Shown: in pieces, positions 1 to 64,000 of the stretch
How positions within the stretch are numbered: the first letter of the stretch is position 1
Layout of the letters: each line of letters starts with the position of its first letter
Virus record (IMG/VR): IMGVR_UViG_3300027804_002057
Reading direction: 5' to 3' (one strand)
Origin: a virus
DNA: 64,000 nt
Program-made: the position numbers and the translations under genes
Notes under the pieces: generated by a model
What the model was told of the DNA's origin: nothing
Database searches by the model: none
What the model saw: the letters and a program-made list of their open reading frames with translations, nothing else

Positions 1-929
1 TTATTTTCTTTAAACCACTCAATTGTAGTTTTCAAACCATCTACTAATTTTGTATCAGGAACATATCCATATGCTTCTTTAAATTTATTCATATCATAGA
101 ATCTTCTTGGTTGTCCATCTGGTCTATCGGAATTCCAAACAATTTCACCATCGTACCCAACTAAATTAGAAATAGTTTCTACCAATTCTTTAACAGTTGT
201 TTCAACACCAGTTCCTAAATTGAAAGGGCCTGATTCTTTACATTCAACCGAATCTATAATTGCTTTAACTGCATCATCAACATAAAGAAATTCTCTAGTA
301 GCCTTTCCAGTTCCCCAAACTTCAACTTTAGGTAAATTGTTATCCTTTGCTTCAATAAATTTTCTAATTAATGCAGGTACAACATGCGATGCTTCTAAAT
401 TAAAATTATCTTCAGGTCCATATAAATTTGCTGGAAGTAATATTGTAGAATCAAATCCATATTGCTCTCTATATGCCCAACTTTGAATAATTAAATTTTT
501 CTTAGCCAATGAGTATCCATATGAATTTTCATCAGGCAATCCTTGCCAAAATCCTTCTTCAGTAAATGGTACAGGCAAATGTTTTGGATAACCACATCCT
601 GCTGCCAATGATACTACTTTTTCTGCACCATTTTCATACGCAGTATGCATTACAAATATACCCATTGTAATATTATCATAAAAGAATTCTGCTGGTTTTG
701 CTTTGTTGATTGCTACTCCACCAACTTTACCTGCTAAGTGAAATACAATTTGTGGTGAATGTAATTCAAAATAAGTTTTAACATCCAATTGCTTTGTTAA
801 ATTTAATTCTTCTGATGATGGTGTTAATAGATTATCAGCACCCATTCCTTTCAAAACTCTAACCAATGCTTTACCAACAAATCCATTAGCTCCTGTTATT
901 AATATTTTTTTATTTATCCAGCTTTTCAT
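1..929 (-). CDS. fcl: GDP-L-fucose synthase-like NAD(P)-dependent epimerase/reductase (partial, 3' end runs off the window; absent from the ORF track)
   Basis: Read by hand from ATG at 929: MKSWINKKILITGANGFVGK (GxxGxxG), YGYSLAKK (YxxxK), PANLYGPEDNF, HVVPALIRKF, VWGTGKATREFLYVDD. Still open at position 1. Confidence 0.88.
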   Translation of the reverse strand, partial: MKSWINKKILITGANGFVGKALVRVLKGMGADNLLTPSSEELNLTKQLDVKTYFELHSPQIVFHLAGKVGGVAINKAKPAEFFYDNITMGIFVMHTAYENGAEKVVSLAAGCGYPKHLPVPFTEEGFWQGLPDENSYGYSLAKKNLIIQSWAYREQYGFDSTILLPANLYGPEDNFNLEASHVVPALIRKFIEAKDNNLPKVEVWGTGKATREFLYVDDAVKAIIDSVECKESGPFNLGTGVETTVKELVETISNLVGYDGEIVWNSDRPDGQPRRFYDMNKFKEAYGYVPDTKLVDGLKTTIEWFKEN

Positions 930-940
930 ATTTTTTTAAA

Positions 941-1501
941 TTATTTTTTTATAGTCCACCAAGAAGCCTTTGCTCCATCATGACAAGTATCGGAATAATC
1001 AATTCCTTCAACTCCAGTTACATTAAGTTCTAAACCATTACTTTCTACAAACTCATTTACAGAATTAACTACACCAGGCCAATCTCCACTATGATAATCA
1101 TGTCCAGAAATAATACCACCTATTTTTAATTTTGGATACCAACCTTCTATATCTGCTTTTACAGATTCATAATCATGCAAACCATCTATGTAAACAAAGT
1201 CTAAACTATTGTCTTCAAACATTTCAGCTGCTGATGGTGAGTATCCCTTTACCATTTCAGCTCTATCACCATATGCGTTAAATAAACTTTTACAAGTATT
1301 ATATGCTTCTTCTGCACCATGCTCTAATTCAACATTCTTTTCCCAAGGGTCTACTGCAAATAACTTTTCAACATTTGAGTTATCCAAAATATATTTACTA
1401 AAATAACCTTCTCTAACACCAACTTCTACAACAACTTTAGCGTTGATTGTGTTTAGATATTTAGCTAATTCTTTTCTATTTTTTAATTCTACCTTTTCCA
1501 T
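941..1501 (-). CDS. Class I SAM-dependent methyltransferase (Methyltransf_24-like)
   Basis: VVEVGVREG motif I, LDFVYIDGLHDYE, LKIGGIISGHDY. Confidence 0.85.
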   Translation of the reverse strand: MEKVELKNRKELAKYLNTINAKVVVEVGVREGYFSKYILDNSNVEKLFAVDPWEKNVELEHGAEEAYNTCKSLFNAYGDRAEMVKGYSPSAAEMFEDNSLDFVYIDGLHDYESVKADIEGWYPKLKIGGIISGHDYHSGDWPGVVNSVNEFVESNGLELNVTGVEGIDYSDTCHDGAKASWWTIKK

Positions 1502-1502
1502 A

Positions 1503-2453
1503 TTATTTAATTAAATGTTTATTTTGATTATACCAATCAATTGTTTTTTTAAGGTTATTTTCTAAAGTATCTGGTACTATACTTTCCATCCAGCCAAATT
1601 TTTCTTTTGCTAAATCTATTTTTAATACTTTGTGCTTAACACCAACAAATCTATTGGTATTATAAAATATATTTCCATCATAACCTACCAAAGTTTTTAT
1701 TGTTTCAGCTAAATCTCTAATAGTAGTTGTTGAACCAGTTCCAATGTTTATAATTTCACCATCATAATCAATAACTGCTAACAATGCTTTAATCTGGTCT
1801 TCAACATAAATCAATTCTCTAGTTTGAGTACCATCTCCCCATACTTCAACTTCTGGTAAATTGTTATCTTTTGCTTCAACAAATTTTCTAATTAATGCTG
1901 ATACAACGTGCGCTTTTTCTCTATCAAATGAATCATGCGGTCCATACAATGTAGCAAAAACTACGGTAGTTCCTTTTAAACCATATTGCTCTTTATATGC
2001 TTTGATACCAGTTGTCATAACTTTCTTTGTTAATCCATAAATGTCAACTGATTCATGCATAGGGCCATCCCAATAATCAGTTTCACTTAATTCTTGTATA
2101 TCACCAGGGTATGAACAAGAACTACCAATACCAATTAATTTTGCTTGTGGTTGATATTTGTGCCAACAAGCAAATGTGTTTGTATGAATTTTACAATTAA
2201 TATCAAATTGTTCCGCTTTGTGTTTTAATGGCCAATCACCAGCACCCTGTAATACAGCTGCATGTATGATGTAATCATATTCTTTGTTAAAATCGGTGAA
2301 TGCTCTTTCTGCTTCAGATACTATTGATAAATCGTAGTTAGACCCAAAAAAGTCTGCTTCACCACCATTATCAATAACATATTTTACGAAATTCTTTCCT
2401 AAGAATCCAGTTCCACCCGTTACTAAAAACTTTTTACCTTTTACTATTTCCAT
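1503..2453 (-). CDS. GDP-L-fucose synthase-like epimerase/reductase, second paralog
   Basis: TGGTGFLG, GSSCSYP, YGLTKK, LYGPHDSF, HVVSALIRKF, VWGDGTQTRELIYVED. Confidence 0.85.
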   Translation of the reverse strand: MEIVKGKKFLVTGGTGFLGKNFVKYVIDNGGEADFFGSNYDLSIVSEAERAFTDFNKEYDYIIHAAVLQGAGDWPLKHKAEQFDINCKIHTNTFACWHKYQPQAKLIGIGSSCSYPGDIQELSETDYWDGPMHESVDIYGLTKKVMTTGIKAYKEQYGLKGTTVVFATLYGPHDSFDREKAHVVSALIRKFVEAKDNNLPEVEVWGDGTQTRELIYVEDQIKALLAVIDYDGEIINIGTGSTTTIRDLAETIKTLVGYDGNIFYNTNRFVGVKHKVLKIDLAKEKFGWMESIVPDTLENNLKKTIDWYNQNKHLIK

Positions 2454-3385
2454 TTTTTATTGTTTTTTATATGTTCGTATAATTTTTTTGAAGTATAATT
2501 TAAACTTTTATTATAAGCGTTTTCAATTATGTGCTCATAATCTTTATAATTGTTAAGAATATCTTTTATCAATCCTTCCAATTCACTATTTTCATTGAAG
2601 TAAATGAAATCTTCATTTGGTGTATAATAATCTTCTATTATATTCCAATGGTCTCTTTTACACAAAATTAAACTTCTACTAAAAGCAGATTCATGTACTC
2701 TTTGCTTAAATTGAGGAACTCTACCATGCTCATCCATATATTGAAAAGCTGGATTTTCTTCCCATCTTTCATGCATTTTTACAATCTCTCTTTGGTCTGG
2801 TCTAAAGTGTAATAAATTATAGCATACAGATATTTTTGTTTTTGCAACAATATCTAATTTTTCTTTAAATGGTACATTATAATCAGTTGGTGTGTAAATA
2901 CCATTATACATTTGCTGAGAAACGAATCTATAATTAAATTTACTTATTTGCTGAATACACTCCGCATGGTCTATACCATGTATTCCACCAAAATAACAAA
3001 CATCATATATTTTTTCTTGTCTCTCAGGAATAATATCATCTCCAAATGGATAGAATATAGCTTCATGCCTTTCATCTCCAAAACAATCATTTAACCATTT
3101 TGCTGTATATGGACAAATAGTATATACTTTTGTGAAATATAATATTTGCTCAAATGCGTTTTGACCTGCTGGGTCAGCTGGAAATACGAATTCACAAGGT
3201 TGCCAAAGATTTAAAAGTTTTCTACTTTCAAATTGTTGATATTGTTTTTGTAAATCAAAATTTAATGTACAATTAATACCATACATCAAAACATCGTTAT
3301 CACTTTGTTCTGAATGTCTTTCTATTTTTAAATAATCATTTACTCCATCCGGCGTATCACCACCCATGTCTTTTACTACTAGCAT
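2444..3385 (-). CDS. Putative glycosyltransferase (GT-B, Glyco_trans_1_2-like C-terminus)
   Basis: KIYDVCYFGG, KQRVHESAFSRSLIL, IEDYYTPNEDFIYF..EL..LI..IL; sugar-cluster context. Confidence 0.65.
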   Translation of the reverse strand: MLVVKDMGGDTPDGVNDYLKIERHSEQSDNDVLMYGINCTLNFDLQKQYQQFESRKLLNLWQPCEFVFPADPAGQNAFEQILYFTKVYTICPYTAKWLNDCFGDERHEAIFYPFGDDIIPERQEKIYDVCYFGGIHGIDHAECIQQISKFNYRFVSQQMYNGIYTPTDYNVPFKEKLDIVAKTKISVCYNLLHFRPDQREIVKMHERWEENPAFQYMDEHGRVPQFKQRVHESAFSRSLILCKRDHWNIIEDYYTPNEDFIYFNENSELEGLIKDILNNYKDYEHIIENAYNKSLNYTSKKLYEHIKNNKKWK

Positions 3386-4236
3386 AAAATATAATTTTTT
3401 GGATAAAATTTTTCTCTTTTTAAATCAGTATGGTCAGGGTGATACCACTCCGGAGCCACAACTATTTTATTTGGATTTTGATTTACATATGCCGCCCACC
3501 ATCCAAAGCTACTAGCGTGAGATAATATGTTATGGTCACAACTCATTATTCTACAATAATCATCAATTTGTTCTTGTCCTTCTGAAAACAAAAATCCATC
3601 TTCACCAAAAAATTGTTTACACCATTCTACATCAACACTATTATCCTCATTAAATCTCTGTCCACCTGTGAATACTAAAAACTTTACATTCTTACCTTCA
3701 AACACTTTCTTAGCTTTTTTAAAATATGTTTCATACATACCACCCGGCTCAAATGCTTGAATCAATCCAGTTTGTCCGTTTGTCATATTATCACCTCTCC
3801 TAACATGCACACTTACAATTTCACATTGATGCTTTTCTTTTAAGAAATCAATGTAATTCATTGCCTTATCCAAATATTCATTTTTTGGAGTAAGTTCTTT
3901 TTTAATTTGGTCTTCGATGTGTTCAAAATAAAATATACTTTGATAATAACCATCTATTGTTGTATTATCAGGTAGATTAAAAAAGTTTGGGTCATATTTT
4001 TGCCAAGATGGTTCTTCGTACATATGTTGTAGATTGTTAGCATCTTCTTGGGTTAAATAATCACATTCAATATTAAATCTATCTAACAAACAATTTTGAC
4101 CATGCCAACTCATTGTTTGAGGATTTGGTATTTTCATTTTATAACCATTTTTAGTAGCTAATCCTTTTAGTGCAGCGTACTGAAATAGTTGATTACCCAA
4201 TCTTCCGTTTTCTCCTAATCTATGAAACGTTACCAT
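3379..4236 (-). CDS. Alpha-1,2-fucosyltransferase family (GT11)
   Basis: GRLGNQLFQYA, GYYQS..YF, SVHVRRGD, SSFGWWAAY are the canonical GT11 motifs. Confidence 0.92.
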   Translation of the reverse strand: MVTFHRLGENGRLGNQLFQYAALKGLATKNGYKMKIPNPQTMSWHGQNCLLDRFNIECDYLTQEDANNLQHMYEEPSWQKYDPNFFNLPDNTTIDGYYQSIFYFEHIEDQIKKELTPKNEYLDKAMNYIDFLKEKHQCEIVSVHVRRGDNMTNGQTGLIQAFEPGGMYETYFKKAKKVFEGKNVKFLVFTGGQRFNEDNSVDVEWCKQFFGEDGFLFSEGQEQIDDYCRIMSCDHNILSHASSFGWWAAYVNQNPNKIVVAPEWYHPDHTDLKREKFYPKNYILC

Positions 4237-4238
4237 TA

Positions 4239-4877
4239 CTATAATCCTTTTAATTTAAAGTATCCAGAATGAACATCATGTGTGTTTGAAATCCAATCTA
4301 TTAATTCTTTTTTCTTATCATCGCTGAAGTGGAATTCTCCAACTATGTAATTTATTTTAGATAAATCTTTTCCTAATAAAAATTCATATTCAGAGCCTTC
4401 TACATCAACTTTTAATAAGTTTATGTTTCCATATTGTTCTATTATTGATTCGATAGATATTGTTCTTACCAAATCAATTGTATTATTTTTATCCCAACCC
4501 TCACCTTGAGGTCCTTTATATTCGATACACCCAACGTTTCCAGAATTACCAAAATGTTGTAAATTTTTAGTATCCCAAGGTTCATATGCAAACACATTAA
4601 TAAATTCATCTGCTTTTGACCAAACTGCTAATTTATTAACTTCTACTTCAGCTACTAAATCTTTTGTATTTTTAATACATTCTTCTACGTTTTCTTGAAA
4701 TACATCAAAGCAAACATATTTATCAAATCTATTTTTATGATTCATTTCAAAATCCCCAATATTACAACCAGCATCCACACATAAGCCACCTTTACATTCA
4801 TCAGGAACATTATACTTTGCTTCATTCATTATAAATGATTTCCAAGCATCTTTATTTTCTATACTAATATTTTTCAT
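4239..4877 (-). CDS. FkbM-family methyltransferase
   Basis: VDAGCNIGDF, INLLKVDVEGSEYEFL, IVGEFH. Confidence 0.85.
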   Translation of the reverse strand: MKNISIENKDAWKSFIMNEAKYNVPDECKGGLCVDAGCNIGDFEMNHKNRFDKYVCFDVFQENVEECIKNTKDLVAEVEVNKLAVWSKADEFINVFAYEPWDTKNLQHFGNSGNVGCIEYKGPQGEGWDKNNTIDLVRTISIESIIEQYGNINLLKVDVEGSEYEFLLGKDLSKINYIVGEFHFSDDKKKELIDWISNTHDVHSGYFKLKGL

Positions 4878-5509
4878 TATTCAATAACTTTATTATTTTT
4901 GAAAACAGTGAATTCGGTTAAATCTCTATAACCATTTAGTTCACCTTGGTCTGAATTATGATATGGTAGATTTTGCATTACTGCCAATCCATGTGCTGCT
5001 TGTTGTGGAGTCATATACATATTCCATCCTAAGAACTCAATATCATCATCCTTATAATACTTCTCACTTCTACCTTCATAACGAGCTCTCTTAAACCACT
5101 CAGCTGCTTTAGGGTCATCGGTAAGAATCATACCACCTTTCCAAATTGGTAATATCTTTTTAATATGGAATGATAATCCCATAAACTGACCAGGCATATA
5201 CATATCTTTTGTGAATCTCTTAGCCGCATCCCAAATTGGATATGGTTTTAATTGATATGCACCTACCCAATGATTTGTTTCAGGTCTCTTATCAAAGATA
5301 ACTTCACCACCAGCGTGTATAATTGATTGTGGTACTGAAAGGTACGTTTTAGATGGAATGGTTACCTCTTTAACTTCTAAGTACTTACAAATAAGGAATA
5401 GTGCATTTGTACAACTATCAATAGAAATAGCGTATGGTGCTCCAGTGTACTCAGCTACTTCTTCCTCAAACATCTTTACGATTTTGTATGGATTGTGTAA
5501 TTTTATCAT
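4877..5509 (-). CDS. Short DegT/DnrJ/EryC1/StrS-like PLP sugar aminotransferase (start moved to ATG at 5509)
   Basis: FEEEVAEYTGAPYAISIDSCTNAL, WDAA, LSFHIKK, GGMILTDD, GWNMYM; the upstream extension overlaps the next gene. Confidence 0.8.
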   Translation of the reverse strand: MIKLHNPYKIVKMFEEEVAEYTGAPYAISIDSCTNALFLICKYLEVKEVTIPSKTYLSVPQSIIHAGGEVIFDKRPETNHWVGAYQLKPYPIWDAAKRFTKDMYMPGQFMGLSFHIKKILPIWKGGMILTDDPKAAEWFKRARYEGRSEKYYKDDDIEFLGWNMYMTPQQAAHGLAVMQNLPYHNSDQGELNGYRDLTEFTVFKNNKVIE

Positions 5510-5514
5510 AGTTT

Positions 5515-5733
5515 TTAATTTTCTTCTTCGTTTATTATTTCTATGCAAAGGATATTTTTATCATTAACCATTACCAATCTACCATCTTTTGTTTCAAATT
5601 TAGTAAACTGACCTTGCTTAATTGAATGCGTATCCACCTCATTAAAAGTACGTTTCTCTCCACCAACAAAATGTAGGATTTGAGAAACATATCTTCCTTT
5701 TTTTATTATAGAACTTTTTAAATTAGTTTTCAT
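5515..5733 (-). CDS. Hypothetical protein
   Basis: 72-aa ORF packed between co-oriented neighbours. Confidence 0.6.
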   Translation of the reverse strand: MKTNLKSSIIKKGRYVSQILHFVGGEKRTFNEVDTHSIKQGQFTKFETKDGRLVMVNDKNILCIEIINEEEN

Positions 5734-7430
5734 TACTTTTCAATAACAATATTATTCATAACCAAATAATCAATACCAGATTTATAAAAACAATCAATAG
5801 CATCTGATGGCGATTCTACCAATGGCATTCCATTAATATTAAATGATGTATTTAATACAATTGCATATCCAGAAAGTTTTTCAAATTCGGAAATTAATTT
5901 ATGGTATTTTGGATTTGTTTTTTTAGAAACAGATTGTATTCTTCCAGTACCGTCAAAATGAACAACACCAGGAAGTTTATCTTTATATTCATCTTTAAAC
6001 ATAAACACCTTTTCCATAAAATAAGAATGCTGACCTTTTGGTATGTGGAAATATATGTTTTCTTTTTCTTCTAATACAGAAGGTGCAAATGGTCTAAACC
6101 CTTCTCTATATTTTATAGATGAATTTACTTTATCTTTAACATCATCAAATGTTGGGTCAGCTAAAATACTTCTATTACCCAATGCTCTTTGTCCAAATTC
6201 ACTTTTACCTTGAAACCATGCAATAATATTTTTTTCTCTTAATTTTTTAGCTGCAAATACTTCTACATCATCAACAATTGTAAATTTAATTTTTCTCTTT
6301 TTAAGTTCTGAAATTATATCGTTATCAGAAAACTCAAATCCATAATAGTTATGTTGTAATTTTGGTAAAATTGTTTTTTGGTTTTTATCAAATACCAATC
6401 CATATAAAGCAGAACCTATTGAAATTCCACTGTCATCAGGACTTCCGCCTATATGTATATTTTCATATTGTGTTTTTTCTAAAATCTTTCCGTTTAAAAC
6501 AGAATTCATAAAAAATCCACCAGCCACAATAATATTTTTAGATTGTGTTTTTGATTGTATATTATTTAATATTTCAATACTAACATCTTCTGCAACCTTT
6601 TGTACAGCAGCTACTAAGTCATAATGATATTCAGTAAGTTCTTCTAATTTACTTATAGGATTTCCAAACTCTTTTATAAATTTTGGAGAAAAGTAATTCT
6701 GAGTAAAAAACATATAGTGTTCAAAATAACTTAAATCCAATTCAAAATTCAAATCATCAAGTTTAATTAAATTCCTTACCTTATCATAATATTTGTTTGG
6801 GTTTCCTAAAGATGCCAATGCCATAACTTTCCACTCATCTCCGTTTGGATGGAATCCCAAAAATTCAGTAAATGTTGAATAAAAACTACCAAGAGAATGT
6901 GGTGTTCTCAAATTTGATATAGCTTCTATTTTAGAATAATCAATTGTTCCAATCAACCCAGTTGTATTTTCACCAAAGCCATCTGCTACAAAATAATCTG
7001 AACTTTCAAACCCAGAAGTAAAAAATGAATTTGAAAGATGTGCATGGTGGTGGTTTACAAAATGAACTTTTATGTTTGAATTTATTGTTTTAATTTCCTG
7101 TTCTATTTGTAACGAGTTATACTCAGACATTGATGCTAATTCGTTAAGAGCTAGATATGCCATCTTACCTCTATCTTTTAATGCATCACTTATAGTATTA
7201 TCTGAACGATACATATATGTTGCAGGATTCCAACCAACATATACATCTGTTATATCTTCAAAAGATACTCCTGCTATTTTGCAACAATATTTTATAGATT
7301 GTTTAGGAAAGTTTTTATCTCTCTTTAATCTACTTAATCTTTCTTCTGTAATTGCTGCTTTAATTTCTCCATCAATAATCAAGCATGCCGAAGAATGAAA
7401 TCCACTTATATTAATTCCTAATATTACCAT
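5733..7430 (-). CDS. Carbamoyltransferase, NodU/CmcH/TobZ family
   Basis: EERLSRLK, HHHAH, DGFGE, SLGSFY, EWKVMALA, DDSGISIG, EFGQRALGNRSILADP, KYREGFRPFAPSV, VHFDGTGRIQ, LNTSFN. Confidence 0.95.
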   Translation of the reverse strand: MVILGINISGFHSSACLIIDGEIKAAITEERLSRLKRDKNFPKQSIKYCCKIAGVSFEDITDVYVGWNPATYMYRSDNTISDALKDRGKMAYLALNELASMSEYNSLQIEQEIKTINSNIKVHFVNHHHAHLSNSFFTSGFESSDYFVADGFGENTTGLIGTIDYSKIEAISNLRTPHSLGSFYSTFTEFLGFHPNGDEWKVMALASLGNPNKYYDKVRNLIKLDDLNFELDLSYFEHYMFFTQNYFSPKFIKEFGNPISKLEELTEYHYDLVAAVQKVAEDVSIEILNNIQSKTQSKNIIVAGGFFMNSVLNGKILEKTQYENIHIGGSPDDSGISIGSALYGLVFDKNQKTILPKLQHNYYGFEFSDNDIISELKKRKIKFTIVDDVEVFAAKKLREKNIIAWFQGKSEFGQRALGNRSILADPTFDDVKDKVNSSIKYREGFRPFAPSVLEEKENIYFHIPKGQHSYFMEKVFMFKDEYKDKLPGVVHFDGTGRIQSVSKKTNPKYHKLISEFEKLSGYAIVLNTSFNINGMPLVESPSDAIDCFYKSGIDYLVMNNIVIEK

Positions 7431-8197
7431 ATACAAATTTTTTGAATGTCCTGTCCACCTCTATATCCCCAAAATGCCTGAAGGTATCCTCTATGCGTTG
7501 GCATGTTCATCATCGGAGTAAGACACGTTCCAATATCAATATAGGAATTATCGGGAAAATCTCTGAATAATTCATATACTGCCAAATTGGTGAATGTAGA
7601 AGCTGAGAATAAGAACACATGATTTTTGATGTTGTTCTCTCTAATCCATTGTTTAATTTCTTCAATTTTATCATAATCATTTATAAATGCGTTATAACCC
7701 ACTCTAAAGTCTTTTACAACAAATGGGAGTTTAGATATATCTGCATCTTTATGTCCAACAAATACACAATCTTTACTATAAAGAATTGGAAGTGTATGTG
7801 TCACAAATAAAGGATAATTGCCATTAACCCAAAGATTTGCCCATGTCAAGCTATCATCATCCCCACCATGCAAATCTAATTGAAATTTAAATGCATCATC
7901 ACCAACACAACATTTACAACTAATACCTTTATAGTAATTTGATTGTTTATGTTGATATGCTTCGATTAATTTATTTCTAAATTCTATGTGTTCCAATGGA
8001 TTATAATGTTTAAAATCTGGCGCTTGATATACACCAGGACTTTTTGTTTCACCAACTTGAATTACATCTGCACTTAATTTTAATTCTTTATTTTCTAAAA
8101 TTGATAGTTCACCATCAGAATAGCGAGCAAAACCAAAATGTTTGTTATTTCTAATCATTTCGGTAAATTTAATAAAATCTTGTCTAAAGTTCTTCAT
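7424..8197 (-). CDS. GT-D fold (DUF1792-like) putative glycosyltransferase
   Basis: N-terminal FARYSDGEL resembles the GT-D ARFGDGE motif; C-terminal YIDIG. Confidence 0.55.
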   Translation of the reverse strand: MKNFRQDFIKFTEMIRNNKHFGFARYSDGELSILENKELKLSADVIQVGETKSPGVYQAPDFKHYNPLEHIEFRNKLIEAYQHKQSNYYKGISCKCCVGDDAFKFQLDLHGGDDDSLTWANLWVNGNYPLFVTHTLPILYSKDCVFVGHKDADISKLPFVVKDFRVGYNAFINDYDKIEEIKQWIRENNIKNHVFLFSASTFTNLAVYELFRDFPDNSYIDIGTCLTPMMNMPTHRGYLQAFWGYRGGQDIQKICIW

Positions 8198-9191
8198 CTA
8201 ATATTTTTTTAATCTTTTCGGCTGCTCTACCATCTCCATATGGACAAGGTCTACAAATATACGAATTATATTCCAATTTAACAAATAATTCTTTTAAATC
8301 TTTTGGAGAATCACATAAATAAAGATGTCCAGTCCCAATACCTTCCGGTCTTTCGGTTGTTTTTCTACAAACAATAACTTTTTTATTAAAGAATGAACCT
8401 TCTTCTTGCAATCCACCACTATCGGTAATTACTAATTTACAATCTTTAAGAATGGTTATTGTTTCATCATGTGTTAATGGTTCTACTACATTTATATTTG
8501 TAAGTAAATTCTTATGTTTCTGAACATTTGGGTTAGGGTGAAGTGGGAGTACAAACTTTAAATTAGGATACATTTTAGCTAAGTTGTTTATTTCAACAAA
8601 CCATTCATCCATCCAATGATGATTTTCTCTACGGTGCATTGTAACTAAGATAGTATCACCATAACTACCCTTATCATACTTCATAAGATTATCCAATACA
8701 GTATTTCCAACTATGTGAATATCTCCTTTTACTCTTTCAGCATCTAAGTTCTCAGCGGAAAGTTGTGTTGGCGCAAAGTTAATGTCTGCCAAGCGAGCTA
8801 TCATTTGTCTGTAACCTTCCTCTGGATAAGGATTTTCTAAATCGTAACTACGGAGTCCCGCTTCTAAATAGTAAACCTTTATTCCTCTATGAAACGCTGC
8901 TAGCGCACAAGCAAACGCAGAAGCTGTATCACCCTGCACCAACACACCGCTGAAGTTGTAATTTGGAAAATATTCCATACAACCAATCATAATAGAATCC
9001 AATCTAGTATGACGAAAAGTTTCTTCTATACTAACTCTAAAATCAACTCTTATATCTTTAAGTAAATCCTCATGCTGACCTGTGAATAAGAGTTTATAAT
9101 CTTTCTTATTCATAATATCAATCAATGGTTTTACTTTTAACCATTCTGGTCTAGTACCAAAACATATTAATATTGGGTCTTTCTTATTCAT
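8184..9191 (-). CDS. wecB: UDP-N-acetylglucosamine 2-epimerase (non-hydrolysing)
   Basis: FGTRPEWLK, TGQH, VQGDT, EAGLRS, PYPEE, GNTVLD, HRREN, TDSGGLQEE, TERPEG, PYGDG. Confidence 0.95.
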   Translation of the reverse strand: MNKKDPILICFGTRPEWLKVKPLIDIMNKKDYKLLFTGQHEDLLKDIRVDFRVSIEETFRHTRLDSIMIGCMEYFPNYNFSGVLVQGDTASAFACALAAFHRGIKVYYLEAGLRSYDLENPYPEEGYRQMIARLADINFAPTQLSAENLDAERVKGDIHIVGNTVLDNLMKYDKGSYGDTILVTMHRRENHHWMDEWFVEINNLAKMYPNLKFVLPLHPNPNVQKHKNLLTNINVVEPLTHDETITILKDCKLVITDSGGLQEEGSFFNKKVIVCRKTTERPEGIGTGHLYLCDSPKDLKELFVKLEYNSYICRPCPYGDGRAAEKIKKILDEEL

Positions 9192-9951
9192 TTACTAATT
9201 TCCAACCTTTTAATCTTTGTTCTCTAAAATACTGATTCATTAATTCTTTGAAAGGAACTCCCTCTACACTTTTTTGATTTGATTCCCAAAGTGAAGCAGA
9301 ATCTCCACCATAAGTTCCACCCTTTATACTTCCCCACATTTCGATATCGGAACGAGGATGTGGTGGAACATATGTATTAATTCCAGCATACTTTTGCAGC
9401 ATATAAGAGAAGTGCATATCCTCACCACAAGTATTATACTTTGGGTCTGGTTGTTCTCTCCACATATGAGATAACCACTCTTTTTTGAAGAACCAACTAT
9501 GTCCAACTAAATCAACCTGAACAGTCTTATCGTTATTACCCAAATCAGGCCATCCGAATCTTAAGTAGTGTTCATAGTAAGATGAGTATTGTGGTGGTAA
9601 TGGAACTGGATATAGTAATCCTACCGTACCTAACAAGCCTTCTTTCTCTTTCATTGTGTTCATACAATTCTCTAACCATTTCTTACCGGGAATTGTATCA
9701 TCATCAAAAATACACACATAAGGATTCTTAGCCATAAATGCGAAAGCAAATCGTGCCCATACACCAAAGTTATAGTTACAATATGCACCAGCAATTTCAG
9801 TACCAATATCGTAATTAATCAAATCATTATCACCGGGATTGTTATACCAAAAAAGTATTTCATCCGGTGGTAATGTTTGATTTTTAAGAGCCTCTAATTG
9901 TTCATTAAGATTCTCTGCTCGTTTGTAACCATTTAGTATAACTGTTATCAT
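9184..9951 (-). CDS. GT-A fold (GT2-like) glycosyltransferase (likely start MITVILNGY)
   Basis: ITVILNGYKR..L..QL.AL..QT, IFDDDTIPG (DxD), GEDMHFS. Confidence 0.8.
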   Translation of the reverse strand: MITVILNGYKRAENLNEQLEALKNQTLPPDEILFWYNNPGDNDLINYDIGTEIAGAYCNYNFGVWARFAFAFMAKNPYVCIFDDDTIPGKKWLENCMNTMKEKEGLLGTVGLLYPVPLPPQYSSYYEHYLRFGWPDLGNNDKTVQVDLVGHSWFFKKEWLSHMWREQPDPKYNTCGEDMHFSYMLQKYAGINTYVPPHPRSDIEMWGSIKGGTYGGDSASLWESNQKSVEGVPFKELMNQYFREQRLKGWKLVNE

Positions 9952-10979
9952 AATTCTCTTTTTATTCTTTGTAACCAAACTTCTTTTGAAAAACAAGCTT
10001 CATAATTAGCCTTTGCCATTTCCGAACACTCATTGTAAAATTCAACATCATCCTTTAATCGTATTGCTAATTCTCTTGCACTCTCTAAATCATTTACAGC
10101 TACTGATAATGATGGGTGGCAGAGTAATTGAGTATCTACATCTTGGTTTCCAATACAAGGTATTCCAAAATATGCACAATTCAGAGCAAATGTACCAGCT
10201 GCTACTGTTGGCATTAAGTGAACTCCATATTTAAATGTTGATAAATTTTGCATCCATTCATTCCACATCATTCTTGGTAAATGCTTTATTGTACCACCCA
10301 TATCCTCACCATCTCTCATAGCGTGAGATGTTTGTGCCCATATATCACACTCAAAAATATCAGCTATAATAAAACTTTCAAATCCACCATACCATCTTGC
10401 TAAGTTACCGCCAATGATTACTTTATTCTCTTTTATTGGAGTTATATCTTTAACTAATGTATCAATCATTAATGTACCAATTGGTCTAACATCTTTATCC
10501 CAAAAAAGACCTTTATAGTAAGGCACATCAAATTCATTATGAGTAAAAATAGAATCACAACTTTGAAGAAAATTATAAAAATGAATTTGGTCATTTACTG
10601 AATAATCATTCCACCACCAATGAGGTCCTTCTTGTACATAGTGTACTTTTTTGTTTCCTCTTTCTTTTAACTTTTCAACTATTGGTTGTTGTAATAATTC
10701 AGAAACTGGATTTATTCCATTTACCAAAGAGCTACCTTCGGAACTGAGAAATGTTTTGCCTTTTGGAAATATAATAAACACATGGTCATAATTAACCAAA
10801 TTCTTATCGGAAGCAAATAGGTGAATGTTATAATGGTCAGCATCTAAAGCATGCATCCAAGCAAACTCCGTTCTCATATTTGGATGGGTAGCTGGAATTT
10901 TACCAATAAATCCCATTTCAGTTAGAAAAGCTATCTTAGATTGTATCATATAAAGCGTTTTGTTTTTCTTGTCTTTCAA
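9948..10979 (-). CDS. Putative GT-B glycosyltransferase-like protein
   Basis: C-terminal GTFALNCAYFGIPCIG resembles the GT-B nucleotide-sugar-binding loop; context; start uncertain. Confidence 0.55.
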   Translation of the reverse strand: MKDKKNKTLYMIQSKIAFLTEMGFIGKIPATHPNMRTEFAWMHALDADHYNIHLFASDKNLVNYDHVFIIFPKGKTFLSSEGSSLVNGINPVSELLQQPIVEKLKERGNKKVHYVQEGPHWWWNDYSVNDQIHFYNFLQSCDSIFTHNEFDVPYYKGLFWDKDVRPIGTLMIDTLVKDITPIKENKVIIGGNLARWYGGFESFIIADIFECDIWAQTSHAMRDGEDMGGTIKHLPRMMWNEWMQNLSTFKYGVHLMPTVAAGTFALNCAYFGIPCIGNQDVDTQLLCHPSLSVAVNDLESARELAIRLKDDVEFYNECSEMAKANYEACFSKEVWLQRIKREL

Positions 10980-11565
10980 TTTGCTTGTGATGATATAAAC
11001 AATAAATTTCTTCTTGAGGAAGAACTGAAAGTGTATTGTATCCTACAATTCTTTCATGCACTTTTCCCTGCCATTCAATTTCCGAAGTTCTTCTATAAAG
11101 ACGTGTTTGATAATCGGGAAAGTTTACCCATCCGTTTTCGTTTACCTTCCATCCCCATTTTTGAATATGAGTATCAGTCAATCCATTTACGGTATTAATT
11201 CTAGGAACAAAGAAAAGGTCTACATCTTTATTATATTCTAAAAAAGTATGTATATTTTCAACTAAATATTCAGATGGCATTTCATCCGCATCTATTTGAA
11301 ATATAAAAATTCCGCTTGCATGATTTTTTAAATTATTTTTATATGAAGCAAAATCCTTATTTAGTGCAAAAGGTATAACCTTTATATTATTGTGCAATTG
11401 ATTAATAATTGCCAAATAATCTTTTACCTGAGAACTAACCGAATCGGTATCATATTGTATTAAAATCTCATCTTCAGATTTTATTCTAGGGTGTAGAAAA
11501 TTTATTAAGTTAGTAATTTCAACAAGTTCATTACAAACTGTTATTGCGTATGTAACATTTATCAT
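10936..11565 (-). CDS. GT2-family glycosyltransferase
   Basis: YAITVCNE, IFQIDADE (DxD), PDYQTRLY, WQGKVHERI. Confidence 0.88.
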   Translation of the reverse strand: MINVTYAITVCNELVEITNLINFLHPRIKSEDEILIQYDTDSVSSQVKDYLAIINQLHNNIKVIPFALNKDFASYKNNLKNHASGIFIFQIDADEMPSEYLVENIHTFLEYNKDVDLFFVPRINTVNGLTDTHIQKWGWKVNENGWVNFPDYQTRLYRRTSEIEWQGKVHERIVGYNTLSVLPQEEIYCLYHHKQIERQEKQNALYDTI

Positions 11566-11570
11566 AGGTA

Positions 11571-11602
11571 CAAATATAATACTTTTTTTTTAATTTACCA
11601 AA
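11571..11602 (-). promoter_or_regulatory. Bacteroidota-type primary-sigma promoter (TTTG-N20-TATATTTG)
   Basis: -7 box at 11571-11578, TTTG at 11599-11602, 5 nt before the ATG at 11565. Confidence 0.75.
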
Positions 11603-11657
11603 TATAATTTATGTATATGTATATATAGATATAAATATAAGATTTTAAGTTAAAACA

Positions 11658-11691
11658 ATAAAAAATGGGTAACTTTTTTTAGTTACCCATT
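11658..11691 (-). terminator. Intrinsic terminator downstream of the Gly/Ser/Thr repeat gene
   Basis: AATGGGTAACT/AGTTACCCATT stem followed by a T-run on the minus strand. Confidence 0.75.
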
Positions 11692-11714
11692 AGATTTATT
11701 TTATTTAATTACTA

Positions 11715-14096
11715 TTAGTAAGTTTGAACAGTTACCCAAGTTGAACCATTGTGGAACATTAAATATGCATTACCTGTTGAACCAGATGCGTATAACATAC
11801 CACCTTGCCCAGTTGGTGGATATTGATTAGGAATAAGATGAATTCCAGAATACAAATCAACAGAACCACTAACCGTTAATATTTTTTGAGTTGGTTCAAA
11901 TCTTAAATCAGCTTCAACATATCCACCTGATGTTGCGTTATGATATGTAATAAGCCCATTATCAGTTGTACCATTTAGTACTAGCAATCCGTTTGTACCA
12001 CTAACTCCAGAAGTTCCAGATGTACCACTTGTACCACCACCACCAGTTAATCCAGATGTACCACTACTTCCCGAAGTTCCAGATGACCCGTTTTCACCAG
12101 CCACACCATTACTACCACTTGTACCAGATGTACCATTAGTACCAACGCCGTTTAATCCAGAAGTACCAGAACTACCCGATGAACCATTTGAACCTTCTAA
12201 TCCGCTTGTTCCCGAAGTCCCAGATGAACCTGATGTTCCGGCTCCACCAACAACTCCAGAAGTTCCAGAAGAACCGCTTGTACCGGATGAACCATCATTA
12301 CCAACACCATTAACACCAGAAGTACCACTTGTACCAGAAGTACCACCACCACCAGCAGCTCCGGTATTTTCTACTCTCACACTACCACCACCCAAATCAG
12401 AAATTGAAAAAGCAGAACCACTAAATGCAATAGTTGTTACATTTTGTAAATTAAATGCACCAAATGATGCACCACTATAATTTCTTACAGATAAAGATGC
12501 TCCAAAAGAAGATGTTGGTACTAATCTAGTAATGTTACCAGCACCACCAACCCATGTATATCCACTTGCCAATGATGCGGAGAATGAGCCAGATAATTGA
12601 ACATCGTTTCCTGTACCATATGTATTTGATGTTCCGATTTGAGCAAATATACCACTACCAAATGATGAAGTTGCTACTAATGCAGTCACACCACCAGCAC
12701 CACCAACCCAAGCATATCCACTTGCTAATGAAGCGGTTAATGTACTTGATGCAGAAACACGACCAGTTACTGTCAATAAACTACCATCAAATAATAAGTT
12801 AGTATTTACCGTTGAGTTTGGTACATTAAATGTAACTACTCCATTTAAAGTAAATCCATTTAAAGTTAATGCACCAGCCGTTAAAGAAGATGTTGTAACT
12901 AATCTTGAAACATTACCAGGTCCACCAACCCACATATAACCATTTGCTAAAGATGCGGATAAAGAACCTGTAATTTGTATATCATTTGTTGTTGCGTAGA
13001 ATGAACCAGTTTGTACAAAAATACCACTACCACCACCAGCTCCAAATCCCAATGCGGTAATTTGAGCTGCTCCAGATATAATTGCTGAATTTTTAAGAGA
13101 TGCCGTGTATGCTTCTAATCCATTTATTTCTGCTCTAATAGAACCTGTAAATGTATTTAATGATGCAGTTGTTTGCCATACTCTTGCTAAAGATGCAGTT
13201 GTAATATTAAGAGATGCAGTTGTTTGTTGTAATCTTTGAATCGTTGCATCAGTTGAACCAGTATATGTGTTTAAAGATGCAGTTGTTTGTTGTAATCTTT
13301 GAATTCTTGCATCAGTTGAACCAGTATATGTGTTTAAAGAAGCCGTTGCTTGTTGTAACGTAGCTATTTGAGTTGCAGTTGAACCAGTAAATGCGTTAAG
13401 TAAACTTATATCAGTAACAGAAGTACCAGATGTACCACCACTACCAGCAGTTCCGTTTGTACCAGAAACGCCAGATGTACCGCTTGTACCAGACGTTCCA
13501 GATGAACCACCACTACCAGCAGTAGAATTTGTTCCAGATATTCCAGAAGTACCAGAAGTACCAGATGAACCACCACTACCAGCAGTACCTGTTGTACCAG
13601 ATGTACCCGCTTGCCCAGTTGCTCCAGCTGTATTAATATACCAAGAAGAAATTCCGGTAGTACTACCAACGATAGAAGTTACATTAACAACAAACGAACC
13701 ATTACCACTATTGTAAGATACAACAGTTGCATTTAATACATTATTAGAATCATAAGATATGATTGTTTGTTGGCCAGGTGTCCATTTTAACCCAGTACCT
13801 ATTGTAAAAGTCTTTGAACCTAAAGATACATCATGCGTATCATTTGATGTGGATGCATAACGGTCACCATCTGAACCAGACGTACCCGATGTACCAGATG
13901 TACCACCACTACCAGCAGTACCGGTAGAACCGGTTGCACCTGATGTTCCTGAAGTTCCTGATGTACCAGCCGTACCACCACTACCAGCCGTTCCTGATGT
14001 ACCTGCTAAAATTTGGGCTTGTAAATAATCCAAATTGTCATCCATCTCCTGTGCGCTTAGCGGAGACCCCTTTGATAAACGTTTAACTAATGCCAT
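11715..14096 (-). CDS. Gly-Ser/Thr repeat (proline-free collagen-like G-X-Y) fibre/structural protein
   Basis: Long (GTS/GSS/GTA)n tracts, coiled-coil-like TASLNTYTGS repeats, three SASLA.GY.WVGG repeats, N-terminal KGSPLSAQEMDDN. Confidence 0.75.
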   Translation of the reverse strand: MALVKRLSKGSPLSAQEMDDNLDYLQAQILAGTSGTAGSGGTAGTSGTSGTSGATGSTGTAGSGGTSGTSGTSGSDGDRYASTSNDTHDVSLGSKTFTIGTGLKWTPGQQTIISYDSNNVLNATVVSYNSGNGSFVVNVTSIVGSTTGISSWYINTAGATGQAGTSGTTGTAGSGGSSGTSGTSGISGTNSTAGSGGSSGTSGTSGTSGVSGTNGTAGSGGTSGTSVTDISLLNAFTGSTATQIATLQQATASLNTYTGSTDARIQRLQQTTASLNTYTGSTDATIQRLQQTTASLNITTASLARVWQTTASLNTFTGSIRAEINGLEAYTASLKNSAIISGAAQITALGFGAGGGSGIFVQTGSFYATTNDIQITGSLSASLANGYMWVGGPGNVSRLVTTSSLTAGALTLNGFTLNGVVTFNVPNSTVNTNLLFDGSLLTVTGRVSASSTLTASLASGYAWVGGAGGVTALVATSSFGSGIFAQIGTSNTYGTGNDVQLSGSFSASLASGYTWVGGAGNITRLVPTSSFGASLSVRNYSGASFGAFNLQNVTTIAFSGSAFSISDLGGGSVRVENTGAAGGGGTSGTSGTSGVNGVGNDGSSGTSGSSGTSGVVGGAGTSGSSGTSGTSGLEGSNGSSGSSGTSGLNGVGTNGTSGTSGSNGVAGENGSSGTSGSSGTSGLTGGGGTSGTSGTSGVSGTNGLLVLNGTTDNGLITYHNATSGGYVEADLRFEPTQKILTVSGSVDLYSGIHLIPNQYPPTGQGGMLYASGSTGNAYLMFHNGSTWVTVQTY
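13212..13340. repeat. Near-perfect 63-bp tandem duplication inside the repeat gene (encodes LNTYTGSTDA(R/T)IQRLQQTTAS x2)
   Basis: Units start at 13212 and 13275 and differ at about 2 nt. Confidence 0.9.
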
Positions 14097-14170
14097 TTTA
14101 TATTATGTTGCGTATTTTGAGATTTATACACAAGTAAATATAATTAAAAGGTAAAAGAAGAAGATTGTAC

Positions 14171-14641
14171 CTATTTAATATATTGAGTTAATACTTCTTT
14201 TTTGAACTTTACCAATTCAATGTTTTTTATGTTTTTGGTAATATAAGTTCTGTAAGTAGGTATATTTTGATTATATATCCTACTTTGGGCCACAAATTGA
14301 TTGAATATTTTACGTCCATCTTTGTTATCAAGAATTAAAATATCTTCCAATCTTTCGGATTCAGTTATTAAATTTTCAGTAATAGCGGGTTTATAAAGTT
14401 TTTTTAACCACCTAAAAAACTCCTTTGGCTTAACTAAACTAATTTTTAAAGCAGATATAACTTTTGTTGGAGATATTCCTATAACAAAAATGTAAGATGT
14501 TTCCACACCTGCTAAACTCTTTGTTTTACCATCTTTGTAAGTATAACTATTAATTTTGTATATGTTTCTAGGTCTTATCAAATTTTTAGAAACACTTTCT
14601 TCATACTCAATTAATGGTATATACTCTTTTGAAAATGGCAT
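14171..14641 (-). CDS. Hypothetical protein
   Basis: 156-aa ORF, tightly packed. Confidence 0.7.
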   Translation of the reverse strand: MPFSKEYIPLIEYEESVSKNLIRPRNIYKINSYTYKDGKTKSLAGVETSYIFVIGISPTKVISALKISLVKPKEFFRWLKKLYKPAITENLITESERLEDILILDNKDGRKIFNQFVAQSRIYNQNIPTYRTYITKNIKNIELVKFKKEVLTQYIK

Positions 14642-14642
14642 T

Positions 14643-15935
14643 TTATAGTTTATTTAATTTTGGTATTTGAATCTTAGCTTTGTTAAGCTGCGGAACATTA
14701 AATGGAACAACTTTAGGAGTTGCTTTTACATAAGTATCCATAATTTCAGTAAATCTATCATGCATTTTTTCTAATGTAAAATTTTTCAAAGTATTTTCTT
14801 TTAATCCCTGTGATTTAGAAAGGTAAGTATCATACTTTTTATAAACATCATACATTTTATTAGCTGCAGAACTATAATTTACAGTAAACCATTGTGCTTC
14901 TTTCATAATGAATTGGTCAGCTGCGGATTCATCTACTGCTGTCAAACTACCTTCCAATAAAACTGCATGTTCTGCTGGTAGAAAATCTATTTGCCCACTC
15001 CATCCACTTGCTATAAGTGGTTTACCTGTCAAAGTAAACTCAGCCATTGGTCTACCATATCCCTCACCTTTAGCAAATGAAATCATTGCTTTAACTTTTG
15101 GATGATGGTATAAATTACTCATATCACTTTCTTCCATATCACCATGTATCAAATATACAGATGGAGATTTATCACCAAATGATTTTAATACTTCATCAAT
15201 CTTTCTACGAGTTTCCTCTCTATCAATTACACTAAATCCAGCATGAGATGTTTTTAATAAAAGAGCAGGTTGTTTATCTTTTGGTAGGTATTGAAACACT
15301 GTTGCAAATGTTTTAATTACCATTCCAATATCTTTTCTATCTTGTCCCAATGAACCTTTCAACCAATGTCCAACAGTTAGGAAACAAAAATCTTCTTTTA
15401 CGTTTTCCAAAACATCTTTACCATTTCCATTAGAAAATATTTCAGTATCAACACCTTCAAATAGAACTTCGATTGGTCTTTGTATTTTAAACTCACCTAC
15501 AATCTGCCCAGTTGTTTGGTCCTTTTGTTGATATACAGTTCCGCCTAAATTTTGTTTTGTAAAATTAGATGGTACTAAAATCAAATCCATTTTGTTAGAA
15601 CCATCAATAAAATCTTTAGGTGCAATTGTAGTTTCAACTCCAGCAGTAATACCAATGTTATAATTTCCTTTTGGTTCGAATTCATTTGCTACTGAAATTT
15701 GCATGAATACGTCAGGCTTTTCTCCAATCTCTCCAATAACTCTTTCTAACATCCAACGGCCAAATTCATCTTGGTCACTAACTTGGTTTTGTGGTGTGTT
15801 ACCCCAACGAAGTGGAATAATTTTTATATCGTACTTATCCATTTTACGAAGTGATTTCATCAAATCTCTACAATGGTCACCATAACCACTTCTAGTAAAA
15901 ATAGGTCCTTGAAATACTAATGTTGGTTTGCTCAT
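14643..15935 (-). CDS. GT4-like (GT-B) glycosyltransferase
   Basis: TRSGYG, DRKDIG, KGEGYGRPMAE, GKPLIASGWSG. Confidence 0.88.
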   Translation of the reverse strand: MSKPTLVFQGPIFTRSGYGDHCRDLMKSLRKMDKYDIKIIPLRWGNTPQNQVSDQDEFGRWMLERVIGEIGEKPDVFMQISVANEFEPKGNYNIGITAGVETTIAPKDFIDGSNKMDLILVPSNFTKQNLGGTVYQQKDQTTGQIVGEFKIQRPIEVLFEGVDTEIFSNGNGKDVLENVKEDFCFLTVGHWLKGSLGQDRKDIGMVIKTFATVFQYLPKDKQPALLLKTSHAGFSVIDREETRRKIDEVLKSFGDKSPSVYLIHGDMEESDMSNLYHHPKVKAMISFAKGEGYGRPMAEFTLTGKPLIASGWSGQIDFLPAEHAVLLEGSLTAVDESAADQFIMKEAQWFTVNYSSAANKMYDVYKKYDTYLSKSQGLKENTLKNFTLEKMHDRFTEIMDTYVKATPKVVPFNVPQLNKAKIQIPKLNKL

Positions 15936-15945
15936 ATACTATAAC

Positions 15946-17328
15946 TTATTTAACTTTAAATACCTCAAATCTTTGGCGAGGTTTCCAATTTTCAAATGTA
16001 GATTCAATTCCATCCACTAATGTTTGACACATATTTGTATGTGATAAACCAGCTTCATTAATAAAGAATTCTCTACCAATTAAAGCATTTGCTTTTCTTT
16101 CTTCTTTAGGTGTGTTGTACATTTTTTCGATTGCATCCGCAACATCATGTAAATCAACTCTATCATCCCAAATATAAGGAGTTGGAACTGAACCTGCTAA
16201 TGCCAATGCTCTACTCCAAACAGGAATAGCCCAAGAACCAGGTTTTGCTTTTTCTTCCCACTTTCTCCACTCATGCAGAGAACCAATTTTTATATAATCA
16301 TCCGCAACTAATACATTACCCTCAACTTTAAATCCACATTGGTCTTGCAATCCGCCTGTTACGTTTACGATGATTGGAGTTCCTGCCATTACCGATTCTG
16401 CAGTTGCTAATCCAAATCCTTCGTTGTTAGCGATGTTAATTGTTGCATCTACCATATTGTAGATAAGATTTAACTCTTGTTGAGGTCTTCTCTTTTCAGA
16501 AAATTTAATATTAACATCAGGTGCAATTGCTTCAATAACTGCCGGTAAATCCGTACCATTATCATCCACAGGTTGAGTGTGCATTAATAACAAACACTTA
16601 TCTGCTTTTTCTTTACCAATTCTATCACAAAATAATTTATATGCATAGATTACATCAGATGGTTGCTTTCTTCTAATATTGCGATTTGACCAATAAAGAA
16701 TGAAATCATATTTTTTATCACCAACAACATCTTTGTAAAACTCATCAGATACATCAGCTGGTTTGTATATATCAGTATTAATACCATGTGGTACATAACT
16801 TACTTGCCAATCTGCTTTTGGTTTCCAAGTTGGTTTATCAACTCTAGCACCAATTCTTTTAATAATACCATAAGTTTGGCGAGAGATACAACCAATCCAA
16901 TCACAACTTTCATAGAAGTTACGATTATACATTGGGTCTGGCAAATCATCCCAAATTGCGTAGAATAAAAGAGGAACATTTTGTCTGATTTCATGCTCTA
17001 TATCATACAACCATGTCCAATAGCGAGGGTCAGTAAAGTGTAGGATAGCATCAGGTCTTTCTGAATTAATCAGCTGACGTATTAAATCAGCGTTACCATA
17101 TCCATTCCAAGGTAAAATTTTTACATTTGCATCTTGTATTCCATAGTTTTGTCTGATGTCTTCACTAACATCTAAAATCTTTCCAGCTTCTGGATGGTTG
17201 ATTGCAGCTCCTACTTGAAACCAATCGTATTTATGTACTGTCCCTAATACTAATTCTTTGGACATTGTAGCGATACCACTCGCCATTCTTAAATCATCTG
17301 AAAGTAACAATATTTTTTTCTTTGCCAT
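15946..17328 (-). CDS. GT4-like (GT-B) glycosyltransferase
   Basis: VPHGIN, NRNIRRKQ, NEGFGLATAESVMAGTPII...GGL. Confidence 0.9.
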   Translation of the reverse strand: MAKKKILLLSDDLRMASGIATMSKELVLGTVHKYDWFQVGAAINHPEAGKILDVSEDIRQNYGIQDANVKILPWNGYGNADLIRQLINSERPDAILHFTDPRYWTWLYDIEHEIRQNVPLLFYAIWDDLPDPMYNRNFYESCDWIGCISRQTYGIIKRIGARVDKPTWKPKADWQVSYVPHGINTDIYKPADVSDEFYKDVVGDKKYDFILYWSNRNIRRKQPSDVIYAYKLFCDRIGKEKADKCLLLMHTQPVDDNGTDLPAVIEAIAPDVNIKFSEKRRPQQELNLIYNMVDATINIANNEGFGLATAESVMAGTPIIVNVTGGLQDQCGFKVEGNVLVADDYIKIGSLHEWRKWEEKAKPGSWAIPVWSRALALAGSVPTPYIWDDRVDLHDVADAIEKMYNTPKEERKANALIGREFFINEAGLSHTNMCQTLVDGIESTFENWKPRQRFEVFKVK

Positions 17329-17336
17329 AACTAATT

Positions 17337-17537
17337 TTAAAATTGTGAACCTGAAATTTGAAGTTTTGCGTATTCATTCATTTCTTTTCTGAAATCCTCA
17401 TCATTAACATATCTTTCGACTGTTCTATTGACTAATTTTTGTAAAGTAACATCCGAATTAAATGATACTTTTTTAAACGATGAATATACATCTTTCAAGA
17501 TTTTCACAGTTGTTAATTTTGTGTTTTCTTGATTCAT
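17337..17537 (-). CDS. Small putative DNA-binding protein (ribbon-helix-helix-like)
   Basis: TTVKI strand followed by two amphipathic helices. Confidence 0.5.
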   Translation of the reverse strand: MNQENTKLTTVKILKDVYSSFKKVSFNSDVTLQKLVNRTVERYVNDEDFRKEMNEYAKLQISGSQF

Positions 17538-17614
17538 TGTAATATCTATTTTATATATTTGTATATATAAGTATATTACAACAAGAAAAAAGAATAAGTT
17601 TTTAAAAACTTTTT

Positions 17615-18484
17615 TTATTTATCAGCCTTACCATCACAGTGTTTTCCTAAAAATTCACACCATTTACAATTCTTTTTGTTTTGACCGGGTACTTTAGGGA
17701 ATTTAATATCTTTGTAAGTACCATCATCATTAAAGACCGTATTGATGAATTCCATAAATTCATCATGTGCTTTTGTAACAGATGGTGCACCATTCGATGG
17801 GGCGTGTTTTGATATATAAGGAACTGGAAATGCCGAATCTTCGGGCAACTTCCTTCTCATAATCTGATATTCAACTCTAATCTTTTGTAAAGGAATGTTA
17901 AATAATTCAGAATAGTATTTTTTATACAAAAGGATTTGTGCGTTTTTAAACTTATCCGCCTTCTGATATTGATTCCAACCCTGTGTTGATGTTTTAAGGT
18001 CAATAATTATAATTGAATTCTCAGCCATATCTCTAAGAACAATATCTATGAATCCAATAAAGTGAACACCTTCTTTAATTTTAGCGTTCAATGGAATCTC
18101 AATACCAACTAATTCAAATCCTGATTTAGAATAGAACTTATTAAGATTCTTTTTTAACCACTCCAATATTCTTCTACCATCACCATAAAATTCTTCTAAT
18201 TCAATTTGGGTACAAGGTGTACCTTCACTAAGAGCTTCTCTTTCTTTCGTAAAGTTTTCTTTCATCCTATCCAATAATAACTTATCCAAATCAATCTCAT
18301 CAGCTTGCTTTTTGGATACACCATACATTACTGAAAGGTAGTGTTGGATAGTTTCATGCATTGAACTACCAAATATAGTGTGAATGTTACCAGAACTTTC
18401 ACCTAATTTATCTATATAATTTAACTTATATTGTTGCGGGCAGCTACTCCACATTGAGTACTGCGAAAATGATACTTTTGCCAT
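17615..18484 (-). CDS. PD-(D/E)XK exonuclease, AddB/Cas4-like with 4-Cys Fe-S ligands
   Basis: SFSQY...SCP, FGSSMHE, E...GFIDIV...IIDLKT, CKWCEF...C. Confidence 0.88.
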   Translation of the reverse strand: MAKVSFSQYSMWSSCPQQYKLNYIDKLGESSGNIHTIFGSSMHETIQHYLSVMYGVSKKQADEIDLDKLLLDRMKENFTKEREALSEGTPCTQIELEEFYGDGRRILEWLKKNLNKFYSKSGFELVGIEIPLNAKIKEGVHFIGFIDIVLRDMAENSIIIIDLKTSTQGWNQYQKADKFKNAQILLYKKYYSELFNIPLQKIRVEYQIMRRKLPEDSAFPVPYISKHAPSNGAPSVTKAHDEFMEFINTVFNDDGTYKDIKFPKVPGQNKKNCKWCEFLGKHCDGKADK

Positions 18485-18519
18485 AATGTAAAGATACGAA
18501 AATTATCCGATATTACCAA

Positions 18520-18969
18520 TTAAATTTTCAACTTTAATTTAGTAATTTGCTTAGGGTCAGTACCATAAGCTTCCGCAATTTCTTTGATATGAGTTTTACC
18601 TGCGGTTGTTTGGTAAAGTATATGAACATAATCTTCAGCCTCTAACTTAGATACTTCATAGTATTTAGCTATTAACTCAATTACCCAACCTTCGTACTTA
18701 TCTGCCGAAGCTGGTTTCATATATTTTAAAAATGCTCTTGTCTTTGGTATTAATCCAATCAACGCAAGATACATTGCTTTTGGTGGAGCCTCCTGAATGT
18801 AAGGTGATATATCTGCTATCAATTCAATCCAATCCGGCTTCATAGAAAGAAAACGGAGTATCATATAGTTACTCCATGTTTTTTTATCACTTTCATCAAG
18901 CTTATCCCAATACTTTGGGTCTTTATCTTGTGTTATTGCGTTAATATGGTCAAATAAAGTTTTAGCCAT
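18520..18969 (-). CDS. Clamp loader small subunit (T4 gp62-like)
   Basis: TLFDHINAI, WSNYMILRFLSM, next to the clamp loader large subunit. Confidence 0.75.
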   Translation of the reverse strand: MAKTLFDHINAITQDKDPKYWDKLDESDKKTWSNYMILRFLSMKPDWIELIADISPYIQEAPPKAMYLALIGLIPKTRAFLKYMKPASADKYEGWVIELIAKYYEVSKLEAEDYVHILYQTTAGKTHIKEIAEAYGTDPKQITKLKLKI

Positions 18970-19273
18970 TTGTATCTAAATCTATTTTTGGTTGAGATGA
19001 CATTTTATCTTTTGCTTCCAATGCTCTTAATTCAAGCGGTTTAAGTGGTTCAAATTCTTCACCACAACTTCCACATATAACTAAATCAAAAGGTATAACC
19101 ATATCCTGTGCTCCACCGAATGATAACTTTGATAATCTTCTTACTTTAACAGTTGGTATGAATTTATCATATCCACATTCACACACCATTGGTACTGATT
19201 GTGATATATCAACTTTTGGATTTGTTCCTCCGGGCATTTGTGGTAATTCACCTTGTCCAATAATGTTTGCCAT
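18962..19273 (-). CDS. Zinc-ribbon hypothetical protein
   Basis: CECG...CGSCG. Confidence 0.65.
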   Translation of the reverse strand: MANIIGQGELPQMPGGTNPKVDISQSVPMVCECGYDKFIPTVKVRRLSKLSFGGAQDMVIPFDLVICGSCGEEFEPLKPLELRALEAKDKMSSQPKIDLDTNG

Positions 19274-19274
19274 A

Positions 19275-20246
19275 TTATATTACGTTTAAAATTTGTATTA
19301 ATGTTGATGCTGCTATAATTTCTTTATCAATTGCTACCGCAGATTTAGCAATACTATCACCTAAGATAAGAATTACACCGGATGTATTATCAGCTGCATA
19401 TTCATCTACTTTATCATAAAGAAGTGTGTACAATTCTGAAAATTCTGATGCTCTACTATCAATAATAGCCTGTCTTAGTTTCATATATTTATTTCTCTTA
19501 TCATCATTTGATTTAAGAATATCCAATACTTTTAACTTATAATCATTTTCTAATAGATTTTGTACATCTACTTTCAACTTACCTTTATGAGAATTCAATT
19601 GGCAAGTGTTGATTACTTTACGAATATCAGGATAACTAGCATCAATGATTGGAACTAAATCTTTTACATCAAACTCCACACCTTCAGCTTTCAAAATTTT
19701 ACTCATTTGAATAGCCACATCTTTTTTAGTTGGTGGGATAATTTGGAAAGATTGACATCTACTTTGAATTGGTTCAATTACTTTCTCCACATAGTTACAA
19801 GTCAAAATGAATCTACAATGTTTACTAAATGTTTCCATTAAGTTTCTTAGGATAGCCTGAGCGTTTTGTGACATGTAATCAAACTCATCCATTATAATAA
19901 TCTTAAATGGCTTGAATCCCATTGATGATGCAAAGTTCTTTACTTTGTTACGAACTGTATCTACGTTGTTTTCATCCGATGCGTTAATAATGATGTAATC
20001 ACAATCTAATGAATTAACAATCAATTTTGCTAATGTGGTTTTACCCGTACCCGCTCTACCATAAAGTAACAGATGCGGTACATCACCACTTTCTAAATAA
20101 GTTTCTACTTTTGATTTTAAGTGCTCATTACCTACATAATCTTCTAACTTATTAGGTCTATATTTTTCAACCCACAATGAGTGGTTGTTTTCTTCTTGCT
20201 GATATTCGAACATAATTTTTTTATTTTCCAGTTGAACCGAATCCAC
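19275..20246 (-). CDS. Clamp loader large subunit (T4 gp44 / RFC-like AAA+)
   Basis: WVEKYRP, GRAGTGKT, INASDE, MDEFD, FILTCN, SRC; true start may be MFEYQ. Confidence 0.95.
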   Translation of the reverse strand: MDSVQLENKKIMFEYQQEENNHSLWVEKYRPNKLEDYVGNEHLKSKVETYLESGDVPHLLLYGRAGTGKTTLAKLIVNSLDCDYIIINASDENNVDTVRNKVKNFASSMGFKPFKIIIMDEFDYMSQNAQAILRNLMETFSKHCRFILTCNYVEKVIEPIQSRCQSFQIIPPTKKDVAIQMSKILKAEGVEFDVKDLVPIIDASYPDIRKVINTCQLNSHKGKLKVDVQNLLENDYKLKVLDILKSNDDKRNKYMKLRQAIIDSRASEFSELYTLLYDKVDEYAADNTSGVILILGDSIAKSAVAIDKEIIAASTLIQILNVI

Positions 20247-20655
20247 CTTCGCCTCTTTCGGTGTTTGTTAATTCATCTACTTCTTTAAATTCAATTGGTG
20301 GATATGGTATAATCATAATTTGAGCAACTCTATCACCAACGATATAGGTATGCCCACCATCAATTTGGGATACACCTTTTTTATTAAATGTTGCCTGTAA
20401 TTCACCTCTATATTTACTATCAACCACACCAACACAATTTGATAATGATAAATCGGTATTTCTTACTGATGAACGAGGGAATACTAATCCTACAAATCCG
20501 TCAGGTATTTCTAATGCAATGCCCAATCCATATGTAATTTGTGTTTTAGTATCTAATATAATTGATGTTGCAACCAAATCCATTCCAGCATCACCTTCTT
20601 TGGCGTATGTTGGAATTACTGCATTAGGCTTCAGTTTCTTTATCTTCACTTCCAT
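20221..20655 (-). CDS. dut: dUTPase (trimeric)
   Basis: AGMDL, PRSS, GVVDSKYRGE, GDRVAQ, RGEGGFGSTG. Confidence 0.97.
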   Translation of the reverse strand: MEVKIKKLKPNAVIPTYAKEGDAGMDLVATSIILDTKTQITYGLGIALEIPDGFVGLVFPRSSVRNTDLSLSNCVGVVDSKYRGELQATFNKKGVSQIDGGHTYIVGDRVAQIMIIPYPPIEFKEVDELTNTERGEGGFGSTGK

Positions 20656-21004
20656 TTTGTAAATTTTTAATAGCTTCTCTTTGTTTTTCTCTTAGTTCTT
20701 TACCTTCGGATGAAATCTCTCTAGCAAATATTTTAAATATTTTACCAGTCTTTCCATTTTGAAAAGTAATATAAGAATCTTTAACATTGGTAATTGTAAA
20801 AATTACTTTTGGGTCTTCATCTTTATTTAACTCATCATCAGTCCATGCAAATACTTGTGGTTCATCTTCATCAAACTGAAAACACCATTCGCATTCTTCA
20901 TACTTTTCCTGATTCAATGCAATTTGTCCAATTGGTTCTAATTGTTGAGATACTTCCTCAACTTTTACTTCTTCTACTTTTTTTGTTTTTTTAGCCTTTG
21001 CCAT
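20624..21004 (-). CDS. Hypothetical protein
   Basis: 126-aa acidic ORF in the operon. Confidence 0.65.
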   Translation of the reverse strand: MAKAKKTKKVEEVKVEEVSQQLEPIGQIALNQEKYEECEWCFQFDEDEPQVFAWTDDELNKDEDPKVIFTITNVKDSYITFQNGKTGKIFKIFAREISSEGKELREKQREAIKNLQNGSEDKETEA

Positions 21005-21016
21005 ATTATTTTGTTT

Positions 21017-22228
21017 TTATCTTCCTACTTCTGATAGGTATTTTGCTTTCATTTCTTCCCAACTAATTCCGATAGCATCTATGTAGAATAAGTGTTCAGG
21101 TTTAATTCTTCCTTCATCATGTAGTTTTGTATATCTACTGATTGCGTGTTTCTTCCACCATTTGTTGATGTATTCAGTACCTTGCTTAAATTTATCTTTA
21201 AGGATTAATTGGTCTTCGGTAATTTTATCACAAAGGAAATCAGTACCATTTTCATACATCATAGCCATATACACACCTCTCTTAAATCCGTGATGATATT
21301 CAGTTGCTTTGATACCACACTCCTTAAAGATTTGTCCTAATATCTTTTGTTTGATACCACTAACAGGTCCGTTAGCTTCATATCCCATATTAGCACCATT
21401 ACGAGCTCTCTCATCTGAAATGTTATCTTTGTACCATTCAGCACGATTTTCTTTTAACCATTGATGCCAAGGGTCATAATACTTATCATCCGGCTTAATA
21501 CTAATTTTACCAGCTGATTCTCCTAATGTTTTAAATAAAGGGATACCATTGTATTGAGAATGGATACCATATAGAGATGTTGTACCTACTGCTATAAGAA
21601 CGTTTTCATATTTTTTCTTCCAATACTCTCTAACTTCAGGCACCGTAGTCATCATAGCTATTAACTTACCACCTAAGAAGTTATATCCTAAAGGTTGAGT
21701 ACATACAATAGTTGAAGCAATAGTTGTGTTGTTTAACTTACCCTTCTGAAACTTATCTTCTTTTGACCAACCAATAAAGTTATCTCTAACACCTAATGCG
21801 GTTACATCGGATGCCAATGAAATTTGTCCTAATAATTTTCCACTTGTCCTATCCTTTACATTAATCTTTACATTACGACCAGGGTTTGCTGTAAAATCCA
21901 TTGTGTGAATCATACGTCTTACTGCTGCCCATTTAGTAGATTCCTTAGGGTCTTCCACAATCTCAACGTAAGGGTCTAACGATTCAATTTCTTTTATCGT
22001 TAGCTCCTTATCATTGATATTTGTTGGTTTCCATTGAGAGTCATAATACGATGCTATTTGGGCTTTAGCCTGAATCATTGACGGTTCTTGCAACTCCACC
22101 CACTTTTTGTATAGTGTTTGTTCTTGCACAGACATCGTCATAAGATAGTCCATATTTTCTTTTAACTTTTGTTTCTCAACATCAAAGTCAAAGATAGGTT
22201 TTTGTGGTTCAGTTTCCCAAAAGCTCAT
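21017..22228 (-). CDS. DUF4338 / Druantia DruA-like protein
   Basis: PGRNVK..V.D, LG.ISL.S....L..RD.FIGW, PLGYNFLGGKL.A, TTSLYG..SQYN pattern. Confidence 0.75.
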   Translation of the reverse strand: MSFWETEPQKPIFDFDVEKQKLKENMDYLMTMSVQEQTLYKKWVELQEPSMIQAKAQIASYYDSQWKPTNINDKELTIKEIESLDPYVEIVEDPKESTKWAAVRRMIHTMDFTANPGRNVKINVKDRTSGKLLGQISLASDVTALGVRDNFIGWSKEDKFQKGKLNNTTIASTIVCTQPLGYNFLGGKLIAMMTTVPEVREYWKKKYENVLIAVGTTSLYGIHSQYNGIPLFKTLGESAGKISIKPDDKYYDPWHQWLKENRAEWYKDNISDERARNGANMGYEANGPVSGIKQKILGQIFKECGIKATEYHHGFKRGVYMAMMYENGTDFLCDKITEDQLILKDKFKQGTEYINKWWKKHAISRYTKLHDEGRIKPEHLFYIDAIGISWEEMKAKYLSEVGR

Positions 22229-22233
22229 ATTAA

Positions 22234-22929
22234 TTATTTAATTTCTACTAAGTAATAGTTTGATGTGTAATCTCCATCAGTAAATGATACATGTGATAAT
22301 CCTTTAGATGAGATTTTCAATGAAGATGATTTAGAACCTTTGTTAGCGGTTAAGATTGCTTTCAAATATTTTGCTGAGAATGCAATTGGTTCAACATCTT
22401 CTTTTGCTGTTGTTTCCACAGCGATTGAAATTCGATTTGAGTTGATTGAAGAATAACCCAAAATGATTTCAGCTTTTTTATCTTTTACAGTAAATGTAAA
22501 AGTATCTGCATCAGCCAATGCACCTTTTGATTTAATAAACTTATTTACAAAGTCATCATTCAAAGTAACTTCTGCATCAAAAGCAGGTAATGCTTTCAAA
22601 TCAGGTACTGCAGGAATCACCGATGGTGCTGCTAACATATATTGTACCTTAGTTCCTTTATCAGAGAACTTAACTGCTCCAGTTGTTTCTTCAACTGAAA
22701 TTGCTTCATCCAATACACTCAACAATCCTTTTAATTGAGATGTAGTGTAAATACCAAACTCACCATTAGGGAAATCAGTTTCAGCAACTGTAACATCACC
22801 TAACAATGTTTTGTCATCGGAAATCATTCTTACTGATAATTCTTTATCAGAAGATTTAATCATAACGGATTCAATCTCACCACCAAGGTTATAACGATTG
22901 ATAAAACCATCAAATTTGCTTTTGTTCAT
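22234..22929 (-). CDS. Sliding clamp (T4 gp45 / PCNA-like)
   Basis: 231 aa, two beta-rich repeats, FSAKYLKAIL, directly downstream of PolB and near the clamp loader. Confidence 0.75.
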   Translation of the reverse strand: MNKSKFDGFINRYNLGGEIESVMIKSSDKELSVRMISDDKTLLGDVTVAETDFPNGEFGIYTTSQLKGLLSVLDEAISVEETTGAVKFSDKGTKVQYMLAAPSVIPAVPDLKALPAFDAEVTLNDDFVNKFIKSKGALADADTFTFTVKDKKAEIILGYSSINSNRISIAVETTAKEDVEPIAFSAKYLKAILTANKGSKSSSLKISSKGLSHVSFTDGDYTSNYYLVEIK

Positions 22930-22995
22930 AATTGAAATTTTATATTTTAAAAGTTTATATTACACAAATATACGAAAAATACTTGAAACTACCAA

Positions 22996-25518
22996 CTAAA
23001 ATGAAAAGAATTTTTCAGCAGTTTTAGCGGCAGATAGTACCTCACCCCATCCCAATGCTCCATAAAAGTCCTCTAATTTCTTCAATAACTCTCTTTCAAA
23101 GATTTTATCATAATCAATGTATTGAGTTACCAATTCCATAATTTCAGGTGCATCATTATATCCCTTAAATCCAAGTCCTTCCAATCCATATGGATTTTGT
23201 TTTAGATACACCCATTTAATCTTGTCACCATCTCTCATTGGTTCGTATTTAGATGGGCATTTAAAGTGTACCAACAATTGATTGTGAGCAATTGCTGCTT
23301 TAACGTGAGCCGGAGTACCAGATGCAAATTGGAACATTGCCGTTTGGTCTTTTTTCTTTGGAAGATATTTAGATAATTCTTTTACAGCCGAGTTCTTAGC
23401 AATTGAAGTTACATCCATAGTTACCAATGCTTTTTTGAAAGCCTGTATCTTATCGGTTAGTATTTCTTCATTATCACCTTTTAGAATTTGAATAAGAACC
23501 TCACCCATAAATTTACGGAACTCAGCTGGATATGATGAACGAACTACGTCCAACCCTTTAACATCCAATCTATCCATTGGAATACCATTCTCAGCCACAA
23601 TCCATTGAGCGTATCTTTTCTTAGCAATCCAAATACCACTTCGAGATACGAACTCTTTCTTAATTTGGAATCTATGTTTTTCTTTTGCTACATTGAATAT
23701 TTTTTCAGCCAACACATCATAAAAATTATTTAAGAAGTCTTGCGTTTCACCAGCAATACTATCTACTAATTTGGCAATTTCCGAATCTTCTTTTGTTTTC
23801 CAATCAGGGAATCTATGGTCTAAGATAGGTACTGCTGAAAAGAATACTGAATCCGTATCAATGTAAATGTTGTAATCACCACCTTTAGTTCCTAACTCTT
23901 TGTTGTACTTAATGTTAGCCATATCCGCAGTTGATTTAATTACGGTCTGACCTGTTAGTGTTACAGCCTCAGCGTTATCCACATCATAGAATCGGAATGC
24001 CGGCAAACCTAACACACCATAAAGAGAGTTCAATAAGATTTTTTGTACCAACTGTCTTTTCTTATAGAATGCGTACTTCTCTTTGTCACCAGCTTCACCA
24101 AACTTCTTCTCCAACTTACGGAACTCAACACGCTGATTAAACCATAAATCCAAAATATCAGGGATACAGCCGGGCTTATCGGTTTTATATAGAACACCAT
24201 TTGATGCTACCGAACATTTAGCTTCTTCAAATAGTTTCTTTAAGTTTTCTTTTGTGATTTGTCTATCACCAATTGTGTACATATCCACTTCACCCTTCAT
24301 AAACTTTTGTGCATCCCAATCGTTAATCTTACCAATCTTAGTTTCGGGACTGATGTTTACAGTCATAATGATTGATGGATATAGTGAAGTTAAGTCCAAG
24401 TCATAAATCCAATCGTATTTACCAACAATAGGTGCCTTTACATAAGCTCCAATGAATTTTTCTTCATTGTTCTCTCTAATGGCTTCCATACGTTCTTGTC
24501 TATCCGCAGGTTTGTTTGGTGCTACAATGTTCTTACGTTTAAGGTAAGTAAGCATTGCACCTTCTAAATATTTAGATGAATAAACAAAATCTTCATAAGG
24601 AACATGTCCAGCGTGACATATACCTCTACACAAATCAATGAATTGTAATTTTCTATCTAATGAAACTACCAGGTCAACGTCAATCAAGTTATACTCAATA
24701 AACTTTTCAATATCATCTTTGAATAATTGGTCCAAATTACCTTTGTATTCAATCTTACCTCTACCCAATTCTTTCATAGCGATACTATCCAAACGATAGT
24801 TATCCAATTCTGAATATGTGTATGTACGATATAATTGTAAGTAGTCCAAATAAGATACACCTGCCATAAAGAATCTCTTACGATATGGTGACCAAAAACA
24901 CTCACCAATTGGAGATAATCTATTAGCGTGCTTAGCACCTAATAATCTTTTAATACGATTGTACAAATACGGAGTATCGAAATAATCAATGTTCCAACCA
25001 GTTACAATTGTTGGATTAATCATTTCGTATAAATCTAAATACTTTAGAATCATATCCCTTTCATCTCTAAAAGGAATTACAGTTCTATTACCGGTATTAC
25101 TTTCTTTCATCTTACCGGCTTTATCCATAATCAATACCCAAAAATGGTCAGTAGCTGAATCATGCAAACCTATCGCTGTTAATTCATTCTCTGATTTTTC
25201 AACATCAGGTAATCCACTTTCCATCTCAACCTCAATATCGTATGTAAGTGTAATGTGGCCTTCAGATGGTATATCCGAATCGGTATATGTATCAACTAAT
25301 ACTCTTGTTGTTTCAGGTACATCGGATTCAAATAAATCCGGGTCATCTTTTTTAAATTTGAATATCTTAGTAAGCTTATCACCATAAAGAGAAGTGTATT
25401 CACCTCTATCTGCTTTTTCGTAAGCATATCTACTATAAGGGAAAGTGCGGTATCCCAATTTATCATCCCAAATATGCACTAAATTCTTTTCTCTTTGATA
25501 ATAACAATTCTGATACAT
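22996..25518 (-). CDS. Family B DNA polymerase (T4 gp43-like)
   Basis: Exo DIE and GWNIDYFD; DLTSLYPSII, KILLNSLYG, YIDTDS, KKRY; C-terminal KFFSF. Confidence 0.98.
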   Translation of the reverse strand: MYQNCYYQREKNLVHIWDDKLGYRTFPYSRYAYEKADRGEYTSLYGDKLTKIFKFKKDDPDLFESDVPETTRVLVDTYTDSDIPSEGHITLTYDIEVEMESGLPDVEKSENELTAIGLHDSATDHFWVLIMDKAGKMKESNTGNRTVIPFRDERDMILKYLDLYEMINPTIVTGWNIDYFDTPYLYNRIKRLLGAKHANRLSPIGECFWSPYRKRFFMAGVSYLDYLQLYRTYTYSELDNYRLDSIAMKELGRGKIEYKGNLDQLFKDDIEKFIEYNLIDVDLVVSLDRKLQFIDLCRGICHAGHVPYEDFVYSSKYLEGAMLTYLKRKNIVAPNKPADRQERMEAIRENNEEKFIGAYVKAPIVGKYDWIYDLDLTSLYPSIIMTVNISPETKIGKINDWDAQKFMKGEVDMYTIGDRQITKENLKKLFEEAKCSVASNGVLYKTDKPGCIPDILDLWFNQRVEFRKLEKKFGEAGDKEKYAFYKKRQLVQKILLNSLYGVLGLPAFRFYDVDNAEAVTLTGQTVIKSTADMANIKYNKELGTKGGDYNIYIDTDSVFFSAVPILDHRFPDWKTKEDSEIAKLVDSIAGETQDFLNNFYDVLAEKIFNVAKEKHRFQIKKEFVSRSGIWIAKKRYAQWIVAENGIPMDRLDVKGLDVVRSSYPAEFRKFMGEVLIQILKGDNEEILTDKIQAFKKALVTMDVTSIAKNSAVKELSKYLPKKKDQTAMFQFASGTPAHVKAAIAHNQLLVHFKCPSKYEPMRDGDKIKWVYLKQNPYGLEGLGFKGYNDAPEIMELVTQYIDYDKIFERELLKKLEDFYGALGWGEVLSAAKTAEKFFSF

Positions 25519-26664
25519 CTATTCACTTAATTTTTTATGTAATACTGAAAACATTTTTGTATCGTTTTCTGATAATTCGTTTGCTCTTTTTAATGCTGCC
25601 AATTCCCTCTCACTTCTATAAGTATCGTCATCTAATATCTTATCAAGTAATTCAAACAATTCTTTTTGGTTATTAAAAAACATACCATTCGGTTCTATTT
25701 CTCTATAACAATCTGAATTATGAAATATCATTGGAGTTCCATTCATCATACAATCCGTTGCAGACACACTCCATCCATAATTTGTTTGTAATGGTTGTAT
25801 TCCAACTTTACATAATTGTAATTTTTCATAGTATGCTTGCTTTGATGCCTCTTTTGTTGTATCAAACCAAGGTAACTTTTTATCCTTATGTTGATATTGT
25901 GGCACCCATACTTTAAAATCTTGTCTATGTTTTTTGTAAGCTTCCATATAACCAACAAACTTATTATAGTTTTTATATCCAGCCGTTCTATGATTGAATA
26001 CAATTATGTTATGCTTATTTGGATTTGGTTGTGATATAATTTTATCTTTCATCACTCCCAAATTCCAAACACATAGTTTTTCATTCAATTTGTTTAAAAC
26101 ATCATCACTAAACCATTGCTTTGCTTCTTCAATAACTTTGTTCTTTTGGTCTTGTGTATTGATAAAGCAAGTATCCATTTGTAGTACACCCAATATTTCG
26201 TTGGGTAACCAAAGTTCTTTTGCTTTACCAGGTCTATTATCTACACCATTACAATAACTCATCTCCCACCAATGACAATAACCAATTATTTTTGTATCAA
26301 CAGTTTTCTTATATCTACCCACCACATTCCAATCAGGCAGATGCGAATAGATAATATCATAATCTGTATTCTTTAACACACCAACTAATTCTTCTGATGG
26401 GAAACATCTCTGATTCATCATATCGCCAGGTATAGGGACTTCAATTTGCTTAACGTTATCTAACATATTAAGCTTTGCACATACATTACCTTTTGGCATT
26501 ACTACATACCAAAAATATTCACCATAATTCTTTAAGGCATTAACGTGATTGAAAAGGACATCCACAAAGGAGTCCTTTTCAATATTTGAGTAGTTAGTAA
26601 TATTTGGTATCACTAATACTTTTCTTGCCGTATGGTAATTAACAGTTGTTTCCCAAAATGACAT
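25519..26664 (-). CDS. GT-B glycosyltransferase-like protein, candidate DNA-base modifier
   Basis: IIVFNHR...YK, GWSVSATDCMMNGTP; stop codon abuts the PolB start. Confidence 0.65.
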   Translation of the reverse strand: MSFWETTVNYHTARKVLVIPNITNYSNIEKDSFVDVLFNHVNALKNYGEYFWYVVMPKGNVCAKLNMLDNVKQIEVPIPGDMMNQRCFPSEELVGVLKNTDYDIIYSHLPDWNVVGRYKKTVDTKIIGYCHWWEMSYCNGVDNRPGKAKELWLPNEILGVLQMDTCFINTQDQKNKVIEEAKQWFSDDVLNKLNEKLCVWNLGVMKDKIISQPNPNKHNIIVFNHRTAGYKNYNKFVGYMEAYKKHRQDFKVWVPQYQHKDKKLPWFDTTKEASKQAYYEKLQLCKVGIQPLQTNYGWSVSATDCMMNGTPMIFHNSDCYREIEPNGMFFNNQKELFELLDKILDDDTYRSERELAALKRANELSENDTKMFSVLHKKLSE

Positions 26665-26674
26665 TTAATTTAAT

Positions 26675-28366
26675 TTATTTGTTAGTGAACAACATACCCG
26701 CCACCATTCTAATTTCATCAGGTGTCAATGCAGTTGTTCTATTATCTACATCTAATATATCTAATAAACTTTGTGTTTTACTATACTTTACAAGTTTACA
26801 TACATACTTAACATCATCAGCATCACATCCTGCTGATTTGTTTCGGTTTACTTCATTTAGTATTAATTGACCATTGTACACTTCAGTAGGTCCACCATAA
26901 GTGTATGCTATAATGTGGTCAGCTCTCCATTCTGATTGTGGATAGTCACTAAGTTTCTTACCGGTCTTTCTACATAATCCATTTTGGATAGTATATAATT
27001 CATCTCTTTGTTGCTGAGAGAATTCTCTTGGATTTTTGTTTGCTTTTGAGAATCCCCAGCTTTCAAAGTCAAAACCATCTAATAGTGGCATCAGAGTAAA
27101 CTCCAAGTCATCTATACGAGCACCACCATTGAATACAGAGCGGTATCCATATTCCTCACCTTTGTTTACTTTCTTAGATGTGGTTTTTTTAACCATCCTA
27201 CCATCAGAATCAATAGATTCATATCTTTGGTGCGGATTATGTTTGAAACTCTTTTTACCAGCAAAGAGTGTAATTCTATCTCTAAGTGTTTCTAAGAATT
27301 TTGCTGAATTGAAGTTCTTATCCAATACTTGCCAATTTTGGTTAATCAATCCTATTTCATATATTAGGCAGAATACCTTTTTAATGTTACCTTTCTTCCA
27401 ATTTTGTTTTGCACCAATTTTACCAGTTCTTACAACTCTATCTGTCATAGATAGAATTATCTCAAGATTTTTAATGAATTGGATACCTTCTTTTATTGTA
27501 AGGAATTCATTAAATTCTTCACTCCTATACATTTCCTCTAACGGACCTGCCGTAGAATCTAAACCGGTACATTCGTTACTTGTAAACCCACCTTGCTTCA
27601 TATACAACATACACAATGAAACAATCTCATCGGTTTCTCTTTTTGTTGTTTTCAACCCAATATGGGCCAACTTTTGGCCTACTTTTTCGGAAAGGAATTT
27701 GAAGGCTTCACTACTATCTACTGCTCCATATTTTCTACATAAGTCTGAAACATATGAATTGATTGCGTTTCTCTTATCCGCTGCACTCATATCGTGCAAA
27801 TCGTTTAGTGTTAGGAATATATCTTCCGCCTCATCATCAGATATATTTGAATGTATTGTTAAATCGAAGTATATACTTGTTTGGTATATTTCTTCCAATT
27901 CAGAATGTTTATCGGTAATTTGTTTCCAGCTCATATCACTCAAGTCATATTCGGTTTCAATTCCAGTTTCAGAATTTACCAATGTGATGATTAAGTTTTT
28001 TGGAGTTCTAATTTTGTTTGTGAAGAACGCCAGAATAGTTCTGGAACGATGCCCACCATCCAATATTTCGTAGAATCCATCTTGAGTTAATCTAAGATGA
28101 ATTTTTTGGAATGGTTTAAGTTTTAATACATCTCCTATAAGATGTTGTTGCCATATTTCACCAGTTCCCCACGCCACATCTACATAGTGGTAAGGTCTTT
28201 GGAATTTTGGAGATGGGTTGATTTTACCCTGATGATAATAATCAAGGAATTTTCTTAGAGTCCAATATTGGTTTTGGATGTTTGAGTGCTTTTCTAAATA
28301 CACTCTTTTGAATTCGTTAATGGTTGCGAATCTGATTGCACCATCAAGTAATGGTTGATTACTCAT
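26675..28366 (-). CDS. DUF262 (ParB-like) + HNH protein, GmrSD/SspE-like architecture
   Basis: PKFQRPY, EILDGGHR, IFLTLN; C-terminal C..TG...ADHIIAYTYGGPT...NGQL....NRNKS. Confidence 0.82.
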   Translation of the reverse strand: MSNQPLLDGAIRFATINEFKRVYLEKHSNIQNQYWTLRKFLDYYHQGKINPSPKFQRPYHYVDVAWGTGEIWQQHLIGDVLKLKPFQKIHLRLTQDGFYEILDGGHRSRTILAFFTNKIRTPKNLIITLVNSETGIETEYDLSDMSWKQITDKHSELEEIYQTSIYFDLTIHSNISDDEAEDIFLTLNDLHDMSAADKRNAINSYVSDLCRKYGAVDSSEAFKFLSEKVGQKLAHIGLKTTKRETDEIVSLCMLYMKQGGFTSNECTGLDSTAGPLEEMYRSEEFNEFLTIKEGIQFIKNLEIILSMTDRVVRTGKIGAKQNWKKGNIKKVFCLIYEIGLINQNWQVLDKNFNSAKFLETLRDRITLFAGKKSFKHNPHQRYESIDSDGRMVKKTTSKKVNKGEEYGYRSVFNGGARIDDLEFTLMPLLDGFDFESWGFSKANKNPREFSQQQRDELYTIQNGLCRKTGKKLSDYPQSEWRADHIIAYTYGGPTEVYNGQLILNEVNRNKSAGCDADDVKYVCKLVKYSKTQSLLDILDVDNRTTALTPDEIRMVAGMLFTNK

Positions 28367-28481
28367 AAATAATTTGGTTTACCTATACACCATTTCAAGG
28401 TTTTAGTTGGTTGCTGCTACCTTTTTGTTTTAATTGTAAAGTATTTGCATCAGCATTACAAATACCTTTTGTTTGTAAATA

Positions 28482-28513
28482 CAAATATACGAAGATTTTT
28501 TGATATGGCCAAA
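28482..28513 (-). promoter_or_regulatory. Bacteroidota-type promoter for the DUF262-HNH/GT/PolB unit
   Basis: TTTG-N20-TATATTTG. Confidence 0.75.
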
Positions 28514-28532
28514 CTTTTTTAGTACTTTTTTC

Positions 28533-28557
28533 TAACTTATTGATTATCAATGAGTTA
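28533..28557. repeat. 25-bp imperfect palindrome TAACTTATTGATTATCAATGAGTTA
   Basis: 12-bp arms with one mismatch (G-T) around a central T. Confidence 0.8.
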
Positions 28558-28561
28558 CATA

Positions 28562-29362
28562 TTACCAAAAATTGGCCGCACCTTCTGGTGCTTCGTATGT
28601 AGTTAGGTGATGTACTATTTCTGTATTAAAAGATGCCGTATCTTTTGGGTAAGGTTTGATTTCATGCTTTAATCGTTTCATCAAATCCTTCTTTTCTTTT
28701 TTATCTTGCGCAAGTATCTGAACATATCTATGCTTTGGTGGTTCTTCCCTTCTCCAAAACTCTTTATATCCTTGCTTACCAATTTCTAATTTCAAATGGT
28801 CTAAGTTACCACTACCCCACATTGAGAATACTGTCCTACTATGAATCCATTGATAAGGGTCTTTGTGTAATGATATACCCCAGTTTGGCATCAATGCAAT
28901 ATCCGTAGATAATCCCTGATAAATCCAATTGGTGGCTTGATAGATTCCACCCAAATGCGATTGTCCATTATCAGCGTATGAAAGTAATACCTTTATATTT
29001 TTATCGTGCTCTTTTAACCATTTGAAAGATTGTCCTAATGCATATGATTCAATATTAGAACCATAACCATCATCACAATATAATCGTGTCAATTCTAAAA
29101 TGTTATCTTTGGTTAAACCTTCACAAATAGAAGTTGATGCTTTTGCTCCAACTGGGAAACCATAGATTAAACAACCTATAAGTTTATCACCATCAAAGGT
29201 ATTTGCATCTTCTGATTTGTAATATATTCCAATTGCATATCTACAAGCTGTCCAAGCATGAGTATAATGTTTCTTTACAATCATATCTTTAGCAATACTC
29301 TTTGCTATTGGTGCTACATACACTTTGGATACATCACAATAATTTTTACCTTCTACTTTCAT
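28562..29362 (-). CDS. Mom-like (GNAT-fold) DNA adenine-modification protein, paralog 1
   Basis: KHY, ILELTRL, NIESY, LLSYAD..Q.H.G.IYQATNWIYQG, KHRY as in Mu Mom relatives. Confidence 0.82.
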   Translation of the reverse strand: MKVEGKNYCDVSKVYVAPIAKSIAKDMIVKKHYTHAWTACRYAIGIYYKSEDANTFDGDKLIGCLIYGFPVGAKASTSICEGLTKDNILELTRLYCDDGYGSNIESYALGQSFKWLKEHDKNIKVLLSYADNGQSHLGGIYQATNWIYQGLSTDIALMPNWGISLHKDPYQWIHSRTVFSMWGSGNLDHLKLEIGKQGYKEFWRREEPPKHRYVQILAQDKKEKKDLMKRLKHEIKPYPKDTASFNTEIVHHLTTYEAPEGAANFW

Positions 29363-29365
29363 ATT

Positions 29366-29620
29366 TTACCAGTACTTTTTACCATCTTTTTTAGCCTGCT
29401 TAGCTTTCTCTAATACCGATAATGATTTTGCCAACTTAGCTTCCTTTTGTTGTTTCTTCATCATCTTATCATAGCCGGCTGGGAATTTGTTTGTTACTTC
29501 TATCGGCCCATTCGGAAATTTATCTAAATCATATTTCCATGTAGATTCAGTACCATCATCATCTATATAAACATGCTGAAACTTACGTGGTTTTTCCGGT
29601 GGTGTTTTAGATACTGCCAT
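29366..29620 (-). CDS. Hypothetical basic protein ending KKYW
   Basis: 84-aa ORF with its own promoter at 29635-29666. Confidence 0.65.
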   Translation of the reverse strand: MAVSKTPPEKPRKFQHVYIDDDGTESTWKYDLDKFPNGPIEVTNKFPAGYDKMMKKQQKEAKLAKSLSVLEKAKQAKKDGKKYW

Positions 29621-29634
29621 AACATAATTTTATA

Positions 29635-29666
29635 CAAATATACGAAATTATTTTGAATCTACCAAA
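29635..29666 (-). promoter_or_regulatory. Bacteroidota-type promoter
   Basis: TTTG-N20-TATATTTG overlapping the 3' end of Mom paralog 2. Confidence 0.72.
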
Positions 29667-30421
29667 TCTATCGGGTCCATTCTATGAACCTCATCAATAA
29701 TATCTAATTCCACCTTTGGATAGGGGAATACCTCATGTTTAAGCGATTTTAAGAGTGCTTTACGCTCCTTCTTATCTTTTGTAAGGATATACACATATCG
29801 GTGCTTACGGGGTTCTCTTTTAATCCAGAATGGGCTTGTAACCATTGTCTGAATTATCTTTGGGTCATTCGTTCCGTACTTCACATAGGATGTTCGAGAA
29901 TGATGCCATTCATCATCTTCACTCCATTTGAAAGACCAACTATCTGACCATCTGATTTTATTACCTTGATATATCCAATTGGTAGCTTGATATACCGTTC
30001 CTAAGTGCCCAGCGTTTGGGTCTGAATAAGATATAAGTGCTTTGATACGAGGTACATTAGTTCTTAACCATTCGAAAGTTTGTCCAACGAACCAACTTTC
30101 AATGTTACTACCATATCCATCGAATACGAATAATCTTGTCAATTCTAATACACCATCTCTAGGAAGTAATTCGGAAATTGATGCTCCGGCATTTCTACCA
30201 ACCGGGTCACCATAACAGGCTACACCAACTAATTGCTCATTCACTCCACTAAAGAATGAATGCTCATCATCGGAAAGATAAAATAAGCCTATGGCAAAGG
30301 ATACCTTTGTCCATATCCCACTGTAATGGTTATTGACAATAATATCCTTTGCAATATTCTTATTGATTTCTCTTATTGAGAATTTGGATGTATCACAATA
30401 TTGTTTACCTTCTACTTTCAT
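29648..30421 (-). CDS. Mom-like (GNAT-fold) DNA adenine-modification protein, paralog 2
   Basis: NHYS, VLELTRL, NIESW, LISYSD...GH.G.VYQATNWIYQG, KHRYVY. Confidence 0.82.
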   Translation of the reverse strand: MKVEGKQYCDTSKFSIREINKNIAKDIIVNNHYSGIWTKVSFAIGLFYLSDDEHSFFSGVNEQLVGVACYGDPVGRNAGASISELLPRDGVLELTRLFVFDGYGSNIESWFVGQTFEWLRTNVPRIKALISYSDPNAGHLGTVYQATNWIYQGNKIRWSDSWSFKWSEDDEWHHSRTSYVKYGTNDPKIIQTMVTSPFWIKREPRKHRYVYILTKDKKERKALLKSLKHEVFPYPKVELDIIDEVHRMDPIDLVDSK

Positions 30422-30621
30422 AGACTACCAGACCAAAATTCGTTTAAATGTGCCCAAGTTTTACGTTGAACAATTTTAATCACATTGGCCGGCGAAACTT
30501 TATTGTTACGGGCAATCACCTTTACATTTCGGTGTCCCATATTCCATAATCTTCTGATGTTTAGAACTTGCTCATCTGTCAGTTTAGCGGCAGGATGAGT
30601 TTGCCCTCTTAAAATAGCCAT
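30418..30621 (-). CDS. Small HTH protein resembling the C-terminal DNA-binding domain of phage HNH endonucleases
   Basis: GQTHPAAKLTDEQVLNIR...IAR..KVS...V.KIV.RKTW. Confidence 0.65.
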   Translation of the reverse strand: MAILRGQTHPAAKLTDEQVLNIRRLWNMGHRNVKVIARNNKVSPANVIKIVQRKTWAHLNEFWSGSL

Positions 30622-30643
30622 GTAACCTTTATTATTAATTTAT

Positions 30644-30913
30644 TTATTTCAATGCTTCGTTGATAGCATTTGTATATGCTAACTTAGATGATAATCCTTG
30701 AAATCTTTCAACAACCACACCATCTTTTTCAACCACAACTACTGGAATTGAAGTTATTTTGTATTGCTGAGTTTCTTCAGGTGAATTATCAACATTATAT
30801 TCCGTATATGTTATTTTTCCTTCAAACTCTTTTACTATACTTTCCAACACAGGTTTTAGTGCTCTACAAGGACCACACCAATCTGCTCCAAATTTTTTAA
30901 CTACTACGCTCAT
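30644..30913 (-). CDS. trxA: Thioredoxin
   Basis: WCGPC, ITSIP. Confidence 0.95.
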   Translation of the reverse strand: MSVVVKKFGADWCGPCRALKPVLESIVKEFEGKITYTEYNVDNSPEETQQYKITSIPVVVVEKDGVVVERFQGLSSKLAYTNAINEALK

Positions 30914-31124
30914 CTTTTAAAGATTTAAATTGTTTTTCTAATTTTATGTTTCCAGCTTCATGCTTTGGTTCGTAAGGACAGTGTCTACATCCACTCCCAC
31001 AACAATGCCCACGCTCGATATGGTATTGCGGTGTAAACACTATCTTACTACCTTCAAAGTAATACAGCTCCTCTCTTTGTTTATTTAACTTCACAAGCTC
31101 CCCCTGCACATGCCAACTCACCAC
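30897..31124 (-). CDS. DUF5522-like cysteine-rich protein (start uncertain)
   Basis: VFT..YH..RG.CCGSGCRHCPY. Confidence 0.7.
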   Translation of the reverse strand: MVSWHVQGELVKLNKQREELYYFEGSKIVFTPQYHIERGHCCGSGCRHCPYEPKHEAGNIKLEKQFKSLKDERSS

Positions 31125-32937
31125 TTAAGTCAGTTGTATCTTCCAATTCTATAACTTTACTTAAATCAACATCGTGCAATGTCTTCATAAGTTCTTCATA
31201 CTTTTCTTTTGTACAATCTTCAAATGGTGCTTGGATATAACTTCCACCATCGTAAGGTAATACAGAAAGTCCGTTATAGAAATCTTTATTTTCCCACATC
31301 CACTCACCAACTGCTTTCCACTCATGCTCTCTAATAGAAACAGTTGCAGATACGTTGTGTGTATTGTTACCGCTTCTATGACCAGGCTTAATCCACTCAC
31401 CATGTACTCTTTTAACTCTTTCCAATAATTGAATTGGTGATTCGGTTCTAAAAATAGCATCTGCTGGTGCTTTTTGTGGAATACCAATTACTGCGGTATC
31501 ATGTGGTCTGAAATATTCATCCTCTACTAATTCAGGGTGATGTAATGCTAAGTGAGCATAAATGCTTTCATTCTTACCAACTCTCACTCTACGAATATAG
31601 TAATCGTTATGCCAAGCGTGAATACCAGATGATGTACCTAAAGTTAATGAAGTTGTTCCAGCAGGCTTTACAGTTGTACATCTTGCTGACGGGTTAATTC
31701 CGATAATTTCAGCTACTCTTTTGTTTTCTTCTTTCACAACTTTAGCTGCTGCTTTCATATCAGCTTTTAATACTGCACCACTTCCGATACCTGTCATAGA
31801 TACACCAATTAATGCATCTTTTTCAGTTGTTCTTTGCCAAATTGGTCTTAGGTAATGAAAATCAGTATAACCCGCTTGTAATGTTCCGATGAATGATGCT
31901 GCTTTAACTCTAGCTTCTAAATCAGTTTGGTCTGCAATATCACTTACATTTACTTCACATAAGTTACAGAACTGATAAGGTCTTAATGCAATCTCACAAC
32001 AAGGATTAGTTCCCCAATCTTTATCGTTTGATAAGTAGATACCAGGTTCACCAGCTCCACTTGCCTCAATTCTTTTCCAAAGGTCTAAGAAATACTCTTT
32101 AGTAATTTTATGTCTCATCAATACTGCTGAGTTATTTGCTCTACCTCTTTGTGGGTTTGTTTCCCACCATGCACCACTTTTACAACTAATCATTTTCTCA
32201 TCGGTTGCTGAGAATAATGAGATAAGTGCTGCTCTACGAATACCACCTGCTAATACTGCATCAGCAATGTGGCAAATAATATCATGTACTTCGATTGGTT
32301 CTAATTTGTCACCATCGTTCTTTGAATCTAAGATACCTTCTACTTTAATCAAACACTCTTTAAGAGGTTGAGGACCCGGTGCTTTACCGCCTGATGTAAT
32401 CAAACGAGCTCCTTTTGGTCTAATATCTCTAAAATCAAATTGTGGTTTACTTCCACCAAAGAAATATGCTTTCATTAATACTAATACTGCATCAGCCCAT
32501 CCTTCAATAGAATCACCAATAAGAAATCTTCTTGTCTTATCTGCATTTGGTTTTCTAATTTCAGGCAATTGGTCAACGTGATGCTTTTGTACAGAGTAAC
32601 CTACACCAGTTCCACCCAATAGTAAGAACATAATTTCTGAAAACACTCTCCAATCATCTGCTGGAGCGAATGCGCAGTTGTAAATTCTATTTGGTGAAAT
32701 TTCAATTGGTTTACCAGCAAACTGCATTGAACGCATAGATGGTAATACCTTTTTATCATACACGAATTTGTAGTTCTCTCTAATTTCTTTTTCTAATTTT
32801 GGAAACTTCTTAATATGCATATCCATATTACGAGTAACCAATTCTTCCCATGTTTCTCTCCTTTGCAATTCCGGTTGGTACTTAGCGTACTTCATATACA
32901 CCGTAATGTCTGATAAAATTCGTGTTGAAATGTCCAT
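31081..32937 (-). CDS. nrdJ: Class II (B12-dependent) ribonucleotide reductase (start moved to MDISTRIL)
   Basis: RETWEE, LPSMR, YNC, GTGVG, GGIRRAA, TNPCCE, CNL, TTVKPAGT, C-terminal ACAGGAC. Confidence 0.95.
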   Translation of the reverse strand: MDISTRILSDITVYMKYAKYQPELQRRETWEELVTRNMDMHIKKFPKLEKEIRENYKFVYDKKVLPSMRSMQFAGKPIEISPNRIYNCAFAPADDWRVFSEIMFLLLGGTGVGYSVQKHHVDQLPEIRKPNADKTRRFLIGDSIEGWADAVLVLMKAYFFGGSKPQFDFRDIRPKGARLITSGGKAPGPQPLKECLIKVEGILDSKNDGDKLEPIEVHDIICHIADAVLAGGIRRAALISLFSATDEKMISCKSGAWWETNPQRGRANNSAVLMRHKITKEYFLDLWKRIEASGAGEPGIYLSNDKDWGTNPCCEIALRPYQFCNLCEVNVSDIADQTDLEARVKAASFIGTLQAGYTDFHYLRPIWQRTTEKDALIGVSMTGIGSGAVLKADMKAAAKVVKEENKRVAEIIGINPSARCTTVKPAGTTSLTLGTSSGIHAWHNDYYIRRVRVGKNESIYAHLALHHPELVEDEYFRPHDTAVIGIPQKAPADAIFRTESPIQLLERVKRVHGEWIKPGHRSGNNTHNVSATVSIREHEWKAVGEWMWENKDFYNGLSVLPYDGGSYIQAPFEDCTKEKYEELMKTLHDVDLSKVIELEDTTDLSGELACAGGACEVK

Positions 32938-33100
32938 TGTTTTGTAAAAATTTAAATGTTTGTGAGTTTGATTTTTTTCAGGAAAACCTGAAAATAAAAA
33001 AATAAATATAAGGTCTCTCACCAAACGATTCAATTTTGTGGATAAAAAATCCACTTTTCTTTAATTTTTTTGGTGTCAAAATTCTAACCTATTAAAACAT

Positions 33101-33130
33101 ATGAAAAGGGGAGATATACTCCCCTATCAT
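33101..33130 (-). terminator. Intrinsic terminator after the Hc1-like gene
   Basis: GGGGAG-TATAT-CTCCCC stem followed by TTTT on the minus strand. Confidence 0.7.
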
Positions 33131-33131
33131 A

Positions 33132-33305
33132 TTAAGCTGCTTTTTGCTCTTCTGTTGAAGCTTTCTTATAAGCAGTTACTAATTTTTTCAACTCACCAAT
33201 TGCTTTTCTAGCTCTTGATTTGTTTACTTTCTTAGTTCCATTGTGCTCTGTTTCAAATGTTGTAAACAAAGCTTTCATTTGCTCAAATAATTCTTGACTT
33301 GTCAT
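33132..33305 (-). CDS. 57-aa histone H1-like (Hc1-type) nucleoid protein, absent from the ORF track
   Basis: Hand translation MTSQELFEQMKALFTTFETEHNGTKKVNKSRARKAIGELKKLVTAYKKASTEEQKAA; RARK..EL.KL...Y.KAS pattern; fills the gap and ends at a terminator. Confidence 0.75.
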   Translation of the reverse strand: MTSQELFEQMKALFTTFETEHNGTKKVNKSRARKAIGELKKLVTAYKKASTEEQKAA

Positions 33306-33324
33306 AGTTTTTATTTTTTAATTG

Positions 33325-34719
33325 TTATCCTAAACCCGTATTGGTATTTGGTTTACTACCAACCGGCATTGCTTCCATATATTTCTTATGTAATAGCTGT
33401 CTTTCCATTTCGGCTCCATTAGCACTTTCTTTAGTTGCCATCATTCCATCTGCTGATGTTGCTGTATAAACATCCAAAGTACCATGCGTTGTATCCATCT
33501 TCGCTGGGAAGGTAATACCATCTTGTCCGAAACGATTCTTCATAACATGCACCCTAGCGGTGTTGTTTAATTTATCTTTTGCCTTTCTACTCAAACTCAT
33601 AATGAAATCGGCATTCATTACTTTAGCGTAAGAATCTGCAATCTTATCCGCTTCAATAACTTCCGAATCAATTGCTGAACGATTAGTTTGTGATGCTGTC
33701 CAAACCGGTAATCCTAACTCACCACCCAATCCTCTTAAATCAATATACACACCACCTTGCTCAGCGTATGTACTATCGGTTTTATTTGAATGGGATAATA
33801 ACAAATCAGCGTAATCCACAATAACTAAATCGGGTTTATTACCGGCTGCTATCATCTTTTCTAAGTGAGCTTGAATTGTTTTTGAACTTGCGGCTTTTGG
33901 TGGGAAGTATTTAATTTTAAGTTTACCTTTTAGTTTCTTTAAAGATGTTAATACTTCTTCTTTCTTATCAGATAATTGATGTGATGCGATATGTGAGAAT
34001 ACGGTATCGTATCTTAATCCGACATACTCTTGCGATAATTCTAATGAGTAATGTACCACAGTCTTTCCAGCTTTTACAGCTGCTGCTCCCAAAGCACATA
34101 ATACCCAAGTCTTACCAACACCAGAAGGTGCTACCACAACTCCCAATTCGCCAGGTCCTAATCCACCATTCATCAATTCATTAATACATTCCCAATCAGT
34201 ACCAACAGTATCTCTTTTTGTTTCATCATATCTTCTTTCAAAGTCTATGAGATAATCCATACCTAAATCAGAATCAACACCAACCTTCATTGCCTTATCA
34301 ACCAACTCTTTGATTTTATCATAGTTGCCTGATTTTAGTAAATCAATTGATTGTACAATTACATTCTTTAAGTTTTGATTAATACAAAAAGCTGTAAACT
34401 CATCTTTAATATATTCCAAATCAGTATTGCCAATTTGAGAATATACTTCTTTAAGTTGCCCTACTATTGTTTTTTGTAGAGATTGATTTTCAAGCTTAGA
34501 TACTTGAACTTTAAATACATCCAACGAAGGTACTTTATTGTAATCCTTATGATGCGATACAATTTCATCCACTATCCACTTATTAGCTTCGGATTCAAAG
34601 AACTTTTTATGGATTACATCTGATAATGTATCCATCATTCTTTCATCCGTAAGTAAAGCAGATATTACTTTGGTCTGAAATGATTGCCCATATTTTGAGA
34701 GTGTATCTTCGTTATGCAT
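33325..34719 (-). CDS. Replicative helicase (DnaB / T4 gp41-like)
   Basis: APSGVGKT, SLEL, IVDYADLL, WTASQTNR, KNRFG. Confidence 0.95.
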   Translation of the reverse strand: MHNEDTLSKYGQSFQTKVISALLTDERMMDTLSDVIHKKFFESEANKWIVDEIVSHHKDYNKVPSLDVFKVQVSKLENQSLQKTIVGQLKEVYSQIGNTDLEYIKDEFTAFCINQNLKNVIVQSIDLLKSGNYDKIKELVDKAMKVGVDSDLGMDYLIDFERRYDETKRDTVGTDWECINELMNGGLGPGELGVVVAPSGVGKTWVLCALGAAAVKAGKTVVHYSLELSQEYVGLRYDTVFSHIASHQLSDKKEEVLTSLKKLKGKLKIKYFPPKAASSKTIQAHLEKMIAAGNKPDLVIVDYADLLLSHSNKTDSTYAEQGGVYIDLRGLGGELGLPVWTASQTNRSAIDSEVIEADKIADSYAKVMNADFIMSLSRKAKDKLNNTARVHVMKNRFGQDGITFPAKMDTTHGTLDVYTATSADGMMATKESANGAEMERQLLHKKYMEAMPVGSKPNTNTGLG

Positions 34720-34736
34720 TTATCTTTATTGGTTTA

Positions 34737-34768
34737 CAAATATACAACAATTTAGTGAAATCACCAAA
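34737..34768 (-). promoter_or_regulatory. Bacteroidota-type promoter for the helicase
   Basis: TTTG-N20-TATATTTG. Confidence 0.72.
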
Positions 34769-35812
34769 TTATTTTACTATAATATTTGTATAGGTTGATT
34801 TAAGCCAATCGTTTATATCTTTCCAATTTTGAAGAATTTTATACTTCATAGCGGCTTTGATGAATTCCATCTTATCAAACTTTTTATTTGGTTCGGCAAA
34901 ACGGTCATTGATTTTCAACTTTGTATTTGTATTGATATGTGGTTCTTGCAATTGCATGATTTGTCTATTTCTCAAAACATCATCTTTAGCTGCAAGTATA
35001 TCATCATAGATTTTAGCTTCTCCTTTCTTATCTTCACATATTTGAAAGAACTCATCAAAAGTAATTTCTCTATCTTCAGATAATTCAGGAAATCTTTTAA
35101 GAACAGTCTTTAATCCACATCCTTTAACACCAGGTACATTATCTGAATTATCTCCATCTAATGTTCTGAATAGTAAAAGATTTTGTGGATACATTCCCCA
35201 TTCTTCTTTAACCAATTCTCTATTATACAATTTCTTTTTAGTTGGTGAATAAACAAAAGTTTTTTCATCTACTAATTGTAAGAAATCTTTATCGGTAGAA
35301 ACAATATAACATTCTTCATCTTCACCAAGCACATGCTTAGCTATGTGTCCAATTACATCGTCTGCCTCTATACCATCATATATCATTGTAGTAATTGGTA
35401 AACTATCTAACAAGTCTACTAACCACACAAATTGTCTTTTCATTGAAAGTTGTTCGTCTTCTTGAGTCATCATTTCAGGATACTGACGATTAACTCTAAA
35501 ACGATTCTTACCTCTATCAGCTTTATAGCCTTCAAATAATTCTTTCCTACCTTTAGAACCACCCTTACCATCAAAGGTTAAGATAACTCTAGTTGGATTG
35601 AATTGGCGGATTTGATACCCGATTGAATTTAACGAACCAATAACTCCACCCGTATGCTCACCATCCTCATTCATAATGGGGTTGGTAGTCCAGCTACGGA
35701 TGAAGGTATTTAGTCCATCTATGATAAGAACTCTACCATTCCTTACCCTTTGGGCATTAGATTCATGTTCAGATTCTACTTCATTGAGTAATTTTTTGTA
35801 TAATTCTTTCAT
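34769..35812 (-). CDS. 5'-3' exonuclease / flap endonuclease (T4 RNase H-like)
   Basis: IIDGLN, FDGKGG, YKADR, EADDVIG, STDKDFLQL, GDNSDNVPGV.GCG.KT. Confidence 0.95.
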   Translation of the reverse strand: MKELYKKLLNEVESEHESNAQRVRNGRVLIIDGLNTFIRSWTTNPIMNEDGEHTGGVIGSLNSIGYQIRQFNPTRVILTFDGKGGSKGRKELFEGYKADRGKNRFRVNRQYPEMMTQEDEQLSMKRQFVWLVDLLDSLPITTMIYDGIEADDVIGHIAKHVLGEDEECYIVSTDKDFLQLVDEKTFVYSPTKKKLYNRELVKEEWGMYPQNLLLFRTLDGDNSDNVPGVKGCGLKTVLKRFPELSEDREITFDEFFQICEDKKGEAKIYDDILAAKDDVLRNRQIMQLQEPHINTNTKLKINDRFAEPNKKFDKMEFIKAAMKYKILQNWKDINDWLKSTYTNIIVK

Positions 35813-35829
35813 ATTGTTTGTAACATTTA

Positions 35830-36951
35830 TTAATCACCGATTACTTCTGAGTCTGTCACCAAACTATCAGTATCCAATGAATCTTTTTTGTATTGTAAAA
35901 TTGTTGCTTCACAAATCCTTTTATAGATTTGTTCTTTTACTTCTTGATTAGTTTCTAATGTAGAAGGGAAATCTTTCGCTTGAAACTTAATCACTTCGCC
36001 TGAATCAATATCAATATATTCATACCAAGCTCCTGATTGTTTTACGATGCTATTCTCTTTCATCATACCTAACCAAGCTCCATAGTTATCAATACCTCTG
36101 TCAAAGAAAATATCGAAATCAGCGGAACGTAACGGCGGTCCCATCCTATTCTTTACTACCTGACAACGAACTTTGATACCTACGATTCTTTCGTTACCAT
36201 TCTCTTTAGCCTTAATCGTTCCCATACTCTTTAATCTTAAACGAACCGATGCATGGAAAGCAATTGCTTTACCACCAGAAGTTGTCCAAGGGTCAGAGAA
36301 TGGCATTGCGTTCATCTTCTGTCTTAATTGGTTTGTGAAAACCAAAGTGATTTTCTGTCTACCAATTAAGTTAGTAATTTTACGCATTGCTTTGGAAATG
36401 ATAATTGCTTTATCGGTAGCGTAACCATCTTTACCATAATCAGCTTCCATCTCCTTTTCAGTTGATGCTGCTGCTACTGAATCCACAACGATTGTTACAT
36501 ACTTATCCTTTGAGTTAGTTCTCACTTTCTCAATAATAGTTTCAGTATATTCGAAACATTGTTCAACAGTCTCAGCTGCTACATAAAGTAATTTGGTTGT
36601 ATCTACTCCAATGGCTTCTAAGAATTCTCTACTTACGGCGTTTTCAGTATCAATCAACACAGCGATACCACCTAACTTTTGAGTTTCGGCAAGTAAGTGT
36701 GCTGAAAGTAATGATTTACCACTTTGTTCCAATCCTGTCACTTCGGTAATTCTACCAACAGGCAAACCACCATACGGGCGATTTGAGATAGCCACATCTA
36801 ACATTGATGCTCCGGTTGAAATCCATCCCTCTACATTTGTGGGAGCTTCATCCGAGTCCAAAAAGAATGCTACCTTTTGGTCTTTTGATTGTTTGTTAAG
36901 GGACTCCGCTAGCACTTCTGCTAAGTCCACTTCCTTAGTTGCTTTAGCCAT
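35830..36951 (-). CDS. recA: RecA/UvsX recombinase
   Basis: ISTG..LD, GLEQSGKS, IDTENA, VVDSVAA, FTNQLR, TSGGKA, VKNR. Confidence 0.95.
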   Translation of the reverse strand: MAKATKEVDLAEVLAESLNKQSKDQKVAFFLDSDEAPTNVEGWISTGASMLDVAISNRPYGGLPVGRITEVTGLEQSGKSLLSAHLLAETQKLGGIAVLIDTENAVSREFLEAIGVDTTKLLYVAAETVEQCFEYTETIIEKVRTNSKDKYVTIVVDSVAAASTEKEMEADYGKDGYATDKAIIISKAMRKITNLIGRQKITLVFTNQLRQKMNAMPFSDPWTTSGGKAIAFHASVRLRLKSMGTIKAKENGNERIVGIKVRCQVVKNRMGPPLRSADFDIFFDRGIDNYGAWLGMMKENSIVKQSGAWYEYIDIDSGEVIKFQAKDFPSTLETNQEVKEQIYKRICEATILQYKKDSLDTDSLVTDSEVIGD

Positions 36952-36967
36952 ATATTAACTTATTATT

Positions 36968-37786
36968 TTATGAATTGAAAAGGTCATCAAATGCTGCTGC
37001 TACATCATCTAATTTCTTAGCTGGTGCTGCCGCCGGCTTTGATGGAGTTGTATCGAAAGGTGCTTCATCATCATCGTTAGCAGTTGATGAAAGAGTTTCA
37101 GCTGATACTGATTTTTCATCTTCTGATGTTGCTGATGGGTTTAACCAACCTTCTAATACATTTTTCAATTCTGCATAAGTTAATTCTGAATAAAGTTCAG
37201 TAATTTCTTTTTGAGAATTTAAGTACTTGTCCGTTTCTTCTTTAGATGTTGCTAAAGGAGTTTCTTTTGGTTTAACACGGATTGTTGTTACAGGGTAAGA
37301 AGTACCACTGTCTTCTGCTGATACTACTTCAACGGTAATATCTCTACCTTCATTTGGGTCAGTAATATCACCATAATCAGGATCTGCCATATAACCAAGA
37401 ATCTCTTGATATACAGTTTTTCCAAAGCCCCAAAAACGAACACCTTCACCTTCTTCACCTCTTACCAATACTGGTACGAAAGTTCTAAGTTTCGGCTCCA
37501 TTTTCTTTGCAGCTTTCCAATCTTCCTTATCACCCATTCTTTTAAGTTTGTCAGCAAACTCAACAATTGGGTCAGGTCTGCCAAAACTCATCGGAGATAA
37601 GTAAGTTTTGTTGTTAATGTTGTAGTGAAAATAAAGTTCAATAAAAGGATTTTCTTTATTGAATTTGTACGGCACCAATCTGATTGTGTGTTTGCCTGGT
37701 GCTGGCTTCCAAAGTTCTACTGTGGTTCTTTGGGTGTTCTGCAGTTTGTTAAGTCTGCTCTTAATCGCGTCTAAATTAATAGCCAT
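36968..37786 (-). CDS. Single-stranded DNA-binding protein (T4 gp32-like)
   Basis: WKP..G...IRLVP, FWGFGKTVY, DITDP..GRD, acidic tail ending FDDLFNS. Confidence 0.88.
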   Translation of the reverse strand: MAINLDAIKSRLNKLQNTQRTTVELWKPAPGKHTIRLVPYKFNKENPFIELYFHYNINNKTYLSPMSFGRPDPIVEFADKLKRMGDKEDWKAAKKMEPKLRTFVPVLVRGEEGEGVRFWGFGKTVYQEILGYMADPDYGDITDPNEGRDITVEVVSAEDSGTSYPVTTIRVKPKETPLATSKEETDKYLNSQKEITELYSELTYAELKNVLEGWLNPSATSEDEKSVSAETLSSTANDDDEAPFDTTPSKPAAAPAKKLDDVAAAFDDLFNS

Positions 37787-37892
37787 TTTCTTTTAAATTT
37801 TAAGAGTTTAAGGTTTAAAACGTTTATGTTTTAAGGTTGGATTATAGTGTCTTTCCTACACTTCCGTTACATTAATAAATATAAAGGAGATA

Positions 37893-37994
37893 CAAATATA
37901 CAACAAATTCCTGATATTTCCAAATCTTTTTTTGAGTATATTTTTGTCCTCATAATTTGTAACAAATATACGAAAAATATGTTACAAAACCAAA
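37893..37994 (-). promoter_or_regulatory. Two tandem Bacteroidota-type promoters upstream of the SSB gene
   Basis: TTTG-N20-TATATTTG at 37893-37924 and 37963-37994. Confidence 0.78.
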
Positions 37995-37995
37995 T

Positions 37996-38023
37996 AAAAA
38001 AGGGAGTTTTTATACTCCCTTTT
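37996..38023 (-). terminator. Intrinsic (possibly bidirectional) terminator after the endolysin
   Basis: AAAAGGGAGT-N6-ACTCCCTTTT. Confidence 0.75.
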
Positions 38024-38026
38024 GTT

Positions 38027-38863
38027 TTATGCTAATAAATGATAATATTCTTTAAAGTGTTTAATTCTATCAGGCAATCCGATAGTTCCACCATTTACTC
38101 TTTTTGTGATTTTAGTTACAACCACATCACTTGCACCTTCATCAGCCATCTTATGCAATCCGTTTTTAGAGAAGAACCAAGCTGCTGATAATAAAGCGTA
38201 TTGAGATGCTACCTTATCAGGATTAGCTGTCATATCTTCACCAATTGATTTACCAAATGCAGTGTAGTTATCTTTACCCGTTAATTGGATATAACCACGG
38301 CCTCTGAATTTGTAGCCTTCACCACTTGCTTCAGTCCCATTACCCATACGGTTTGCATATACTTTAGATGCAATCTTTTGTGGGTTTCTTTGATAAGCGT
38401 TTGCAATCGCTTCGGTTGGGAAATACTTTTTGAATATACCCATTAAACCTTTAGCTGAATAGTTTAAGTTTTCTTGTGTTGCTCTAAATCCGCCACTCTC
38501 ATGTCCACATTGTGCTAAGAAATGTGCTAATCTTAATGGAGTATTAATTTGGAACTTAGCCGCCGTATCAGGAATCATAGCGATTACTGCATCAGGAATG
38601 TGTCCTTTTAATTTATCCAATTTTAATCCACCTACTGGTGCTATTGTTTGAACTGGTGGCGCTGGTAAAGGTTCTCCTTCTCCCATAATTTTTGCCCAAG
38701 TTCCTGGTCCTACGATACCATCTGCAACCAAACCATGCTTAGCTTGGAATTCTTTTACTGCCGCTTCGGTTTTAGGTCCAAAGTTAGTTACTGCTGGAGA
38801 AATTCCTAACTTCTCCTGCATTAATTTTACGTTTTCGTTATTATCACCTTTTTTTAATAACAT
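38027..38863 (-). CDS. Endolysin: PG-binding domain + GH19 catalytic domain
   Basis: FGPKTEAAVKEFQ..HGL.ADGIVGP.TW; FLAQCGHESGGF, ENLNYS, FRGRGYIQLTGKDNY, TKRVNGG. Confidence 0.93.
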   Translation of the reverse strand: MLLKKGDNNENVKLMQEKLGISPAVTNFGPKTEAAVKEFQAKHGLVADGIVGPGTWAKIMGEGEPLPAPPVQTIAPVGGLKLDKLKGHIPDAVIAMIPDTAAKFQINTPLRLAHFLAQCGHESGGFRATQENLNYSAKGLMGIFKKYFPTEAIANAYQRNPQKIASKVYANRMGNGTEASGEGYKFRGRGYIQLTGKDNYTAFGKSIGEDMTANPDKVASQYALLSAAWFFSKNGLHKMADEGASDVVVTKITKRVNGGTIGLPDRIKHFKEYYHLLA

Positions 38864-38867
38864 AGTT

Positions 38868-39638
38868 TTAATATTTTTTAATTTCTTTGTACATTATAAC
38901 TTGTTTAGGTTTCATAACTATTTCATTCCATAGAGATGTCTTATTATCTCTACAATCTTCTACATTTCTGCAAAGATTACTTTCGTTACCAGGGTATGAT
39001 AATCTGAACATATTAACTGCTTTATTACCCTTATCAGTTGCGAATGTTTTTGCATCTGATTTGAATGCAGCTACCAATGTTCCGCTTAATTTTACCAATA
39101 TATTACTTTCCGGTCTGAAAAACTCTTTAGCCTGTGTTGTAAATCCAGATATTGAAAATCCATATCCATTTTGTACACTATCTATTAAGTTAATCAATCC
39201 TTCTTTAGATGTCCAATGTAATACAGTCACTTCTTCATCAACAGTACCATAAGTATCCATTGTGAATTCTTTATTTAACAAAAGATATGGTTCTATTGCT
39301 CCTCTAGAGTAGAAAAAAGCAATCTTATCATTATCTATATTAACTATATAATCTTTATAATCTTTTTTTAATGACCAAACTCTATGATTTACAAAGTCTT
39401 CTATAAAGTCCAATACTTTCTTTCTTGTTAAATCAGGAAATTGCTCAGTTTCAATAAATAATTGATATGAAAAGTATTTGTTAATTAAATCTATAAGTTT
39501 TGGGCTATAATCAATCGTACCGCCCCTAGTATCAAATCCATCTTTTTCTAAGGCAAGGAATTCATTACAAATGGTTTCCCATTCGGATATTGTGTGAAAT
39601 GAGCTTTCTGGTTTAAAATATCCTCTAACCTTATACAT
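38868..39638 (-). CDS. Hypothetical protein, possible ADP-ribosyltransferase-like C-terminal domain
   Basis: VLHWTSKEGL..L, SISGFT, WNEIV; function speculative. Confidence 0.55.
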   Translation of the reverse strand: MYKVRGYFKPESSFHTISEWETICNEFLALEKDGFDTRGGTIDYSPKLIDLINKYFSYQLFIETEQFPDLTRKKVLDFIEDFVNHRVWSLKKDYKDYIVNIDNDKIAFFYSRGAIEPYLLLNKEFTMDTYGTVDEEVTVLHWTSKEGLINLIDSVQNGYGFSISGFTTQAKEFFRPESNILVKLSGTLVAAFKSDAKTFATDKGNKAVNMFRLSYPGNESNLCRNVEDCRDNKTSLWNEIVMKPKQVIMYKEIKKY

Positions 39639-39652
39639 AGTAATTATAAATA

Positions 39653-40069
39653 TTACTGCTCTTTATTTTCACCCTCACCGAAATCAATTACTTCAAAAAC
39701 TCTTGTCTGAATCTTTTTTGTACCTTCGGCATTTGTTAATATGATTGAATTTTTGAATTTTTGCCAATTGATGACAAATGATGTATCCAACACACCACCA
39801 TTTTCTTCTTTAACTAATTCGTTAAGAGCATTAATAGTGTATAATGTATTAGATTCTTTCTTTCTGTGTATTAAAATTGTATTTTCCAACGGAGTTTCAG
39901 GTTGGAAAGCTGTATCAATGTTGTACGTGATGAATAATTCATCTAAATTCCCCTTATTTTGAAGAATATAAATGTAATTATAAACGATGTGATAAATTTC
40001 TCTAATTTGTTGTAGAGTGTTGTGTAACTCACCTTTCGTTGTAAACGTACATAGTAACTGTGTTTTCAT
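39653..40069 (-). CDS. Conserved-looking phage hypothetical protein
   Basis: 138-aa ORF with an upstream ATATTTAT motif. Confidence 0.7.
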   Translation of the reverse strand: MKTQLLCTFTTKGELHNTLQQIREIYHIVYNYIYILQNKGNLDELFITYNIDTAFQPETPLENTILIHRKKESNTLYTINALNELVKEENGGVLDTSFVINWQKFKNSIILTNAEGTKKIQTRVFEVIDFGEGENKEQ

Positions 40070-40133
40070 CCGCTTTTCCTTTTCTTTTATATCATCTATA
40101 AATATGAAAAAACGGATGAAAGGGTATTTTTAC

Positions 40134-43100
40134 TTAATTTCCGTATATGTTCTTATTAGCAAGTTCAAGTATTTTAGCAAATCGTTTATCAAGCTGCATT
40201 TCAAACTTAATTTGTCCACCATATCCAACACCATCTTCTCTTGCTACAATAGTTGCAATAGGAATAACTCTACCCTTTTTACCAGCTTTATATGCTAAGT
40301 AAGGTGGTTCTTCATTTGTTACTGCAAATAAACCTTGCTTAATTTCTTCAAAGTTGGATGTTTCAAATATATTCTTCAATACTGCTCTATCTAATGAGTT
40401 AGGTCCAATTGCCATAGATTCTTCGCCCTCACCAACTGCTTTTAATGGAAATTCCTCTCTAATAGCACCCAACATACCTTGCTTTAATTTAGGATTAGTA
40501 CCCAATGCTGTAATTACTGCTTTTTGATGAGTTTTATGAGTATCTTGTACACCCTGTAAATACTTTAACGCACCTTTATCACCTTTCTTAGCTGCTGCAG
40601 TTATTGCTGATAGGACAACTTTATTTATATCTCTAGAACCTTTTCCAGCTTTCAATTTATCTAAAGCTTGTTCTAATGTTATTTTTTTAGCCTTTACTAT
40701 TGATTGAAATTCTGAATCTTTTGCTACCAAACTTTGTAATTTTTTCATATTCTTTGAACCAAAATCATATAATGATTTTCTCTGATTCTTTTGATATACG
40801 TTTGGATTAATATCATCGGAAATATTTGCATCCCACTCAAATAATTTACCAGTACCAGAATTTAAAAAGTTTACAGCAGTTGATTTCTTTAAAGATACTT
40901 CATCTAAGATTTCTTGTCCATCTTTGGTTTTAACTTTAAAGTACGCATCGGTTGAAAATCCTTTATTCTTTTTATAATCTTTCAATCCCATTGCTTCAAC
41001 TTCACCTTCCGTATCCCAAGAACCAGCTATAATTTGTGCACCAGGATATTCTTTTGACAATCTATTTCTGATTGCTTTCCTATTGTTCATTGCGGCTTGA
41101 ATCCAACTTTTAGTTACGATTCTTTTTCCTTCAATTTTTAAATCAGGATTTGCTTGAATTTGTGCTTGCTCATGTGCTAATAAAGAATCAAAGAAAGCCT
41201 GAGCTTGCTTATCATCTAATGTAGTACTAATCATAGTCATCAACTCACCAGATTGTGCTGAAATTTGTCCAGCCCCACCAGGTAAATTTGAAAAGTGTGA
41301 CCATTTAGCAGTTTCATTTGTTGCTTTAGTATTCATCATTCTTTCCAAAGCTTTCAAATGTCTTGGTGGAACTTTTGTACCAGCATATAATTCTTTTGGT
41401 AATTTATATGGTGGTGGTGGAGGTCCCACTTCATATTTTTTATTTTTGATAGCAAATTCATTATCATCTGGAATTTGCTTTTGTGTAAATTGTTTTGATT
41501 TTAAAGTATCTATCTTAGTAAGTGTTTTATCTTTGCCACCAATTATTCTAGAACCTTTAGCTGGTTTAGCAGCTGGTGTTGGTTCTGATACGGGTTGTGG
41601 TTTTGCTGCAGGTTTTTCTTTACTTAATCTTTTTTGATATTCCGCATCGCCGGTAAACATATTTTGAGTTGCTGCTTGCGGTTTAGCTTGACCTTTTTTA
41701 GCTTTAGGGTCTTCGTGAGTACCACCTTTAATAGCTGCATCTTTTGATTGCTTACTTTTAAAGTAAACTAACTTTCCAGTTTCTTTACTTCTAGCTGCCA
41801 ACTTAGGGTCACCTGTTGCTTCATCAATGAAACCATAAATCATTTCTAACATTAATTCATTTGATAAATCCAAATGTTCTTCTTTCATTTGCGGAGTTTC
41901 CATATTATCTTCCCCTTGTGTTTTTTTCTTTTGTTCATATGAATCAATCATATCTTCCATTTGCTCAGGACTGATTTCCATTTCTTCTAAACCTTTTGAA
42001 ATCATTTCAGCAAATTTTTCCATATTTGCATCCATTTCCGCATCACCATCTGCATCAGCAAATAACGCTGCTCTACCAGCTCCCTTCAATATAGTTTCAC
42101 CAACAACGTGTGGTATAAATTCCATAGCAACGTGCTTACCAAATGCGGCCGCACCATGTCCTAATCCACCCATTGCTGCTCCAAAAATTGCAGTAGTTGC
42201 TATCTTAATACCAACTGCTTTAAGTGCATCTTTTTCGTGGTCATTAAGTTTTTTACCACTAAAGAATTTACCAACACCTTCTCCAGCAGTTTTGAATTCA
42301 TGTACTTCATGCTTCATTCCATCTTTTACTGCTTTCCATGCTCCCTTAGCTTTATCTTTAATAGCTTGTGCTAAAGTTCTTCTTGGTTCTGACCCAGCTT
42401 TGTAATATCCTTTTTCAAAGTATTCTTTTTCTTCTGCTGTCCATTTTTCAATCTTACTCTTAATTTTATCAGTAATACCAGTCTTATCTAAAGATGATAC
42501 TTGCTTTGGTGCCGCATCAGGAGTTTCTTTATTAGCATCTGCTTTTTTAGCTGCTATACCCATATCTTCTGCAAACTTATTTGCCATTGGAATAGCATCT
42601 TTAATATCTTGGTCTAACACCTGAACTTTCATCGGAATTTGTTTTTCCGGATGTTTAGCGTTGTAAGCTGCTACTGCCGCCCAACGGTGATGTCCATCAA
42701 TTACATATCCATCTCTACTCACATATATTGGTGCGGTAATTTTTTCGTGTTGTGGGTCTTTCTCTAATGCCCCCATCATTCCTACTACTTTAGCACCAAC
42801 CAATTCGGATTGAGTTGCTTTTAATTTATCAGCAGGAACTTCAGTTTGAGTTACCTTAATATTTTTTTGCTTCAACATTTCTCTAAACACAGGCTCAGTA
42901 TCTACTTCACCACTCTTATCAACTGGCATATTTGCTGCTTTAGTTCCAGGTTGTGCAGTTCCTTTAAATTGTGGCATTTCTGAACGTGGAATACCTAAGT
43001 TATCATCACAATATAAGTTAGTACCAGGTACAGTTATTTGACATAAATTAATGTTTGGTGCTTTCTCACCTTTAGAGATTGCATCATCAACCATTTTTTG

Positions 43101-44249
43101 TACCTTAGTAATATCCGTATTGAATTTTTCTAAATCTTTTGAGTCAACTCCATCTGGAATATCAGATTGTCCGCCAAATGTTTCTGGGTCAGCTTGTGGT
43201 ATTTCCTTTTGAACATCTTGAGTTGGAATTGGATTAAACTCTTTTGAATCTGATTTTGCTTTATCTTTACTTAAATCAAATTCATCTTCAGGTTGTTCAC
43301 CATATTTGTTTTCATATTCACCTCTCTTACTAACATATTCATCAGACCACATTTGCTCTGCTTCTTTATCACCTTCTTTTTTAGCTCTAGCAATTCTTGT
43401 TTGAGTATATTTCAATGCAGCTGCTTCAGCTCCCTTTTCATCACCAGCAGCCTTAGCATCTGCTACCGCATTTCTTTCTTTATCTTCTTCTGCTTTAAGT
43501 TCATCTGCATTTAATGATAATTTATAAAAATCATATCCCTTTGCTTTAGCTTTTTGAACCTTATCGCCGGCTTGAGCTTTGAAATCAGATTGTGCTTTAT
43601 CAGCTTGTGCTTTAAAATCATCTTGAGCTTTTTGAGCTTGTGCTTTAAAATCAGCTTGTGCCTTTTCAGCATCTTTTGCAAATTGAGCTTGTAATTCTTT
43701 TTCTTTATCTAAACGAGCTCCCATAGCAGGGTCTGCTTTTGGGTCATACATTGGTGCTGCTTTTTTGATTGGGTCTTCTTTTGGAGCTTCTTCACCACCA
43801 CCTTTACCATCCTTTGGTTCTTCCGGTTTTTTAGGTTGACCCTCACCACCCAAATCTTTATTAATAGCATCTCTTTCCGGTGTACCATCTGCTGGTAAAG
43901 TTCTTTCTGCAGCCTGTCTACCAGGGTGGTCAGCCGGTAATCTTAAAAGATTTCCAACCAATCCTTCCGCATCTTCACCTTTTGTATTTTTATATTTAAT
44001 AGATTTATTTAAAGCAGGATTTGAGAAGTTTCCTTTTTCAGCTTCAACAACTTTTTCTGGAGTTTTTCCCTTTTCCATCAAAAGGTTTTCTACCAACACA
44101 TCTTCGATATGAGATAATCCCATTTCAGAAAGTACAAATCCCAACTCCTTTAAGTGGGTTGGGTTCTTTGGATTTGGCATCCCATCATCAACTCGGAACG
44201 CCCATTCGGAAAGTATTTCGTTTATTAATTCAGATAAATTCATATTCAT
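40134..44249 (-). CDS. 1371-aa multidomain protein with ParB/Srx-like and probable PD-(D/E)XK-like domains
   Basis: PIYVSRDGYVIDGHHRWAA; STDAYF...EVSLKK; KAQ.DF repeats; Gly/Ala-rich hydrophobic segment. Confidence 0.75.
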   Translation of the reverse strand: MNMNLSELINEILSEWAFRVDDGMPNPKNPTHLKELGFVLSEMGLSHIEDVLVENLLMEKGKTPEKVVEAEKGNFSNPALNKSIKYKNTKGEDAEGLVGNLLRLPADHPGRQAAERTLPADGTPERDAINKDLGGEGQPKKPEEPKDGKGGGEEAPKEDPIKKAAPMYDPKADPAMGARLDKEKELQAQFAKDAEKAQADFKAQAQKAQDDFKAQADKAQSDFKAQAGDKVQKAKAKGYDFYKLSLNADELKAEEDKERNAVADAKAAGDEKGAEAAALKYTQTRIARAKKEGDKEAEQMWSDEYVSKRGEYENKYGEQPEDEFDLSKDKAKSDSKEFNPIPTQDVQKEIPQADPETFGGQSDIPDGVDSKDLEKFNTDITKVQKMVDDAISKGEKAPNINLCQITVPGTNLYCDDNLGIPRSEMPQFKGTAQPGTKAANMPVDKSGEVDTEPVFREMLKQKNIKVTQTEVPADKLKATQSELVGAKVVGMMGALEKDPQHEKITAPIYVSRDGYVIDGHHRWAAVAAYNAKHPEKQIPMKVQVLDQDIKDAIPMANKFAEDMGIAAKKADANKETPDAAPKQVSSLDKTGITDKIKSKIEKWTAEEKEYFEKGYYKAGSEPRRTLAQAIKDKAKGAWKAVKDGMKHEVHEFKTAGEGVGKFFSGKKLNDHEKDALKAVGIKIATTAIFGAAMGGLGHGAAAFGKHVAMEFIPHVVGETILKGAGRAALFADADGDAEMDANMEKFAEMISKGLEEMEISPEQMEDMIDSYEQKKKTQGEDNMETPQMKEEHLDLSNELMLEMIYGFIDEATGDPKLAARSKETGKLVYFKSKQSKDAAIKGGTHEDPKAKKGQAKPQAATQNMFTGDAEYQKRLSKEKPAAKPQPVSEPTPAAKPAKGSRIIGGKDKTLTKIDTLKSKQFTQKQIPDDNEFAIKNKKYEVGPPPPPYKLPKELYAGTKVPPRHLKALERMMNTKATNETAKWSHFSNLPGGAGQISAQSGELMTMISTTLDDKQAQAFFDSLLAHEQAQIQANPDLKIEGKRIVTKSWIQAAMNNRKAIRNRLSKEYPGAQIIAGSWDTEGEVEAMGLKDYKKNKGFSTDAYFKVKTKDGQEILDEVSLKKSTAVNFLNSGTGKLFEWDANISDDINPNVYQKNQRKSLYDFGSKNMKKLQSLVAKDSEFQSIVKAKKITLEQALDKLKAGKGSRDINKVVLSAITAAAKKGDKGALKYLQGVQDTHKTHQKAVITALGTNPKLKQGMLGAIREEFPLKAVGEGEESMAIGPNSLDRAVLKNIFETSNFEEIKQGLFAVTNEEPPYLAYKAGKKGRVIPIATIVAREDGVGYGGQIKFEMQLDKRFAKILELANKNIYGN

Positions 44250-44857
44250 TAAAATTTGTGGTCAGCTGGTTCACATACCATTTCTAATTCGTCCCAATGA
44301 AATTTTGGTCTTTCATTTAGAAATACAAAACATTTCCATTTGTTTGATTTTTCAAAATAAACGTGTTTTTGTAAATGTGATGGGATTGCTGCCCCAGTTG
44401 GTACTCTTTTAACCGGAGTATCAAAGAAAGTTTTTACTAAAACGGTGATTGGTTCTACATCATCCCACTTACGAATTTGTTCTTCTAACATTCTCCACTC
44501 ACCTCTATTAAGATATTGATTTTGCATTATTGAATTTAGGTATGAAAACGTCTGCTTCAAATTAGCTTCATTATCAGAAAATGTTGCTGCCGGTGCTCCA
44601 TGTCCTTTATCGTAAATGTTACCTTTGTAATCTTCACCATCTGAAGTTTTGATTCCCTTTTCAGTATAGAAATCCATATGACCTCTATTAACATTTGTAG
44701 GTCTATTGGTTGAACGATATTTAATAATTAGTGGTTGCTCTAAAGATTGTGAATAAAGTATATCAAACACTTCATTTTTTACTCTCACATCAGGCAATTG
44801 TCCAAATGATGTTAAGGAAACGATTAAAAACGATAAAAGGAACATTAATTTCTTCAT
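44249..44857 (-). CDS. DNA/RNA non-specific endonuclease (NucA/EndoG-like) with signal peptide (start moved to MKKLMFL)
   Basis: YDKGH.APAA, TFSYLN...Q...LNRG.W..LE; N-terminal MKKLMFLLSFLIVSLTSFG-Q. Confidence 0.88.
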   Translation of the reverse strand: MKKLMFLLSFLIVSLTSFGQLPDVRVKNEVFDILYSQSLEQPLIIKYRSTNRPTNVNRGHMDFYTEKGIKTSDGEDYKGNIYDKGHGAPAATFSDNEANLKQTFSYLNSIMQNQYLNRGEWRMLEEQIRKWDDVEPITVLVKTFFDTPVKRVPTGAAIPSHLQKHVYFEKSNKWKCFVFLNERPKFHWDELEMVCEPADHKF

Positions 44858-44895
44858 ATTATAGCATATTTTTGTATATACTATAAATATACTTC

Positions 44896-46179
44896 TTAAA
44901 GGTTTCCGTAAGTTTTTCCCCAACTTGCTTTAACAGGAAACCCACCTTCTTCGATTATCTCTTTTAATCCCTTAATTGATTCCTTATCAACATCAGCAGG
45001 TACATCAAATAGAAACGAGTCATAAGTGTACAAGTCTAATGTAATATCAGTACCCTTAATGTAATCCAATATCCTTCTCATTTTCTCTACATTCATCTCA
45101 GTCTCAACGGCTTGTAGTAGATAGTTAAATACTTTTTGAGGATTAGCCCCTTCAATCCACTCCAACGGAATCTCTCTATGTGGTGTTTGTAGGAATCCCC
45201 TCTTTTGAGTTTCCATCCACATCTCATCAATATAATCAGCTACGGCTTTAAAATAAGGAATTTGTTTGAAATCATCATCAATACCACCATACAATAATTG
45301 GAATGTAACTCCTTTAGATTCCTCAACACTACATCCATATTGGTCAGCTAACCATTGGTGTACATTACCATCCGGCATATCAAACTTTACTAACTTACCA
45401 ATTAGTCTTGGGTGGTATGCGTTATAATCCATTTGTAGATAAATACCATCGGATACAAAACAATCTCTACTACCATCCGATTTATTGAGAGCGGCATAGT
45501 TCACACCACCATGTCTATTGGATGGTCTACCAGTTACAGTGAACGGATTGTATTCGGTGTACACTAAGTTATCTTTGGATACTTGCTTTTGGGCTTGAGG
45601 CCATCTATCAATAAATTTTTCCCTATCGACACGAATCCCAAATCGTTCAATTTCTGAAAGGGTGGGAATGAAAATATCGTTGTACCAATTGTAAGTTTTA
45701 GTTTTTTGTCTATACGTTTTTCTTAATTCGGGTTCTATTGCTTCCGCAAGTTTAAGAATGGGAATAGATTGAATGATGTCTTCTTTGTAACCCTTATGAA
45801 TAAAGGGAGCTACTAAGTGTTGTATTGGTTGTTGATAGTCTATTGTTTCACCATGCTTTAAGAAGTAAGCGGTGTCAACATCATTCAATCCTTCCCTAAG
45901 TGTAACAAAAGATTGTAGTAGCTTTTTCTTTTGGAATACCCACTTTTCACCGGCAGTATTCAACAACCCAGCTATTTGCTCATTAGAGAGTGATAGAGCG
46001 TCTGTGTGTTGTTGTGGTACAATATACTTGTCCGATTGGGTTCTAACGAATATAAACGAAATAGGAGTGTTTTGCGGATGCTTATCATTATCCACCCACA
46101 AAGGATACCAAATAGAAACTTCAGTTTCCAGCTTTTCCTTTAGTTCGTTCAATTCATCAATAGACTCAACAATTCTCAT
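44896..46179 (-). CDS. Minimal family-A DNA polymerase-like protein
   Basis: TVTGRPS, motif A MDYNAYHPRL, motif B SK..TFQLLYG, NYLLQA, motif C YDSFLFD; ATG at 46179 follows a promoter. Confidence 0.82.
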   Translation of the reverse strand: MRIVESIDELNELKEKLETEVSIWYPLWVDNDKHPQNTPISFIFVRTQSDKYIVPQQHTDALSLSNEQIAGLLNTAGEKWVFQKKKLLQSFVTLREGLNDVDTAYFLKHGETIDYQQPIQHLVAPFIHKGYKEDIIQSIPILKLAEAIEPELRKTYRQKTKTYNWYNDIFIPTLSEIERFGIRVDREKFIDRWPQAQKQVSKDNLVYTEYNPFTVTGRPSNRHGGVNYAALNKSDGSRDCFVSDGIYLQMDYNAYHPRLIGKLVKFDMPDGNVHQWLADQYGCSVEESKGVTFQLLYGGIDDDFKQIPYFKAVADYIDEMWMETQKRGFLQTPHREIPLEWIEGANPQKVFNYLLQAVETEMNVEKMRRILDYIKGTDITLDLYTYDSFLFDVPADVDKESIKGLKEIIEEGGFPVKASWGKTYGNL

Positions 46180-46184
46180 ATACA

Positions 46185-46215
46185 CAAATATACGAAAATT
46201 AGTTCAATTGGCAAA
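46185..46215 (-). promoter_or_regulatory. Bacteroidota-type promoter for the mini-PolA
   Basis: TTTG-N19-TATATTTG, 5 nt before the ATG. Confidence 0.72.
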
Positions 46216-46216
46216 A

Positions 46217-46615
46217 TTATTTTTGAAATATATCGGATATATCAACTACCCATAGCTTTGGGTCATATCCAAACTTTACTAAACCAGAGAGTCTAGTATT
46301 ACCAGCTACCAAATCATAATCGGTATCTGAAAACTTAACTACGATTGGATATTCTACCAAACCATCGTTAATATATTGAAGAACGAACTTTTTCTTTTTT
46401 GCATTAAGTTCATCAAAGTTTAAGTCTACATTTCCTAATACATTTTTTATATCAGAAAATTTTACTATGTATCCTTTTTTACCTCTCTTAATCCATTCAA
46501 GTCTTCCCATTTCAACAAATTCAGGATAGCGTTCAGCTTCTTCCCATTCCGAATCAAAATTTGGATGGATATATCTTATTTCCTTTTGTTCAGGTAAAAG
46601 TGATTTTAATTTCAT
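46217..46615 (-). CDS. Small ParB/Srx-like domain protein (start moved to MKLKSLLPE)
   Basis: YPIVV...YDLVAGNTRL; the longer ORF-track start lies inside the tmRNA. Confidence 0.65.
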   Translation of the reverse strand: MKLKSLLPEQKEIRYIHPNFDSEWEEAERYPEFVEMGRLEWIKRGKKGYIVKFSDIKNVLGNVDLNFDELNAKKKKFVLQYINDGLVEYPIVVKFSDTDYDLVAGNTRLSGLVKFGYDPKLWVVDISDIFQK

Positions 46616-46625
46616 ATCAATAAAT

Positions 46626-46664
46626 ATAAAAAATCCCAAACTACCAAATAATAGTTCGGGATTT
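46626..46664 (-). terminator. Intrinsic terminator directly after the tmRNA
   Basis: AATCCCGAACTA-N8-TAGTTTGGGATT followed by a T-run. Confidence 0.8.
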
Positions 46665-47037
46665 TGGTGGAGATGACCGGAGTCGAACCGGTGTCTTACG
46701 AAGTAATCATAATACCAGCATATCACACGTTTAGGATAAGGTTTAATCTTATTCACCTTCCAAAATAATTGGGGCCGAATGGTTAGTTCAGCGCTTCCAC
46801 CAACCGATTTAAAGTTTCGGTAAACTTAATGTTCACTTCTTTTTAAATTCCACGAGTGATGCGGAAGGGATTAGGCTGCTACAGCGTAATCAGCACCTAC
46901 GAATGCCATAAGGTCATCGAAGGTCCAAGTAGATAATTCTACGTCATTTATTGTTTTGCGCAGATTTAAAGAGCTCTAGCACATCTCTCTACGTGTGGTA
47001 CTACCATTCGCATCGCAATCAATACCAAGGCATCCCC
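46665..47037 (-). ncRNA. ssrA: Transfer-messenger RNA (373 nt); tag ORF 46945-46871 encodes DVELSTWTFDDLMAFVGADYAVAA
   Basis: 5' GGGGATG pairs with 3' CATCTCC-A-CCA including the G3-U Ala determinant; T-arm ACCGG-TTCGACT-CCGGT; ATAAAT before a G-starting resume codon; tag ends YAVAA-stop. Confidence 0.95.
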
Positions 47038-47050
47038 ATATTAATAAATA

Positions 47051-47082
47051 CAAATATACGAAAAAATAATTAGATTTCCAAA
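47051..47082 (-). promoter_or_regulatory. Bacteroidota-type promoter for the tmRNA
   Basis: TTTG-N20-TATATTTG, 13 nt upstream of the mature 5' end. Confidence 0.78.
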
Positions 47083-47441
47083 TCTTTCTTTTGTTTGAAT
47101 TGTAAAAGATTTGGTAGATACAATACTAATTTAGGAATTTTAGGAGAAACTAATTTAATTGCTTTTGAATTAGAATCTTTAATTTGGTCATCAGTTCCTT
47201 TCAATCTCCAATTAAGATTTACTTTTGCAAAAAAAGGATTATCAATAACTTTACTAAATCCAATATAATCAACTTCATATATTTCTGATTCGGTATCATT
47301 TGCTTTTTGAACAAAGTATCTAACAATATATCCTCTTTTATAATCAATTTCCGCAGGAGTTGGTATATGTGTTTTTACTTTAACACTTTGATAAATGGAA
47401 TCTGGCTTACCAACTTTCTTATATCTGTTTAAATCAATCAT
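47070..47441 (-). CDS. Hypothetical protein in the baseplate cluster
   Basis: PTP..DYKRGY..RYF; position after the hub gene. Confidence 0.65.
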   Translation of the reverse strand: MIDLNRYKKVGKPDSIYQSVKVKTHIPTPAEIDYKRGYIVRYFVQKANDTESEIYEVDYIGFSKVIDNPFFAKVNLNWRLKGTDDQIKDSNSKAIKLVSPKIPKLVLYLPNLLQFKQKKDLEI

Positions 47442-47449
47442 ATTAATAA

Positions 47450-49726
47450 TTATCTCGATAATCTAAATCCACCTTCGATTTCGGTTTTCCAAAGCATTCC
47501 ATCAATTACATGCTTTACCGATGTTACTTGGAAAAATCCATTTGAATATCCAGCTGGTAATCCTGTAACCATAAACTTATCACCTCTTTTTATTCCACTA
47601 ACACCATGTATACTAAAACTAAATTTTATTGGCATTAATGGACCAGTACCCCCAGATTCGGTTCTTACTGCCTTTACATCATTTTGTTTTTTAAAGAATT
47701 CAAATACGGCTTGGTCATTATATGCAACAATAAAACAGCTTTCACTAAGATTTGCCGAAAAATCAAATTTATCATCCTTATCGGGTCTAGGCATAAATCC
47801 AACTTTATCTAAAAAGAGTTGTAAATTTTTTCTTTTTGCTTCTTCAACTTCTTCTTCAGATGGCCCTTCAGCTGGCGTTGATGGTTGTGCAGGTGGTTCT
47901 TCTCTTTTTCTTATTTCTTTTAAAATTTGGTCATCTTTATCCGTAAACAAACCTTTCTTTTTTGATTTAATATCCTTTTGGCTTCCGTTTATACTTTGCC
48001 CCAATCTATTACCTATAATTTGGTTCATTTTTGCACCACTAATATCTAAATCTAAAGATGCATCAATGAATATAGAATTGTATCCATATAAATCAAACGT
48101 AAATGGAGTATCATTACCAGTTGCAGTTAAATTTAAATCTACAACTTTTAATTCTTCTTGATTTTCATCTGGTATAATTTGGAAATCCCAAAGTCCACCA
48201 GCTGCCCCAGCCATACCATTTAATATTTGATACAAACCATCCTTTATTGAAAAGTTTTTGGTTTCCAATATACCTTTAGCAAAATCTAAATTTACATAAA
48301 GGTCTTCCAAAAATCCCCACTGTCCTTGCTCTTTATTCAAACCTATAAAAGTACCATCTATTTTTTTCTGAACATTCTTTCCAGCAGCAACACCATCTGA
48401 TATAGTTCCTAATGCTGGGAATTGTATAACAGTTCCAGAAGGGTCTTTTACAGAACAATCATCTGTTGCTTCATCACTAACACCATTATCTGTTTCACTA
48501 TTTGCTGCTTTAACAATATCAAATTTAGGAGCTGTTTGGTTTGGTATAAATAATTTTTTCTTATCAGTACTAAATATTTTTCCAAATGCAGTACATACAC
48601 TATTTTCTGTATTTATTTGGGTTTTCAAAACTTTACCACCAATTACAAATCCTTCCATACCAATTTGATTTATAATTTTCATTAGTGTACCAAATTTGAT
48701 AAAAGCATCATCTTTAATAATTTCAGTTCCCGATGGAAATTCTACATTAGCCGTACCACCACCACTTTCAAAAGTGGCTTCTTCATCATTCAACGAAAAT
48801 CCTAACAATTCAGTACCAGCCGTACACTCATTAACTTTTGCTTTTACAGTTTCATCAACATTAATAAAATTTGCGGCATTTGCAACTGTTGGGTCATCTA
48901 TCAAAGACTGAACTCTAAGTGTTCTTCTATTTGATGGTAATCTATTGAATGCCATCATAAAACGTTTCCTACCCAAATCAGATTCAGCAGATATTTGTGA
49001 TGTACTATATTCAGGTGCTGTTTTTTTATTTTCTTCAGAACCTTCTTCTTCCGAATTATCAGCTCCCATAAAGTATGCAGGTAATTCGGTAAATCCAGTA
49101 CATTTTACTGTTATCTCATATGTATCACCATTTATTGAAATACTTCCACCCGTTATAAATCCCAAATAGTTATCGTACATACCACCACAAGATTCCCTAG
49201 CTTTGTTTACGTTATCAAATGTTTGATAATTTGCTATGGTGTTTACATTTAATTTTGAAGAATATGCTTTTAGTGAACGAGCAACATTAAATCCCCATTC
49301 AATAAAAATAGAATAACCAGGTTCTAAAAAATATTCACACAAAGTATCAAGTTGTCCTTTGGTATAAGCTACTATTGTGAATGTTGCTTTTCTACTTAAA
49401 GTACCAGCTCCCTCATCTATTTCCATAGATGAAATATTTGGTTTTGGTCTAAATACAGAATCATTTGCAGCTGCATTTACTGCAGCCCCACCCCAAGTAG
49501 TACCCAATGTACCACTACTCTTACCACCACCATAAATTGAAGCCTCGCCAGCTGCACCAAATAATTTAAAATTTGGATTTGATAATATAACAAGTCCATT
49601 CCCAACTCCAGAAGAAACTCTTACCCAAGCATTAAGCTCTGATATTTTTTGTATATTTTGTTTTCTGGAGTTAAGTTCGGTTTTTACATAACCAGCTATG
49701 TTTGAAAAATTAGGAAAACTACTCAT
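47450..49726 (-). CDS. Putative baseplate hub protein
   Basis: Follows TMP, initiator and LysM-like genes; C-terminal SI.GVSGIKRGD.F...FQVTSVKHVI..W.TEI resembles hub folds. Confidence 0.6.
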   Translation of the reverse strand: MSSFPNFSNIAGYVKTELNSRKQNIQKISELNAWVRVSSGVGNGLVILSNPNFKLFGAAGEASIYGGGKSSGTLGTTWGGAAVNAAANDSVFRPKPNISSMEIDEGAGTLSRKATFTIVAYTKGQLDTLCEYFLEPGYSIFIEWGFNVARSLKAYSSKLNVNTIANYQTFDNVNKARESCGGMYDNYLGFITGGSISINGDTYEITVKCTGFTELPAYFMGADNSEEEGSEENKKTAPEYSTSQISAESDLGRKRFMMAFNRLPSNRRTLRVQSLIDDPTVANAANFINVDETVKAKVNECTAGTELLGFSLNDEEATFESGGGTANVEFPSGTEIIKDDAFIKFGTLMKIINQIGMEGFVIGGKVLKTQINTENSVCTAFGKIFSTDKKKLFIPNQTAPKFDIVKAANSETDNGVSDEATDDCSVKDPSGTVIQFPALGTISDGVAAGKNVQKKIDGTFIGLNKEQGQWGFLEDLYVNLDFAKGILETKNFSIKDGLYQILNGMAGAAGGLWDFQIIPDENQEELKVVDLNLTATGNDTPFTFDLYGYNSIFIDASLDLDISGAKMNQIIGNRLGQSINGSQKDIKSKKKGLFTDKDDQILKEIRKREEPPAQPSTPAEGPSEEEVEEAKRKNLQLFLDKVGFMPRPDKDDKFDFSANLSESCFIVAYNDQAVFEFFKKQNDVKAVRTESGGTGPLMPIKFSFSIHGVSGIKRGDKFMVTGLPAGYSNGFFQVTSVKHVIDGMLWKTEIEGGFRLSR

Positions 49727-49729
49727 AGT

Positions 49730-50017
49730 TTATTTTGTAAAATTATTTTCTATTTGAATATAGTTTAAAGGTATTCTTAATATAGTACCATCTTTTAATC
49801 CCATAGGAGCATCATGTATATTATTTGCAGCTGCTATAACCCACCAAAGAGATGCATCTTCATAATATTCAAACGCAAGAGTATCCAATCTATCTCCAGT
49901 TTCTGTCATTACATATACATCACTATCTGTCAATGGAATATTTGGGTATATTTTTGGTCTAAATACCTCTCTACCATCAAAAGTTTTTTTCGTTGTATTA
50001 TTTGTATATCTACCCAT
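49730..50017 (-). CDS. LysM-like baseplate wedge protein (gp53/gpX-like)
   Basis: GDRLDTLA..YY.DA.LWWVIA.AN...G..LRIP. Confidence 0.85.
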   Translation of the reverse strand: MGRYTNNTTKKTFDGREVFRPKIYPNIPLTDSDVYVMTETGDRLDTLAFEYYEDASLWWVIAAANNIHDAPMGLKDGTILRIPLNYIQIENNFTK

Positions 50018-50018
50018 A

Positions 50019-52436
50019 TTAACTTACATTTGAACTTGCTTCATAAAATTTACCTTCTTCATCCGAATAATATCCCATTCTACTTAATTGCCATTTTAAA
50101 GATGCCTTTACCGCTGGTTCTCCTTCTGTTAAAGTATATTTTCCATTTTCGTCTGTAAAGCTATTAGTGAACCCAAGGTAATATCCTTTTTCGCCAATTT
50201 TTTTGCCATCAGCATATATTTGACCATAAATAGTATCACCCTGAACATAGGTTTCTACTTTATAAGAAGGTAATTTTGGTTTTTCTATTGCTGATTCATT
50301 TTCTTTTTTATTTGTTGAATTTGTTGTAGTTGTATTATCACCAGAATTAGTTACACCTTTACCAGAATTAAGTTCAGAACTATTTGGATTTTTAAGTTGT
50401 TTTGGTTTTAATTTCTTAACCTTTGTATTTACTTCTTCATCATTTGTAGTGGATAATTCTTCTGTATTATTAGCATCATCTAACTTTTGTGAATTTGTTG
50501 TTGCTGCTCCAGCACCAGATTGTGCTTTTGGTAATTTATCAAATCCGTAAAAATTACCAGCAGAAGATGTACTAACAGATTCAACAAATTTTAATGTAAT
50601 ACTTACATCTACAATTATTGGTAATTTGTAATCTTTCATTAAAGCCGTACTTCCATTTATTCCAACCGGTGAATCTTCACCAACACCAATAGAACCAATT
50701 TCCCAACCACCATTATCATCCATAGTATAACTTAATGATTCTATAAATGCATTTTTGTTTTTATATAAATTTCCCAACGTAAATGTTACAAATGGTGGTA
50801 TAGCATATGCACCACTATAACCTTGTGGATATGTTAGACTTGTTAAAAAATTCAACCTTTGCCATGCAGCAACATGCTGTAATGGTGTTGTTGAATATAC
50901 TTTAAAATTAAAACTTACACTTCTTTCTATACCACTATATGTGTAATAACTATATGGATTTCCTATAAATTTTGCAGAATCCCAAGATGGTGATACCGTT
51001 TCACTAATACCAGTTACAGTTGCTCTAAAATTAACGCTCTGCCCCGTTCCCTTTGACCTAAACTTTAATGTTATAAAATCATAATCATCTAATATTGTAC
51101 CATCTTTAAGTTTCAAAGTTTCGCCAGCATATTGTGTTTTTTCATTCAAAAAATCAAGTTTGTCTTTACTCTCAATACCATATCTTGTTTTTAAAGTTTG
51201 ACCTTTTTTATCTATTTTTTTATTTTTAAAAATAGAATATTGATTTTTTGATACATTTGTTCTTGAAAGTGGCGATAATCCTTTTCTATCACCTTCAGCC
51301 AATTCTTCTCTAGCAGTTAATAGACTATCTAAATAAGTTGATAAATCATTTCTTAATTCTATATCATCCGATGTTTCATCTACTGTACCAGAATATGTTA
51401 TTGTTGGGTTTGGTGTTGTTTCTGTTGCTCCTTCTTTAGTATCACCAATTTTTTTACCAATACCTAAAGATTGTTGACCTTCTTTTTTAGCTTGAGATAA
51501 TTTATTTTCAGTTTTTTCTTTTAAATTACCGAGCGAATCTCCCAACTTAGAAAAAGGATTTTTTGCTTTTTCTATACCCTTTCCTTTTGGTACTAATTCA
51601 TCTATTCTTTTATTAACAGCAGGCCCACCACCCAATTCTTTTGTTTCTTGAGCAACTAAAATAGATGAAAGGTCATTTCTACTAAAATAATCTTCATCAT
51701 AAGGATTTATAGTATTTGAATATTTTGCACTACTATCGTATTGTACTTCACTATCACTTTTTTTAGCTAAATTTTGTGCACCTTCTTTTGCTGCCCCAAA
51801 TAATTTTTTCTTAACTGTACTTTTTAGTACATTTATACCAGCACCTAAAACTTGGTTTCCTATTTGTTTTGGAGTACCTTTAGCATTTTGTGCTAATAAT
51901 TTACCAACTAAATTTCCAGCACCATCTCTTTTAATTTTTGCTAAAGTAGCCATTGTATCAGGTTCTTTACCTGCTTTAAAATCAGAATTTAAAGATATAC
52001 GAGTTGGTATTAGTTTTGTAGGAAGTTGTATTCCTATTTTATTTAATAATTCCTGTCCTTTTGCTTTACCCTTTTCAAATAAATTACCAAGCAAACCATT
52101 ATCAGCTGAATTGTTTGGGTTTACGGAATCTTTCATAGCCGTAACCATTTCAGTTTTTTGTGTACTTAATTTAAAAATATCAGTACCATATATTACAGGC
52201 CCAGAAAGTTTTGATATTATTCTTAATCCCGTTACTTCTTCTTCAATTCTTGTTTCTCTTAATCTAGATGATAAATTTCTTCTTGCTACTTGCGCCAACT
52301 TAAATGGTAAATCCATAGCACCAGTAGATGAACGTAACATCATCTCTTTGGCATCACGAATTTCATATTTTTCAGCAGCTGTTTTACCATCCGCTAATTT
52401 TTTCGTCTTAAATAATTCTTCTATTGTTTTTCCCAT
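50019..52436 (-). CDS. Putative tail-tube initiator/baseplate protein
   Basis: FRA..TGISE..SPSW....IG...Y.YSG.ERSVSFNF, P.VTFTLGNLY...FIESLSY. Confidence 0.6.
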   Translation of the reverse strand: MGKTIEELFKTKKLADGKTAAEKYEIRDAKEMMLRSSTGAMDLPFKLAQVARRNLSSRLRETRIEEEVTGLRIISKLSGPVIYGTDIFKLSTQKTEMVTAMKDSVNPNNSADNGLLGNLFEKGKAKGQELLNKIGIQLPTKLIPTRISLNSDFKAGKEPDTMATLAKIKRDGAGNLVGKLLAQNAKGTPKQIGNQVLGAGINVLKSTVKKKLFGAAKEGAQNLAKKSDSEVQYDSSAKYSNTINPYDEDYFSRNDLSSILVAQETKELGGGPAVNKRIDELVPKGKGIEKAKNPFSKLGDSLGNLKEKTENKLSQAKKEGQQSLGIGKKIGDTKEGATETTPNPTITYSGTVDETSDDIELRNDLSTYLDSLLTAREELAEGDRKGLSPLSRTNVSKNQYSIFKNKKIDKKGQTLKTRYGIESKDKLDFLNEKTQYAGETLKLKDGTILDDYDFITLKFRSKGTGQSVNFRATVTGISETVSPSWDSAKFIGNPYSYYTYSGIERSVSFNFKVYSTTPLQHVAAWQRLNFLTSLTYPQGYSGAYAIPPFVTFTLGNLYKNKNAFIESLSYTMDDNGGWEIGSIGVGEDSPVGINGSTALMKDYKLPIIVDVSITLKFVESVSTSSAGNFYGFDKLPKAQSGAGAATTNSQKLDDANNTEELSTTNDEEVNTKVKKLKPKQLKNPNSSELNSGKGVTNSGDNTTTTNSTNKKENESAIEKPKLPSYKVETYVQGDTIYGQIYADGKKIGEKGYYLGFTNSFTDENGKYTLTEGEPAVKASLKWQLSRMGYYSDEEGKFYEASSNVS

Positions 52437-52438
52437 CT

Positions 52439-54961
52439 TTAAGTTTTAGCGTATGAATTTGTACTTAATCTAGAAACTACTTTTCCTATATTAGATGTAA
52501 CTTTTTGTCCATCAATATTAACCGCTATCTTACCAGAATTTAAATCAGTTCTTAATCCTTTTATTTCCGCAATCAATTCATCTGTCTTACTATCACCTTC
52601 ACCTTCACCACCACCCATAATTGCTGCTGCGCCACCTGCTATTAATCCTAAAGCAAGTAATGCTGGAAGTGCTAACATACCAGTAACAGCTACTGCTGCT
52701 AATGCTCCCGATAATACCGTTAGTGCAGTAGCCAAACCAAATATAGGCATAAAGTTAATTTGAGATAATGCGGATATTTGTTCCATTATTATAGGAATTG
52801 TTGGTGCTAATGCGTTTAATGCATTTGTTACCATCATCAATCCTGCTCCAGCCAACATCATAAATGGAGCTGCTGCGCCTAATACAAGCATAGATGCTGC
52901 TAATCCAACCATTCCCAATCCAAATTGAATATATGGTGCATCAGCAAATGCCGTCATACCTGCTGCAAATAATGGTAATGCTTCTCCCATCATTGCCATA
53001 CCTTTTGCTACTTCTTGCGAAGCTATTCCAAACACATAAAATGCTGCGGATGCAACTAATAATGCTGCTGCTCCAATTAATATCATTGGACCAACTGCTC
53101 CTAATATTGCAGCAACACCACCTAATAATGTCATAGCTCCAATACCAATAAATACATTTGCCCAATTTATATCATCACCAAATGCATTAGCTGCTTTAGC
53201 AAATACATAAAGTGCTGCTCCTAATATTAATAATGCTGCTGCTCCTTTAAGTAATGCAGTTGTATTCATTTTACCAAATGCTCCAGCTTTATCTGCTCCA
53301 GGTGCCCCACCACCAGCTGGCGGAGTTGGTGCAGTTGATGGTGCTGCTCCAGGTGCTCCACCACCTTTAAATAATTTTCCTATAACCGGAATCTTAGAAG
53401 CCATTCCCTTCACATCCATACCCATTTGTGCAAAAGAACCGCCCATTTGTGCAGCTCCTAACACCATACCACCCATAGTTTTTAAGAATCCACCAGAAGC
53501 AGTTGCTGCTCCAGTTATAGATTCCCATATAGTACTCCATTGTGATTGCTGAACACTACCATCATCATTTAACTTATCAGAGTTAGCTGCCATCTTTTGG
53601 AATTCATCAACCGATAATCCTAACAATTCGGCTGCTTTTCTCTTTTGGAAAATATCCATTTTATTGAATGCTTCAATACCGCCTAAACTTTGTAATGTTT
53701 CTTTTACAGCTCCACCAATGTTACCTTCATATGCTAATGCTCTTGCTCTATCTAAATTAATATTTTTGCCAAGCATAGCACCCAATTCCATCTCTTGATT
53801 TATTGATGTTTCAAAATCTAGTAGAGAATCAGTAACTTTTGTTAAGGAATCCATACCCACACCAAGCTTAGCTGCTGATACAGCTGCTTTAGCTATATTG
53901 ATACCACCATCCTTGCCATATTCAGCAAATTTCTCAGCTGAACCAGCAACATCTTTCATTACCTGGTCAACAGGAACTCCAGCTGCTTTAGCCATTGATT
54001 TGGTAGTTGCTGCCATATCCATAGCAGTATCTGCTGACATATTATTTAATCTAGCAAAACTACCAACTACATTTGCAGCTTCTTCACCACTAATACCCAT
54101 ATTAGTAGCCATTAAATTGGTATTTAATTGCGTACTAAGGGATACATCCTTTAATCCACCAAATTGTTTAGATAATGATTTTGCAGTTTCTTCTGCATCC
54201 TCAAATATAAAACTAAGTCCTAATGCTGAAAATTGTGCTGAATCAATAAATCCACCAAAACTTCTAATATTTTTTCCTAACTTATCTGCTGCAAATCCAG
54301 CACCTATCAATCCCATACCCAATGCTCCCATTGGTCCAGATGTTAAAATGGATAATGTATCAAAAATACCACCTATGGATTTTTTTATTGATTCATACAC
54401 TTCAACTTGTGCTTCAAGTTGTTCCTTTTGTCCTTCTGTTAGATTTGATATATTTTTTGCAAATTCAAATTGTTGTTTTAAATTTTTTACAATGTGAGAA
54501 TGAATTCCTCTTGACCCTTCTAAATCTGCTAACTCACTTTCTATTTGTTTTTGTATTAATTGTCTTGAAATACTATCTTCCGCCGATAACTGAGCTAATT
54601 GTTGATTTAGGTCCGATATTTTTTCAAACTGCTTAACTTTATCAGCATCCATTTTAAGGTTCTTAGCTTGCTTTTCTACTCTTTGTAAATCGAGCTTTCC
54701 AAGCTGAGTATAGATACCTTTTAACTCTTTTGCTTTTGATTGTTGTTGAGTTAAACTATCGACATAATCTTGAGTTGTTTGTTTTACTTCTAATACTTGA
54801 GAGTTTATTTCTTTCAATTGAACGATAAGCGCTTTATACTCAGGTTTTGCTTTTATGGCAGCTCTAGCCAAAGCATCGCCGCCAGCATCCTTAAGCATTT
54901 CATTCATCTGTTTTTTTAAATCAGATATTTGCTTTTTAAAATCGTTAATATTATCTGCCAT
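52439..54961 (-). CDS. Tape measure protein
   Basis: Helical, Ala/Gly-rich, hydrophobic C-terminal repeats, canonical position after tube and chaperones. Confidence 0.85.
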   Translation of the reverse strand: MADNINDFKKQISDLKKQMNEMLKDAGGDALARAAIKAKPEYKALIVQLKEINSQVLEVKQTTQDYVDSLTQQQSKAKELKGIYTQLGKLDLQRVEKQAKNLKMDADKVKQFEKISDLNQQLAQLSAEDSISRQLIQKQIESELADLEGSRGIHSHIVKNLKQQFEFAKNISNLTEGQKEQLEAQVEVYESIKKSIGGIFDTLSILTSGPMGALGMGLIGAGFAADKLGKNIRSFGGFIDSAQFSALGLSFIFEDAEETAKSLSKQFGGLKDVSLSTQLNTNLMATNMGISGEEAANVVGSFARLNNMSADTAMDMAATTKSMAKAAGVPVDQVMKDVAGSAEKFAEYGKDGGINIAKAAVSAAKLGVGMDSLTKVTDSLLDFETSINQEMELGAMLGKNINLDRARALAYEGNIGGAVKETLQSLGGIEAFNKMDIFQKRKAAELLGLSVDEFQKMAANSDKLNDDGSVQQSQWSTIWESITGAATASGGFLKTMGGMVLGAAQMGGSFAQMGMDVKGMASKIPVIGKLFKGGGAPGAAPSTAPTPPAGGGAPGADKAGAFGKMNTTALLKGAAALLILGAALYVFAKAANAFGDDINWANVFIGIGAMTLLGGVAAILGAVGPMILIGAAALLVASAAFYVFGIASQEVAKGMAMMGEALPLFAAGMTAFADAPYIQFGLGMVGLAASMLVLGAAAPFMMLAGAGLMMVTNALNALAPTIPIIMEQISALSQINFMPIFGLATALTVLSGALAAVAVTGMLALPALLALGLIAGGAAAIMGGGEGEGDSKTDELIAEIKGLRTDLNSGKIAVNIDGQKVTSNIGKVVSRLSTNSYAKT

Positions 54962-54969
54962 TTTTTAGA

Positions 54970-55182
54970 TTATTCGTAATCTTTTAACATTTTTTGCAAT
55001 TCCTTAGCAAGTTTATCAATATCATCCATTTTCTTAACAATTGGAATTGGCATATCTTTGCTTTTCTTTGCTTTTTGTAATGCTGAATTTATAGCATTTG
55101 TTTTTAAACCATCAAAAAATGCATCTGAAAATTTTTTAGCCGTTCCAAATAATCCTTCTTGTTGTATTTCTTTGTTAGACAT
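54970..55182 (-). CDS. Hypothetical protein
   Basis: 70-aa ORF downstream of an ATATTTAT motif. Confidence 0.6.
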   Translation of the reverse strand: MSNKEIQQEGLFGTAKKFSDAFFDGLKTNAINSALQKAKKSKDMPIPIVKKMDDIDKLAKELQKMLKDYE

Positions 55183-55217
55183 AGTTTTATTAGTTATATT
55201 CTATAAATATTGGCAAA

Positions 55218-55251
55218 TAAAAAAGTGAGGATATTAACGCATCCTCACTTT
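55218..55251 (-). terminator. Intrinsic terminator overlapping the stop of the chaperone extension ORF
   Basis: AAAGTGAGGAT-N8-ATCCTCACTTT followed by a T-run. Confidence 0.7.
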
Positions 55252-55464
55252 CGGTGTTTTCATTTTAGATTGAGCTTTTTTAGCTTCTTCAGCTTCTTTT
55301 TTCTTCAATTCTAACAACTTATTGAAATAGAATTTACGAAGATACGTTGGCATGTAATAAACCTCTGACCAAGTAAATCCATTACTAAACTGAACCATTT
55401 CCCAAATTTGGGTATGAAGTTGAGTTCTATAATCAGTTGGAAGGGTAAAAAAAGGAAACCCCAA
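55234..55464 (-). CDS. Tail/baseplate assembly chaperone extension (gp51/T-like), possibly expressed by frameshift
   Basis: GFTWSEVYYMP..LRKFY; only an overlapping TTG start; overlaps the upstream gene across a T7 run. Confidence 0.7.
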   Translation of the reverse strand: MGFPFFTLPTDYRTQLHTQIWEMVQFSNGFTWSEVYYMPTYLRKFYFNKLLELKKKEAEEAKKAQSKMKTPKVRMR

Positions 55465-56248
55465 ATGGTATATCCAGCGCCTCCGTTTCGCCAGATAAAT
55501 CTGATGTGAATTGGAATTTCATATCCAAATCAGGTGATATTTCTTTTACATATGCTCTAAATGCTTTAGTATCCTTTGCTAAGAAAGAATTTACTACCCA
55601 TCTATTTACAAATCCTCTATCTTCATTTCCATCAACTGATACAATCATATATTTTAATCGAGTTGTTACATCAAAAGAATTTCCAGAGTTTTTATTTAAT
55701 TTTTCCAAAGCTTGTACTTCTTTTGTAATCTCTTGCTCATCACCATGAGTTAAAAGCTTAAATACAATTTCTTTTCCGTTTGATGGTAATTTAAATGTAT
55801 ATTTATTTTTAGAATTTAAAACACTCTCATCAATATCTTTTGTTTGTACCTTACCCAAATCAATTACTGTATCTTGCTTTTCTAAAGTAAATGGGTCAGT
55901 AATTTCAACATGATAATCAGCACCATATCCTAAAATACGAGTAGCCATTAAAATAGCGTTTTTATCACCAATGAAAACGTCATTAGGATTAACACCAGGT
56001 TCAACTAATACTGATTCAAATAATTTGTCTAATACAATACCTTTTTTAATAAGGTTTTGGTTTGCAAGAATATCTTCTTCTCTTGCTGTCATATACTTTA
56101 TCTCACAAGTACCCTTTCTTAATGGGTGTCCTTCTGGATAAACCAATCCTTTAGATGGTAACTCAATTACTTCCGTAGGGAAATCAAATTTAGGAGTTTC
56201 AACCTGTCTAGGTGTTGGATTTTGTTGTGCAATATTAACTTCTGCCAT
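55433..56248 (-). CDS. Baseplate hub/tail assembly chaperone (T4 gp26-like)
   Basis: IELPSKG..Y, MTAREEDIL, GDKNAIL...RILGYG, C-terminal SFF. Confidence 0.78.
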   Translation of the reverse strand: MAEVNIAQQNPTPRQVETPKFDFPTEVIELPSKGLVYPEGHPLRKGTCEIKYMTAREEDILANQNLIKKGIVLDKLFESVLVEPGVNPNDVFIGDKNAILMATRILGYGADYHVEITDPFTLEKQDTVIDLGKVQTKDIDESVLNSKNKYTFKLPSNGKEIVFKLLTHGDEQEITKEVQALEKLNKNSGNSFDVTTRLKYMIVSVDGNEDRGFVNRWVVNSFLAKDTKAFRAYVKEISPDLDMKFQFTSDLSGETEALDIPFGVSFFYPSN

Positions 56249-56305
56249 AACTTTCTATCTTTTTAGTTTGTATATATAAATACATAAATCTAAAAAAATT
56301 GGAAA

Positions 56306-56335
56306 TAAAAAAGGGATACCTTTTGAGTATCCCTT
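56306..56335 (-). terminator. Intrinsic terminator after the tail tube gene
   Basis: AAGGGATAC-N7-GTATCCCTT plus a T-run on the minus strand. Confidence 0.75.
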
Positions 56336-56356
56336 AGTTTTATAGTTTTTCTTAGA

Positions 56357-56845
56357 TTAGAATTCAAGAATTGCGTAATCGTAAGCCAATGATAATTCAA
56401 TTGTTGCGGGTTCATTAGAATCGAAAGAAACATCACCAAAGTTTGCAGATACGATAAATGCACCTTTTAGTTTCCATTGTTCAATCTTATCACCAACAGG
56501 ACCTAGCATATAGAAATCAATATCTTTTTTATAGAAATCTGCATATCCACGTCTACCAGTGATTGATTCGTGTCCTAAACGTACCCACTCCATTACCGCT
56601 TGTGCTCCAGATGGAACAATTGGGTCATATAGAGTAATGGTAATATCTTGCCACTCACCTTTACCTTGTAATTTTCTTTTGATATTGATGTGGTCTAACA
56701 CAACCGGCTCAAATTGAATTGAAGGTCTAGCTGCCGCCTTTACCATATATGAAGGAATTCCATCGATTTCCATCACATATCTATTTTTCATCTTAGGTTC
56801 GAAGTTCGTATAGAACATCTTGTCAAACTCTAGTATTTCTGCCAT
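56357..56845 (-). CDS. Tail tube protein (T4 gp19-like)
   Basis: EPK..NRY, GK.EW.DI.ITLYD, EQWKLKGAF, L.LAYD; follows the sheath gene. Confidence 0.9.
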   Translation of the reverse strand: MAEILEFDKMFYTNFEPKMKNRYVMEIDGIPSYMVKAAARPSIQFEPVVLDHINIKRKLQGKGEWQDITITLYDPIVPSGAQAVMEWVRLGHESITGRRGYADFYKKDIDFYMLGPVGDKIEQWKLKGAFIVSANFGDVSFDSNEPATIELSLAYDYAILEF

Positions 56846-56898
56846 TTTATTGTCCTTTTATTTTATATTAATAAATATCAGTTTGCTTCAAATTCATA

Positions 56899-59241
56899 TT
56901 AAGCGTTAAAACTTGCCCCAGTTGGAAGAATGTTGAAATCAATTACGATGAATTCAGCTGTCTTCGCAGGTTGTAGGAATATTTGTCCTGCTAATATGTT
57001 TCTATCAATTACATCAGGTGTGTTATTTGATTCATCCATCACAACTCTGAATGCGTATAAACCTTGTCTTTGTTGGATTCCCTCTAAGTAAGGATTTACA
57101 GTATTCAAGAATCTTGCTCTAGTTGTAGAAGTATTTTGTTCGAACACTAAGTAACGAGATGTAGATGCGATGTACTTCTTAACAGTGATAAGTAATCTTC
57201 TTACGTTGATTCTATCTAATGCTGAAGCCTTATCTTGCAATGTCTTCTGTCCGAATGCTACAATACCTTGTCCAGGGAATGCTGCGATTGGGTTTACTTT
57301 GTTCTCATATAGAGTATCTCTTTCAGCATGTGTAAGTCTATTCAATACACTTACTGCTCCAGTGATACCACCTCTATTCAAACCAGCAGGTGCGAACCAT
57401 TCAGCTGCTAATCTATCGTTAGAAGCGAATACAGCCGGTAATAATACTGATGGTGGAACTGATGTTATTTTGTTTGTATTAGTATCCACTGTCTTAACCC
57501 AAGGATAGTAAGTACCAACATAGTTTGAATCTACTGCGTTTGCTTGCTCAGTTGCTTCAGTTATTGTTGAATTTACTTCAGTAAAGTCAGCGATATAGAA
57601 TGCATCTTGTCTATCTTCTACCATATCAATTACTTTTGTAGTAATAGATGGATGTAAAGAACGAATGATACCAGGAGTTACAACTAAGTTAATATCCCAC
57701 TCATCAGGATTTCCAACAGCGTTAATTGCTTTATTATATGCAATAGAACCACTTGCTGTTGATTTAGAACAGTCAAATCCTTGCGTATTTGCTGCTGATA
57801 TGTTACTTCCTAAGTTTGCTTTAGTTCCAGGGAATAAACCATCGAATCCATATTGGAATCCTAAAGTAAATTGTCTCTTAACCATATCAGATGCAGCCGA
57901 ACCTGTCATCTTATAAGTTAATTGAGAATCAAATGCGAATAGTACGTTTGCACCAGCTGCTGCTCCAACAGGAATAGGTGATAAGTATTGTACGTTATCA
58001 TCAGCTATACCAACAGATTCAAAATCAAATCCACTATAATAAATTGGAGATGAAGATGAGTTGTTTGCTGAACCAGTTTGGTAAACAACTGCAGGTACAT
58101 AAGAATCTTGTGTTGAGTTATTTGTTTGTATTGGATTCACATAAGCTGCATGTCCAAATGGTGCTGCTGAAATTGGGAATGAACCTGCTTCAGATACAAC
58201 TACTCTTACATATTTTGATTTGTTTGAGTAATCACCATTTTCAGTAATCTTACCATCGTTATCGATAGTTAAATATCTATCACCAATTCTTCTAGCAATA
58301 TAGTTTGGAGAAGAAGGGTCTAAGTTTACATTATTAAATGTTTCTACAACTACTTTTCTCTTATCAGTATCACTATAAGAACGAATTGTTACAGTAAATA
58401 CAGAATAATCAGTTGCACCATCTTCACCAGCTGCTTTCACATTTGAAATACCAACTTTGAATTTAGTGTTATATGGAGTACCATGTCCTAAAGTTACAAA
58501 TTTAAATAATTCGTATCTAACATTATTATCATCTTTTTGAGAAATAACCCAAGGTGTTTCAGCTGAAGAAATATCACCATACTTTTGAGTAGGTAATTGT
58601 AATTCACTAACTACCGCTAAAGCCGTATCAGTATTTGAACCGGTAAAGTTTAATGCTACGTTTTCAAAGTATCTATAAACATAAGCTGCTTTAGCACCAA
58701 ATACAGATTCACCAAAAGTATCTGCTAAATCATTTGTTGCAGTGTTTATAATAGATGCAGATATACCAGTAGTAAATGCAGATGCAGAACTTAAAAGTCC
58801 TGATACAACGAAGTTACCACCACCTTCTAAACTACTTGAAATGTTAGTAGATGCGTTTGCAAATCCAACTCCTTTATTTCCGTTAGCTGTTGAGTAAAGA
58901 ACTCCAACTATTTTAGTTCCAACTGATGCAACAGAACCACTAGCTACAATAGCCAAAGGAGCTACTTGGTGATAACCACCAATACCACCAACTCTTACGA
59001 TGGTAGCGCTTCCTGCTTCTTGCAAATATCTTTGTACCGCATATTCGGTATAATAAGTTCCATCAGGTGTTCCGAAAATTTCTTCGAATTCTGATTGTGT
59101 TCTCACAATAGTTGGGATAAACGCTGGTCCTTGCTTAAAAGGTCCTATAAACGCTGCTCCAATTTCTCCTACTCCTTGTGCTAAGAATGATAGGTCATTT
59201 TCTCTTGTGAATACGCCAGGTGATACGATTCTTTCTGCCAT
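56899..59241 (-). CDS. Contractile tail sheath protein (T4 gp18-like)
   Basis: SPGVFTREND, YYPWV, VPPS, WFAPAGLNRG, NPIA.FPGQG...GQKT, RINVRRL, FEQN. Confidence 0.95.
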   Translation of the reverse strand: MAERIVSPGVFTRENDLSFLAQGVGEIGAAFIGPFKQGPAFIPTIVRTQSEFEEIFGTPDGTYYTEYAVQRYLQEAGSATIVRVGGIGGYHQVAPLAIVASGSVASVGTKIVGVLYSTANGNKGVGFANASTNISSSLEGGGNFVVSGLLSSASAFTTGISASIINTATNDLADTFGESVFGAKAAYVYRYFENVALNFTGSNTDTALAVVSELQLPTQKYGDISSAETPWVISQKDDNNVRYELFKFVTLGHGTPYNTKFKVGISNVKAAGEDGATDYSVFTVTIRSYSDTDKRKVVVETFNNVNLDPSSPNYIARRIGDRYLTIDNDGKITENGDYSNKSKYVRVVVSEAGSFPISAAPFGHAAYVNPIQTNNSTQDSYVPAVVYQTGSANNSSSSPIYYSGFDFESVGIADDNVQYLSPIPVGAAAGANVLFAFDSQLTYKMTGSAASDMVKRQFTLGFQYGFDGLFPGTKANLGSNISAANTQGFDCSKSTASGSIAYNKAINAVGNPDEWDINLVVTPGIIRSLHPSITTKVIDMVEDRQDAFYIADFTEVNSTITEATEQANAVDSNYVGTYYPWVKTVDTNTNKITSVPPSVLLPAVFASNDRLAAEWFAPAGLNRGGITGAVSVLNRLTHAERDTLYENKVNPIAAFPGQGIVAFGQKTLQDKASALDRINVRRLLITVKKYIASTSRYLVFEQNTSTTRARFLNTVNPYLEGIQQRQGLYAFRVVMDESNNTPDVIDRNILAGQIFLQPAKTAEFIVIDFNILPTGASFNA

Positions 59242-59387
59242 TTTATTTCTCCAATTTGTATTTTAGGTTTTGTATTTGTTATTAGTTGTAAAAATACACA
59301 TATAAATATAAAGAAAATGTCCAAAACACAAATCTATTTACTAAACTATGTTTTGGACACTAAATTATAAAAATATTTCAAATTACC

Positions 59388-59786
59388 TTATACAGGCTGC
59401 GGGTCTACCCCATACATATTACTTCCAGATGTTGGAGCCCAAGGCAAATCTGCTTCCATTACCATTACTCTATGGTACTTATTTACATTGATTTGCTTAT
59501 CTATTTGGCCTTGTATATGGTCCCAATAATTTAATCCACGATTTGAACCACTAACTATATCCTTTACCCAACCTATAACTTGCTCTTCTGTCAAATTTTG
59601 ATATTCGGTAAAATTGTTAGTATCTACTGAATTTAAACTTAGAGGTGTTGCTCCGGTAAAACTACCAGAATAACCATTTTCATCAACTCCTACCAAGTTC
59701 CAATAGGTATTTACCACAACGTTTGATAATTCGTCTGTGTTTTGCTTTTTTATACCTGTTAATTTCCACTCGTATGTATATCCCAT
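59388..59786 (-). CDS. Tail-fibre-associated hypothetical protein
   Basis: YTYEWKL, F..Y.NLTEEQVIGWV, LPW; downstream of the fibre gene. Confidence 0.65.
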   Translation of the reverse strand: MGYTYEWKLTGIKKQNTDELSNVVVNTYWNLVGVDENGYSGSFTGATPLSLNSVDTNNFTEYQNLTEEQVIGWVKDIVSGSNRGLNYWDHIQGQIDKQINVNKYHRVMVMEADLPWAPTSGSNMYGVDPQPV

Positions 59787-59823
59787 AATGTCTATTTTTT
59801 AATAAATATTTAATTTTATTATT

Positions 59824-60255
59824 TTAATCTTCCAACGAACCACTATAATAGTCTGTTGTTAATAAATGTCTATAAGCTTGCTGAAAATGATTAAGTTCGG
59901 ATGGTACTTCTAACATAAAAATACATTTGTGGTCCATGCCTTGTGTACCAATAGAAACATCATATTTGTTATCTGATGAATTGTTTCCTATAAATCCTAT
60001 CGGTCTAGCATCAGCTTCTCTAGCTGCTTTGTTTTTCCAAATTGTAACAGCAATTTGTGCAGTATATCCAGCTTGCCAATAAACTTCGGTGCCAGGTGTT
60101 GTATCTCTCACAGTTAATTTATCTGGTCTAGAATTATCTACCGGTGGTGCTATATCTGCTATTCTTTTTTTAATAGCTACATCTGTTACAACATGGTATG
60201 CATCTTCAACAACAACTCCAGTACCTGGTATTTCGTAATCTTTTATTAATGCCAT
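59824..60255 (-). CDS. Tail-fibre-associated hypothetical protein
   Basis: MAL.KDY..PGTGV....AYH, QQAY.HL. Confidence 0.65.
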   Translation of the reverse strand: MALIKDYEIPGTGVVVEDAYHVVTDVAIKKRIADIAPPVDNSRPDKLTVRDTTPGTEVYWQAGYTAQIAVTIWKNKAAREADARPIGFIGNNSSDNKYDVSIGTQGMDHKCIFMLEVPSELNHFQQAYRHLLTTDYYSGSLED

Positions 60256-60258
60256 AAT

Positions 60259-63200
60259 TTATCCTTTATTATTAAATATTAATTTGTTTACAATTTCTTT
60301 CAATTGTTCTATTTCTTTTTGTTGATTTTTTATAATTTCGTTCTGTTCTTTTATTGCTTCTATGAACAAACCAGAGAATTTACCATAATCAACACCATAT
60401 TCATCCACATCTTCTGCGTATGTTACTACTTCAGGAACAACGTTAATTACTTCTTGTGCAATTACACCTATGTTTCTTGTTTTAGTTTCATCATCTTTTC
60501 TATTAAAGTAAACACCTCTTATTCCTAATACTTTATCTAAAGCATTATCAACAGTAATAATGTTTTCCTTTTTACGTTCATCGGAATATGCTACGATATT
60601 ACCTTCCGCATAAATACCACCACCAACATACATTCTATATGCACCGGATGTAGCAGATGTTCCTATACCTAAACAGTTATTGCCTAATGAATGATATAAA
60701 TACCATCTACCATATCCCTCACTATATATACCACCATTACCACTACCATCAAACATCAAGTGTGGGCTATTACCAGTACCAATACTAATACCATACCAAC
60801 CACTTCTACTTCCATCAGCTCTCCAAGAACCATATGATGTAGCGTAGTTTGGATACCAGTGTGCACCATTGTAATCCGAATAGAAGCCCGATGTGGATGT
60901 GTACATCCAACGATATTTGTAGATGTATTCAGAACCACCATTTACTTGCATAATTAACGAACCCATTGGGTAATCGTTATAGAATCTCATACCTTCATAA
61001 GATGGGTTAGCACCTAATTTAATACCAGTATGATATGCAATTCTTAAGTCAGGATAAGGATAGCCCCATCCACCAGCCTCTTGGAACATATTATATGCTT
61101 CAGCACCTATTCCAGAATCACCACCAGGGTAACGGAAACCATATCTTCTACATTCAATAAATTGTAAGTTTGAGTTACTATTAGGGTCACTATACCAAGA
61201 TGTATCATTGTAGTCATATACAATAGGGAATTGGGATTGACCACCAATATCCATTAGGGCTACTCTACTATTGTTGAATCTCCATTCTAAAATATCACCA
61301 CTATCATCACCCCAGTTAATAAGAAGGTTGTAATCATTATAACCACCACCTCTAGTCACCATACCAATTGAAGCACCATCAGATGAACGTTGGAAGTGAA
61401 CTCCAAACATAGCTGCCGGTGAGTACATTGGATATGAACCTTGAACTTGGTCGTATCTACCCAACCATGCAACGTCACTCCAGTTAGGGAAACCATTTGG
61501 TGAGAAATAATCAACTATACGAACTGCACCTCTAAAACTTGCGGAAAGACCAGAAGTACTTGGGTCTATATACCAATAAGTGTCATCTGAATCGTAGAAT
61601 ATTGGTGCTCTGAATGAACCATTTGCCCAAACAGTACTACCATTGTCCCAACGTAAGTTCCAACCATACATTGATGTAGTTGCACCCCAACCTAATCTCC
61701 AATCGTTTGTTGTTTGGTTACCAATCAATCCCCAATATGTAGATGGGTTATTGAATGCAATAAATCCACCAGAGTTATTAGCTCCATTCATTTGAATAGA
61801 GTTACCACCCCATACAACCATATAACGAATTTGTGAAGTTCCGTTAGGGTCTAAGTAGAATGTAGTATCATCTCTATCGTAAATGAAGTTTGTACGAATT
61901 TCATACAAATATGTTCTATTTCCAGAATAGTGGTTAATATAAGTTTCGTATCCGTTTTGGCAATCTAAGTGTAAGTTACCATTCGTTACAACCGCAGACC
62001 CCCAGCTATTTGGTCTACCATTAGAACCCACATACATATATGCTCCCCAAGACGGGTTTGGTCCATGCAATGCCCCACCTCTAATTCTTAAAGCATCATT
62101 ATCAGTTGAGTTAGGGTCTAATTTATATCCAGTATCATTTGAATCATAGAATATTGGTGCTCTTAAAGAGTTAGCTGCCTCTAAGTAGTTATAAACATAA
62201 GTGTAGTTAATACCCCAATATTGGTTTGTATAACGAGTACCAGATGTATTAGTATTATAAAGAACGATACCACCATCTTGCTCAAAACGGAAATAACCTT
62301 GTCCATGGCTAGTATTCATTCTACCCCAATAATATGTATTGGTATTAGCGTTTAAGTTATTATCAACATTATATCCAAATCCAGCACCATTCCAAGTGTT
62401 ACCAGGTTCAGATACCCAAGCCTGTAAACTAACTTCACCTTGTCCAGAACCATTGTATGCAGAACCTAAAGATAATCTCCAAGAAGAACTTCCGTGGTCA
62501 CCAATTACATGCAATCTTTTTGATGGCAATGCGTAACCAACTCCCAAATACCAAAGTCGAGAATCACCATTAGGGTCAACACGATAGTTAGCATCGTTTG
62601 CATCATAGAAAATTGGTGCTCTCATTTCACCAGCAGCATATATGGTACTATTTGACCAAATATATCCCGTATAATGTGAAATCATTGCAGCAATTCTACT
62701 ACTACTATTATATCCAACCCAACCTGGCATTGAAGGTCCATTTGATTGACCTACAAAGAATGTTTCTGCGCCTACAGTTGAATATGTACCATACGTTTGT
62801 CCAGATTGAGAACCTTTATTAAAATAGAATATACCCCAACCTCTAGCATTCTCTTGGAATATCCAGTTATTTGCTTCGGATGTGTTAGATACTAAGAATG
62901 TACCACCATCGTTATTTTGAATTACATATGAATTTACAATTAATTCATTTAAACGAGATGTTCCATTAAAATCTAAATAATAAGAACCATCAGTACTATC
63001 CTGAATATATGGAAGATATAAGTTATTTGAAATTCTTACATGTTGGTCACCTCTACCAATACTCATTAATATTGTACTACTTACACCAGGTGAATCGTTA
63101 AATATTGTAGTACCACCATATGATGCATTACCACCCAATTCTAAACCAGTGTGCCATCCTAAAGAAAGTCTTGTATATGTAGAGTATCCATTGTTATATG

Positions 63201-64000
63201 GAGATTTTACATACATCATATAGTACGGTTGGCTATCAGTTCGTTGTCCTGATGAAATACCAGTTGCAGAACCTACTGCCGATGGGTCAGTTGTACTATT
63301 TGCTAAGTTAATATGTCTTGTATTACCACTTGTCTGCCCAGTTCTAAAGAAGAATGTACCATCATCATCATAAAAACGGTCACCCCAAATTTCAGGTGCT
63401 CTAAATGAAGATGCTGCGGTTGTGTTACCAGTGTTTGTTACATAAAATACTCTGTTACCATTATTATTTCCTTGCCATATAGTAAAATGGTCAAATGAGT
63501 TTTCACCAGCACCAACACCACCATCCGTATTAAGAACAATATGAACACCACCAGCTGAGCCTAACTCCACCCAATACCTAGTACCATCGGAGTTTGCATA
63601 TCCTTGAGCTGGATAACCATTTGCTCTTATATAAGTTCCATAATCTCCACTTGCTCTACGGAATCCTAAAGTACCATCCAAGTTTAAGTTAGTAAATCTA
63701 GAAGTACCAGTTGGGTCAGCTAAGAAGTTACCATCATTGTTATCTATAAATTGAGTTGCGTAAATAGGACCTAATACAGTTGTATTTGATGCTAAAGTAT
63801 TATCAACTTCTTCAATCTTAAATCCAATAAATTCAGCATTTCCACTATATCCACTATACAAATAGTTGTGTAAAAATCCTAACTGCATGAATCTTGCGTA
63901 TGAATACCAAGTATATCCAGCACCAGACCCAGCAGGTCCAATAGTCATTGTGTATTCTGTCCAAGAAGATGGTGCTACACCACTCCAATAATAAGGTTGT
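60259..64000 (-). CDS. Long tail fibre with C-terminal peptidase S74 intramolecular chaperone (5' partial)
   Basis: AYSDERKKENI, IGVIAQEV..VVPEVV, VDYG...LFIEAIKE plus coiled coil; frame stays open to 64000 (QPYYWSGVAPSSWTEYT precedes the called Met). Confidence 0.9.
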   Translation of the reverse strand, partial: QPYYWSGVAPSSWTEYTMTIGPAGSGAGYTWYSYARFMQLGFLHNYLYSGYSGNAEFIGFKIEEVDNTLASNTTVLGPIYATQFIDNNDGNFLADPTGTSRFTNLNLDGTLGFRRASGDYGTYIRANGYPAQGYANSDGTRYWVELGSAGGVHIVLNTDGGVGAGENSFDHFTIWQGNNNGNRVFYVTNTGNTTAASSFRAPEIWGDRFYDDDGTFFFRTGQTSGNTRHINLANSTTDPSAVGSATGISSGQRTDSQPYYMMYVKSPYNNGYSTYTRLSLGWHTGLELGGNASYGGTTIFNDSPGVSSTILMSIGRGDQHVRISNNLYLPYIQDSTDGSYYLDFNGTSRLNELIVNSYVIQNNDGGTFLVSNTSEANNWIFQENARGWGIFYFNKGSQSGQTYGTYSTVGAETFFVGQSNGPSMPGWVGYNSSSRIAAMISHYTGYIWSNSTIYAAGEMRAPIFYDANDANYRVDPNGDSRLWYLGVGYALPSKRLHVIGDHGSSSWRLSLGSAYNGSGQGEVSLQAWVSEPGNTWNGAGFGYNVDNNLNANTNTYYWGRMNTSHGQGYFRFEQDGGIVLYNTNTSGTRYTNQYWGINYTYVYNYLEAANSLRAPIFYDSNDTGYKLDPNSTDNDALRIRGGALHGPNPSWGAYMYVGSNGRPNSWGSAVVTNGNLHLDCQNGYETYINHYSGNRTYLYEIRTNFIYDRDDTTFYLDPNGTSQIRYMVVWGGNSIQMNGANNSGGFIAFNNPSTYWGLIGNQTTNDWRLGWGATTSMYGWNLRWDNGSTVWANGSFRAPIFYDSDDTYWYIDPSTSGLSASFRGAVRIVDYFSPNGFPNWSDVAWLGRYDQVQGSYPMYSPAAMFGVHFQRSSDGASIGMVTRGGGYNDYNLLINWGDDSGDILEWRFNNSRVALMDIGGQSQFPIVYDYNDTSWYSDPNSNSNLQFIECRRYGFRYPGGDSGIGAEAYNMFQEAGGWGYPYPDLRIAYHTGIKLGANPSYEGMRFYNDYPMGSLIMQVNGGSEYIYKYRWMYTSTSGFYSDYNGAHWYPNYATSYGSWRADGSRSGWYGISIGTGNSPHLMFDGSGNGGIYSEGYGRWYLYHSLGNNCLGIGTSATSGAYRMYVGGGIYAEGNIVAYSDERKKENIITVDNALDKVLGIRGVYFNRKDDETKTRNIGVIAQEVINVVPEVVTYAEDVDEYGVDYGKFSGLFIEAIKEQNEIIKNQQKEIEQLKEIVNKLIFNNKG

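What the first reader, a model, noticed from the sequence alone, without database searches (positions are those of the whole stretch)
21017..30621. Candidate clamp-tethered DNA hypermodification system: unrelated enzymes share terminal FW/FF peptides
Seen: two non-homologous genes flanking the clamp-PolB pair, the DUF4338 protein (22228) and the GT-B protein (26664), begin with the same hexapeptide MSFWET. The Ser codons differ (AGC vs TCA), which favours protein-level selection over recent DNA duplication. Neighbours carry similar aromatic pairs: PolB ends AEKFFSF, Mom-1 ends GAANFW, the 84-aa ORF ends GKKYW, the HTH ORF ends NEFWSGSL, and Mom-2 has a loop DEHSFFSG. Known: PolB enzymes dock on gp45/PCNA-type clamps through short terminal peptides with hydrophobic/aromatic residues, and Mom- and GT-B-type enzymes modify phage DNA bases. 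Inference: this phage recruits several base-modifying enzymes to the fork through a shared clamp-binding peptide, giving multi-step, replication-coupled modification, with the DUF262-HNH nuclease in the same block. I do not know of this arrangement being described.
Basis: partly seen in the sequence, partly recalled or inferred. Interest (0 to 1): 0.85.

Follow-up and report, generated by a model that had tools for sequence, protein, structure and literature searches.

The report
Shared terminal FW tips on phage DNA-modifying enzymes
Three unrelated DNA-modification-type enzymes of a marine T4-like phage carry the same conserved, floppy Phe-Trp tip at a chain end. It looks like a docking tag for a shared partner, most likely the sliding clamp encoded between them, but binding could not be tested here.

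Summary
MSFWET starts both the GT-B glycosyltransferase and the DUF4338/DruA-like protein.

**What is conserved**
- The tip M-x-FW-[D/E] is kept in 167 of 176 distinct GT sequences and in 162 of 162 DruA-like sequences (55-100% identity). The flanks and the codons vary.
- Mom-1 ends in FW (40) or YW (2) in 42 of 42 sequences, after a divergent linker.
- PolB always ends [K/Q]FF[S/A/G]F, which resembles the T4 gp43 clamp-binding tail.
- AlphaFold2 leaves both N-terminal tips disordered.
- Distant phages show the same pattern, with FFD or WFE tips on DruA-like proteins and FFG or FWE tails on Mom-like proteins. In one of them the PolB tail (KFFDF) and the DruA-like tip (SFFDI) nearly match.

**What is not conserved**
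- The 84-aa ORF tail, the HTH ORF tail and the Mom-2 C-terminus are not conserved.
- The DUF262-HNH gene is variable cargo in a hot spot, not part of the core.

**New here**
- The DruA-like core is closest in fold to phage Mu Mom (Z 10.1).

**Verdict**
A selected terminal docking motif is well supported (about 0.85). I class it as a new variant of clamp-tethered enzyme recruitment.

The parts
26647..26664 (-). N-terminal tip MSFWET of the GT-B glycosyltransferase (codons 1-6)
   Evidence: M-x(0-2)-FW-[D/E] is kept in 167 of 176 distinct homologues. Residues 1-4 have pLDDT below 50, and residues 1-13 are coil before strand 1.
25519..26664 (-). GT-B (GT4-like) glycosyltransferase, 381 aa. Its stop codon directly abuts the PolB ATG.
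   Evidence: Pfam Glycos_transf_1 and Glyco_transf_4 match below the gathering cut-off. The AF2 model has pLDDT 86.6. Foldseek matches MshA, PimA and BshA at E 1e-12 to 1e-10; T4 AGT 1xv5 ranks 19.
22211..22228 (-). N-terminal tip MSFWET of the DruA/DUF4338-like protein (codons 1-6)
   Evidence: FW-[D/E] is kept in 162 of 162 distinct homologues. Residues 1-6 have pLDDT below 50, while residues 11-20 average 91.
21017..22228 (-). DruA/DUF4338-family protein with a Mom-like GNAT core, 403 aa
   Evidence: Pfam PF14236 at 66 bits against a cut-off of 27. In the all-PDB structural search the top hit is phage Mu Mom 8bv8_B (Z 10.1, rmsd 3.7 over 169 residues), followed by GNATs at Z about 8.
22234..22929 (-). 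gp45-type sliding clamp, 231 aa; the proposed receptor
   Evidence: phrog_223, DNA polymerase processivity factor, E 1.3e-15. It lies between PolB and the DruA-like gene in 57 loci. A central proline-rich stretch and the C-terminal YYLVE are invariant. No sequence match to solved clamps.
22996..25518 (-). Family B DNA polymerase, 840 aa. Its C-terminal tail KFFSF (codons at 22999-23013) is the presumed clamp-binding motif.
   Evidence: Pfam DNA_pol_B and phrog_262. The tail is [K/Q]FF[S/A/G]F in 38 of 38 orthologues. It resembles the T4 gp43 tail EKASLDFLFG (PMC6212786). The Microcystis phage Mel-JY01 PolB ends SKFFNFK.
28562..29362 (-). Mom-1, a Mom-family GNAT, 266 aa. Its C-terminal FW (codons at 28565-28570) follows a divergent linker.
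   Evidence: Pfam PF25680 at 153 bits. The last two residues are FW in 40 and YW in 2 of 42 orthologues. FW is kept even where the gene has moved elsewhere in the genome. The alignment shows an 8-10 residue extension relative to Mom-2.
29648..30421 (-). Mom-2, a paralogue, 257 aa. It has no terminal motif but a conserved internal loop ..H-x-FF..
   Evidence: Pfam PF25680 at 148 bits. The C-terminus is not conserved. The loop FF is conserved within Mom-2.
26675..28366 (-). GmrSD_N (DUF262) plus HNH nuclease, 563 aa. It is variable cargo in the slot between Mom-1 and GT, not core.
   Evidence: Pfam GmrSD_N at 34.7 bits against a cut-off of 33.2, and phrog_1035 on residues 444-522. It is present in 12 of the 80 loci searched. 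Elsewhere the slot holds other GmrSD_N proteins, a HATPase_c_3 protein or proteins with no family match.
29366..29620 (-). 84-aa Lys-rich ORF ending KKYW. The tail is only partly conserved.
   Evidence: No family match. Orthologues end KKYW, KGYW, ANKG or EGRR.
30418..30621 (-). 67-aa HTH-like ORF overlapping the Mom-2 start. Its aromatic tail is not a conserved terminal motif.
   Evidence: phrog_20467, HNH-endonuclease-associated region, E 4e-7. Orthologue ends differ.
19275..20246 (-). gp44/RFC-like clamp loader ATPase. The likely true start is the internal Met (MFEYQ..).
   Evidence: phrog_168 at E 3e-79. In some lineages the orthologue N-termini read MSFFAN, MAFFEQ or MGFFEE.

Best explanation
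MSFWET is this phage's version of a conserved terminal tag, F-W usually followed by Asp or Glu.

**Where the tag sits**
- It is at the extreme N-terminus of a GT4-type GT-B glycosyltransferase.
- It is at the extreme N-terminus of a DUF4338/DruA-family protein whose core has the fold of phage Mu Mom.
- It is at the extreme C-terminus of the Mom-family enzyme Mom-1.

**What it most likely does**
The tag is a short, disordered docking peptide under protein-level selection. Its most likely receptor is the hydrophobic, basic-rimmed partner pocket of the gp45-type sliding clamp encoded between these genes. That pocket is expected to hold the polymerase tail KFFSF. Docked to clamps on newly made duplex DNA, the enzymes would scan and modify DNA close to replication.

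**What is shown**
- The motif, its conservation, its disorder and the enzyme families.
- The Mom-like fold of the DruA-like protein.
- The conserved gene neighbourhood.

**What is inferred**
- That the receptor is the clamp.
- That the glycosyltransferase acts on DNA.
- What the chemical modification is. By analogy with Mu Mom, Mom-1 and Mom-2 would transfer an aminoacyl group from charged tRNA to a base in double-stranded DNA.
For: **Conservation**
- GT tip in 167 of 176 sequences, DruA-like tip in 162 of 162, Mom-1 FW or YW in 42 of 42, PolB FFxF in 38 of 38.
- The residue after Met varies or is absent, and the flanks diverge.
- Selection is at protein level: codons vary (TTT/TTC, GAA/GAT/GAC), the GT tip is encoded by 38 different nucleotide strings, and the upstream DNA differs.

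**Disorder**
- pLDDT is below 50 for GT residues 1-4 and DruA-like residues 1-6, in otherwise confident models.

**Specificity**
- Only these two families carry the N-terminal tip among 2430 ORFs of 80 loci and in three near-complete genomes.
- Only PolB and Mom-1 carry a C-terminal aromatic pair conserved across all the genomes compared.

**Gene linkage**
- The usual order is Mom-1, variable slot, GT, PolB, clamp, DruA-like. One lineage has Mom-1, DruA-like, GT, PolB, clamp.

**Distant phages**
- Many DruA-like proteins start with FFD, WFE or QWF tips.
- Mom-like proteins end ENPFFG or EHNFWE.
- In L117 the PolB tail SKFFDF and the DruA-like tip SFFDI nearly match.

**Same-genome concordance**
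- The residue after Met matches between GT and DruA-like in 11 of 33 tip combinations, against 4.3 expected by shuffling. This is not corrected for relatedness.

**Literature**
- T4 clamp-binding motifs sit at a C-terminus (gp43), an N-terminus (RNase H) or an internal loop (ligase).
- The RB69 clamp pocket is hydrophobic with two basic residues that meet acidic groups of the motif (PMC3012046, PMC6212786, PMC7892883).
- Mu Mom acts post-replicatively on double-stranded DNA using Gly-tRNA (PMC13219725).

**Enzyme assignments**
- The DruA-like core's top structural match is Mu Mom.
- Both Mom paralogues keep the Arg and Ser that align with the essential residues of Mu Mom.
Against: - No binding evidence of any kind was obtained.
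- The FW tips are not the polymerase motif. They have two aromatic residues at the very chain end, against FFxF in PolB. In T4, known clamp ligands all share one motif, LDFLF.
- In GT, order resumes a few residues after the tip. Invariant Tyr10 lies in the coil just before strand 1, which starts at residue 14. The leash is therefore short.
- The clamp has no sequence match to solved clamps, so pocket residues could not be mapped.
- Lineages whose clamp loader lacks an aromatic N-terminus still keep the FW tips.
- The T4 precedent for a clamp-bound DNA glucosyltransferase was not reproduced in a 2025 preprint (10.64898/2025.12.06.692756).
- No evidence shows that virion DNA is modified or that the glycosyltransferase acts on DNA.
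Confidence: 0.5

Rival explanations
1. The FW tips are docking peptides for a shared partner other than the clamp. One possibility is that they hold the three enzymes together as a modification complex. Others are that they bind the polymerase, the single-strand-binding protein, RNA polymerase, or a factor tied to the aminoacyl-tRNA supply used by Mom-type enzymes.
For: - The evidence shows a conserved disordered terminal motif shared by co-located enzymes, but nothing identifies the receptor.
- The tips differ from the PolB tail motif.
- The residue after Met tends to match between GT and DruA-like in the same genome. That fits any common receptor.
Against: - Partner-borne short aromatic or acidic terminal peptides are the hallmark of clamp hubs (PMC3012046, PMC6212786).
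- The genes flank the clamp.
- In L117 the DruA-like tip nearly copies the PolB tail.
- No other candidate hub is consistently linked to these genes.
Confidence: 0.2
2. The terminal aromatic pairs are degradation tags. Exposed aromatic termini would be recognised by Lon-type or Clp-type proteases, limiting the lifetime of DNA modifiers that could be toxic.
For: - Degrons occur at either chain end, are short and disordered, and are often aromatic (general knowledge of Lon and ClpXP substrates; not tested here).
- The tips are at the very termini and are disordered.
- Mom-type enzymes are tightly controlled in phage Mu (PMC6483171).
Against: - The near-invariant acidic residue after FW, and the similarity to polymerase tails, are not expected of a degron.
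- The polymerase, which must be stable, carries a related tail.
- A degron would not need to be the same on three enzymes, or to be kept for so long across lineages.
Confidence: 0.1
3. The tips act within each enzyme or on DNA. They could serve as an aromatic wedge that intercalates during base flipping, or as an autoinhibitory plug of the active site.
For: - All three carriers are expected to act on bases in duplex DNA. T4 AGT, solved bound to DNA, is among the GT model's fold matches, and Mom acts on dsDNA (PMC13219725). Base flipping by such enzymes is from general knowledge.
- In GT the tip lies only a few residues from the folded domain.
Against: - Three unrelated folds would have had to place the same dipeptide at opposite chain ends for a catalytic role.
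- The models give no packed position for the tips.
- Mom-2, a close paralogue of Mom-1 with the catalytic residues, lacks the tail.
Confidence: 0.1
4. The shared hexapeptide is a chance match or a remnant of a recent local DNA duplication, with no function.
For: The two starts share an 11-nt string.
Against: - About 0.0014 pairs are expected by chance.
- The Ser codons differ.
- The motif persists across 55-100% identical orthologues with many synonymous and flanking changes.
Confidence: 0.01

Closest known systems
Sliding-clamp-binding motifs of T4-type phages: gp43 C-terminal tail, RNase H N-terminal peptide, DNA ligase internal loop, gp33 and gp55 tails (PMC6212786, PMC3012046, PMC7892883)
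   Same: - A short aromatic or acidic peptide sits on a flexible terminus or loop.
- It occurs at either chain end.
- Several different enzymes in one phage carry it.
- The clamp is encoded alongside.
- The PolB tail here (..AEKFFSF; ..EKASQFFGF in a relative) resembles T4 EKASLDFLFG.
   Different: - The tips here are just F-W(-D/E) at the extreme end and are not copies of the polymerase motif.
- The carriers are base-modifying-type enzymes, not replication or transcription factors.
- Binding is untested.
T4 alpha-glucosyltransferase binding to gp45, proposed in 2004 as cited and re-tested in bioRxiv 10.64898/2025.12.06.692756
   Same: The idea is the same: a phage DNA glycosyltransferase rides the clamp and modifies DNA as it is replicated. 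T4 AGT is also a GT-B enzyme and appears among the fold matches.
   Different: - No motif was defined for T4 AGT.
- The interaction was not reproduced in vitro or in vivo in the 2025 preprint.
- Here a conserved terminal motif is shared by three enzymes.
Phage Mu Mom, a tRNA-dependent GNAT that makes N6-carbamoylmethyl-adenine (PMC13219725, PDB 8bv8)
   Same: - Mom-1 and Mom-2 are Pfam Mom members and keep the aligned Arg and Ser.
- The DruA-like core is closest in fold to Mu Mom.
- Mu Mom acts post-replicatively on double-stranded DNA.
   Different: - Mu has a single Mom and no phage clamp.
- That paper's main text does not contain the words clamp, replisome or C-terminal.
- Here there are two Mom paralogues, a Mom-fold DUF4338 protein and a glycosyltransferase.
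DruA of type I Druantia defence (Pfam PF14236)
   Same: The sequence family is the same (66 bits). DruA-like genes in marine T4-like cyanophages were noted before (Phold preprint 10.1101/2025.08.05.668817).
   Different: - No DruB-E partners are present.
- The gene sits in a phage replisome operon directly after the clamp.
- It carries the N-terminal FW tip.
DNMT1 PIP box binding to PCNA in eukaryotes
   Same: It is replication-coupled DNA modification through a clamp-binding peptide near the enzyme's N-terminus.
   Different: It is a eukaryotic methyltransferase with a canonical Qxx[L/I/M]xx[F/Y][F/Y] motif. It is one enzyme, not a set.

Membership tests
T4-type sliding-clamp-binding motif (PIP-like) | A short hydrophobic or aromatic peptide on a flexible terminus or loop of the partner protein | tested here: met
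   The tips are disordered in AF2 models. The aromatic pair is invariant while the flanks vary.
T4-type sliding-clamp-binding motif (PIP-like) | Sequence likeness to the cognate polymerase tail | tested here: inconclusive
   Only an F-[F/W]-[D/E/S] core is shared with KFFSF. In distant phage L117 the match is close: SFFDI against KFFDF.
T4-type sliding-clamp-binding motif (PIP-like) | Physical binding in the clamp's partner pocket | not testable with these tools
The clamp has no sequence match to solved clamps for mapping the pocket.
Mom family (PF25680) | Profile match above the curated cut-off | tested here: met
   Mom-1 scores 153 bits and Mom-2 148 bits against a cut-off of 27.1.
Mom family (PF25680) | The Arg and Ser essential in Mu Mom (R111, S124) | tested here: met
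   Invariant R93 and S106 (Mom-1 numbering) align with an Arg of 8bv8 and with an Ala that I take to be the S124A substitution. The residue numbering of the crystal chain is inferred.
DruA / DUF4338 (PF14236) | Profile match above the curated cut-off | tested here: met
   66.1 bits against a cut-off of 27.
Type I Druantia defence system | DruA linked to DruB-E, including the large DruE helicase | tested here: not met
   The neighbours are the clamp, PolB, dUTPase and clamp loader. The same holds in 57 related loci.
GT-B glycosyltransferase (GT4-like) | Two-Rossmann-domain GT-B fold | tested here: met
   The model has pLDDT 86.6. Foldseek matches MshA, PimA, BshA and PglA at E about 1e-12 to 1e-10.
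GT-B glycosyltransferase (GT4-like) | Pfam GT1 or GT4 profile above the gathering score | tested here: not met
   20.9 bits against 26.4, and 17.9 bits against 28.5.
Phage DNA glycosyltransferase | Transfers a sugar to a DNA base or base adduct | not testable with these tools
   Only context supports this: the gene abuts PolB and is linked to the Mom genes. T4 AGT appears among many GT-B fold matches.
GmrSD-type type IV restriction enzyme | N-terminal DUF262 domain plus a C-terminal nuclease domain | tested here: inconclusive
   GmrSD_N scores 34.7 bits against a cut-off of 33.2. The C-terminal part matches an HNH or endonuclease VII PHROG, and no DUF1524 profile was listed.

The most novel reading that the evidence does not exclude
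A phage clamp acts as a tool-belt for a multi-enzyme DNA hypermodification line. Two or three Mom-fold, aminoacyl-tRNA-dependent transferases and a GT4 glycosyltransferase plug into the polymerase pocket through a minimal terminal F-W-acid tag that works from either chain end. The base adduct would then be built and glycosylated on freshly replicated duplex DNA. The tag would be a new, orientation-independent class of clamp-binding motif, and DUF4338/DruA would be a Mom-type DNA modifier.
Probability: 0.35. Interest if true: 0.8.

Novelty: new variant of a known kind. Interest (0 to 1): 0.62.

Why it matters
If the tips bind the clamp, this abundant marine phage group would give a clear, sequence-defined case of replication-coupled DNA hypermodification. 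That idea is currently disputed for T4.

It would also define a minimal clamp-binding tag usable from either terminus. That would help find clamp clients in the many T4-like phages whose partners are unknown.

Independently of the receptor, two results stand.
- DUF4338/DruA has a Mom-like fold. That gives a testable function for the unexplained DruA component of Druantia defence and for the DruA-like genes of cyanophages and pelagiphages.
- Mom-1, Mom-2, the DruA-like protein and GT form a conserved module that probably makes an undescribed DNA modification in ocean viruses.

Tried and rejected
No verdict.
- **Megablast of the region against phage records:** no match.
- **tblastn of GT against phage records:** no match.
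- **Whole genome for the window:** none is held.
- **Search for a gp55-type late sigma factor** in five related contigs, to read a second known clamp-binding tail: nothing found. The 152-aa FW-tailed protein of G002 is not similar to the Mosig phage gp55.
- **Profile-profile comparison of DruA-like and Mom alignments:** not significant, probability 1.3%. The relationship rests on fold only. Foldseek alone gave only weak acetyltransferase hits.
- **Clamp profile against PDB sequences:** no hit at E up to 1, so pocket residues could not be mapped.
- **Aromatic C-terminal tails on other proteins:** in genome G002 four more proteins end in an aromatic pair. These are endonuclease I and proteins of 72, 120 and 152 aa. 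Only endonuclease I and the 72-aa protein have orthologues with aromatic ends in other genomes, and those ends are not in register. I did not count them as members.
- **DNA- or RNA-level explanation for the shared start:** rejected on codon and upstream variability.
- **DUF262-HNH as a core member of the module:** rejected.


Full report
**What the window is.** All called genes lie on the minus strand of a low-GC (about 33%) T4-like myophage fragment.

In the direction of transcription, the region of the finding reads:
- thioredoxin
- a 67-aa HTH-like ORF
- Mom-2
- an 84-aa ORF
- Mom-1
- a GmrSD_N(DUF262)-HNH protein
- a GT-B protein
- PolB
- a gp45-type clamp
- a DruA/DUF4338 protein
- a 126-aa ORF
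- dUTPase
- the gp44/RFC-like clamp loader
- a 103-aa ORF
- the small clamp-loader subunit

These assignments come from Pfam and PHROGs. The closest cultured relative by PolB is Microcystis phage Mel-JY01, at 52% identity. Mel-JY01 has PolB, a hypothetical gene where the window has its clamp, and the clamp loader in a row, with no GT, Mom or DruA-like gene in the 20 kb inspected around PolB. The DruA-like protein is about 30% identical to proteins of Pelagibacter phages Mosig and HTVC008M. Hundreds of near relatives occur in marine metagenomes.

**Checking the observation.** Every quoted peptide is present.
- Both MSFWET starts are real. No longer frame from an upstream start codon is open.
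- The Ser codons are AGC and TCA.
- About 0.0014 pairs of window proteins would share residues 2-6 by chance.

**Conservation.** I fetched 80 related viral loci, called their ORFs and assigned orthologues by BLAST. I also used the homologue lists. Counting distinct sequences:
- GT: 176 sequences, 55-96% identical. 167 start M-x(0-2)-FW-[D/E]. The rest have YW-D (3), FW-G (2), FW-N (2), FF-G (1) or no tip (1).
- DruA-like: 162 of 162 start M-x(0-2)-FW-[D/E].
- Mom-1: 40 of 42 end in FW and 2 end in YW.
- PolB: 38 of 38 end [K/Q]FF[S/A/G]F.

The residue after Met is Q, N, S, K, T, E, I, A or absent. The next 6-10 residues differ between sublineages: TTVNYH, SIDYNN or GQLSKE in GT, and TEPQKP or TGEETNT in the DruA-like protein. 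The last 10-12 residues before the FW of Mom-1 are divergent and vary in length. Codons vary (TTT/TTC, GAA/GAT/GAC). The GT tip is encoded by 38 different nucleotide strings, and the upstream DNA differs. Selection therefore acts on the protein.

The other listed instances fare as follows.
- Mom-2 has no conserved C-terminus but keeps an internal ..H-x-FF.. loop.
- The KKYW tail of the 84-aa ORF is kept in some relatives and lost in others.
- The HTH ORF tail is not kept.

**Specificity.** Among 2430 ORFs of at least 60 aa in the 80 loci, only the GT and DruA-like families have the N-terminal tip. The same holds in three near-complete related genomes that I fetched whole. In those genomes only PolB and Mom-1 carry a C-terminal aromatic pair conserved across all of them. 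One genome has further candidates: a T7-type endonuclease I ending SFF, and small proteins ending KFF, DFW and SWW. Their conservation is loose or untested.

**Structure.**
- The GT model (pLDDT 86.6) is a GT-B fold. Residues 1-13 are coil before the first strand, and residues 1-4 have pLDDT below 50.
- Its nearest solved structures are retaining GT4 enzymes (MshA, PimA, BshA). T4 alpha-glucosyltransferase and a phage HY126 glycosyltransferase appear further down the list.
- The DruA-like model (pLDDT 91.3) leaves exactly MSFWET below pLDDT 50. The conserved F-D-F at residues 13-15 is in a confident region (mean pLDDT 91 for residues 11-20), so it is probably packed.
- An all-against-all structural search of 48,161 PDB representatives puts the phage Mu Mom crystal structure first (8bv8_B, Z 10.1, rmsd 3.7 Å over 169 residues). 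Ordinary GNATs follow at Z about 8.
- Sequence profiles do not detect this relationship, so it rests on fold only.
- Both Mom paralogues align to Mu Mom and keep the Arg and Ser that line up with its essential residues (PMC13219725).

**Gene context.** The core order is (HTH), (Mom-2), Mom-1, a variable slot, GT, PolB, clamp, DruA-like, then the clamp loader further downstream. In one sublineage the DruA-like gene sits between Mom-1 and GT. In another, Mom-1 and Mom-2 lie elsewhere in the genome, yet Mom-1 still ends TFW. The slot between Mom-1 and GT is hypervariable. It holds the DUF262-HNH gene in 12 of the 80 loci. Elsewhere it holds other GmrSD_N proteins, a HATPase_c_3 protein or proteins with no Pfam match. 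That nuclease is therefore accessory cargo, as is typical of conflict hot spots, and not part of the conserved module.

**Beyond the clade.** A library-wide search gave 1006 DruA-like representatives. Many phage members at 35-48% identity begin with two to seven residues followed by FFD, WFE, QWF or YWE. Four contigs were informative.
- L117: PolB ends SKFFDFNGG, and the DruA-like protein, two genes downstream, starts ..GSFFDIDE.
- L124: a Mom protein ends ENPFFG, and the DruA-like protein starts ..SNWFE.
- L121: a Mom-like protein (phrog_1384) ends EHNFWE, and the DruA-like protein starts ..SKFFD.
- L122: the Mom protein lacks such a tail.

The habit of putting an aromatic pair plus an acid at the end of Mom-like and DruA-like proteins is thus older than this clade. 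In at least one genome the tip tracks the polymerase tail.

Within the clade, the variable residue after Met matches between GT and the DruA-like protein of the same genome more often than in shuffles: 11 of 33 combinations against 4.3 expected. This is not corrected for shared ancestry, so it is only a hint of a common constraint.

**How it most likely works.** In T4-type phages the clamp presents one hydrophobic patch per subunit. That patch binds short motifs of the polymerase (C-terminal EKASLDFLFG), RNase H (an N-terminal peptide), ligase (an internal loop), gp33 and gp55. In RB69 two basic residues beside the pocket meet acidic groups of the motif (PMC6212786, PMC3012046, PMC7892883). 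The PolB tail here clearly belongs to that class; compare EKASQFFGF in a relative with the T4 tail.

A disordered F-W-acid tip fits what such a pocket accepts. N-terminal placement has a precedent. Mu Mom works post-replicatively on duplex DNA (PMC13219725), which is where clamps sit. I therefore read the tips as clamp-docking tags that keep Mom-1, the Mom-fold DruA-like protein and the glycosyltransferase on new DNA.

This step is inferred. The tips are also not copies of the PolB motif, which tempers the inference.

My odds are:
- about 0.85 that this is a selected terminal docking or recognition motif;
- about 0.5 that the receptor is the clamp.

The rivals are another shared partner, a protease degron, or an intramolecular or DNA-wedge role.

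**Known or new.** Clamp tool-belts and PIP-like peptides are textbook. Clamp tethering of a phage DNA glucosyltransferase was proposed for T4, but a 2025 preprint found no interaction in vitro or in vivo. DruA-like genes in marine T4-like phages have been noted without a function.

Four things appear to be new:
- a minimal FW tag shared from either chain end by three unrelated modification-type enzymes;
- the conservation of that tag across an abundant marine phage group;
- the Mom-like fold of DUF4338/DruA;
- the conserved Mom-1, Mom-2, DruA-like and GT module beside the replisome genes.

I class it as a new variant of a known kind. It is of moderate to high interest, pending a binding test.

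Noticed in passing
window 46665-47037 (-): A full-length tmRNA gene sits inside the phage fragment. Both ARAGORN and Rfam find it (RF00023, 79.1 bits against a gathering score of 47, E 1e-30). It partly overlaps the mechanical ORF at 46217-46756.
   Followed up: partly
window 1-17328: A large low-GC block contains several glycosyltransferase-like genes. The ORFs at 14643-15935 and 15946-17328 match phrog_2170. A 793-aa ORF lies at 11715-14096. This block is separate from the polymerase-linked GT and carries no FW tips.
   Followed up: no
window 26675-28366; loci L004-L082, between Mom-1 and GT: The slot between Mom-1 and GT is hypervariable. It holds the DUF262-HNH gene, other GmrSD_N proteins, a HATPase_c_3 protein, or 390-590 aa proteins with no Pfam match. 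It looks like a conflict-gene hot spot.
   Followed up: partly
L040:3836-7847 and L040:11124-13497: In one relative PolB is split into ORFs of 1007 and 286 aa, which suggests an inserted element. The second piece still ends KFFSF. The same contig has two tandem DruA-like paralogues, and both start M-x-FWD.
   Followed up: no
L085:1493-1912 (genome G002): A T7-type endonuclease I (PF05367) has a short tail ending TQSFF. Its orthologue in G003 ends ENFFDFSK. It may be a further clamp client, comparable to archaeal Hjc binding PCNA (own knowledge).
   Followed up: partly
L111:536-1660 (Pelagibacter phage HTVC008M): A second DruA-like gene lies immediately after the PolB gene of HTVC008M, whose PolB ends LEDFF. 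The link between DruA-like genes and the replisome therefore extends to cultured pelagiphages.
   Followed up: no
window 19275-20246 and orthologues in L040, L046, L053 and L072: The clamp-loader ATPase starts MSFFAN, MAFFEQ or MGFFEE in some lineages. It probably starts MFEYQ in the window. These starts resemble the M-x-FW-[D/E] tips. Other lineages lack the extension.
   Followed up: partly
window 25516-25521: The GT stop codon directly abuts the PolB ATG with no spacer. The HTH ORF overlaps the Mom-2 start by 4 nt. Both arrangements suggest translational coupling.
   Followed up: no
L125 (Microcystis phage Mel-JY01): The closest cultured relative by PolB has no Mom, GT or DruA-like gene in the 20 kb inspected around its PolB, and earlier protein searches of phage records did not list it for GT or DruA-like. 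It keeps a PolB tail ending SKFFNFK. It could serve as a natural comparison strain for the module.
   Followed up: partly
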